A DNA stretch of 64,000 bases, from positions 62,001-126,000 of the forward strand of contig NW_026921048.1 of assembly GCF_032062105.1 (NCBI RefSeq), written 5' to 3'. Position 1 is the first letter of the stretch, and every line of letters starts with the position of its first letter. Below are positions 1-64,000 of the stretch, piece after piece. Source of the stretch: Saccostrea cucullata (lineage: Eukaryota). The position numbers and the translations under genes are program-made. Under the pieces are notes generated by a model, which had not been told where the DNA came from, did not search any database, and saw only the letters and a list, made by a program, of their open reading frames with translations.

Positions 1-13841: not shown

Positions 13842-16800
13842 CTAGAATTTGATAATAAGAGGGATGATGAAAAAACACGTGTAGAACATGGAGCTTGTAG
13901 CTGTAGATGCTGCGTTTGTTTTGTCGGGATCGTCATCATATGTCCCGAAAAGACGCGCAGGTCCACCACTTCCGTCATAAATCTTGATAACCGGAACGTA
14001 AATAGTGCTTCCGCTTTCTGGAATGTTATCCAGATTGGCAACATTCTCAATCCCTACCACGTTATTTTTCCCCATGATCAAGTGACAGGGTAATGTTTTG
14101 GACTGTCCATAATCGGTAGAGGGCGTGTCCACTCCAATAGCGTTGACCTGTCGCTTGTTTATCAGCCACGTGACAGCTTCCTCGTGCCAGCTAGGAAAAT
14201 GAAATGTAGAAGAATCCAGAAGCTGCATGGTTCCCCATACCAGAGTATTGTTTAAGTACTTTTGAGTCCAACCCGAGTTCATTATAACTACGGAATGCCT
14301 GGGAATTTCTCCATATTTTTCTTCGTATTTCAAAAGATCATCTGTGGAAACTCTATAAAGACAGAAAATCATTTATTAAAAATCCTCCCTAGTTTCGGCG
14401 TATTGCAAAAAGCAATACTTACACGTTATGTAAAATTTTCAGTTTGTTTGAATTAGCCTACCAAATGTTACAACTATGCAATATTTGTGTACACTTTTCG
14501 TACTTGTAATTCTGACATGTTCAAGCATATTTAAAAATTCAACCTTTCTTACAATAAAAATGCTTTCTTTTGTGATCAGAACGGAAAATAAAGTTGCAGT
14601 CCTTGCTGGAAAAATACATAATCCACGTATGAGCAAGCTTAATGGTTTATGAAATTTAAAGATGTGGGTCGAGCAGCAAGGCATGTACAAGTAAAATCTA
14701 TGTTATCCCCTTGAGAAGGCATGTTATCCCCTTTGATTTGATTAAGGGTTCACCAAAAATAATGGTACTGACTACTGGTTAGTGGTTATATACCTGTAAT
14801 CTGGATTGCTCTCGACCTTGGCTTTAACATTTATTATAACTCCAGGTCCATATAATTTTTCAATCGGGATTTGATGCGTCCTCCAAGTGCCCTTGAACGT
14901 ATGAACTGGGGCGTCTACATGAGTGCCCATATGCTCTGGCATTGCGATGTGATTGTTTTCTAGCCTAAAAAATATATAAATAAAGACTTTTTGTACATAA
15001 TAATATTGTTATCCTTTCGTAAGAATGAATTTAATATTATAGAACTGAAAACTATGCCCGCATCATAATTTTATCATTACAGTCAATATAATTAATACCG
15101 GTGAAAATGTGAATGTGAGGTTTTAATATACACATTCTTATAAAACTGCTATAATCGTATGTAAACTCAATCATTTGTGTTTTTGAGGAAAACATTACTC
15201 GAGCCTTCGTGTCTTGATTTATTAATAAAAAACAAATCAAAGATCTTCCAGGAAAAAAAATATTGAAAATTCTTTAATTTATTGAGTTTTAAGGTTTCAT
15301 CAAAGGTCAACATGTCCAAAATTTTTTTTTACAATAGCTCCAAAACAATTTGAGGTTTTACCTTAAAACTTTTACAGTTTATAAATATATCATTGTTTTA
15401 CAGATAGAAAGTATCACTTAAAAACAAGTATTTAAAAAAATTATCGAGACAAAAATATCAAAAAATTCGCATATTTACATGCTTATCGATGAAGGGCAAG
15501 TTGGACGAGAATGGTCTCTGAAAGGATGTTATTGAAAGCGTGGCATGGCTGTATAAAGACAAGATCCCTTAAAATTCGCCATTTGCAATGTACTTTTGAT
15601 ATCAAATCTTAACATTTGGACAAAATACACGGGGAAAAACAACTTTCTAGAGGCTATCGAAGTCCTACTTGCCCTTCAAGTTATTAGTAAGCATATTATG
15701 TTTCTGCAATGAAAACTTTCACTAAAACTACGGAATTCATTAGGTGTATTTTTTTTTTAAATATAGGTTTTTTATTTAAAGAATTTTTCTTGATCAATAT
15801 TTTTTTAAGTATTTGTTATCCAGTGGCATTTTCTGTCTGTTAATCAATGATATATTTATTAAATGTAAAAGTTTCAACTTTAAAAACCGCATAGTTTTGG
15901 AGCTATTGTAAAAATGAATTTTTGGACAAGTTTATCTTTGGTGAACCTTTGAAGAAAGAAAGGAGAATCTCGAATGGTTACATGAAATGTAAATTTATTA
16001 TTGAATCGTGCAAAGTAAGATAATCTTTAATTAATTTTCAATATTTTCTATCCAGAGTTGTCGTTCCCGCTACGTTACCACACACAATTCTGTCGTTATA
16101 AATTCTTGAAAAATTCTTGGAAAATTTTTAATCGACGAAAAATGTTGTTTTTTTTGTTGTTTTTTTTAACGTTTTTAATCATATGATATTCCTTATCGGT
16201 TTATAGGATTTATAATCAATTATTTATCCTTATAAATTACTCTTCAAAATGGTTCCATTAAAAATTTATAATGAATAAATGAACAGCTTCTATCAGTACT
16301 GTCCATATCATATTAGATATTTGTCTAGTTCATTATAAATCACATGTAACTGTTAACATGTCCATGACGTTAATGTGTACAATTTTCAACTTTTCATTGC
16401 ACTGACATACAAAGTGTCGGGGGGCTTTAGTGAAATTAAAACAGTCTTAAAATCTCATTTGTACGACGGCGTATTCGTGCCATATTGACAATGTAGAGAA
16501 AATTTTTCAAAATCGTTTGTACGATTTTTAAAATCGTTTAAACGATTTAGAAAATCGTTCGAACGATTAAGAAAATCGTCTGTACGTTTTTTAAAAATCG
16601 TTTGAACGATTTAGAAAATTGTTTGAACGATTAAGAAAATTGTTTGAACGTTTTTTTAAAATCGTTTGAACGATTTCTTAAAATCGTTTGAACGATTTTT
16701 TAAACCGTTTGTACGATTTTTAAAAATCGTTTGTACAATTTTTTTGAAATCGTTTGTACGATTAAGAAAATGGTTTGTACGATTTAGAAAATCGTTTGTA

Positions 16801-19128
16801 CGATTGTTATTTCTTGTTATTACAAGTAGAAGAAGCGTAGTAGTAGAAAACCTTGCACAAGTAGGACAACGTATCCACGCATAGTTTTAATGAATGACAC
16901 GATGAAAAATTGATCAAGGGATATTTCAAGATGGGTTTCATTTTTTTGGAAATTGCACAGATCCTTTCGCAAACTCACCGAGTCTTTGTTATAGTGAACG
17001 AACATTGAAAAGGACAACAGCTAAGTTGGGACTGTTCAGATGTAAGAACAACTCCGACATATAGGGGATGTTGCCCTTTTCATTGAGGAAACAATTGAGT
17101 CATGTGGTCAATTGCATTGATACAGCTGGTTGTACTGGAAAGCTATTATGGCAGGAATTACGTTTCTAAAGAAGATATTCGATGTCTTCTTTCTATACAA
17201 GATCCAGAGGGAGAGTGTTTAAGTGAAAGAAACAGACTAAGACGAAGATTGTACACTAACAAAGGTCCAAATTACGTATGGCAGCGCACGAAGATGGATT
17301 ATACAATTATACAAGTGATCATAAAAACAATGTGAATGTAATTGTGATATGATGGTTTACTAATTATAAGATTACAACAATATTCATAGAGTTTAATTAG
17401 CAAGATACAATAAGTGTTTCTGTACCTGTGTTAGTCAGCGGCGAAGGGATTTCTTTATACAATATCTTTACCAGGTTTCTTATTCAGTACGCTTCTCTTC
17501 CGAATTAGAAGAAGAAAATAATCGTACAAACGATTTACTAAATCGTACAAACGATTTAACAAATCGTACAAACGACTTAACAAATCGTACAAACGATTTA
17601 ACAAATCGTTCAAACGTGGTTTTTTTTTTATTTTCTCTACATTGTCAATATGGCACGAATACGCCGTCGTACTTTTGCCCTCATATAGGAGATAGAAAGC
17701 TTAAAATCGCATTTACACTCTGATTCATACATGTAGGCTATATAACACTTTGTGTGAATCTACTAGCAAAAAAAAAAATCAAAGAATAATTTTTTTGCTG
17801 TTTTGACAACTGCCATATATATATTTGTTTGTTTCCAAGAATTTGTGATTATATACACCTTGATAATTGACACTGAATTAAATTGAGAGGTAAATTTGTA
17901 TCATGGAAATTTGAACTTATTTATTTTGGTTTAGAATTGTGAACAATGGTAAACTCAGAGACCAGGAATCTGACCGTAACACAATTGTTGAAGTGATCTT
18001 GTTATTATCGAGGTACTTATAAAAGTCCGTCATCCGGAGAAATGTCGGTCTCAAATCTAGGGCAGCTGGTCAGTCTGACACGAACGCCTGTTTGTAAATC
18101 TTGATGTTAGAAAAAATGTATAAATGTTATCAAACAAGTAATTTACACGGCACACAGATTAACCCCATTGCCCCCCCCCCCCCTTTCGCCCCTCAAAAAA
18201 GAGAAAGAAAATGAAAAGAACATTTTTAGATCAGTCTATTATAACATGTATAATATTTAAAATTAGCAATATTATTTCTGTTCACATATACGTAGTAATA
18301 AAACAAAAAAATGAAATTTTACGTGCCGTATTTGCTATAAAAAATAATTTGATGCTGGAATGGGGGACAATGACAAATGAATGTAATAATTTATGCTACA
18401 TTGAAGAAATGCAGCTTCAATCATTTTTCGTACAAATATAAAATAAATAGGGTTTGTTAATTAAGCGTTATCAATTTCTCAATCATAAAGTACATGAAAC
18501 CTTTAGAAAAAATGAAACAGCAATAAGAGTTTTTCTTTATAGTGTTCCTATGACGGATCTTTATAGTCGCTGCCCTATAAATCAATTTTTCAGAATATTT
18601 TACGTAACTTTTAAAAACTAATATACAATTTGTTCTGTGTACCAACTGTGTACGGTTCATTCGAATTTTTAGTAACTTCTAAAATGGTTCATACACCTGT
18701 CTTGAAATTTATTCGGGAATGTCCCGGATTGAGAAAAACCCATCTGATTTATAATGTAATTTGATCATTTACAGCTTTGTAGTTGCAACTTTGGAGACAA
18801 TTATTTCAGGTCTTCTTCTTAGAACATTTTCATGCAGGGTTGGCACTACCGGGGAAGAATTTTTTAGGGGCATGTCTAAAGAGTAATTTCACATAAATCA
18901 GCAGAGCTATTTCATATAACCCCCCCCCCGGACCTGGGTTGCGTCTTACCAGATATTGAAGGGTGCATAGAATCCCCGATGAAGTTTGGTAAAATTATAC
19001 GGCGGGTTGACTGGCCAGCTGACGGCGTTATCGTCTTGTTGATGAGACAAGTCCACGATTCTGGGAGCCGAGTACATTGGACGAACCGCCGTAAGGAGGA
19101 GAACACTGAAATATAGAACTGTATCCAT
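13842..19128 (-). CDS. Cyclase-family metallo-amidohydrolase (isatin hydrolase/KynB-type kynurenine formamidase-like), 286 aa, signal peptide and GPI-like tail
   Basis: Exons 19128-18950, 14964-14794 and 14352-13842 with GT-AG junctions that keep frame (861 nt). Motifs: IVDLSH, EHMGTHVDAPVH (HxGTHxDxPxH), GVDTPSTD, GIENVANL, GSGGPAR. Hydrophobic N-terminus and C-terminus (TNAASTATSSMFYTCFFIIPLIIKF). Confidence 0.92.
15293..15947. mobile_element. Fold-back MITE (Kolobok-like ends) in cyclase intron 1
   Basis: ttaa|ggtttcatcaaaggtcaacatgtccaaaa..tacaatagctccaaaac mirrored by gttttggagctattgta..ttttggacaagtttatctttggtgaacc. Long imperfect inverted arms; the right TSD is decayed. Confidence 0.65.
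16462..17671 (+). mobile_element. Internally deleted IS3EU-type DNA transposon in cyclase intron 1
   Basis: ~41-bp perfect TIRs (tacgacggcgtattcgtgccatattgacaatgtagagaaaa), near-TSD catttg/cttttg, and subterminal ~21-22 bp aaatcgtttgtacgattt arrays. A decayed transposase remnant at ~17020-17285 (GQLH*YSW..VSKEDIRCLLSIQDPEG..RLRRRLYTNKGPNYVW) matches the IS3EU integrase-like N-terminal motif as I recall it. Confidence 0.8.
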
Positions 19129-19259
19129 TTTGTCCAAAGGTAGCTGTTGACACTGACAAGGGCTTCGCTCTGTTTAACAATGAATGTATTTATCCCCCTA
19201 GGCAACAACAGAAACTAAATGACATTCATTCTATATTCCTTCACTCTATCTTTATTTAA

Positions 19260-19877
19260 GGACAGATGATACAAACAAATTTTTTCTTTGAAAAAGATTT
19301 AATATCATGTCACAAGTTTAGAAAAGTGGATGGTTCTTAGAATTTTTTCTCCGAAGAACTGGAAAATGAAATAGATTTGGAAAATATTAGTAATATTTCA
19401 ATGAAAAAACGAATATAGACAAATCACATTCAGTAAAGGTTTACAGGTAAAAATAAATTTCAGAATATGTTATCCTGGCGTTAAAAGTGTAATATGAACC
19501 TTAGAAAAATATACCAAGCCAGGTGAATTTTAAGAGGAAGATCGAAATTACAAAAAATTGGCAATATCACATAGGCTGATTTTTACCATTTAGCTTTTCC
19601 TAATAAAATTCACCTGGCTCGGTATATTTTTCTTAAGTTTATATTACACTTTTAGCGCCAAGATAACATATTCTGAAATTTATTTTCACCTGTAAACCTT
19701 TACTGAATGTGATTTGTCTATATTTGTGTTTTCATTGAAATATTACTAATATTTTCCGAGTCTTTTTCATAATCCAGTTCTTCGGAGAAAAAAAATCTCA
19801 GAACCATCCACTTTTCTAAACTTGTGACATGATATTTAATCTTTTTCAAAGAAAAAATTTGTTTGTATCATCTGTCC
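19260..19877. mobile_element. Palindromic fold-back element, Kolobok-like (TTAA TSD)
   Basis: ttaa|ggacagatgatacaaacaaat ... atttgtttgtatcatctgtcc|ttaa, with ~270-bp near-perfect inverted arms around a ~70-bp spacer. Confidence 0.9.
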
Positions 19878-19881
19878 TTAA

Positions 19882-20797
19882 GGTAGGATTCTTCTCTGGT
19901 TTCTGACTAGATGGAATATTCAAAGTGCATTTGTTGATATGTTTTATATATTTAGATGAAAGAGATTTAAAAGACCATATTTTTCTCTCCTTATCACAGT
20001 TAAACAACTTTAAATAAAAATGGTAAACTGTGTTTGAAAACCAGCAGGGACTATATTTTTGGCGGAATGGTGGCGTATGAAAATATCTTCTTTTCTGCCT
20101 CTCAAAATCATTATAGAACATTGAATTTAGTTATAATTTTTACGCAATCAAAGACTAGACGAAATTTTCAATTGTTAGTTAAATTAATAATAAGGGACTA
20201 AAGTTTCAAAATATATCAAATAAATAAGATTTTTCACACATACTAGAACTATGCTGGCTTTTAAATGCTTCAATTCTAAGTACAGATCTGAGCCAAAAAT
20301 CCGTAGAAAGTGTTATTTCTCTCTCAGTAAACGATCAAAACTTTTAGTTTTTGTATCATTTTCTATCTTTATGTGACAACTTCACTATATGTGAAAATTG
20401 GAAAAAGCTGAATATAGATAACACATAAAAATAACTTATAAATCCTGAAAATTTAAGAAAAGTAGAGGAAATTCGGATTAGCATATATCCATTTTATTTA
20501 AATTATCCATGTCAATTTGGTAATATCATCTTATAGGCCCTATATGGCAGTATCTTTTTATGCAAAAAGAAAAAACATTCAATATTTTGAATTACAAGTA
20601 GGGGTCGCATGCTTGGAAACAGTATTTTTTTATTCTTAATGTACAGGAAAAAGGTAATGACCTTGACCTGACCTTGCCTCTAATATTAAACGGTCAAATT
20701 GAATATCACTGATACCATCACTTAGTGATATTGTCCTCTTGATTCTGTGAAAATTTCATTAATTTTTAAATACAAGAAATGTGAGAAGAATCCTACC
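19882..20797. mobile_element. Kolobok-like non-autonomous element sharing a TTAA with the preceding element
   Basis: ttaa|ggtaggattcttctc ... gagaagaatcctacc|ttaa: 15-bp TIRs. Confidence 0.8.
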
Positions 20798-20850
20798 TTA
20801 ATTCCGAAGGCAGTTGCATGATTAAAGATTGCAAATTCATTCATTCTGAA

Positions 20851-21738
20851 AACTAGAGGTACTGTGTGCACTGAGCTCACTATATTATACCCCCTCGTCC
20901 CATACGATTATAATGGTAAAGTCTATATGTTTTGTCTGGGAGACCCAGAATAAGTGTCAGATCAAGAAGTAAAGTAGGAGCCACACAATGTCTGTAATAA
21001 TGAATACTTAAGAAATGAATTTAATTTTTGAAGATTCATGAGGTTATGAACTACGACGCTTCACGCCGGCATATTTCATGAAGCGCATTAGCGCTTCATG
21101 ATAAATAAGCCGGCGTTAAGCGTTGTAGTTCATATACCTCATGAATCTTCAAAAATTAAGCTCATTTCTTATATTAATTTTACATTATTTTCTGATGACT
21201 TGCCATAAACTTACGCCATTCAACTGTCATTTTTAAAGCAAAACAGTGTGCACTATATTTTTTGACGTCAAATGTGGTATTATGATGTAACAATGGAGTT
21301 ATTTATGCTTTTTCTTGGTACTCCATGAGAAAATGAACTGTATTTTATTTTAATTGTAAAGAATCGTAGGGGAAATTTATTGGAAATGTAAATATATGTA
21401 ATTGAAAGTACCATTAAACTGTACTTAGTGGTATAGGAGGAGTTGCAGATAAGAGATGGGTATTCTCCAATATTATAGAAAAAATGGCAGTCTCCAAGTT
21501 TTGCCATGGAAACACGTTAACCGATGTAAGTTTCAGATCAAAAAGTAAAATAGGAGGTGCACATAGGTACTATGTAACACAGATTATGTGAAAGTCTAAT
21601 TAAACATCCAATGGTATAAGAGTAGTCGCGGATGAGAGAAGGGTACCCAAAGCGTAACAGACGGATCGACGGACGAACAGACGGATTCAGCCATCACGTA
21701 CTTTACATCCTCTTGCTTTTCAAGCGGGGGTTTAAAAA
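20851..21738. mobile_element. HINE-type element interrupted by a palindromic insertion
   Basis: Begins aactagag..tataccccc and ends with a (GACG)n tract and gcgggggtttaaaaa. The repeat unit tcagatcaa.aagtaaa.taggag occurs at ~20957 and ~21533, on either side of the insertion. Confidence 0.55.
21009..21171. repeat. 163-bp near-perfect palindrome (hairpin), probably part of a non-autonomous element
   Basis: taagaaatga..tttttgaagattcatgagg..atgaactac..cgccggc..tcatgaagcgc/atta/gcgcttcatga..gccggcg..gtagttcat..cctcatgaatcttcaaaaa..tcatttctta. Confidence 0.85.
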
Positions 21739-21811
21739 TGGAATTAAACAGAAATATCAAAAGCATAGTTGGACAGATCGAGATCCAAAATACAACGTAT
21801 CACTATGCAAT

Positions 21812-22369
21812 TACGACGGCGTAATAGTGCCATTTTAACAATGTAGAAATTTTTTTTTAAATCGTTTGAACGATTTAGTAAATCGTTTGTACGATTTAGT
21901 ATATCGTGTGTACGATTTAATAAATCGTTTGTACAATTTAGTAAATCGTTTGTACGATTTAATAAATCGTTTGTACAATTTAATAAATCGTTTGTACAAT
22001 TTGTTTGTTAAATCGTTTGTACAATTTATTAAATCTTTTATACAATTTATTAAATCGTTTGTACGATTTAATAAATCGTTTGTACAATTTAGTAAATCGT
22101 TTGTACAATTTAATAAATCGTTTGTACAATTTGTTTGTTAAATCGTTCGTACAATTTATTAAATGTTTGTACAATTTAACAGAAATATCAAAAGCATAGA
22201 TTTAATAAATCGTTTGTACGATTTAAGTTTGTACAATTTAGTAAATCGTTTGTACAATTTACTAAATCGTTTTTACTATTTATTAAATCGTTTTTACTAT
22301 TTATTAAATCGTACAAACGATTTTAAAAAAAATTCTACATTGTTAAAATGGCACTAATACGCCGTCGTA
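21812..22369. mobile_element. IS3EU-family MITE filled with a 21-bp tandem repeat
   Basis: TIRs tacgacggcgtaatagtgccattttaacaatgtagaa / ttctacattgttaaaatggcactaatacgccgtcgta, flanked by an atgcaat direct repeat. Interior is aaatcgtttgtacaattta-type units. Confidence 0.85.
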
Positions 22370-23558
22370 ATGCAATATAGCAGTTAGCTGCAGATTTATT
22401 GCGCACAAAAAAGTGCGCTGTTTCTCTATTTATTTCTCCGTGCTTTTTAACCACCATCTCAAAATATTACTAAACGTATGTTCTAACCTATTCTTTTACT
22501 ATTTCTACAACAAAACATTCCTTATAACTGTACTTATAAATAGCCCTCTTGGGCCTGAAATGCAAAAACATCGGAATTTTTGCAATGTTCATTGCCATTT
22601 TGGACGACAAGATTATTCGGCCAAACTCACATCTTGCAGATATAAAATATGAGAGTATATAATTGATAGGAGTCGAAGAAATGAATTGAGCTTTTGTACA
22701 GTTGAGAAAATAATAATAGAAACGATATGAAATAAATTTTTTATCCAATCAAATACAGCGTTACAAACAAAATTAAATTATAATTGATAGGAGTCGAAGA
22801 AATGAATCGAGCTTTTGTACAGTTGAGAAAATAATAGAAAGTAATTAAAAAAAAAAACAAAAAACAAAAAAACGAGCGCAACTCTTTGTGCCAAATGAGT
22901 ATAATTTCTTCTATGGATGGCATTGTAGCTCTCTTGTCATTGATCCAATTTTTTTTTCAGACCAGCGAGGAACAGATCTGCAGGTATAAATGTACATGTA
23001 CAAATATGTACGTGTACCAGTTGGTGGACACTAAAATTTAACAGATATATCGCCTTTTGATGCATCTTATAATATTGTAAACAAGTTTGTCGCACTTCTA
23101 AGGCTATATATAGTGATGTTAATTTTTAATGTGCATCAAGAAGTACATTTACCACTGTATTGCATGATTTAAAACCTACGTGAAATCTTTGCAGTTCTAT
23201 TAACAACTTCATCAACTTTGTGAACTAACTTCAGAGTTCTGTGGGCGGCGGAAAGGATAACGACATTTCCAAGAAATAAAAAAAATAACGAAAAACATAA
23301 TGAAATACAAGACAGACAGCTCAAAATAAATTGAAAAGATAAAAAAAACACAACAACCCAAAATTGAAGAGAATAGATGACGAGCAAAATACAGTCGTTA
23401 TTTAACGCTAGTTGGCACGCGTCTTTAATTTATGTAATTTTATATATTTACATTTCCAATAAATTTCCCCTATGATTCTTTACAAAATAAAATGCAGTAT
23501 ATTTTCTCATGCACTACATTAGGTATGTATCACGAATATAAGCATGAATATCTCCATT

Positions 23559-23744
23559 GTAATTGTTTAACGTCCCTCTCGAGAATTTTTCACTCATATA
23601 GAGATGCCACCATTTGCCGGTGGAAAACTGCAAATTTTGCCTTATACTCGTCACTTAGGGCCATTGAGCAGGGAGGGATCTTTTTCGTGCCAGCACCTAC
23701 AGCGACACGGGACCTCGGTTTATACGGTCTCATCCGAAGGACCG
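23559..23744 (-). mobile_element. 5'-truncated tRNA-SINE copy
   Basis: Reverse complement matches the 3' two-thirds of the SINE at 51335-51630. Confidence 0.85.
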
Positions 23745-23811
23745 CAAAAAAAGATAATTATAATACATGCAAATAATTCATTAAGTAAATCGTCTACAAT
23801 ACAGTATGCAA

Positions 23812-24643
23812 TTACTTCATATATTTAATTTGTTTGACATTTCCAGAGAAAAATTCAGCAACGAAAATGTTATCACTTTTGTCTATGCACAAACCATATG
23901 GAAATTCCAAATCAGAGTTATCTATGAAACGAAGGAACTGTCCATCCATGTCTAGGATGTGGATATAATTATGATCACGGTCTGATATAAGTACATGTAT
24001 CTAACACTGACTGTCTGTTGCGATACCGGATGGCCAAAAATGGCTTTTTCAGAGAAGAAGAAAAGTGACCAGTGTATCTGAACCTGAGTTCACCACACTG
24101 ATTGACCACCACTACGGCACCAGCGTCAAGATCAGACACACAGATATCCAGGTTTGTTTTCACTGTCTTTTTAAGAAAACTTTTAATGTTAAAACATTTA
24201 ATTAAACCATTACATGCTGGACTTGTCCAAATTTCCCTTTCATTAATGAAGGCAACACAGCAGAGGAAGTTATCAATGACATACCCAGTATTTATTTAAT
24301 TGACAAGTTTCGGCCTTTTCATTAGCTTCTTGCAATTGGTTTCCGTTTCCGATTTCTTCAATTTGGAGCCCCGTTCTTCTTTTCTGATAGACATGGGTGT
24401 TAGAGTTCCAAATAATTTGTAAACCTCTTCCCAGACCCTGTTTACATTTTGAGTACTAAATTTTGGTATTGATACAAGTACATCACCCAGTGGTGGAAGG
24501 TTTCTGAATTCGTCTATTTTGGACACGTATTCCAAAGTCAGGGTCACTTCATTTGATTTCTCAATTTTCTTCATTGTAAGCAGTGTTTGATCAATGTCAA
24601 ACTGTATCTGTTCCATTTCACTTAAGTTCTCCTTAATACACAC
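23812..24643 (-). pseudogene. TRIM-like (coiled-coil + NHL/beta-propeller) gene fragment, probably a pseudogene
   Basis: A coiled-coil segment (24296-24643 ORF) followed by NHL-type pieces [29 protein letters not shown] and [48 protein letters not shown]. The pieces are broken by frameshifts, stops and an apparent internal deletion. Confidence 0.75.
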
Positions 24644-25450
24644 AAAAGGAAAGAAGTAAAGCTAAAACAAGGTATAATTTAAACACATATATTTGTAAGT
24701 ACAGGTACATGTACATGTAACTAAAAGAACCTATGACCTTTAAATTTGCCTTTAATTAATTCTAAACTGCATGAAAACTTGACTGGTATATACCCTAAAG
24801 GCTGCCCCATTTAGACACTTTCCATTACTGGAAATCTTGGCTACAGTGTAATCACTTCCCTCTTTCCATCATCACCATTCTGGGGGGGGGGTGAATAATG
24901 AATTTCCCGTGCCCTTGAAATATGGCGTAAATGTGAACTGACAACAGGTCTAATTAATATATAGATAAAAGGAGAAAGCTTCAGGATTTATCACAATGGA
25001 CTTATAGTTTTTTGGCTTTTAAAACATAATTGTGATTCATGCCGTTTTTCTTTGCGTCTAAAAATTGCGTCAGCTAATTTCAGCGATCTTTTAAATTTTC
25101 TATTTTTTTTCATTAAAAATGGGTTCATTCAGATTCCAGACAAACATACTGTAATAAACAAATTACACCATCCTGAAACCAAGAGCATTTGCCCCGAATT
25201 AAAATCGGGCTCGAGATTATCTGAAAAAGAACACTTCCGGATCAACAAGGGAAGGGAAAAATGAATGAACTTTCTAAGTTTCTTTAAAAACTGTGAAAAG
25301 GTGAGGATTATCATGTAATTTATAGAATTGATTTCAGCCAATTGTTAAAAAACCCTTCTCATTTTTTGTTTTGTAATCGAGATGAATACTGCAAATGGAA
25401 GGAACACGTTTTTTTTTTATTTAGGATCTAGGCCCATCACTTGCATCAGT

Positions 25451-25737
25451 AATATGCCCCTTCACGATAACTGTGGTGTCACTCTTTTACGAGGCAGACT
25501 AATAACGTTTGGCGAAGTTTTTGTTGATAGATAATTAAATGACGTCTACATCTACATAGTAGTGTTCCCTCAACCCTTATAACTATACGCTTGCGCTGCG
25601 CAAACGGACCACTAAATATTTATCACAATGAAGTATATTATACGTATATAAAACAATAGCTTTTATGTTATATTTTGTCAAAATGTATCATTTTACCCTG
25701 CAAGAGTAGTACCACAGTTATAGTGAAAGGGTCTATT
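25451..25737. mobile_element. Short TIR element (MITE)
   Basis: aatatgccccttcacgataactgtggt versus accacagttatagtgaaaggggtctatt: imperfect ~28-bp TIRs. Confidence 0.55.
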
Positions 25738-26972
25738 GGTAAATTGGCACTAATACAAAAACTGGAAATTCAACCCACTCAACCTGGGACGGCATCCTTA
25801 GGTTGATTTTCAATACTTGCGAAGCCAATTTAATAGCAAACTCACAACTTATCAATAGTATAATTCTTTTTAGTACTGTTCAAAACCGTTTTTTAGGTTC
25901 ATTTGTAAAATATGCAATCTTTTAAAAACATTTTATCAGACTGACAAGATATGTTTTTGTTTACATTTTAAAATCTTGCAAGTCCTGTATCGAAATGCTG
26001 ACTGGTATTTTCTTTTCAATGATATTGGTAAACACTAGAATCATTGCACTATTTATGAATTGTGAGTTTGACATTTAATTTGCTTCACAAGTATAAAAAA
26101 TCAAGAAATTCTCAAATCGGCATTTAAATCAAATTGTAAGTATAAAAAAAATCCTCTGGTTGGGAATATTGAAATTTCCAGTTTTCATTAAGGCTCCATT
26201 TTGGAAGTTTTCCTGACACAAAAAATATCAAAATTGAAAAAAAAACCTCGAAATCGCCAGACGTTTAGGACTAGTGCCCATCAGGTCATGAAAAGTTTTG
26301 ATGGCATATGTTCTATATAAAATCTTTTTTTCATTTTATGTTGCAGTAAGGAAGACAAACCTAAATTGGAGTATGCAATCCAAACCAAAAAAGACCAGCA
26401 CTATGTCGGAATGAAATGGATTAAATGCTAAACATTTTCTTAGTGTGACTTAAGAGTCCATGAGAAGTTTGCTCATGGTCATGTTGGAATTTCTGGAGAA
26501 GAAATTAAATGTAGAAGGACAAAGGTATGGCTTAACCTTCTAATCCTGGTTACAAGAATATGTTCTCTGTACATATGAATTTATGATATTAAAATGGTGG
26601 ATCAATTACCATAGCTTTGAATTTATATCTAAATGATTCCTCCCACTCAAACATTTATGACACATCACAAAAAAATCTATAACTGACCAGCTAAGCATCA
26701 ACATGATCAAAGTAGAAAATGTTTTCTAAAGAATGCAACAGGGTTCATCTAAAGAAGGAGTAAAAAGAAAAAAAAGTTCATTTATTCATGGGTATTTTTA
26801 TACTTTGACATATCTCGCTTCAGTCCCAAATGAATACAATTTTTACCTCCATCATTGGAAAACTTCAATCTCAAAACTCTCATATTGTGGTAAAGAATGT
26901 ACACAGAGTTTAATCAATGTGCCAAAATCTTTTATCTTTCAGCTTGGAAGTGATTGGTCAAAGTTTTAACCA

Positions 26973-28746
26973 ATGAGAGTCAGGATGAAGAAGCTAACCT
27001 TAGGAAATTTCGTGCTAGCGGTGCTTTTCTCGCTAGCTGCTCTCTCTGTGTACTCCATGTGGAGCATTCCTGCCATTGAATCAAGTTTGTTGTTAATTAA
27101 CTTCTAACTACGGACTGTGAGACATTAACAATGCTGAAAGAAATTAAAAGATGACGGAAAGTTTCATTTGTATGCATTTTAATTTATATTCCATTTATCA
27201 AATAAGTGGAAATTTTAGCGAGAGGCAAATTTAGCGAATTGTCCCTAAAAATAAGTACATGTATTTTACTTTAAGCAAGTTGTAATTAGTGATTTTCAAA
27301 TACTCACTTAAGAAGCTATTAGAAATAAAATGCAATAAATTTTGAGCAATATTTAATTTTAGTGATCTCAACACCGTTGCTAATGTTACCGGGTTCACAT
27401 AGTAACAAGAAAGATTCGATGATGTTCTCAATCTTTTATGTAGCAATAACAAATGTTTGAAATAATTCCAAAAATAAAATCCTTGCTAAAAATTCTGCAT
27501 ATAACATGTATAAGGTATTTATTCCTTAAGTCCACAAAGTTAATAAAGTCTATACAATTGTAGTTTCATTTTAAAAAGAAGAATTCTCCATATCTTTCCA
27601 CAGGTAGAAAGCTAGTGGCAAGAAAAAACTTCAGGAATGTTCAGGTGATTTTTAAGATACAAAAACTTCCAGCTTGTTTTCAAAGATTTTAAAAGCAGAT
27701 AATTTTTTCATAAAGATTTTGCATTATATCCATTCATAGAGAAGGAAAAAAGTTGGACATGTAGGAGCACTAAAGTATATTTATGATATTATATTTTGTT
27801 TTTTTAGAAAGTCACTTTTTCGCACCCCAATGAACAGCCCCCTGGATCCGGGCTCAAGCAAATCGGAGAAAAAAATTTCGATTACAACCGAAAGGAACGT
27901 CTATACAACCTCCGCAAGAAATGCCAGCAAGCGGACGAAGCCAAACTTGTCAAAAAGGACATTCCCGCCAAGAAACTGGGTCACATTATAGTTAATGACC
28001 AGTATAAAGTTCTCTACTGTTACATACCAAAGGTTGCCTGCACTAATATGAAGCGGGTGTTCTTGATTCTGACTGGTAAAATGAACAGCACGAACCCACT
28101 AGCCCTGAAAAGTAAAGATGTCCATATGGCGTTCGATAAATATCTGACTTACCTGGATTCTTACTCCGAGGAGGAGGTTCAGGAGAAGTTAAAAACGTAC
28201 AAGAAACTGGTGTTTGTCAGGGAGCCATTAGAAAGACTACTGTCTGCATATCGGAATAAATTCACCGAGAAAAGCCCGTATTTCCATAAGAGGTTTGGAA
28301 GGAGGATTATTCGTAGATTTCGAGAAGGATCCAATAAGACCAAAGAAATTTTAGGGAATGATGTTACTTTCTTAGAATTTGTTAAGTATATTACAGATGA
28401 TGACACTATAGAAAGAGAAGGCTTTAATGAACACTGGGCCCAATATGTATCTCTGTGTCAGCCGTGTTATGTGCAATATGACTTCATAGGAAAATATGAA
28501 ACCATTGACGAAGATGTGAACTTTGTCTTAAAAGATCTGAAAATTGACCAACTGATTAAATTCCCAAAACGAAATGCCACATACAAGCGATCAAAGACCC
28601 AGGATCAGTTGGAGTCGTATTACAAGACAATCCCTAAAGATCTCCTGCAGAGACTGTGGAAGATTTACCACACAGATTACAGCCTCTTTGATTACCCCTA
28701 CCCAGGGGTCCTGGAGAAATTCCTCGCCCCCCAGGAGGAGGTCTAA
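26973..28746 (+). CDS. CHST11: Carbohydrate sulfotransferase 11-like (Sulfotransfer_2 family, Golgi type II membrane), 363 aa
   Basis: Exons 26973-27084 (MRVRMKKLTLGNFVLAVLFSLAALSVYSMW, TM anchor), 27604-27644 (41-nt micro-exon needed to restore frame) and 27808-28746; 1092 nt in total. 5'-PSB motif YCYIPKVACTNMKR, 3'-PB motif FVREPLERLLSAYRNK, plus NEHW..LCQPC..YDFIGKYET. Family is certain; exact orthology is not. Confidence 0.9.
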
Positions 28747-28792
28747 GTGCCAAAAACAGGAGGGACGGGAAAATCTTCCACAAATGAGCCAA

Positions 28793-28925
28793 CATTGAAT
28801 CACCCACTCCATATTATGTTTTCTTCCCCAACATTGAATTACCCACCTTGTATTTATTTTTTTTCCCAGCATTGAATTATCCACCTTGTATGGAGTTTTT
28901 TCTCCCAATATTAAATTACCCACCT
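28793..28925. repeat. ~40-bp tandem repeat in the sulfotransferase 3' UTR
   Basis: Four cca.cattgaatt.cccac-like units. Confidence 0.6.
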
Positions 28926-31285
28926 TATATAAATCTTCTTTTCCATCATTTTAGATTTTATTTACTGCTTTTTTGATTTTGATTTGTTGTTACACGTTAC
29001 ATGTATGTCCCTATTGGAAAGATTTTTTAAAAAGTACACATACCATGGTTTATATGTATTTTTTTATGAAAAGTTTTACTTACTTTGAAATCCAGTTGCT
29101 CAGACAATGGCCTATGTGCATTGTATTATTTATGTTAAAAATGAAAACAGACTTTTAAGTAATGATTTACAGTTTGTAATGCATCTAAAAAAAAGTATAT
29201 TACATGTATTACTTGTCTCAAGTTCAGAGAAAATTTTTGTTTAGTATCTTTTGGTTTCTTTTTTGTTAAGTGAAGGTGAAATTTAAATTTGATATGTAAA
29301 TGATTGATGGATAATAAATTTTACAGTATGACCATTTAATATAAGTTCAAGGGCAGAAGTAGATTTATTAGCAAGAAGTGAAGGCCAGTTGAGTTTGTTT
29401 CTTTTATATATATTGAAATTTTATGTTTGTGAGTCATTTTTTTTTTCCAAAATTTTCACAGCGAACGAAACATTTTTAATGAAAGATAGTCTTCAAGATT
29501 TAAAAAAGAAAAGAAAAAATTAATTTTACAAATAATGAAACATTTTGGTTCAACATGTTCAAATATAGCTTAAAATGTTCTTTTCTTTGAGGAGAGCATA
29601 AACTTAGATTTGGCTGTAAAATCAAAGTCTGTGTTTTTTTTTTGGTGTTGTAAATGCTTTGTTTAGTTCAATTATTTATAACATGACATGTATAAACAAA
29701 AATCTTTGTATAGGTTGTCTAGTCAAGTGAATCTTGTAATGTGAATGTGTTGTCCAAAGAATATTTTTTATTTATACCACATATTTTACAATCTACAAAT
29801 TTCTATAAGTTTAAAATTATTGTATAAAGTTTTATTTTGTTTGGGACATGATTGATTGTACAAGCATATTTCAAAAGACTGTATTTTTATTTAAATAAAA
29901 AACTAGATTTATACATACATATACAAATTGCCTTCATTGTACTGCATATAACATACTCACTGTTGTAATTTTTTTTTACACCAGCAGTTTATCAGTCAGA
30001 TCATGATAATATGAAGATCTTTCCATTATACAACTTATTGCAGTCCTGCACAGTACTAAGTACTTCCTGTTTAAATGGAAATGTGTTCATTTAGCTGCAA
30101 GTTCAATTCACCATCACTATATGCAATAATTCTTTATGGAATCCATTTGTATATCATGCAATATTTTGATTCTTTATATTTTGTTTTTACTGAAAGTATG
30201 TACAATGTTTAAATAATCCATATTTTTTGGAGCTATTTTATGAAATCCATGACAAAATATTATAAATAAATGTGATCTTAATTTATTAATAATTTTTCAG
30301 GGAACTAGACATCAATTAAAATAATAGCTATTTTTCAACCACGACATAAAATCCCCATGAACCTATATATTTTCCTCGAGCCATGAAATATTATGATTTT
30401 ATAATAGTCTAAAATACATGTACTAGAAGTTGCATTTTTTAAAATGGTGGTATACATCTTGAATATTGACAATTTTTATATCCTTTTATTGTTAAAACCA
30501 ATATGTGACATGTATGAATCTCTGACATCAGAATTCTGAGTGGTCAACAAATTGCCCACCAGATCCACTGTATATAAAATACATGTATATGATTTTCCTA
30601 GCCATAAATCATTATTATTTGGTAAAGAATAAATCAAAATAATGTAAAGGTCTTATATCTAATACAATGTAATGCATTTTGAGACAGAACTCTTCCATTT
30701 CAGGTGGTTTATATAGTCTATAAAGTATGATCATCACCCCAAATTTTCTTAATGAAGCTCTGAAATATTACTTTTATTTATTTTTAAAAAGGATAATGTA
30801 TACATTTTGATTTCCTAAAAATTAGGACAACATTTTTTTTTCTTAAAACTGATTATGATAAATAATCCAATCATTGACTTTTGCTCCCTACTCAAGTTGT
30901 GTATTTATTCTTTATTCTTTAAGATTTTTATTTTTCAATATTGTCTTCTTCAAAGAAGCTTTTTGCATGAGTATAATTTATGAATTGTTCTTATTTTTCT
31001 TTGATATACATGTGTACTATTGATCTTCATTTCCACTGTACACTGAATGTACTCTCTTTTATTTACTTATATTTACTTGTAAGATCACATTATTCTTCAA
31101 ATGTTTATTTTACTTCACTGGTCAATAAACATTTATTGCATTGTTTCTTCCTTCTTGATTTTGGTTTGCAAGTACTCATGTACTGATGTGGAATGTAAAT
31201 AACAAAAAATTGTACCATTAAAATGTCAACTTGCTGAAACCCTTACACTTACTGTTTATAAGTTAAGTGTGGCCAATGTTTTTTT

Positions 31286-31918
31286 TTTATACCCCCGCTC
31301 CGAAGGAGAGGGGGTATACTGTTTTACCCTTGTGTGTCTGTCTGTCTGTCTGTGTGTCCGTCCGTCCGTAACAAATTTTCGTCGCAGTTTTCTCAGCAAC
31401 TACTCATCATAGATGCTTGAAATTTTAACACAATCTTCTCTGAGGCATGTCATATGGTGGGATACATTTTTGCTAAAATCCGATATCAACTTCCTGTTTC
31501 TGCGTCTGTCCGTTTCATACATAACAAATTTTTGTCGCAGTTTTCTCAGCAACTACTCATCATAGATGCTTGAAAAATTTTAACATAATCTTCTCTAAGG
31601 TATGTCATATGTTGGGATACATTTTTGTTCAAATCGGATATCAACTTCCTGTTTGTCTTTGCATCTGTCCGTTTCATACATAACAAATCTTCGTCGCAGT
31701 TTTCTCATTAGCTATTCATAGCGGATGCTTGAAATTTTATTGCACTCTTTGTTGAGGCATGCCATATGGTGGGATTAATTTTGATATGAATCTGATGTCA
31801 ACTTCATATTTTTCTGTGCATCTGCCTGTAATTGAACTTGTGTATATTAACATGATAGTGCTTATTTACATCAGAGCGAAGGTATTACTAGTGAGCATTG
31901 GCTCACAGATTTCTTGTT
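31286..31918. mobile_element. HINE/Helentron-type non-autonomous element
   Basis: ttttatacccccgctcc..gggggtatac hairpin, a (TGTC/CGTC)n microsatellite, three ~150-bp units (aacaaat..tcgcagttttctca..gatgcttgaaa), a gtgagc..gctcac hairpin and a cttgtt end. Confidence 0.85.
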
Positions 31919-32038
31919 CATTAAAATAGAGCTACAGCAAACTCCAAGGTCAAGGTAAAAAACAAATGGTGCCCAAGGAAACATAAATCTTGGCACATGC
32001 AATGCATCATGTCATGTGAAATACAAGAGTTTGCACCC

Positions 32039-32831
32039 CATCGTCGCAAACCATGGCCAAAATGTACACTCCTCTCCCATTCTGGCAGTGGTTGAATGAG
32101 CAGAGAATTCTTTGTAGCTCATTAAAATATTGACCAATGCGAGTAAAGCATAGTCGGATGGTGAACTTTCCCTAACAAAAAAAATTATAGTTAACTATAG
32201 TTTACTAATCAAAGTTTTAGTAAAAGTTTTTCAAAGTGTCAAAGTTTTCGCCAAAGTTTTTCAAAGTATCAAAGTTTTCGTCAAAGTTTTTCAAAGTGTC
32301 AAAGTTTTTGCCAAAGTTTTTCAAAGTGTCAAAGTCTTCGCCAAAGTTTTTCAAAATGTCAAAGTTTTCGCCAAAGTTTTTCAAAGTGTCAAAGTTTTCG
32401 CCAAAGTTTTTCAAAGTATCAAAGTTTTCGTCAAAGTTTTTCAAAGTGTCAAAGTTTTTGCCAAAGTTTTTCAAAGTGTCAAAGTCTTTGCCAAAGTTTT
32501 TCAAAGTGTCAAAGTTTTCGCCAAAGTTTTTCAAAGTATCAAAGTTTTCGCCAAAGTTTTTTAAAGTGTCAAAGTTATCACTATAGTAAATCAAAGTTTT
32601 CAAAGTGTCAAAGTTATAACTAAAGTTAACTATAGTTAACTATAGTTAACTTTAGTATTTTTTGTTAGGGTTATCGCGACCTTTCAATATCCAATCGCAG
32701 TATAGGAAATATTTCTTGTATACTGTTGACATCAGTTGTTGATTTCGATTGCGATGGAAACAAAACTTGCCACTGACCAAATATGACGTCACAATAGAGA
32801 GGCGGACTCCGGACCATGGCTTGAGACGATG
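32039..32831. mobile_element. TIR element with ~9-bp TSD, host of a nested element
   Basis: tttgcaccc|catcgtcgcaaaccatggcc ... gaccatggcttgagacgatg|attgcaccc. Confidence 0.65.
32170..32670. mobile_element. CCC..GGG-ended (EnSpm/CACTA-like) MITE carrying a 30-bp minisatellite
   Basis: tt|ccctaacaaaaaa..atagttaactatag ... ctatagttaact..ttttttgttaggg|tt. Interior is ~12 copies of tcaaagtgtcaaagttttcgccaaagtttt, which has a 10-bp sub-period. Confidence 0.75.
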
Positions 32832-33548
32832 ATTGCACCCATCATCAAATGTTTTAATTTTTCAAAAGTACATGTGTACGTCTAACTCCATGGTCAAGGT
32901 TAAAAAGTAAAATCAATTGAAACATAAAGAATGGTCTTGTCACTAGAAATACACCTTCGAAATATGAAACCTTAGGCCTATTCCTAACCATTCATAAATT
33001 ATGGTAAAGGTTAATGTTTATTTTAAAGTAGGAGAAACTATAAGTTCAAAAAACTAATATTATATAAATTGATGTTAATTTGGTTCCTTTAATACTTACC
33101 AACAAACAATATTGTGTAACTAAATTGATAATTGCTTTTCAACTGATTCAAGTTTACATTTCAAGGTTTCTCATTATCGAGTAATATACATATTTTACTG
33201 GTTTAAAATGGTTCATAATTGTTCAGTATTCCTTCATCATACATCATGTACATTGAATACCGATTTTTAAAAACCATTATAGCTAAAACATGAAACATCT
33301 ATTTAAACTTACAGTTACTAAAATATTGCTTTTAAGTTGTAATATTGGTAAAAATTGAAAAACAAAAATTTTGATATTTCAACATGGGTAACCATATAAA
33401 GATTTTTAAAGCTGATAGAAATCCACAAGCCAATGTATACATGTATATGTATAAATAACAAACGACAATAGAATGTTAACAATAAAATAAGCTGTTTACT
33501 CAATATAAACAATCAATGGTATAAATGACATTTCATACAATGTAATTC

Positions 33549-33841
33549 CACAGGTACTTGTGGACAGGACCCCTACCTTGAATTTTTTTTTTTTTTTACA
33601 TTTTGTATTTATTACACTTCCTTTTCAAATATACAATGCGAAAAAATGAGTTAAAACTCCAGATAACCGTTCCGTACAAAAGGGGTATTTTTTGTACGGA
33701 ACGGTTATCTGGAGTTTTAACTCATTTTTTCGCATTGTATATTTGAAAAGGAAGTGTAATAAATACAAAATGTAAAAAAAAATTCAAGGTAGGGGTCATA
33801 TATTGGGGGGGGGGGGGGGGTCCTGTCCACAAGTACTTGTG
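33549..33841. mobile_element. Palindromic hAT-like MITE with perfect 8-bp TSD
   Basis: tgtaattc|cacaggtacttgtggacaggacccc ... ggggtcctgtccacaagtacttgtg|tgtaattc. The inner arms are essentially perfect inverted repeats around ggggtatt. Confidence 0.9.
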
Positions 33842-34431
33842 TGTAATTCTAGAAAAACAAGTGTTCTAATATCAAATTTTGTCATTTTCTTTTTACATAT
33901 ATGTGAGGAATAAAAATAAAAATAGCAATCAAGCAAAAAGTTAATTGGTGCAATTCAGAAAACATTAGAGGTTGGCTCAGTCTTGAAATTGGTTCCAACA
34001 AAAAAAAATCTCAGTTCAGATCTCAGGCTCAAGTCGTAAAGATTTCTTGACAACTGAGATTTTCCTCATAGGCCCTGCTACCAACTCATTGTTATATGTT
34101 ACATTTTTCTGCACAGTTGATTCAAATTAACCTTTTAATTAATCATTTCGGAAATATTTTGCAAGTCTGAGTTTAAGACACTGTATTTGTTCGATGGCAC
34201 AGTTTGGCGGGGGAAAATTAAAATTTTCTGATAAATCTCAGTTTGGGTGAGAAAATCTCAGCATTGTTAACCCCGAATTTACGTATAATGGAGGAGAATG
34301 CATCCCCCTGTTGATTGACAAGACTTCATTCTTCACGTGCATGTCTTGGCATCGATGTGTCTGAAGAACCTTGATTGTGGACTGTTTGACGGGGTTATAC
34401 ACAAACATTGTACCGTAGATGAAGACTCAAG

Positions 34432-37180
34432 CTATCCGTTGTATGGGACAGGATCAAAATAACTACGAACTGTTTGCGTTCCAGGAGGCGCGGATCCCAA
34501 TGACCCTTCATAGGGTGGTGGACACACAGGGTTTGGAGCAGGCTGGTAGACCACGTTTCCATCAAATGTATTTTGAGCTGGAAAAAAAGAAATCAAAAAA
34601 TGCAGTCAATAAAACTGATATTTACTGATCTATCACGCGGCTTTCATTTCAAGAACTTTTGCTTACTGGATAACTAAAGTTAAATTGTTTTCATATCCCT
34701 TGATTTCACCCATTTCTTATATGCTAAATAACTTTTAATTTTTTGTAAATTTTAGATTTAAAAACATCATCTAGAGTATACTTCTAGTAAAAATATTTGA
34801 ATAGAATAATCCATTACAAATATGGGGTAGAACATGTATAAGTCTTAAGAAAATAATTTTAAAAAGTAAGATATGAGTACTAGTACTTGAATTGATGTTA
34901 GGTTGGATTGGTCTGACAATCACGTTTCCGTCATTTTTCTTCTTGCAGACTTTAACATATATAATCACCACGATGCACACAAGGATCACAAGTCCTACGA
35001 TACCTCCAATGACAGCTCCAGTGATCACCCCGGTGGACGCAGAACTGCAACAAATTAAATGACAGTAAAAAATTTTCTACTGAACCATCAGTTAACTGCT
35101 TCAGTTATTTTCCCTTCTACTGAAAATGTATGAATCGTATCAAATCAGAAATACAAAGAACAGAAAACATGCTCAAAGTCCAATATAATAGTTCGAATTG
35201 GAACACAGAATTTTAAAAAAATATTTAGAAGTGGGATCAGGCGTCATGGAGGTTCAAGTTTCCCCTGTCGACTGGTCATCTGTCACGTGCTTCTTGTCAT
35301 GATAGAGAAATCCGGAAACAATTCAGCATGTGAATTGGACTATCAATTTGTATGTTAAATGTCATTCAGCATTTGACTCAGTGATAGATTGTACTTTTTT
35401 GACAAACTCATTAAATTGACAAGACCATAGAACTTTGAATTTTTGATATTCTTACATGTATTTCTAAATTGGTTGCCTCGTTTTACAAATTGTTTATTTT
35501 CTTCCGAGAGATGGACAGACGAATACGATTTAATGCACCCTCACTTTTTCACTCAATATACATTGTTTTGTTATATTTCAACTACTGCGGTAGCCTAGCC
35601 AGATCACTAGTGCCCTGTTCACAAGGAGAGTTTAATTCGCAGTAAATTATGCCCTGTTCACACGACGAGTTTAATTCGCAGTAAATTAATGTGAAGTGAA
35701 CTAATGCAAATCAAACTAATGCGAATTAAATTTCGTTCACACGACAGCTAATGCGAAGTAAACTAATGCGCATTAAAATAATTATTTTTACTTCTGCAGC
35801 TCGGCGTCAGCACGGCTATTATTACGTCATTAGCAAATCACGTAACCTTATGCAGAAGCAGATCCTTTTGACATAATGGCAAAGTGTTTCTATACACATA
35901 TTAAAGATTAACAAAATTTTCCTTAGTTTTTCACTCAAAAATAACACAGATAACTGTACCTATAGCTGACCACCGACAAGTGGCATTTGACTAAATTTTG
36001 CCATTACACATGCGTCAGAATTTAATTTGAATTAGCTTGGCTTAGCGTTCACACGGAGCTAATGCGAAGTAATTTAATGCGCAGTAAATTAATTCGAATT
36101 AAACTAATTCGCATTAAATTCTCCGTGTGAACGCTAAGCGAAGCTAATTCGCAGTAACTTTATGTTTAATTCGAATTAAACTCTCTGTGTGAACAGGACA
36201 TAGGATTACATAAATAATACTGCAGTGTTATTTGTTGCTCATTTCTGATGACTATTCAAAACATCATAAAACACAAGCAGAAAACTTTGCAATTTCTTCA
36301 CATTATGTCAAAATTATTTTGTCTGTAGGCATTGCAGTGATATCTTAGGTCGACAAGTGCGAAATAAAAAAAATTAAGATTTTCTAATTTGTTGAGAAAT
36401 CTTAGTAATTTGAAACTTTTGTCTTGACAATTTCATAATTTATACTCAATAATTTGTCCATTATTTTTTTTCAGTCTGAGACATTTTTAGCATTTTTAGA
36501 CAAAAACATTTGTACAATTTGGCATGATTCCATGAAAAAATCATGGAAATTGAGTTAAAAATGACTCCACAACAAGTTTTTATGAAAATTGGTTTTTCAT
36601 TCCAACGTATAGGGTAAAATTAATACAATGATGACTCACTTGTGGCCCTAAACTGTACCTAGATGCAAGACCAGTTACACTTTTAATTTTAATTTTAAAT
36701 GCCTTACCTACTGTAACTGTTCTTGTAATAGGAATAGTAGATACAGTAATAGAACTTGTATCCGTTAACTGAATAGTAGGAGTAGCAGTAATTCCCACGT
36801 GCACATTGAACAGGACTGAAAACTAAAAAAACATATATTAATAAATATACAGGAAAAAACAAATATAAAAATATTAAGGTTATGATAAAAAGAATTTCAT
36901 GACAAGGAGCACACGGCGGGTGAGACCAGTCGACAGGGAATGCACCGTCACTACTCCATGGCATCTGATCCTACCTCTGATGTTTCGGAGGTCAATCCAT
37001 GTTTCCTCTGCTCCTGTTTTGTATTGATTTATTGACTTTTGAGCTTGAATACATTTATTTTTATAAATTTCATTTAAAGAAAAGAAAAAGAAAAGAAATA
37101 AAAATTTAAATAAACTCACACGTTAAAAGAAGAAATTTCAGAATGGTGAGCCATCGATTGGTGTTGCTATCGGTGTCCAT
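34432..37180 (-). CDS. Tyr-rich single-pass membrane protein A (CYYR1/Shisa-like), 159 aa
   Basis: Exons 37180-37120, 36822-36708, 35044-34887 and 34577-34432 (480 nt, GT-AG, frame kept). Signal peptide, ectodomain ARGNYCYSYYSVNGYKFYYCIYYSYYKNSY, TM GVITGAVIGGIVGLVILVCIVVIIY, VKVCKKK, cytoplasmic CPPPY. Confidence 0.8.
35170..35400 (-). mobile_element. Penelope-like element 3' end fragment
   Basis: Reverse complement carries tgaccagtcgacaggggaaac..cctccatgacgcctgatcccac, shared with the copies near 36910, 39650, 53285 and 13525. Confidence 0.6.
35650..36200. mobile_element. TIR MITE with duplicated left terminus (35611-35649)
   Basis: ta|tgccctgttcacacgacgagtttaattcg ... cgaattaaactctctgtgtgaacaggaca|ta, with internal taattcgcagtaaa/taatgcgaagtaa repeats. 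Confidence 0.75.
36890..37050 (+). mobile_element. Penelope-like element 3' end fragment (in intron 1 of Tyr-rich gene A)
   Basis: catgacaaggagcacacggcgggtgagaccagtcgacagggaatgc..ctccatggcatctgatcctacctctgatg. Confidence 0.65.
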
Positions 37181-37514
37181 GCCTTTTGATGATGATGTTG
37201 TTGTTGTTGCCTTTCTAAATGTCTTGTGTTGTTGTCTGATCCAAAAATACACATAAATGGTCTCAACAGAGGTCTTCCAAGAGATATGTGTTTTAAAATA
37301 CAGGACATAGATAAGAAGGATTTTAAATGCCTTCTACATATGGGTGCATATTACACAGTCAGATAATATTCAGCCAAGTACACAAGTTCTTATCCTTATC
37401 ATCTAAGTACACTGGTACTAAACTTTTTTTTTTTTTAGACATTATTTATCTCTTATATCATTTGAAAGACTATATGTTTTTTTGTTACTTTCATTTTTAT
37501 GGTGTAAAGAAAGT

Positions 37515-37666
37515 NNNNNNNNNNNNNNNNNNNNNNNNNNNNNNNNNNNNNNNNNNNNNNNNNNNNNNNNNNNNNNNNNNNNNNNNNNNNNNNNNNNNNN
37601 NNNNNNNNNNNNNNNNNNNNNNNNNNNNNNNNNNNNNNNNNNNNNNNNNNNNNNNNNNNNNNNNNN
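37515..37666. other. Assembly gap
   Basis: Run of N. Confidence 1.
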
Positions 37667-38678
37667 TTTCGTTTTGGCACCCACTTGATAAGATAGTATG
37701 TGCAGGAAAGTTGAAACATGAAACTTATACTTAATATTTTCTCAAATTAAATTGACATATTTATATATAAATATTCGTTAAAAGGCAGAACAAGTATTAC
37801 ACAGCCAATTGCTCCTACCTGAAACATTAAAATCAAGATAATATTAATTTATGTTAGATATGTAACGTTGATAACTTTTCAAGAACTTACATTTAATTAA
37901 CATGAAGATGAATTAAACTTACATTTAATTAACATGAAGATGAATTAGCATGAAAATCATACGCTGATTTTATGTTTATCCTTTTATTTTAACTTAACGT
38001 GATCCATTAATCATATCAATATCAATAGACATTAAATCAAAGTTAATTTAGGTCAACAATTAAGTTTTGCTCTTTTTTCAGTTTTAACAACAAGAGCAAT
38101 TAAAGAACAAAAATGAGCATTGCTATAACGATCAATGTTATGCAAGTTAATGCAATACTGAGTATGTTTTAATACGTAAGTATATTTATTTAAACAATAA
38201 AATGCTTTCTTTGTTTGTTGTTACTGGAATTAACTGAAGCAGCTGTTGCAGGAAAAAAAAATACATAACCCGCGTAAGCGGGTAATATAATTTTTTCTGC
38301 AATTTGTTTCGGGTCCTGTCGTTCATTGACTGGACTAATAGCTGCGACCGTTAATTCCAGTAATAACAAACAAAGAAAGACATTTTATTATTTATATTTA
38401 GGCTATATCTGTTTAAATAATCATTTGAAGTGGGATTAAAAAGATTAATTATTGTATTAATGATGCGAACGTCTTTATACATTTCATTGATGGAACAGCC
38501 ACTGAATAAGAAATCTGTACAGGCGACATGCCTAATGTAGTTCATGCATATATTAAATAAAGGAGAAACTATTCAGTAGATGTAAATATATATTTAATAC
38601 ACACTGATTATTTTCCTTTCATTGAACAAAAAATACCAGGAACGTATAGTTAATTCAAATATAATTTTTGACATTAAA

Positions 38679-38767
38679 TTAGAATACTGGAGGTCCTGGA
38701 TAAGGTGGCGGCAACACAGGGTTAGGACCATACTGGTAGATTATGCATTCATCATATATGTTTTGAC
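38679..38767 (-). CDS. Isolated paralogous terminal exon of the Tyr-rich PPxY gene family (alternative last exon or remnant)
   Basis: ttgtttgtgtttgcag|GT CAA AAC..: QNIYDECIIYQYGPNPVLPPPYPGPPVF*. Same phase as, and homologous to, exon 4 of genes A (QNTFDGNVVYQPAPNPVCPPPY) and B. Confidence 0.7.
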
Positions 38768-39269
38768 CTGCAAACACAAACAAATCGAAAATTAATGTAA
38801 AATTCATTGAAAATATGCACCAGATATACAGGTTTCATCATTGTACCATCACAAGATTAATAAGGATTGTTGAAGGAAGGTTGAATTTTGAGCATTATAG
38901 AATGTTTATAAATTCTTAATATTTTAGAAATTTGTGAAACACATAATTTACAACCTTAACAGGTCAGAAAATATTTATCAATCCATGCACCAATATTTCT
39001 GTTTGCCCTTAAAGCAATTGAATACAATATGCACAGAACACATAATTATAAAAAAGAAGTGTCTTGCAACACTCAAACTTAAGAAAGAACATGTAATGTG
39101 TTACCGAGAAATTTGAAATACATGTATTCAAATGAAATAGAGTAAGGTTTGATTACCTGAAATGATGTAAGACACGGTAAAACATACCACAGATTCTGAC
39201 ACATCTGTTTCATATTTTGATATTTTACTTTAAAAAGACGTTAATCTAACAACCAACCAAGCTCTATGA

Positions 39270-39800
39270 TATACCTGATGTTTTAAACTTTACAATCGTC
39301 AACTTCCCTTACTTATGCAGCAATATACCTTCATCACATGCATACGGAGTTTATATATCTCAGTTGATTCAACACGCAAGAACATGCTCTACCTATGAAC
39401 AATTTCTAAAACGGGGTAAATTAATAAACGTACAAGTTGATGAAACAAGAATATCGACAGTCTCGTTTAAATTCATCATTTCGTAAGTTGTATGGTCGAT
39501 ACAATGAACTTGTCAGCATACATAATTTGTCATTGAGTCAAATGCTACTGACATTTTTTCATACTAATTGCTAGTCCATTATTTATACATAAATTGACGA
39601 CGAATTTTTTTCGTTATTTTCCGATCATGACTAGGAGCATACATGTACGACGGGTTTGATCGGTTGGCAGGGAAGGCTCACTCCTCCATGGCACCCTATC
39701 CCACCTCTGATGTTTTGGAAGTCCGTGTTTGCTCTGCTCCTTAATTGTATTTTGTATTGTTTTATTTATTTTGATCTTGAATACTGTTTGTTATATCCAT
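39270..39800 (+). mobile_element. Decayed Penelope-like retroelement: RT C-terminus plus 3' end (probably C-terminal-RT, Naiad-type)
   Basis: Translates as NFTIVNFPYLCSNIPSSHAYGVYISQLIQHARTCSTYEQFLKRG..SSFRKLYGRYNELVS. The reading frame ends with no GIY-YIG domain after it and is followed by the conserved 3' motif. Clade assignment is from memory of PLE RT motifs. Confidence 0.7.
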
Positions 39801-41211
39801 ATGCTTCATCGTATGTATGAAAAAAGTCCTGTTATACACCAATGAAAAGTTGTGTATTTCAAAAAGTTTAAATCATAAACTTTTGTGCAAATTTATCGTT
39901 CCTTTTTCGAATATATTTTATATCTTTTTATAAGAGTCTAAAATATGATTCTCTGATTTTTCTACAATTTATAATTTAAAATTAGATAGTTTGAAATCAA
40001 TTATATCTACAGTGAATAATACGGCTTTGTAGATTATGATAGGATCTTCAATTATTTGTAGTTGGATATGATTTATATTCAGACAATTGTGTATATTTTT
40101 TTTAAATATCTGAATCTTGGCGAGAGGATAAAAACTAAAAACAAATTGGATTTAAATTATACCCTGAAATTTTCCCTATATAGAAAATATTCTACAATAA
40201 ATATCTAAGCTGCGAAAATATTTTTTCTCAATACATTAAATACAAAAGTACAGAGAAACCATGTCCAAAAATCATTTTTGACGTCATAACTATGATATAT
40301 CAACTAAAAAGTCCATGGATTGATATTAACGAAGGGTAAACATTGGGGAACACTTTTAAAACACAAGAATTTATTCTCTATTTATGTTATCGTGTCTTAG
40401 CAAAATGATTTCACATCAGTTTAACCTCCGTTGGGTTTCTTCGCATGCCTAATGGAAGAGGGAAATATTTTTTTCAATAATGGAATTTAAAAAAAAAAGA
40501 GAAGTTCGAGAATCTGTTGTTTCAGATAAGTTTTGTTAGCAAGCTATCGTCGGATAATTTTCAAGCAAGGTCATTTAATCAAGTTGTGAACGTATTGTAC
40601 CCACATTTAAAATTTTTCAAAGTTTAAAAGTTTTTGTTTTAATATCCACCATCCTTTCCTATGAAAGAGAACGCATCGCTTTAATTCCAATATATGAAAT
40701 TTATTATATTCACTAAATACATGTTTAAAATAAAATATAAAATCTGAGTGTCATCTTTGTTGTAAAGATCATCCAATTAAAATACAGCCTTAAATGATGA
40801 AAGAAGTATGATTTCAGACAGATCTATACAAACAGCAATGTCAAACATTTTTGTTTATTTTGTATTCTGTTCATATATATCCACATATCACACAATATAT
40901 GTGTTAAAAGATCCCTAACAAACAAATTTTCTTTACAACAAAGCACCTGTTTGTGTATATAAATCCTAATTCATTTTGCATTTAATGCTCAGCAATTACG
41001 TAAAATTCAGTCACTGCTTTCCCAATGTCAATAAATTGTCTAAACGGGTATTTTTTAAAATGTGAATAAAGTTCTTTGAATCACCTAATACCGAACATCT
41101 TTTTGCATGTATTAATCCTTTCAACGTTAATAAAGTGACATTAATCTGTGTATTGCATTTAAATTTGAACTGATTTTTCTTTATTTCCTTCACTTTACTC
41201 CATGAGTAATT

Positions 41212-42399
41212 TTAGGCAGATTGCCCAGCGTATGCTGTTCCTTGAGGCCCTTGATTGTTAGGAGGGTAGACGAAGTTATACTCCGGTGGTGCCGGAGGCC
41301 CCGATGGGGGCGGTGCCTGGTAAGGAGGGGGTAGGTAGGGGTTAGGCGCTGGATGGTAACCACTGGGTCCTGAGCCATAGGCGTTATTAGCTGAAACAGA
41401 GTATTGTAAAATATCTCAAAATTAATCATTCTCATTTTGTATTTAAAAAAATTAGTGCTTTATATACATTTTATTAACATTTTTGGATTGGATAAAAAAA
41501 GCTAAATATAAGAAGTATAATGCTGAATACTTACAGAAAATAAATAAAAACATGGATTTTAATACTTGAATGGACGAAGGAAACCGTTGGTTGTGAGGGC
41601 TGGACAATCACTCGTCCATGGTTAGTTGTCTTGCAGACTTTCACACATACAATGACCACAATGGTTAATAATATTATAAAACCTACAATTCCGCCAATGA
41701 TCGCACCAATAATGGTTCCCACCGAAGAGTAACTGCTGTAAATAATACAATTATACATTGTCATAAACGTAAAAGGATAATGTAGATTAGAAAAAAAAAC
41801 TGAAATATAACAAAAAAAACCCCCATAAATTTCTAATTAATATGCTAGAGAAATTCATTATCGTGTAAATTTCGAATGAAGATGCACGTGCAGAATAAAA
41901 TATCTACCATTTTATTCTTAAGTTGTTGTAATACTTGTAAAATCTGTGGACCAAAAGACCAATTGCGAATTTATGTTCCTGTGATTTGTTACTAACTGTG
42001 ATACAGCGATATAAAGTATTCACGAAAGATAAAAAAATTACTGTCAGTCAAATTGACCCAAATCATTCAATTTTGAAAGAGAAAGTTAACTTACCTGTAA
42101 TAATAATAGTAGTAGTAGTAGTAAAAACAGTAATAATACGTTAATCCAGCATAGGAACTGTAGTAGTAATAGCAATAACTAGAACAATGAATGACGGTTA
42201 ACGCTGAAAAATATATGGGGAGTTGACGATAATTTATGATAGTGTTGTTTATTTATCGTGAAAACTCAAATCGTAACATATTGTTGAATTATTATCATAG
42301 AAAATAATTTTAAAAATGTGATTTGAAGTCCGAAATTTTGTTTACATTGAAATACTTACATGTACACAATGACAGGATAAACAACCAAAATATCGTCAT
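41212..42399 (-). CDS. Tyr-rich single-pass membrane protein B (CYYR1/Shisa-like), 165 aa
   Basis: Exons 42399-42360, 42203-42095, 41735-41566 and 41390-41212 (498 nt). Signal MTIFWLFILSLCTSLTVIHC, ectodomain SSYCYYYYSSYAGLTYYYCFYYYYYYYYYSSYSS, TM VGTIIGAIIGGIVGFIILLTIVVIVC, tail with LPPPY and PPEY. Confidence 0.85.
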
Positions 42400-43371
42400 C
42401 TTCCTTCATGTTTGGTGACTAGTTTAGAATTGGTAGAACAAACTTGTGAGTGCGACTGAATGAACACTTCCTGTTCAAAGCTTTCACGCATATTTGTTTT
42501 TTTTTATGTATATTTGTTTTCTGAATAACAACTTCGTTTCGATGTAAAACTTCTTGTTCTTTACAAATTTGGCAAATATCTTGTTGACGTAATGGTGCAT
42601 TGTGCAACTAAATAAAAATCAATCTTGCACGATTTTCTTTTCAATTGAGAAGTTCTTGGTAAACATTATAACCTGAATACACTTCTGAGTTTTTTAAATC
42701 ACCTATAGAATTCACATTGTCCCATTTTCATGCAGCAGAAACATTGGAAGTCTAAGAAGTCCTAAACTCACCTTCGAGATTTGTTTTGTTTTAAAAGAAA
42801 TTGTCAAACAATGTTCCTTATGCAGAAAATATCGTTGATTATCGGGGTCTTTTTTCATAATTGAGAATATTTTTCGTTCAATGAAGTGAGATATTGCCCT
42901 ATTTAATTAAAATATGTACCATAAATTCGTTTACTGAGCAAACTAGGTCTTTTAGATACATCATTTTTATTCAAAGAGTGATACCGCCAATTATATGTTA
43001 ATATACCTTAGCATATCCAAAAAAAACTTCAATTGTAAAATTTAATGACCATGCAAATAGCCATTTAATCCTGTCCAAATAATTGTAAATCTTTGATTTA
43101 ATTTGTACTCAAGTTTGAACTCATATATAAATAATGATTAAGTTTTATATCATTACTATTTTTTTTTATTTCAAAACAATTGCATCGAGAAACATCTAAC
43201 ATGCTTTTTTTTATTGAAGACAAAAAAATATCATTATTAAAATCTTTATTCGCCGTAACAAATCACATACAAAGAATCAAAGAAAGGAGGGAGCGGTGTG
43301 TTTCTTCCACCTCTGCCCATGATACATGTATATTAATCATTTTAATCAAAGATCAGATTACACGCTAACAA

Positions 43372-44940
43372 TTAGTCTTGTTTAAGTTTCCCTTTGATGC
43401 AACGGCGACAAAGCACCCTAAAAATATATATTATCAAATATATAATTGATAGAGTTAAGATGGATAATAAAAGAAAAATGTCTAGTCCAAAGTATTTGTA
43501 GTCAGATAGAGCATGGGATGAAGACCGAAGATGAGAACTTCCGAAGGCGGTCACGTGATGTACCCAGTATGCCGCTCTCTGAGATGCGTTCAGTGGTTTT
43601 GATCTGTATATTTCTGACGCGATCTTTATTTTCTTTGAGTAAGTCCCATTGTAGACAACTTCCCTTATACTCCTCTCCAATGCCTCCGAAGTTAATGTGT
43701 TGTGATTTAGCTTCACACCGAACGATTTAATAACGATTCTATCAGCATTATATTCCTGGTCACCAGAAATCGGTATTGCAATCATAGGTACTCCATGATA
43801 TAGTGCTTCATATTGCCCACTGTTTCCACAGTGCGTTATGAATGCCTTGACTCTTTTGTTGGCAAGAAGGTCATACTGAGGTAACCAAGGAACACTTAGA
43901 ATATTCCTTTCCTGAAATTGGGACTTATCTATTTTTGCAATAAAATGTATTTCTGGAACCTTCTGAAATGCTTTGAATAGAATATCTTTGAACTCCTTTG
44001 GCATGATTGATAGGCTTCCAAACGTTACAATGACTACACCGTCCTTAGCAGCATCAATATGGCGTTGAATCTTGGTTGGGAGAGGGTTCAGTGAATTTGA
44101 TAACGACATTCCTCCTACAAATGCTATATTTGGAAGTGAAGGCCTCGGGTAATCTAGAACTTCGTCCTGATCCATCAAGTAAAAGCTAAAAGAGTTCGTC
44201 TTCTTGTAAAATTCTTCCATGCTAGATGCTGAAAGATATTTGCGAACAACATCGTCGGGAAAGAATAACGATTTGCCAAATGTCCCGATCAGGATCATTC
44301 CTATGCGCATAAGAGTACTTTGTAAACGTGACATTAATGAATTAGAATCAGGAATCGGGAACACAGGTAAATCGGGAATAGCAAGATAATCCGAAGGAAT
44401 TCTATAGATCGTGTAAGGAAGGAATCCTGAAGCACAATGAATAATCTCTGGAATGGATAATTGTTGTGCAATAATAAGGAATGGTAAAGAAAGCATTGGA
44501 TCAATAATGACCGTCTTAAATTGCTGACCCTCCAGTTTCTTGAAAATATCAGAGTCTGACATGTACAGGTGTGTAATGTTGACCATTATGCTTTGCATCT
44601 TCTGTCCAAGGGATAGAAAGCTCTTATTTTGAAAACTGCCTTCCACAGCTATATTCACAAGTTTATCAATCTCTTTTGAGATGTTCCCCTTCTTGTCATA
44701 AGTGACAATGTCGCTCGAGAGGTCTTTCAACCCTGGGTGTTCTGCGAGTGTTTCCGTGACTAAAAAGGTCACGTTATGATTGTACTGACCAATGAGAATG
44801 TCCACCATGCCCTTCATTGGTCTCAGGTGACTGTATCCCGGGCCTGGTAGAACAAGGATGTTGTCCGAAGATACAATCTCTATGTTTACCGAAAGGTACA
44901 TGATAAATAAAACACGGAATAGGCAGGTTCTTTTTACCAT
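43372..44940 (-). CDS. UDP-glucuronosyl/glycosyltransferase (GT1), intronless CDS, 522 aa
   Basis: Start MVKRT directly follows a tttttacag acceptor. Signal peptide, NILVLPGPGYSH (catalytic His), UGT signature WLPQYDLLANKRVKAFITHCGNSGQYEALYHGVPMIAIPISGDQ, C-terminal TM and KLKQD dilysine ER-retrieval motif. Confidence 0.93.
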   Translation of the reverse strand: MVKRTCLFRVLFIMYLSVNIEIVSSDNILVLPGPGYSHLRPMKGMVDILIGQYNHNVTFLVTETLAEHPGLKDLSSDIVTYDKKGNISKEIDKLVNIAVEGSFQNKSFLSLGQKMQSIMVNITHLYMSDSDIFKKLEGQQFKTVIIDPMLSLPFLIIAQQLSIPEIIHCASGFLPYTIYRIPSDYLAIPDLPVFPIPDSNSLMSRLQSTLMRIGMILIGTFGKSLFFPDDVVRKYLSASSMEEFYKKTNSFSFYLMDQDEVLDYPRPSLPNIAFVGGMSLSNSLNPLPTKIQRHIDAAKDGVVIVTFGSLSIMPKEFKDILFKAFQKVPEIHFIAKIDKSQFQERNILSVPWLPQYDLLANKRVKAFITHCGNSGQYEALYHGVPMIAIPISGDQEYNADRIVIKSFGVKLNHNTLTSEALERSIREVVYNGTYSKKIKIASEIYRSKPLNASQRAAYWVHHVTAFGSSHLRSSSHALSDYKYFGLDIFLLLSILTLSIIYLIIYIFRVLCRRCIKGKLKQD

Positions 44941-45424
44941 CTGTAAAAAATAGTAACAATATTGTATTTGTAAATCCTGATGGTCATTCCTTTGTTTTAA
45001 AAAAATAATGTTAATGTGTAAAACAAAAGTACAATTCCTATAGTGATAATAGGAAAAAAATGAACACGTCTCAGTCATATGGAGAATGTACAAATAAGAT
45101 TGATTTAATAAGGAAAGCGCATATTAATTTAAATTAATTGGAATACAATAATTAACAATTGACATAATTCATAATAAAAAATCCTAGGTCCGCCCGTTAA
45201 AAAATATGGTCAAAGTTCACGTTCTTCTAAATTCATGGTCCAACATTAAAATTACACTTCGGTAAATGTTTGTCAAAGGATTTCAAACTTTGGAATCCAG
45301 AGGCAATAAATATTTAATTTGTTACACATTTTTGAAACACGAATGTCTTAGCATCAACCATTAAAACAGTCAAATTGGTCAGTACTTAACAAATATAATT
45401 TAAGAATAGAAATTAATTAAAGGG

Positions 45425-45554
45425 NNNNNNNNNNNNNNNNNNNNNNNNNNNNNNNNNNNNNNNNNNNNNNNNNNNNNNNNNNNNNNNNNNNNNNNNNNNN
45501 NNNNNNNNNNNNNNNNNNNNNNNNNNNNNNNNNNNNNNNNNNNNNNNNNNNNNN
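45425..45554. other. Assembly gap
   Basis: Run of N. Confidence 1.
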
Positions 45555-47835
45555 ACTTTTCTACAGACAACACCCTTCCAAAAAAGTCCAAATCGTTGAA
45601 TTATCACAAAATGAAATAATTTAAGTGACTTTCATATTTGAATATATGTTTTAAGGCAGAAAAAATCAGCTCGTTTTTTCATCAGCATTATTTTTCTAAG
45701 CCCCTGATCCAGTTTCCTACATCTTGCTGTCAATGTTTATGTTTTTGTTTAGGTAAACCACTGTTTGTTGTCGTTTAAAAATTATGTTATGGGTAAAAAG
45801 TATTTCCACGTACCTTCTTACTTCTACACATCCAACTTATGAGTTGTCAGCATGAGATTCCTAGAGGGTTTGCAATATTCGTTTGATTCTTTATGGGTTA
45901 TATTCCACATGCCATTGAAATGTTTTTAGCATAAAAGGTCAAAAACTGTAACGGTTCACTCGCCGACTTGTATGATTGTAACTGGATGTATTAAGAATGT
46001 CCACTGACGTGTAACGATTTTGGCTGGAATGGGATTTGGGATACCGGGATGAATAAACTAAATTATTTAAAGAAAAAAATAAAGAAAAAAAATCAATAAC
46101 TCGGTTTATTATAGGTTTACTGGTTTCAGATAATTTATGAAAATACAAAACACTTAAATTATATCAAAATTATATATGCCTCAAGGAATATTTGGGTTTT
46201 TTTTTATAATTGGAAAGCTTGAACACTGGCATTTAATAGCTGCCTACATCAAATTCAAAATTTTCGACTATTGTATTCTGTGTGTGACTTTAGTGTCCAA
46301 ACATAACATGCTATTACATTGAAGGGCATTGCGTACATGTGTGGATACTCCTTAGCATGACTTTAATTCCTCACAATTTATAAGAGCACAAAATGGTTGT
46401 TATAGGTACAATTCATTTGAAGTAAGATACAATTATTTGAAGATAGGTCCAGATATTTTAATTTATGTTAATTTGGCGTTCCATAAAATAAGGGTCGTTG
46501 ACGAATGAAAAGTTGAATACAAATAATGTTTATCATAAACATTTGTTTTTGGTTAAAATTCTAAATATAAAGTATAGAAATGTCATCAAATTCTATGACA
46601 TCTTTTATTTTAAAGGTAATTGATATATGAAATCTACATATAAATTGAAGCTACTATTTCACATGTAATATATGTCCTACGGATTGTTATAAAAATATTA
46701 AGTCTCCAATTCATACACTCTAAATATTGTCATTTAGAAACCCCCATGCAGCATTTCGTTAGCCTTAACTTCAGAGTACTTGCGAGTATACAATGAAAAT
46801 GTACCATTCAAATCAAATGACTTTGCAAATGACAAGGTACGTATATTAGTGAGTTCCATTCACCTGTTTTCTGTATTTATCAATCTAAAAGTAGCGACGG
46901 CGTCACGTGATAGATTTATTTAAAAATAGCTATTTTTCTTTCCTTGCAGGATAATAAATATTTATAATTTGATAACTTTGCAACGCGTTTAATTTTAATG
47001 GTGTAATTTACAGTATCTTCGTAACTTTTATTGATAAACAAATAATATCAATTTCCAATCGTATTTTAACTGGCGCAAGTTATAGCATGTATACTTTTAA
47101 GGTTCATTTAAAGTAGAATATATGACGAAGGAAAGTGCGGTTAAATGTGAAGCTAACTTCCTTGTCGGTTGTTTATGATACAGGTTTACCTTGAACCCAC
47201 TGTAACGATAATCATGATAATGATTACACTGAAAATAAATCATAGAAAGAGAGACAGGACATGTTTTCAAAAGAAACAGGCATCATGTTTATAAAATTTA
47301 TAAAAGCTACCCTATAACCTTTTGATCTCAGTCTCACTTTCACCAAAGGAATACAGTGGAATATGGTGGAAAATTGAGACTGAGATCAAAAGTGAGCTCG
47401 TCTAAGTTTTATTGGCACCAGGCCTGGAACCAAAAATAGAGGTTAGAATGATACAGAACATAAACATCAAACTCAACTCTTGTTATATGTACATGAATTG
47501 TCTCATTTCCAGTCTCTCATTATCTCTGAAATATTTATAATGTAAATAAAAAACCGCCACATGCATGCACACAGTAATTTTATATTTTAAAAAGATGAAA
47601 CCATCAGTTATTATGACTTTATAGTGATACAGTTCTTTTTGAATTATATCATTGAATGATAATAATACTGTGTAACAATATATAATTTTTTAAAAACATT
47701 TTATGCATATAATGTCATTGTGCCCAAAAGTTTTTAGAATATAACAAGAGTGTGGTTAAATAAGTAAGGAGGAAGGCTGGAACGATAATCATGATAAGTT
47801 ATGTTATAAAGCGAAATTAAACAGCATAATTTAAA

Positions 47836-48069
47836 TACTGTAGATCACTTAATTTTCGCGACACCTTATTTTCGCGAGATAGTGATACAGAATTGACTCT
47901 TTATTATGTACAAAATTTTCACGAATTGTCTCATTGCTGTTTATAATCTAAAAAAGGAATGCACTAATTTTATATTTCGCGAGAATGGAATTTTGATAGT
48001 GATACAGTTCTTTTTAATTTACATTGAATGATAATAATAAAACCTGCGAATAAAAAGTGATTTACAGTA
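47836..48069. mobile_element. TA-flanked MITE immediately downstream of the UGT stop codon
   Basis: tactgtagatcactt ... aagtgatttacagta. A decayed related copy lies at ~47475-47670. Confidence 0.6.
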
Positions 48070-48076
48070 TGTTGAA

Positions 48077-49639
48077 TCAATCTGTTTTAAGTTTCCTTTT
48101 AAAACAGTAGTTCAAAATTATTCTCAAAACATACACAAACAAATATATGACTGAGAGAAATAAAATGAATAACAAAAGTATAATGTCTAGTCCAAAATAT
48201 TGGTAGTCAGGTAAAGAGTGAGATCGGGAACGAAGATGAGAACTTCCAAAGGCGGTCACGTGATGTACCCAGTGGGCAGCTCTCTGAGAGGCGTTCAGTG
48301 GCTTCGATCTGTATATTTCTGAAGCGATCCTTATATTCTTAGAATATTTCTCATTGTAGACAACTTCCCTTATGCTCCTCTCCATTACTTCTGGGGTAAG
48401 TGTGTTGTGATTTAACTTTATACCAAAAGATTTAATAACTATTCTGTCAGCATTATAGTGTTGATCACCAGCGATGGGTATGGCAATCATGGGTACTCCA
48501 TGATACAGTGCTTCATATTGCCCACTGTTTCCGCAGTGTGTTATGAATGCCTTGACTCTTTTATTGGCAAGAACGTCATTTTGAGGTAACCAAGAAACGG
48601 TGAGAATGTTCTTTTCCATGAAATAGGACTCATCTATGTTGGCAATCAAATTTAGTTCTGGAATGTTTTGAAAAGCTTCAAATATAGTACTTTTGAATTT
48701 CATTGGCATGTTTGATCTGCTTCCAAAAGTTGCAACGACTACTCCGTCCTTTGCGGAGTCTATATGGCGTTGAATCTGGTTTGGAAGGAGATTCAATGTA
48801 CTTGATAAGGACAATCCACCTACAAATGCGATATTTGGAATTGAAGGCCTTGGATAATCAATTATTTCGTCCTGGTCCATCAAGTAAAAACTAAAAGAGT
48901 TTGTCTTCCTGTAAAACTCATCCACACTTGATTTCGATACATATTTACGAACAACATCATCAGGAAAAGTAAAAGTTTTTCCAAATATCCCCATCAAAAC
49001 CATACCCATCCGCACAAAAAGACTTTGAAAACGCGATATGAATGAACTTGGATCAGGAATTGGGAACAGAGGAAATTCGGGGATGCTGAGGTAATCTGAC
49101 GGAAGTCTATAAATCACGTGAGGTAGACAGGTTGCTGAACAATAAACAACCTCTGGAATTGATAATTTATGTGCAATGATAAGGGATGGTAAATATAGCA
49201 ATCCATCAAAAATGACTGTCTGAAAATGTTGACCCTCCAGTTTGGTGAAAATATCAGAATCTGTCAAATATGCATGTGAAATGTTTAGCATCATGCTCTG
49301 TACCTTTGGTCCTAAGGTAAAAAAGCTCTTATTTTGAAAGCCTCTTTCTCCTGAAATAGTATGAAGTTTATCGGTTTCTTTTGTGATTTCTCCCTCCTTG
49401 TCGTGGGTAACTATTTGGCCTGATAAATCTCTCAAACCTTCGTGTCCTGCAAGTGTTTCCGGGACTAAGAACGTCACATTATGTTTGTACTGGTTAACTA
49501 GGAGATCCACTATACCGATCATTGGTCTCACATGACTGTACCCCGGGCCTGGTATAACTAGGATGTTCTCCGATGATACCATTGCAAGTAGGTGCAAGAT
49601 AAACAGGATGTGTACAAGATGGAACCTTCTTGTCTCCAT
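48077..49639 (-). CDS. UDP-glucuronosyl/glycosyltransferase (GT1), intronless CDS, 520 aa; tandem paralogue
   Basis: Start METRR directly follows a ttttggcag acceptor. GPGYSH, WLPQNDVLANKRVKAFITHCGNSGQYEALYHGVPMIAIPIAGDQ, TM and KLKTD end. Colinear with 43372-44940. Confidence 0.93.
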   Translation of the reverse strand: METRRFHLVHILFILHLLAMVSSENILVIPGPGYSHVRPMIGIVDLLVNQYKHNVTFLVPETLAGHEGLRDLSGQIVTHDKEGEITKETDKLHTISGERGFQNKSFFTLGPKVQSMMLNISHAYLTDSDIFTKLEGQHFQTVIFDGLLYLPSLIIAHKLSIPEVVYCSATCLPHVIYRLPSDYLSIPEFPLFPIPDPSSFISRFQSLFVRMGMVLMGIFGKTFTFPDDVVRKYVSKSSVDEFYRKTNSFSFYLMDQDEIIDYPRPSIPNIAFVGGLSLSSTLNLLPNQIQRHIDSAKDGVVVATFGSRSNMPMKFKSTIFEAFQNIPELNLIANIDESYFMEKNILTVSWLPQNDVLANKRVKAFITHCGNSGQYEALYHGVPMIAIPIAGDQHYNADRIVIKSFGIKLNHNTLTPEVMERSIREVVYNEKYSKNIRIASEIYRSKPLNASQRAAHWVHHVTAFGSSHLRSRSHSLPDYQYFGLDIILLLFILFLSVIYLFVYVLRIILNYCFKRKLKTD

Positions 49640-51334
49640 CTGCCAAAACAATGCAATATAAAAAGAAAATAAGATATTCTAATTTTCATAATCAGTCCTT
49701 ATATAAGATCTTAAGATTCTGAAAAAAAAAATAATTACGAGAAAATTATTGTATATGCATATTTTTTGCAAGATTGTCTCGGCCTAAAAATAAGTGCAAG
49801 TGATTGGTAATAGAAAGTTTCATAACAGTTACTGTCTGGTCATTTTGGGGATGAACAAAAATCATGTATAGGTAACCAAAACAAAAATACACAAGACTAT
49901 CCTGATATAAAATACCGTAATTTAAGTTATTTACTGAATATTTAACCATCTGCTAAAGAAAAGTTAAACCATTTAAGTACCGTAGAATTACGCTAATGTA
50001 CATATTTGTGTTTTTGTATCAATATACCGGGGTATGCCTAAAATTGTAGGAAAACATCAAAATAAATATATAATAATGCCCTCGAAATCCGGCGTTTACT
50101 AACTTAAAAGTTCTGAGTTTAGCGTCATCATTGGAATAGAATGTAACAGAGCCAGCAAAGGGTAGATTTATTTCATTCAGAGAGAAGTCGTGTTTAATAA
50201 ATGTTTCCCTTTAATCAGTGCAGAAGAAAAAATTACTGAACAAATTAACCTGTCTGTGAAAGTTGAACTATATTATATGTGTTCCTGCATGTTCTTAGCA
50301 TGCTCAGCATAGATTAGCATAAATATTCATATAACAAACAGAGTGAGACCATACGTAAGGTGCAGGTCACTGACACCATTATGGCTATGCCGGGTATTTA
50401 TAGCTTCAAAACAAGGTGAAACCGTTCAATGATTAAATAAAAACCCAATCTATACCGGTGTCAAATGTATGATACATGGATACTTAATTGTTCACTACAG
50501 GAAGATTGGTTGATTTGCATGACTGCTAAATTTATACATGTAGGCGTATATTAAGAGGACAAAAACATTACTAATTAATTAAGCCCTTGCATTGGTGTGT
50601 TATACTGATAGCATTAAAAACTATTGATTTATATGCTTTAACATGTTTAATCCAGATACACCTAACTCTTTAAAAAAATATAGCATACAGGTTGCATACC
50701 TTTTTTTCCCTAAAATTCCAGCTTACATGACTTCAGCCTGTACTGCGTGTAACCGGGGCTTGATTGTTGGATATAATTCTCCATGATCTGTATTTCTTCA
50801 TGCATGCGAAGTACTTTTCTCAATAGCAAAACGTAATGGGGTCAAAATCTATAACGTTGCACTCCGTGTCTTTTATAATATCATCAAGGTCTAATGCACT
50901 AAGGCTTATTTACGCGGTCTGCATAATAAGATCTGCATGACGTGCAACAACTTACAAATCTCATATGGATTAAAAAAGTAATCTAGATATGAAATCAACT
51001 AGCTAGGGTTGGATGGCATTGAAACATCGTAATTTCTTTGTAAGAATAGTATTGAAACCAATCATTAAGTATTAAGGTCAGAGAGGTTGATCTAAATAAA
51101 GCACAATTAAATGCGTTCAATAAATCATTTCCTCAGTGCTCGCAAAGAAAAAAAAACGCTTTTCATTGATTTAGTCTTCATGATTTCACTAAAATATTCT
51201 CTTTTAATTAAAACACAAGATATTCCAATTTTTGATTATTTTTAGAACATATTCAGAGTATGAACCTTCGTATACTGGAATAAATGGTACATTCTGTGAT
51301 TTCACGTACTTGTTTTTTTTTTCTTTCTGAAAGG

Positions 51335-51630
51335 GTCGCCCGCGTGGCGCAGTGGTTAGAGCGTCTGCTCTAGAGTCGAGATGTAAGGAGTCAATCCTTA
51401 CGTCGCGGGTTCGAATCACACTGTGGGACGTGGAGACCGGTCCTTCGGATGAGACCTTATAAACCGAGGTCCCGTGTGGCAGTAGGTGCTGGCACGAAAA
51501 AGATCCCTCCCTGCTCAATGGCCCTGAGTGCCGAGCATAGGACAAAATTTGTAGCTCTCCACCGGCAAGTGGTGGCGTCTCCATATGAGTGAAAAATTCT
51601 CGAGAGGGGCGTTAAACAATATACAATCAA
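51335..51630 (+). mobile_element. Full-length tRNA-derived SINE with Deu/Nin-like central domain
   Basis: A box tggcgcagtgg (51345), B box ggttcgaatc (51408), core tcggatgagacc..aaaccgaggtcccgtgt..aaaagatccc, (CAAT)n tail, and a perfect 13-bp TSD tctttctgaaagg (51322-51334 / 51631-51643). Confidence 0.92.
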
Positions 51631-51896
51631 TCTTTCTGAAAGGTGTTTGTTCAAGTTTGGAAAATGAAATAATTCAAAGGTTGAACGATCTGGCAAATAT
51701 TGTTGATATGACAAAACATAACTTTCTGTTTATCAAAAAAGCGCCATTACTCTTCATGGCCTGTGACGCTGTCAGGAAAATATTTAATGTAGTGGATTCC
51801 TGATTCTGGTTCCTTCCTCTCATAAATCTTTCGATTTTTTTTTTGCAAATATTTTGCTTTCTAGACTTATTCAGAAATTAAACTGCCTCCCAGAAC

Positions 51897-52201
51897 TAAA
51901 TGGTAAAAATCAGCCTATGTGATATTGCTAATTTTTTTTGTCATTTTGATCTTCCTCTTAAAATTCACCTGGCTTGGTATATTTTTCTAAAGTTTATATT
52001 ACACTTTTAGCGCCAAGATAACTTATTCTGAAATTTGTTTTCACCTTTAAACCTTAACTGAATGTGATTTGTCTATATTTGGTTTTTTTTTATTGAAATA
52101 GTACATATTTTTCCAAATCTATTTCATTTTCCAGTTCTTCTTCTTCAGACATGATATTAAATCTTTTTTTCAAAGAAAAAATTTGTTTGTATCATCTGTC
52201 C
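51897..52201. mobile_element. One-armed copy of the 19260-19877 fold-back element
   Basis: Spacer plus one arm, ending tttgtttgtatcatctgtcc|ttaa. Confidence 0.8.
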
Positions 52202-52994
52202 TTAAGCTAATTTACCGTCAAATGTTTCTTTAAAACAGCGTGAATTATCAAAAAATTATTCCTATGAAATTTGCTCTGTGTCATAAAGTCAATCAAACAT
52301 AATCATTGATAATTTGTTGAAATTTCGCAAACACTGCGTTGGTTGTTGTAAGTAAAATATCCATTTCTGTACTGTAATGAAACTGATTATTTTGTATATA
52401 TACTGATGAGCTGTAAAGCTTAAAGTGATAATAAAGAAAGAGGGAAGGAAAAAAAGTCCGCCAAGGACGGTACCCATTTTTGATGCCCATTATATATTTT
52501 ATGTTCATTGAAATCCACCTGCTCATGAGTCTATAAAACAGACAATAGGTTGCCGTAAATTTTACACATTTCAGAGAATATTTCTTTGGGATTCTTAACA
52601 AGTTGTACAGCAGCATAAATGAAGCTTTTAATTTCACTCTAGTTTACCGATTCTTTACCATTCATTTTTAATGCAGTGTCTCGAGTAGCTCTTGTTGTCC
52701 AGCTTCCCACAATGAAACTCTGTGATGAAAAGTAGTCACATAAATTGTTATCAATTCATTAAAGATTCAATAATGTGAGAAAGTCAACCTTAATGTTATA
52801 TGATTTCTATGTTGTATGTTATAAAGACCGGGGAAATATTAATTGAGCACCCTAGTACATGTAACTCGTAGATTTTTCAAGAACTGCTCCGGATTTCTGC
52901 AAATTTATTTAAAGATTTATTTTATTTATATAGCACCTAGCAACCAAAGTATCACATATGATATGTTCTTCTGTATCTTCAATTTTGATTACTT

Positions 52995-53420
52995 CTCAGT
53001 TTATTCGATACGCAAGACTTCAAGCATGTTCTAAGTACTGCATATGAACAAGTTATTGACACAAAGTTGATGAAACTAGAGTATCAGCAGTCTCTTTTAT
53101 CATGTTTCTATGCATCATTCCGTAAGTTCTATGGTCGAAGCGAAGACCTTGTCAGCAAATACAATATATCATTAAAGTCAAATGCCGACTAATAATTTTT
53201 ACACTATTTTTTGGGGCATTATTTACACACTGAATTGTCGACGGATTTTCAATTTTTTTCATCCCGATCATGAAAAGAAGTGCGCGAGTGTGACCGGACG
53301 GCAGGAAATGCTCAATCCTCCCTGGCACCTTATTCCATCTCTGATGTTTAATAGATCTGTGTTTGCTCTGCTGCAAAATTGGCTTTGTTTAATGGATTTT
53401 TAAAGCTAAATACTGTTCCT
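52995..53420 (+). mobile_element. Decayed Penelope-like RT C-terminus plus 3' end
   Basis: SQFIRYAR..KLMKLEYQQS..SFRKFYGRSEDLVSKYNISL, then gtgtgaccggacggcaggaaatgctcaatcctccctggcacc. Confidence 0.7.
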
Positions 53421-53737
53421 TATTCCCATACACATATTTCATTTGAAATTAAGGAGGTTCAATGGCTCATTACATCCACCATCGTCTAATATACCCACGG
53501 ATGATATACACCCGGATGATAAGTATAGACGACGCGGAGATCACACGTGGGTTTCCAACGATATACATGCACAGCTTATTTTAGATTTATAATAGTACCA
53601 TGCACTTACAACAGTATTATATAGATTTTCAGATATCGAAATGGAGATTATGATGCCTTGAAAAGGAATATATGGAGTAATTACCAATATTCCCCCAACA
53701 CCCCCACCCGAAAATCAAACTTTGACGGAGAAGGATA

Positions 53738-55456
53738 CGAGGGGTTATCAAAAAGTTCGGGGACTGGGGCTATAAAAGTAGTACTATGTTGTCTGGGCTT
53801 ACAAAATTTATATAGAACATAAAACAACTAAAAATAAAGAAATGTTAAAAATTGTAGCTTGATACGTTCATTATTTCCCAAATTATTAAAAAATAAAAAC
53901 GACATTATATGACCATCCGGCGCTGTCGCCGCTTAGTTTTATGACGTCCGACAACGTCATAGCTTCTTCTACCGCGTACACTTATTTTGATGAGATTCCC
54001 TAGAGATGAATAAGGACTTCAACCCGTCTTGTTTTTATGAATTTACAATGCCATGAACAGCAACTTCCAATGCGTATATATAATATTGCAAACGGATAAA
54101 ATGACCCCCCCCCCCCTTTGATATCATTTTCTAGATAATATTTGTTTGATTATTCAATGTAAAATTTACAATATAACTTCACAGAATTTCCAGAATGAGG
54201 TAAAAATTCCAAATTTAATGGAACAATAGTGTCCCAACATATACCTGAATTAAGGACGTTCTGTCCTGATATTTTGAGCGTATTTCGCGCAGGTCCTTTA
54301 TTCATAAAATTAAGCATCATTTTTAGGTTCTAACAATAAAACTTGATTCTTAAATGCAAATTAAATTATATTCAATGAAAAAACCGCGATTAAATTCCCT
54401 TCAAGTAGAATTGAGCTAGGGACTATATTTTGTGGCGGAAGGTTTTTTAGACGAAAATGGTCAGTTTTTTCAATTTGAACTATAATAGTACTGTTAATTT
54501 TGGATGCCTATTTTTCCATGCTGGTTGCACACAAAGTTGTTTTTTGCAGTGAAATCTGTTATGCTGGTTCTGAAATATCTATTAAATTATTTCTCATGAA
54601 TTCTATCAACAAAGTATGACAAATTTAGTAAATATATTCTGAAAATCCGGGAAAAAATTTAGCCAATTTTAACGTAAAATTCACACTTTTTTAGTAATAT
54701 TTGAAAATGTACATCATATACCCCCACTTTTGATGTTCTTTTCTAAATATTCAAGATAACTTTGACCTATTTGCTTAAATTCAGAAAAAGTTTACGACTT
54801 TAAAATAATTTTCTTGTTTATTATATTTTCAATGCCGGAAAAATAACACCTTATTAGTGCAGAAAGGTCAAATAATTGATTATGCGAAGCAATTTGAAAC
54901 TTTTTCTAAGTCACAATTTTTAAGTGTCTATTTTTAAACAGACTTAGAGTTCATTTTGTTTCATGCTTTAATTTGATAAAAATATTGGAGGGAAAACGTC
55001 GAAGATGTAATTTTTAATTAAGACACAAATTTCAGTGCAGAAAGGTCATATTAAATATATTGTAGCGCTAAAAGAAGAATATTGACCCCCATTTTTTGAT
55101 TTGAATTTTAATTAAGCTATGTATATAGAAACTAAAAATATACTTGGCAAAAAAAGTTTAAGACTTTAAATATCAGGATCGAACGTCGTTAAGGGGATTT
55201 TTGGATGTCAAATGTGCATATCAAAATAGTTTATCTTAGCTACACTTAGGCCGAAAAAACGTCGTTTTCGAGGTTGCCTGGACGTACCATTGCTCACAGA
55301 AACTTAACTAATTTATCTAAAAATAAATTTTATTATTTGTGGTTAATTCTATAGATAGAAAAGATGATGATAACTAAATATTTTAAAGTTCATTGAAGTA
55401 CCTAAAGCGGTTTTCATTTTATGACGCTAGTCCACGAACTTTTTGATAACCCCTCG
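53738..55456. mobile_element. Tc1/mariner-type non-autonomous element (1.7 kb)
   Basis: ta|cgaggggttatcaaaaagttcg ... cgaactttttgataacccctcg|ta. TIRs are related to those of 3407-4365 but the interior differs. Confidence 0.88.
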
Positions 55457-55538
55457 TATAATAATGTTCTCAAACAGGGGGATATCTGCAGATTTCAAAG
55501 CACTAAATATTTTCTTAAGCCATAACGTTATATGTGTG

Positions 55539-56152
55539 CAAGACCGTAACTACCATAGAGGCAAGTGAGGCAAATGCCTCACTAAATTTTTTAGCGTTTA
55601 CTGAAAATTGAAAAAGTTTTAAATTGAACTTATAAATGAATTAAATATGTGTGTCTTCGTGCTAAATTAAATACTAGTACTTTCAACTTATGTTTCAATT
55701 TTAGAACGCATGAAAAATATAATTCAAAATGAAAAGGTTTGTTTTGTAAATTGTTTGATTGATTAAAATCCTTTCTAAGAATTTCTCATTCATATTGAGA
55801 CACCACTTCTTGCCGGTGCAGAGCTGCAAGTTTTAAATCTGTGACATAGGACCTCTGTTCTTACGATCTCATCCGAAGGACCGGTCTCTACATCCTGCAG
55901 TGGGATTCGAATCCCGAAGTAAGGACCAGTTCCTTAGTCTGCGACTCTAGAGGATATATGCTATAACCACTGTGCTATGCTGGCGACAATTCAATATGTA
56001 AAACTTTTAAAGATTAAATACCCAGGTTTCAGGATCCCCTATCACTGTGCACATGGCCATCAGGTACTACACTTATTTGTCAACTTCCTTCTGGGATTAG
56101 GAATGCCCAACATCCTTGCCTCATTAAAACTTTGGGCCTAGTTACGGCCCTG
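55539..56152. mobile_element. Old hAT-like MITE containing a SINE
   Basis: caagaccgtaacta ... tagttacggccctg termini with gaggcaa/ttgcctc subterminal motifs. TSD not preserved. Confidence 0.55.
55752..55987 (-). mobile_element. tRNA-SINE copy with internal deletion
   Basis: Reverse complement: gtcgccagcatagcacagtggttatagc..ctctagagtcg..gattcgaatcccactg..gagaccggtccttcggatgaga, with a (CAAT)n tail. Confidence 0.8.
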
Positions 56153-56465
56153 GTTTGATATGACGTAGTTGAAATATATTTTTAAAAACAGCTTTTCAAA
56201 ACTCTAAGTTGACACAGACAAATCCATGTTACTCAAGATATGACCTCCGAGTTATCAAAGTTCTAGTACTGTAAATATATTAAAAGCCGCAGCTTTTAAA
56301 TGTAAAGAACAGATGTACAAGAATATTAAAATGAGATATTTCATGATGATGATGGTTTTCAGTATAGAAAACTGTCTCTCTTAAAATATTTGACAAAGTA
56401 GGTGATGTGATAGGTGATGTGATAACACCTGATTTTATGTTTTAATTAAGGATGACAGATGATAC

Positions 56466-56926
56466 TGTAACCAGGTTTATGTATTATTTAATGCCTTTAA
56501 TTACTATACTAGCGCTGCGTATATGTGAGAATGTGGTGTGAAAAACTTTGTGTGAATGAGGTTGTTGTTATTTTTAGACACTAGACGGACAGTCACATGA
56601 CTTTATCCTATTCACCAAATTCCCGCTTTCACGCACTAACATCGGGCACTCTGAGCCTAGCCGTTGAATTGGTTAGATGTGTACTCTACTCTATAGTCAA
56701 TAACAGATAGTAATATTTGTAATTCCTGTGTGTGTCCCGGTAAGAATCTATTCTAAAGTAAAGTCTATTATGTTTTAATTATCTGTCTAAATGTCTGTCT
56801 ATGTGTCGTCTATATGTTGTGTGTAATTGTAATATTTCAGGTTTTTGACGTCTTATTTCAACATTAATAAATATAATATTGAACCTGAACCAGATTGTTA
56901 GTTCTGATGTTTTACCACTGGCTACA
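56466..56926 (+). repeat. 5' LTR (461 bp)
   Basis: tgtaaccag ... ctggctaca inverted termini (TG..CA), aataaa near 56866, PBS 2 nt downstream. The left boundary cannot be confirmed without the second LTR. Confidence 0.8.
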
Positions 56927-56928
56927 AA

Positions 56929-56940
56929 TGGCGCCCACGC
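56929..56940 (+). promoter_or_regulatory. Primer binding site, tRNA-Lys-like
   Basis: tggcgcccacgc. The first 9 nt match the tRNA-Lys(CUU)-type PBS TGGCGCCCA. Confidence 0.7.
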
Positions 56941-58090
56941 AATTCTAATAAACCGGGACATCACACCAAAGCTTTATTTCCTTGGAATCTCAATTCCCGG
57001 GGGACGGACTTATTGAGACGAGGACCGTGGCTGAGACGAGCCGGAGCGGTTACTTCTATTTTCACGCCAGTACCTATACCATGGAAACCCATATGAAGAG
57101 GTGATTCTGTGTGTGTTTGTGCCTGTGCGTTTATATTCCGTTATTACCAAGGAACGACAGAGTGAAAAAGTGTGTCAACTTTACGCGAATTCAGTGTTTC
57201 ACGAATGGCGGGAATACGCACGGATCCAAAGGCGCGGCGAACCACGTGACCCGCACGAACCGCATTGATCCGCGAGGAAACTCGGAACTAAGCAACGAGG
57301 CCTCAGGTACTGTGTAATTCAGTGATTACTTATCTGTTCTTATATGATGTGATTATCCTGTGTTGTATTTGTGTCTGTATTTGTGCTGTGAAAGATTGAA
57401 TTTGTTTTGTCATTTTGTCATCTTCTTGCATAGGGAATTCCCGAGTTTATTTTTAGATCTAAATTTAGAACAAGCTTCCGGAAATTCTTTAAACAGCTGA
57501 TCGATCAATTTTGTTTTTCGATTTCATTTTCATTTCTGTTTAACATTTGAACTTTATTTTTTTTCTTGGTGTTTATAAAAGCAATATTTTTTTAATTCAG
57601 GCCTGCTATTTATTTACTTGTAAGGTTATTTGTTTATTTTGTTTTGATTTTTTTTTCTGAAAAATTGTAAAGTTTATCATTTCTGTTTTGGAATTGAAAT
57701 TTATTTGTGTACTTTTGGAAATTGATTATACCGGGAATTAGTTAAAAAAAACCTTGTATTAGAAATTAGGTCATCATTTCTTTGCACTTCCCTTGCATGC
57801 TACTAACCTTTGCACTGACATGGCAACTTTGACCTTTAGTGACAGATGATGTGCATGAGTGTTACTTTGTCTGAGTGTGTGTATATGCTTGCCAATGATA
57901 TTTTTCATGAGATTTGCATATTGCATATCTGCGCTGCGTTTTTATGAATTGATATAACAGGTGATTACAGGTTACTTAATGTACTTTATCAAGTTTATTA
58001 CTAGTAAGTGATACATTTGAGTGACCATTAGTTGAACTTTAGTGTTATTGAAAGTTTGTTTGACTTGTGTAGAAAGTTGAAGAGTCTAAA

Positions 58091-59401
58091 ATGGCAGATA
58101 AGGTTGAAGAGTCTAAAAAGGCAGATAAGGTGTCTGAAAAACTCAAGAAGTTACTTGATAAGGCTAAAGAAGAGGGTGGTTCATTGCATGAGGAAAGTAA
58201 GTTGGACTTTGCAGGTGTTTCAGAGGCAGATGTTCCAAAAACAAGTACTCCTGTTGTAAGTAAAGATCAAAAGCCATTAATGTTCCCCAATGCTAAAACT
58301 TCTGAACCATATCAATTCCCACCCCCTCCCAGTGTACCAGCTGACATTGGTAAAGGTGACCCCTATGGTGAGGTTAAATTTAAGAGTTTCAGTGGTTTAC
58401 CCCCTCAAAGCAATCCCTTTAAATTAAGTCCAGAAGGGAACACATCCCATTTTTATGAGGTAACACATTCTCAAATCCCTAGAATTCCCCAGTTTTCTGG
58501 TGATGAACCCCCACAAAAGGGTGATGTTACTTATAGAGAGTGGCGATATGAGGTTCAGTGTCTTATGAATGATCCTGAAATAAAAGAGACAGTTATTATT
58601 CAGAGTATCAGAAGATCTCTGAGGGGTACAGCTAAAACCATGCTTATTCCTCTTGGTGAAAAAGCTAGTGTACAAGAAATACTTGACAAACTAAATATTT
58701 TATTTGGTGAAGTGTCAAATAATGCTATGATCATGCAAGAGTTCTTTAATGCATATCAATTTCAGGGTGAGTGTGCAACATCTTTTGGGTGTAGATTAGA
58801 GAGCATGTTACAGAATGCAATTGACAATGGTTATTTGAATAAATCATCAAAGAATGATTTACTCCGTCATAAATTCTGGACTTCGTTGAGTTCTGATCGG
58901 TTAAAATCACAAACGCGTCATAAGTACGATACGCTTAAGAACTATGATCAGCTTTTACTTGAGATTAGAAGGGTTGAGAAAGAAATTATGATCAACAAAA
59001 AGAGTTCAGAAAAGGTGAGTCAAGGTGTTGATAAAAATCCCAGGTTACATCAACATGGTATATCAGTAGAAAGTGAAGCTGAGGAAAGAATTAACAAGAA
59101 AATTCAGAATTTACAGACAGAGTTAGAGGGTAAGATTGAGGATAAGTTTAGTCAGATTTTGATGAAACTTGATGCACCTAAAGTTGACTCTAGACAAGAT
59201 TATAGTAGAGGGAGAGGTAGCTTCAGAGGAAGACAGAGTACTAACCGAGGAAGAGGTGAGTATTTTAGGGGAAATTCTCACAGTAGTGACTCCTACAGAG
59301 GAAGTCGAGGAAACCTGCAAAGAGGTCAGTATAGAGGATATGGTAAGCCCAAGGGACAGTATCATAGTTCAGGGACAGAGAAGCAGGACCCAAACTTTTA
59401 G
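58091..59401 (+). CDS. gag: Gag, PNMA/Ma-like capsid, 436 aa, RG-rich C-terminus
   Basis: IPRIPQFSGDEPPQKGDVTYREWRYEV..IRRSLRGTA..FFNAYQFQGECATSFGCRLE capsid motifs. No CX2CX4HX4C knuckle. Confidence 0.92.
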   Translation: MADKVEESKKADKVSEKLKKLLDKAKEEGGSLHEESKLDFAGVSEADVPKTSTPVVSKDQKPLMFPNAKTSEPYQFPPPPSVPADIGKGDPYGEVKFKSFSGLPPQSNPFKLSPEGNTSHFYEVTHSQIPRIPQFSGDEPPQKGDVTYREWRYEVQCLMNDPEIKETVIIQSIRRSLRGTAKTMLIPLGEKASVQEILDKLNILFGEVSNNAMIMQEFFNAYQFQGECATSFGCRLESMLQNAIDNGYLNKSSKNDLLRHKFWTSLSSDRLKSQTRHKYDTLKNYDQLLLEIRRVEKEIMINKKSSEKVSQGVDKNPRLHQHGISVESEAEERINKKIQNLQTELEGKIEDKFSQILMKLDAPKVDSRQDYSRGRGSFRGRQSTNRGRGEYFRGNSHSSDSYRGSRGNLQRGQYRGYGKPKGQYHSSGTEKQDPNF

Positions 59402-59453
59402 TGGTCTCTACTAGTGGCCGAGGAGAGACCAGTGTACTCAGAGGTAATGGCCA
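59389..59453 (+). promoter_or_regulatory. Programmed -1 ribosomal frameshift signal (gag-pol)
   Basis: C CCA AAC heptamer in the gag frame (59389-59395), 6-nt spacer, stem tggtctct/agagacca (59402-09 / 59424-31). pol lies in the -1 frame. Confidence 0.75.
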
Positions 59454-62400
59454 ACAAATTAAATGTGACATGATTGGTGAGTCAAATGAAGTAGAAATTG
59501 TGTTACAGGGTGTGACTATGATGAATGCTTTATTAGACAGTGGGTCTATGATTACAACATTGTCTGATAAAGAGTACAACAATCTTATAGACAAACCAGA
59601 GTTGAAAGAGTTGTCTACCCTTGGACTGCAAATATCTGTAGCGGATGGTTCAGTTCTGCAGTACAAAGGTTACATTGAGTGTACAATCAAGATACTCGAT
59701 ATTGAACTATTTGTTCCAATCGTGATAGTACCAGATACAGAATTCAACAGACACTGTCCTGTTATTGTTGGAACAAATATTTTGAGAATCTGTAGAGATT
59801 ATTACTCGCATATGTCCTGTCAGTTACCTGATGCATGGCAATTGGCTATTGACAGTACACAGTGCAAGTCATATTGTGTCAAAACAACTAGTAAGAAAAA
59901 CATAACTATAGAACCATATCAGTCGCTTGTTGTCAATGGAATAGCAAGAGGTGTAGACAGAAATATTTCTACTTTAGTGACTGAGAATTCTCATAGTAAT
60001 GACAGTTATGCAGTGTGTCCGAGAGTTGTCACTTTGTCACAGAATATTGTCAAACCCAAAGTCAAAGTCAAGGTGTGCAATATTTCTGCTAAACCTATTA
60101 CACTGAGACCCAATTCAATACTTTGTTCTCTACAGGAAGCAAAAGTTATTGAAAGTGTATCTACCCTAAAGGGGAATAACTCTCAGTCAGATAAGGTGAA
60201 TCCTATAGAGTTGGGTGTGAAAGTAGATAGGACTTCATTATCAGAACCACAGTTTAAAACTGTGAACCAATTACTGACAAGGTATAGTCATGTTTTCTCC
60301 AGAGGTCCATTGGATCTAGGGAAGACAGACTTGGTCAAGCATAGTATCAAACTTGAAGATAAGACTCCATTTAAGTTACCTTACAGGAGAATACCTCCTG
60401 GTATGTATGATGAAGTGAGACAGCATATCAAAGAAATGCTAGAGGCAGGTGTGATAAGAGAATCCCACAGTAACTATAGTTCTAATGTTGTCTTAGTTAG
60501 AAAAACAGACGGTTCTCTTCGCTTTTGTATCGATATGCGTGTTTTGAATTCAAAGACTCGTAAAGACAGTTACATGCTACCACGCTTTGACGATGTCATT
60601 GATACACTGAGTGGTGCCAAGTACTTCAGTAAATTAGACTTGCGGTCAGGATACTGGCAGGTGGAGATAGAGGAACAGGACAAACACAAAACAGCTTTCT
60701 CAGTAGGTAACTTTGGATTTTACGAATGTAATAGAATGTGTTTTGGCTTGACAAATGCTCCAGCAACGTTTCAAAGACTTATGGAGAAATGCATGGGTGA
60801 AATTCATCTCAAAGAGTGTTTGATTTTTCTTGACGATATTTTGATTTTTTCCAAAACTTTCGAGGAACATTGTAAACGTTTAGAAAGAGTGTTTCAGAGA
60901 TTAGAAGAACATGGCTTAAAACTTAAACCTTCAAAATGTGAATTTTTCAAACAGTCTGTTACATATCTAGGTCATATTATTTCAGAGTCAGGAATTTCCA
61001 CGGACCCAGAAAAAGTTGCTGCTGTTGCGGAATGGCCAACACCTACCAATGTTAAGGAACTGAGACAGTTTTTAGGGTTCATTGGCTACTACCGGCGATT
61101 TGTGAAGAACTTTGCCAGTATCATTGCTCCATTAAACAACTTGTTGAAAGGCCATGAGACCAAAACTAGTAAGAAGCAGAAGGCACTCAGTAAACCAAAC
61201 TCCAAGAAGAAACCAGTACCATGGATTTGGACAGAAACGGAGGAAAAGGCTTTCCGGGACATCAAGGAAAAATTGACAACACCACCTATCTTAGGGTATG
61301 CAGAATACAACAAGCCTTTTATACTACATACGGATGCCAGTTCCAAAGGCCTGGGAGCAATCCTGTATCAAGTGCAAGGAGGTCAAAAGAGGGTGATTGC
61401 GTACGCAAGCAGAGGACTGAGACCCAGTGAGAAGAACTACGCAGCACACAAGCTCGAGTTCTTGGCGCTTAAGTGGGCGGTATGTGATAAGCTACATGAC
61501 TACCTGTACGGGAATCAGTTTGAGGTAATCACGGACAACAATCCGCTAACTTACATATTCACCAAGGCCAAGCTTGATGCAACAAGCCAGAGATGGGTAG
61601 CCAGTCTTACTAATTATAACTTCCAGATTTCATACAGAAGTGGAAACTTAAATGCAGATGCTGATGGTCTATCCAGGAAACCAGTGGTTTTTAAGGACAC
61701 GGTTAAGGCTCTTTGTAATGCTGCTTCAGTACAGATACCATGTTGCCAGAGTGTTTCCAAGGAAGATGCCCCTCAAGCCGCGGATGAGGAGATTTTCCCC
61801 AGCGACACACTCAGCAGTCATGACTGGATAGAAGAACAGTCCAGAGATCAAGCCATCAACAGAGTTCTACAGATCCTGAAAAGCGATTTCCGACCCAGGG
61901 GAGGAAATATACGGAAAGAATCTCCAGATGTTCAGAGGTACATGAGAATTTTGAAGAAGCTGCAAGTGGTAGATGGAGTTCTTTGTAAAACCGCTTTCCA
62001 GGATGGTAAGAGATCTTATCAGTTAGTAGTCCCAGAGAGTTTTCGATCAGTTGCATTACAGGGAATACATGATGATGTCGGACACCCAGGAAAAGATAAA
62101 ACCCTTTGGTTAGCCAGACAGAGATTTTATTGGCCAGGCATGGAGAACGACATCACTAGGAAGATAGAGACCTGTAATAGATGCATATGTAGTAAAACAC
62201 CTGTGAGACCTGCAGCAGAACTTATACCGATTGTGACGACAAGACCCATGGAGTTAGTTTGCATAGATTTTCTGAGTTTAGAACAATCCAAAGGAGGCTT
62301 CGAGAGTATTTTAGTCATAACGGATCACTTTACCAGATTCGCTCAAGCCATTCCATGTAAAAATCAAACTGCTCATACTACAGCTAAAGCTTTATTTGAT

Positions 62401-63552
62401 AACTTCTTTCTACATTACAGCTTTCCTGAGAAATTACACAGCGACCAGGGACGTAACTTTGAGTCGAAAGTAATCCAAGAACTCTGCAAACTCCTAGGAA
62501 TAAAGAAAACAAGGACTACACCGTACCACCCGATGGGAAATGGCTCAGCTGAGCGATTCAACCAAACACTCATCAAGATGCTCTCAACACTCAACGAGAG
62601 GCAGAAGTCAGACTGGAAATCCCATGTTGCTCCACTCGTTCAAGCCTACAATGCGACCAGAAATGATGCAACGGGATACACTCCACACTACCTGATGTTC
62701 GGTTGGCATCCTAAGCTTCCCATAGATGTATTCTTTGGTATGGACTTGGAACACGAGAAAGGAGATCACCATGGTTATGTTGAGAAACTTAAGGACAGGA
62801 TGGTGTCAGCATATAGACATGCCTCTCAAGAAGCTAGGAGAATATCTGACAAGAACAAGAATAAGTATGACCAGAGAGTGAGGTTCTGTAAGCTGGAGAT
62901 TGGAGACAGAGTCCTTGTGCGGAAAGTAGGATTAAAGGGAAAGAATAAACTAGCAGACAGATGGGATTCAGAAGTTTATGTTATCACAGAAATTCCCAAT
63001 CCCGAGATCCCTGTTTTCAGAGTGAAGAGTACATCAGGACGAGCCACAAAGACACTGCACAGAAATATGCTGCTACCATTTAACCAGATACCAGCATGTG
63101 ACATTGATGAACCTGTTGTTTATAGGACACCTGTGACAAGGAGGAACAAGAAGCCTAAGAATTCTGATGAACTTACGGAGTCCGATTCTGAGAGTTCGGA
63201 TGATGAAGTAACAATTGAAGTGAAATCAAGGATACCCAGAAATAGAGATGAGTTCAGCAAAGAATCATCAGATCAACACAGTGTATCAAGATCTAAAGTT
63301 TCTAGTGTATCAGATGGTACTAATCAAAATATTTCTTCATTTCAGAATTCAAGTCCTTCCTTTCAGAGTGTGAGTTCTCCCAGACAGTCAGGTTACACCA
63401 GTGAGTCAGACAGCAGTAGTACCAGAGCTTCTGTGAGCGGTCCACATAGTCAGTTTATTTCAGACCAATCACAGTCGCCTTTACCGATTTTGCCGAGACG
63501 GTCGACCAGAATGAAAAAATTCCCAGATCGGTATGGGGAATGGATAATGTAA
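59401..63552 (+). CDS. pol: Pol polyprotein (protease, RT, RNase H, integrase), probably expressed as gag-pol
   Basis: ALLDSGS protease; LDLRSGYWQ and IFLDDIL RT; LHTDAS RNase H; H..H..C..C zinc finger and CIDF/HSDQG/GSAERFN DDE integrase; Ser-rich tail ending PRRSTRMKKFPDRYG. No stops in 1383 codons. Confidence 0.96.
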   Translation: MVSTSGRGETSVLRGNGQQIKCDMIGESNEVEIVLQGVTMMNALLDSGSMITTLSDKEYNNLIDKPELKELSTLGLQISVADGSVLQYKGYIECTIKILDIELFVPIVIVPDTEFNRHCPVIVGTNILRICRDYYSHMSCQLPDAWQLAIDSTQCKSYCVKTTSKKNITIEPYQSLVVNGIARGVDRNISTLVTENSHSNDSYAVCPRVVTLSQNIVKPKVKVKVCNISAKPITLRPNSILCSLQEAKVIESVSTLKGNNSQSDKVNPIELGVKVDRTSLSEPQFKTVNQLLTRYSHVFSRGPLDLGKTDLVKHSIKLEDKTPFKLPYRRIPPGMYDEVRQHIKEMLEAGVIRESHSNYSSNVVLVRKTDGSLRFCIDMRVLNSKTRKDSYMLPRFDDVIDTLSGAKYFSKLDLRSGYWQVEIEEQDKHKTAFSVGNFGFYECNRMCFGLTNAPATFQRLMEKCMGEIHLKECLIFLDDILIFSKTFEEHCKRLERVFQRLEEHGLKLKPSKCEFFKQSVTYLGHIISESGISTDPEKVAAVAEWPTPTNVKELRQFLGFIGYYRRFVKNFASIIAPLNNLLKGHETKTSKKQKALSKPNSKKKPVPWIWTETEEKAFRDIKEKLTTPPILGYAEYNKPFILHTDASSKGLGAILYQVQGGQKRVIAYASRGLRPSEKNYAAHKLEFLALKWAVCDKLHDYLYGNQFEVITDNNPLTYIFTKAKLDATSQRWVASLTNYNFQISYRSGNLNADADGLSRKPVVFKDTVKALCNAASVQIPCCQSVSKEDAPQAADEEIFPSDTLSSHDWIEEQSRDQAINRVLQILKSDFRPRGGNIRKESPDVQRYMRILKKLQVVDGVLCKTAFQDGKRSYQLVVPESFRSVALQGIHDDVGHPGKDKTLWLARQRFYWPGMENDITRKIETCNRCICSKTPVRPAAELIPIVTTRPMELVCIDFLSLEQSKGGFESILVITDHFTRFAQAIPCKNQTAHTTAKALFDNFFLHYSFPEKLHSDQGRNFESKVIQELCKLLGIKKTRTTPYHPMGNGSAERFNQTLIKMLSTLNERQKSDWKSHVAPLVQAYNATRNDATGYTPHYLMFGWHPKLPIDVFFGMDLEHEKGDHHGYVEKLKDRMVSAYRHASQEARRISDKNKNKYDQRVRFCKLEIGDRVLVRKVGLKGKNKLADRWDSEVYVITEIPNPEIPVFRVKSTSGRATKTLHRNMLLPFNQIPACDIDEPVVYRTPVTRRNKKPKNSDELTESDSESSDDEVTIEVKSRIPRNRDEFSKESSDQHSVSRSKVSSVSDGTNQNISSFQNSSPSFQSVSSPRQSGYTSESDSSSTRASVSGPHSQFISDQSQSPLPILPRRSTRMKKFPDRYGEWIM

Positions 63553-64000
63553 ACGGTTTTTTATGATATTGCTTTATGCCGAGAACCGATTTTTATGCTG
63601 AAAACTGCTTTTATGCCGAAATGTTTTTATGATGCAGTTTACCCGGGATTTTAATGAATTAAAATAAAAATTTAAAAAAAAAAAAAATTATTATAATAAT
63701 GACCATATTCATTATTCCCCTAATCCTTAAACTCATTGTATATAATAATTTGTGTCTAGTGTTTATGGGATTAGCTCTTAAAAGTTGTAAAACTTTAATG
63801 AGGTGTATTGAGGTACGTGTAAATAGTTTCATGACTTGTGTGTCATATGGAGTATGGAGGAATTCATTGGTCAGGTATTCCTACATTGATTGGTACATTT
63901 GTATATTATGTGTCTTGTTGATGTTTGAAGTTTGATGGTCATTGATGAGGTTTTAATTTAATTACTTGATTTCATGGTGGTGAGTTGTATCAAGTAAATT

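Follow-up and report, generated by a model that had tools for sequence, protein, structure and literature searches.

The question raised by this locus of Saccostrea cucullata is what is encoded by two neighboring genes whose predicted membrane proteins expose only a short, tyrosine-rich ectodomain containing two cysteines. Within the window, that is, the whole 64,000-nucleotide stretch of contig NW_026921048.1 that was analyzed, genes A (159 amino acids; RefSeq LOC134259060) and B (165 amino acids) both lie on the minus strand, each comprising four exons separated by GT-AG introns of phases 1/2/1, with open frames. According to the gene models, each product bears a hydrophobic N-terminus, corresponding to a predicted signal peptide, one transmembrane (TM) segment and a tail containing PPxY. 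The two are probably small single-pass homologs of CYYR1/Shisa-like proteins in which a six-Cys domain has been reduced to a two-Cys Tyr loop, and which would recruit NEDD4-family ligases through their PPxY tails.

In gene A, exon 1 (37120 to 37180) contains the start Met and signal peptide and ends in a phase 1 donor, exon 2 (36708 to 36822) encodes the end of the signal peptide and the Tyr-rich ectodomain, with a C-x13-C spacing, exon 3 (34887 to 35044; 158 nt) encodes the TM segment and VKVCK, and exon 4 (34432 to 34577) a Pro-rich tail with a single PPPY and the stop codon. Gene B is similarly arranged. Its exon 1 (42360 to 42399), in agreement with the ortholog P0001, contains the start Met, signal peptide and a phase 1 donor, while exon 2 (42095 to 42203) encodes the signal peptide end and the Tyr-rich, C-x14-C ectodomain, including a run of nine Tyr specified by a mixture of TAC and TAT codons. 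Exon 3 (41566 to 41735), which begins at a NAGNAG acceptor and is 85% identical to P0001, encodes a Ser linker, the TM segment, VKVCK and a juxtamembrane segment, and exon 4 (41212 to 41390) encodes a Pro-rich tail with two PPxY motifs (PPPY and PPEY) and the stop codon. As originally predicted, GAxIGGIVG and VKVCK are common to A and B. The (-3,-1) rule would place cleavage of the signal peptide after the Cys of V-x-C, as would the relatives, which have Gly, Ala or Ser there. Counted to the first TM Gly, the mature ectodomain of A would then contain 36 residues, among them 12 Tyr and 8 Ser, with 13 residues between Cys33 and Cys47, and that of B 35 residues, among them 19 Tyr and 8 Ser, with 14 between Cys24 and Cys39. 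The Tyr share of the two is 34-54%, and neither contains Asp, Glu or an N-glycosylation sequon. The cysteine spacing and Tyr numbers of the original prediction are thus confirmed, while its ectodomain lengths (12/35 and 19/34) were off by one boundary residue.

That A and B are not chance constructs follows from the existence of Saccostrea echinata orthologs (P0003 for A and P0001 for B), from a RefSeq match (P0077) and from spliced contigs in X1, a single unlabeled run taken to be RNA only as a guess; together with the gene models, these uphold the predicted succession of short two-Cys Tyr-rich ectodomain, TM segment and PPxY tail. P0077 corresponds, letter for letter, to gene A exons 1 and 2, the initial 41 nt of exon 3 as well as exon 4, and represents RefSeq isoform X2 of gene A, which lacks the TM segment through use of an internal exon 3 donor after base 35004. 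In X1, one 692-nt contig covers exons 2, 3 and 4 of gene A, its exon 2 and exon 3 parts being separated by just 2 letters, and another contains the exact exon 3/4 joint (34577/34887); the contig piece at exon 2 stops at 36822, the acceptor position. Differing from gene A at 8 of 105 nt in exon 2 and 23 of 146 in exon 3, the contig belongs to a gene A homolog. The check set in advance, namely whether extra Cys-rich exons or other splicing would emerge, left the reading of gene A standing, with no extra Cys exon between exons 2 and 3 in either the spliced X1 contig or P0077. A Thr/Ser-rich alternative frame of gene A exon 2 was ruled out, with the Tyr frame being the one dictated by the acceptor at 36822 (phase 1), by the end of the contig and by P0077. 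The predicted exon model of gene B rests on splice sites and the ortholog; none of its joints were found in X1 contigs, which there also include intron-covering ones, and this absence carries no weight.

Sequence comparisons support the view that A and B belong to an extensive mollusc radiation of CYYR1/Shisa-like homologs. The commonest Pfam match was CYYR1 (PF10873), obtained for 10 of the 59 proteins with two Cys, at best with E 3.1e-6, and for 9 of the 29 with six; WBP-1 matched 3 of these 29. For 49 of the 59 two-Cys proteins, no CYYR1 match was obtained at E<=0.001, and orthologs P0001 and P0002 gave none at E<=1. When single exons were considered, only weak generic TM matches were obtained; gene B exon 3 scored 11.4 bits against PF10873, below the gathering cut-off of 31 bits. 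Profile matches fall largely in the TM and Pro-rich regions, which are of low information. Common descent with the six-Cys members is borne out by hhalign comparison of the two-Cys and six-Cys profiles (99.8%, E 6e-28, with the first two Cys in register), by intron phases, these being 1/2/1 in the single six-Cys gene read through in this genome, as in A and B, by the nearest ESM Atlas clusters (mollusc CYYR1-like/shisa-5-like, 0.90-0.94; WBP1-like, 0.88; Shisa5, 0.85; VOPP1, 0.82), and by the interleaving of six- and two-Cys members in a low-resolution, TM-only tree, built from 104 of 114 rows over 60 columns, in which 11 of 101 branches have good support.

The STMC6/Shisa-like superfamily (WBP1, WBP1L, VOPP1, TMEM92 and Shisa-like proteins) is characterized, according to citing papers, by a single TM segment, aromatic residues by the membrane and a Pro-rich PY tail. 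Six-Cys mollusc relatives present its C*C*CC*CC pattern. A and B share the predicted signal peptide, single TM segment, Pro-rich PY tail and TM-end Cys but, with two Cys, lack the six-Cys hallmark and are therefore considered a reduced variant. The original proposal of a reduced CYYR1/Shisa-like protein is, as such, sustained by homology and shared intron phases. Like A and B, human CYYR1 (~155-165 residues) has a signal peptide, a short Cys/Tyr ectodomain, one TM segment with a terminal Cys and a PPxY tail; the four-exon layout (signal, Cys-Tyr, TM and tail) also matches, as does the phase 1 exon 3/4 joint, placed in the human gene by published primers (PMC1863428). Unlike human CYYR1, A and B contain two rather than six ectodomain Cys, consistent with the earlier statement that such proteins normally have more, as well as no CCSYYAY box, as much as 54% Tyr, one or two PPxY motifs instead of three, and dozens of paralogs per genome. 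TMEM207, Drosophila Commissureless, PRRG4 and yeast Rcr1/2, described in the excerpts available as short PY-motif single-pass adaptors without a six-Cys domain, offer a working model for the reduced ectodomain, having been compared with A and B by description; the Tyr-rich two-Cys loop is a feature of A and B, none being described for these adaptors in those excerpts. A and B are not a new kind of system.

The family is not confined to two genes: at least 46 TM-exon loci, many in tandem, were identified in this genome, where six-, four- and two-Cys genes occur together. Among mollusc relatives, the database names of which are automatic (CYYR1/Shisa-like), ectodomains contain 6, 4, 2 or 0 Cys, as counted automatically in 121 proteins, some with mis-trimmed ends, where odd counts mostly reflect clipped six-Cys proteins and ~5 of 20 zero-Cys rows reflect faulty gene models. 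What is missing from the four-Cys forms is precisely C4 and C6. Across the 59 two-Cys proteins, which come from oysters, mussels and a chiton, the first Cys is invariant, the second is at least 90% conserved and the flanking Tyr show little or no variation; when six two-Cys proteins were aligned, the second Cys fell on C5, not C2, in two. By automatic classing of 66 two-Cys proteins, 64 have a Cys at the TM end and 47 contain L/PPxY, with some of the 19 others being truncated or alternative isoforms. Median Tyr fraction rises as Cys are lost, from 0.21 in six-Cys to 0.51 in two-Cys proteins; six-Cys members, like human CYYR1, are themselves Tyr-rich. Cys-free relatives, found in oysters and scallops, are Tyr/Arg-rich. 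Repeated origin of the two-Cys form is suggested, with the label requiring 14 changes in the TM-only tree, only 2 of these forced by strong branches. A literature search, beyond the reach of which lay the family-defining work of Pei and Grishin (2012), found no study of the mollusc forms.

AlphaFold modeling of a two-Cys ortholog yielded helices at residues 4-17 and 54-87 and an ectodomain of pLDDT ~47-53 with only 2-residue strands, while the model of a six-Cys protein includes a hairpin (21-28/31-37) carrying C1 and C2. At such low confidence in the two-Cys ectodomain, the disulfide hairpin originally anticipated there is only putative. Foldseek returned nothing for the six-Cys model at E<=0.001, and no solved structure for the lumenal domain of CYYR1/WBP1/VOPP1-type adaptors was found by PDB sequence search or Foldseek. 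Matches from the PDB sequence search, to TM helices such as that of APP, are unrelated. The 6/4/2/0-Cys series suggests disulfide pairing of C1-C2, C3-C5 and C4-C6, and a minimal functional core of ~20-35 residues that could be synthesized and tested.

The role of ubiquitin adaptor, likewise part of the original prediction, is favored by homology and by published work on human proteins. CYYR1 uses PPxY to bind WWP1, WWP2 and ITCH, and routes WWP1 to lysosomes (PMC11399591); WBP1L, a palmitoylated protein, regulates the ubiquitination of CXCR4 (PMC6991692). By analogy with these two, the signal peptide of A and B would be cleaved and the protein would reside in plasma or endosomal membranes with its juxtamembrane Cys palmitoylated. 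The PPxY motif would bind the WW domains of a WWP/ITCH/NEDD4-type ligase and relieve autoinhibition, such that the ligase, the juxtamembrane lysines of the adaptor and a partner membrane protein would be ubiquitinated and directed to lysosomal turnover. As pairwise Cys loss implies, the two Cys may form one intramolecular disulfide (C1-C2) closing the loop, and the loop, Tyr run and Gly-rich TM segment may present a contact surface for a paralog-specific membrane client or for self-association. CYYR1 and Shisa4 were without effect in a fly Robo assay, pointing to specific clients. A family of this kind, with 40 or more adaptors in an oyster, would also mean that membrane-protein turnover in farmed bivalves has a layer that has so far escaped study.

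It was also proposed that these may form a diversifying recognition system. As receptors of that sort, they would bind a variety of microbial or self ligands through Tyr/Ser loops resembling paratopes, and internalize the complex by means of the PPxY tail, a role we consider unlikely. It would fit the large number of tandem loci, the range of loop spacings between subfamilies (~6 to 15 residues), the presence in L013 of a TM segment of L009 type together with a different loop, the broken copies L016 and L025, which speak of birth and death of family members, and the enrichment of Shisa-annotated transcripts in mussel gill (PMC5549309). The gene B loop, moreover, matches its ortholog at only ~9 of 17 positions, as compared to the better conserved exon 3. 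In two larger paralog sets, the ectodomain evolves faster than the TM segment; pN/pS is 0.39 versus 0.16 among 10 paralogs (L017 and L037 left out) and 0.87 versus 0.16 among 4 four-Cys paralogs, although the 0.87 derives in good part from low pS (0.089) over 43 codons. Yet ectodomain pN/pS in four small paralog sets, compared at low power and with no site models, was 0, 0.39, 0.87 and 0.30, below 1 in every case. The six paralogs of one set, picked for that loop and hence biased low, have identical loops (pN 0 at pS 0.29), with 9 of 17 codons varying synonymously only. For gene A, the Cys-to-Cys loop is identical to that of the S. echinata ortholog at 14 of 15 positions as opposed to 26 of 31 in the TM segment, and the X1 contig likewise differs less in exon 2 than in exon 3. 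In addition, the loops draw on very few kinds of residue, and codon slippage can alter Tyr runs. The faster evolution of the ectodomain in the larger sets thus stops short of demonstrating positive selection, and the codon patterns show the loop to be under constraint. What survives of the idea of diversification, and of the exon 2 versus exon 3 comparison proposed to assess it, is that loops differ between subfamilies and outpace the TM segment in the larger sets; the conservation of the gene A loop and the lack of any set above 1 go against it.

The absence of amino acid change in the six-paralog set also weighs against the improbable alternative that the ectodomain is largely a vestigial spacer, its Cys lost by relaxed selection, with the TM segment and tail performing the adaptor work. 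Cys-free relatives, including P0058 of Ostrea edulis, which falls inside the clade of A and B in the weak TM-only tree, would be expected on such grounds, as would TMEM207 and fly Commissureless, PY adaptors reported to lack a Cys domain; however, the near-invariance of the Cys and flanking Tyr across the two-Cys proteins argues otherwise, and drift alone does not predict Tyr enrichment that climbs as Cys are lost. Less probable still is that the ectodomain is a tyrosinase or peroxidase substrate cross-linking the cell surface to matrix through DOPA or dityrosine, with the TM-less isoform as secreted form. The abundance of Tyr together with Ser in A and B, the Tyr/Arg-rich Cys-free relatives and the existence of that isoform agree with this notion, for which nothing beyond composition was found. 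Tyr richness is, however, shared with six-Cys members and human CYYR1, and the 35-residue ectodomain occurs as one unit, its protein having a tail of the degradation type. Moreover, the window sequence lacks the internal donor at the equivalent place in gene B, and exon 3 is used to its full end in both X1 contigs. Returning to the adaptor reading, a speculative and rather improbable extension is that molluscs dismantled the Shisa-like domain one disulfide at a time (6, 4, 2 and 0 Cys), more than once, leaving each genome with dozens of minimal receptors bearing Tyr loops. These would constitute a natural, paratope-like 'degrader' repertoire, every member directly linking the binding of its own extracellular ligand or membrane client to a NEDD4 ligase, with TM-less splice forms acting as soluble decoys.

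Apart from the TM-less isoform of gene A, the original prediction had overlooked an orphan exon-4-like piece between the two genes (38680 to 38767, minus strand), comprising a phase 1 acceptor, LPPPY and a stop after 29 codons. No matching exon 2/3 partners were found in 38770-41200. Sharing 74% nucleotide identity with gene A exon 4 over 92 nt, the piece is either what remains of a third gene in the tandem or an alternative last exon of gene B.

Six-frame motif searching and splice-site modeling of the window yielded two genuine, previously annotated genes, A and B, each comprising four coding exons on the minus strand, with every intron being GT-AG and in phases 1/2/1. Exons 1 to 4 of gene A (37120-37180, 36708-36822, 34887-35044, and 34432-34577) encode a spliced product of 159 residues, while those of gene B (42360-42399, 42095-42203, 41566-41735, and 41212-41390) encode one of 165 residues. 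These models bear out the original prediction of a tiny, Tyr-rich ectodomain with two Cys residues 13-14 residues apart and a PPxY-containing tail. The gene A ectodomain comprises 36 residues (12 Tyr; 13 residues between the cysteines) and that of gene B comprises 35 (19 Tyr; 14 residues between the cysteines), with neither containing acidic residues or sequons. In both proteins, lysines directly follow the transmembrane (TM) helix, and the tail presents one PPxY motif in A and two in B. The signal peptides of both end in V-x-C and, because relatives carry Gly, Ala, or Ser at that position, this Cys probably occupies position -1 of the cleavage site rather than adding a third cysteine to the ectodomain. 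The ectodomain may form a hairpin, the AlphaFold model of a two-Cys orthologue being of low confidence there. An out-of-frame ATG (42407-42409, minus strand) lies 10 nt 5' of the gene B start and opens a 24-codon overlapping frame. As the Saccostrea echinata orthologue (P0001) begins four residues earlier, a small deletion in gene B may have displaced the old start, and may dampen translation.

Splicing was considered using contigs from a single sequencing run, X1, whose RNA nature is a guess. A 692-nt contig from a gene A homologue spans exons 2, 3, and 4, differing from exon 2 (36718-36822) at 8 of 105 positions, from exon 3 at 23 of 146, and from exon 4 at 28 of 222. Because only two letters separate exons 2 and 3 in this contig, the homologue hides no Cys-rich exon there, such that the claim of a minimal ectodomain stands for gene A. 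A second X1 contig provided the exact 34577/34887 joint. Sequence comparison revealed that P0077 (XP_062597645.1; LOC134259060 isoform X2, labeled Saccostrea cucullata) is identical to gene A with exon 3 ended after 41 nt, thereby confirming, at the level of annotation, the joints between exons 1 and 2 and between exons 2 and 3. An internal GT donor in exon 3 (35004, minus strand) gives this RefSeq isoform, in which the TM helix is for the most part absent; a soluble, TM-less form of A is thus predicted. The gene B model relies on splice sites and P0001, its joints not being among the X1 contigs.

Searching this genome with gene B exon 3 returned 36 matches (E<=0.01), to which a PF10873 search added one place and a six-Cys protein query nine with a visible TM exon, along with one doubtful place. 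As such, the family numbers at least 46 TM-exon loci, some perhaps being haplotigs. Ectodomain classes were read in 43 distinct loci within 1.5 kb flanks, with exon 2 of gene A being taken from the window: 19 loci are two-Cys, five four-Cys, four six-Cys, three broken or one-Cys, and one featureless, with 11 presenting no ectodomain exon in reach. A six-Cys gene on contig C12851 shares the 1/2/1 phases of A and B, with one donor being GC. Another six-Cys locus, L050 (G000:C4814:7540-10767), encodes a long Arg/Asp/Ser/His-rich tail containing PPQY and PPPY, unlike the others.

Protein searches found 2, 19, and 48 proteins in turn, and the best 150 of 640 representatives (E<=0.001) were read; a few matches are unrelated TM proteins. 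Names were looked up for 20 of these 150 relatives. Among the named relatives, two-Cys forms are found in Saccostrea, Ostrea, Crassostrea/Magallana, Mytilus, and a chiton, Liolophura; four-Cys forms occur in Mytilus and zero-Cys forms in Ostrea and scallops, and the six-Cys forms belong to one scallop and one freshwater mussel. Several two-Cys relatives derive from Logan contigs of ~1 kb, likely transcripts. Four-Cys forms retain C1, C2, C3, and C5 of the six-Cys form, such that C4 and C6 were lost as a pair. Most simply, C3 and C5 would have been lost next, leaving C1 and C2 in two-Cys forms; in two two-Cys proteins, the second Cys aligned to C5 instead. The median Tyr share climbs from 0.21 in six-Cys proteins to 0.51 in two-Cys proteins (rough trimming). 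Four Pacific oyster-type two-Cys paralogues (P0009, P0010, P0011, and P0022) have short tails and no PY motif, possibly being decoys or ligase-independent forms.

The original prediction had also raised the possibility of a diversifying system. In ten paralogues of the L009-type subfamily, pN/pS was 0.39 in the ectodomain, 0.16 in the TM helix, and 0.15 in the juxtamembrane region, with four of five four-Cys paralogues giving 0.87 in the ectodomain vs. 0.16 in the TM helix. A further paralogue pair gave 0.30, and another, near-identical pair showed no amino-acid changes. In six L009-type paralogues, picked for that loop, the 17-residue loop is identical (pS 0.29; pN 0). Relative to the orthologues, 14 of 15 loop residues are identical in A and only about 9 of 17 in B. 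Given these comparisons, the loop is under constraint inside subfamilies and changes episodically, partly through Tyr-codon slippage. The ectodomain does evolve faster than the TM helix in the larger sets, but no set exceeded 1, and positive selection was not demonstrated in these paralogue sets, where power is low.

CYYR1 was the commonest Pfam match (10 of 59 two-Cys and 9 of 29 six-Cys proteins), with none in the direct orthologues P0001 and P0002. Alignment of the two-Cys and six-Cys profiles gave 99.8% by hhalign, and ESM Atlas ranked mollusc CYYR1-like clusters first, followed by WBP1-like, Shisa5, and VOPP1. Human CYYR1 is likewise divided into four exons, and its primers imply that exons 3 and 4 join in phase 1 (PMC1863428). 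Because A and B lack the six-Cys pattern described as the defining mark of the STMC6 superfamily (PMC5578492, PMC6125347), they represent a reduced variant and not strict members. Still, A and B likely work like CYYR1/Shisa-like adaptors, and we judge it fairly probable, by analogy, that their PPxY tails recruit NEDD4-family ubiquitin ligases. CYYR1 is reported to bind WWP1, WWP2, and ITCH via PPxY motifs, to reside in late endosomes, and to send WWP1 to lysosomes (PMC11399591), while WBP1L is described as a palmitoylated binder of NEDD4-family ligases that controls CXCR4 (PMC6991692); the oyster proteins would act in the same mode as these human proteins. Protostomes are reported to contain one or two shisa genes each, that family being narrower than the oyster family considered here (PMC7653359), and Shisa-annotated transcripts to be enriched in mussel gill (PMC5549309). 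No paper on CYYR1 in molluscs or oysters was found, although Pei and Grishin (2012) may already mention reduced-Cys members.

Between A and B, an orphan exon 4-like piece containing PPxY (38680-38767, minus strand) shares 74% identity with gene A exon 4 over 92 nt, has a phase fitting an alternative last exon of B, and is followed 82 nt 3' by an AATAAA-type signal; no exon 2 or 3 was found upstream of it. Since S. echinata carries, in addition to P0001 and P0003 (the gene A orthologue), another closely related gene, P0002, with all three on contigs of equal length, the piece is either what remains of a third copy or an alternative tail of B. The flanking genes, all named by eye, show no link to A or B. 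Beside gene B (43375-45123, minus strand, and further upstream) stands a tandem array of two or more long UDP-glycosyltransferase-like frames without introns. The others are a carbohydrate sulfotransferase-like exon (27808-28743, plus strand), cyclase/kynurenine formamidase-like exons (13845-15008, minus strand), and an apparently unbroken LTR retrotransposon (58073-63549, plus strand) with Gag-like (442 residues) and Pol-like (1394 residues) frames. A frameshifted TRIM-NHL-like fragment, also named by eye, lies at 23815-24661 (minus strand). Finally, intron 2 of gene A holds a palindromic, repeat-rich element (35640-36180), covered by many X1 contigs, that is likely a MITE-type transposon.
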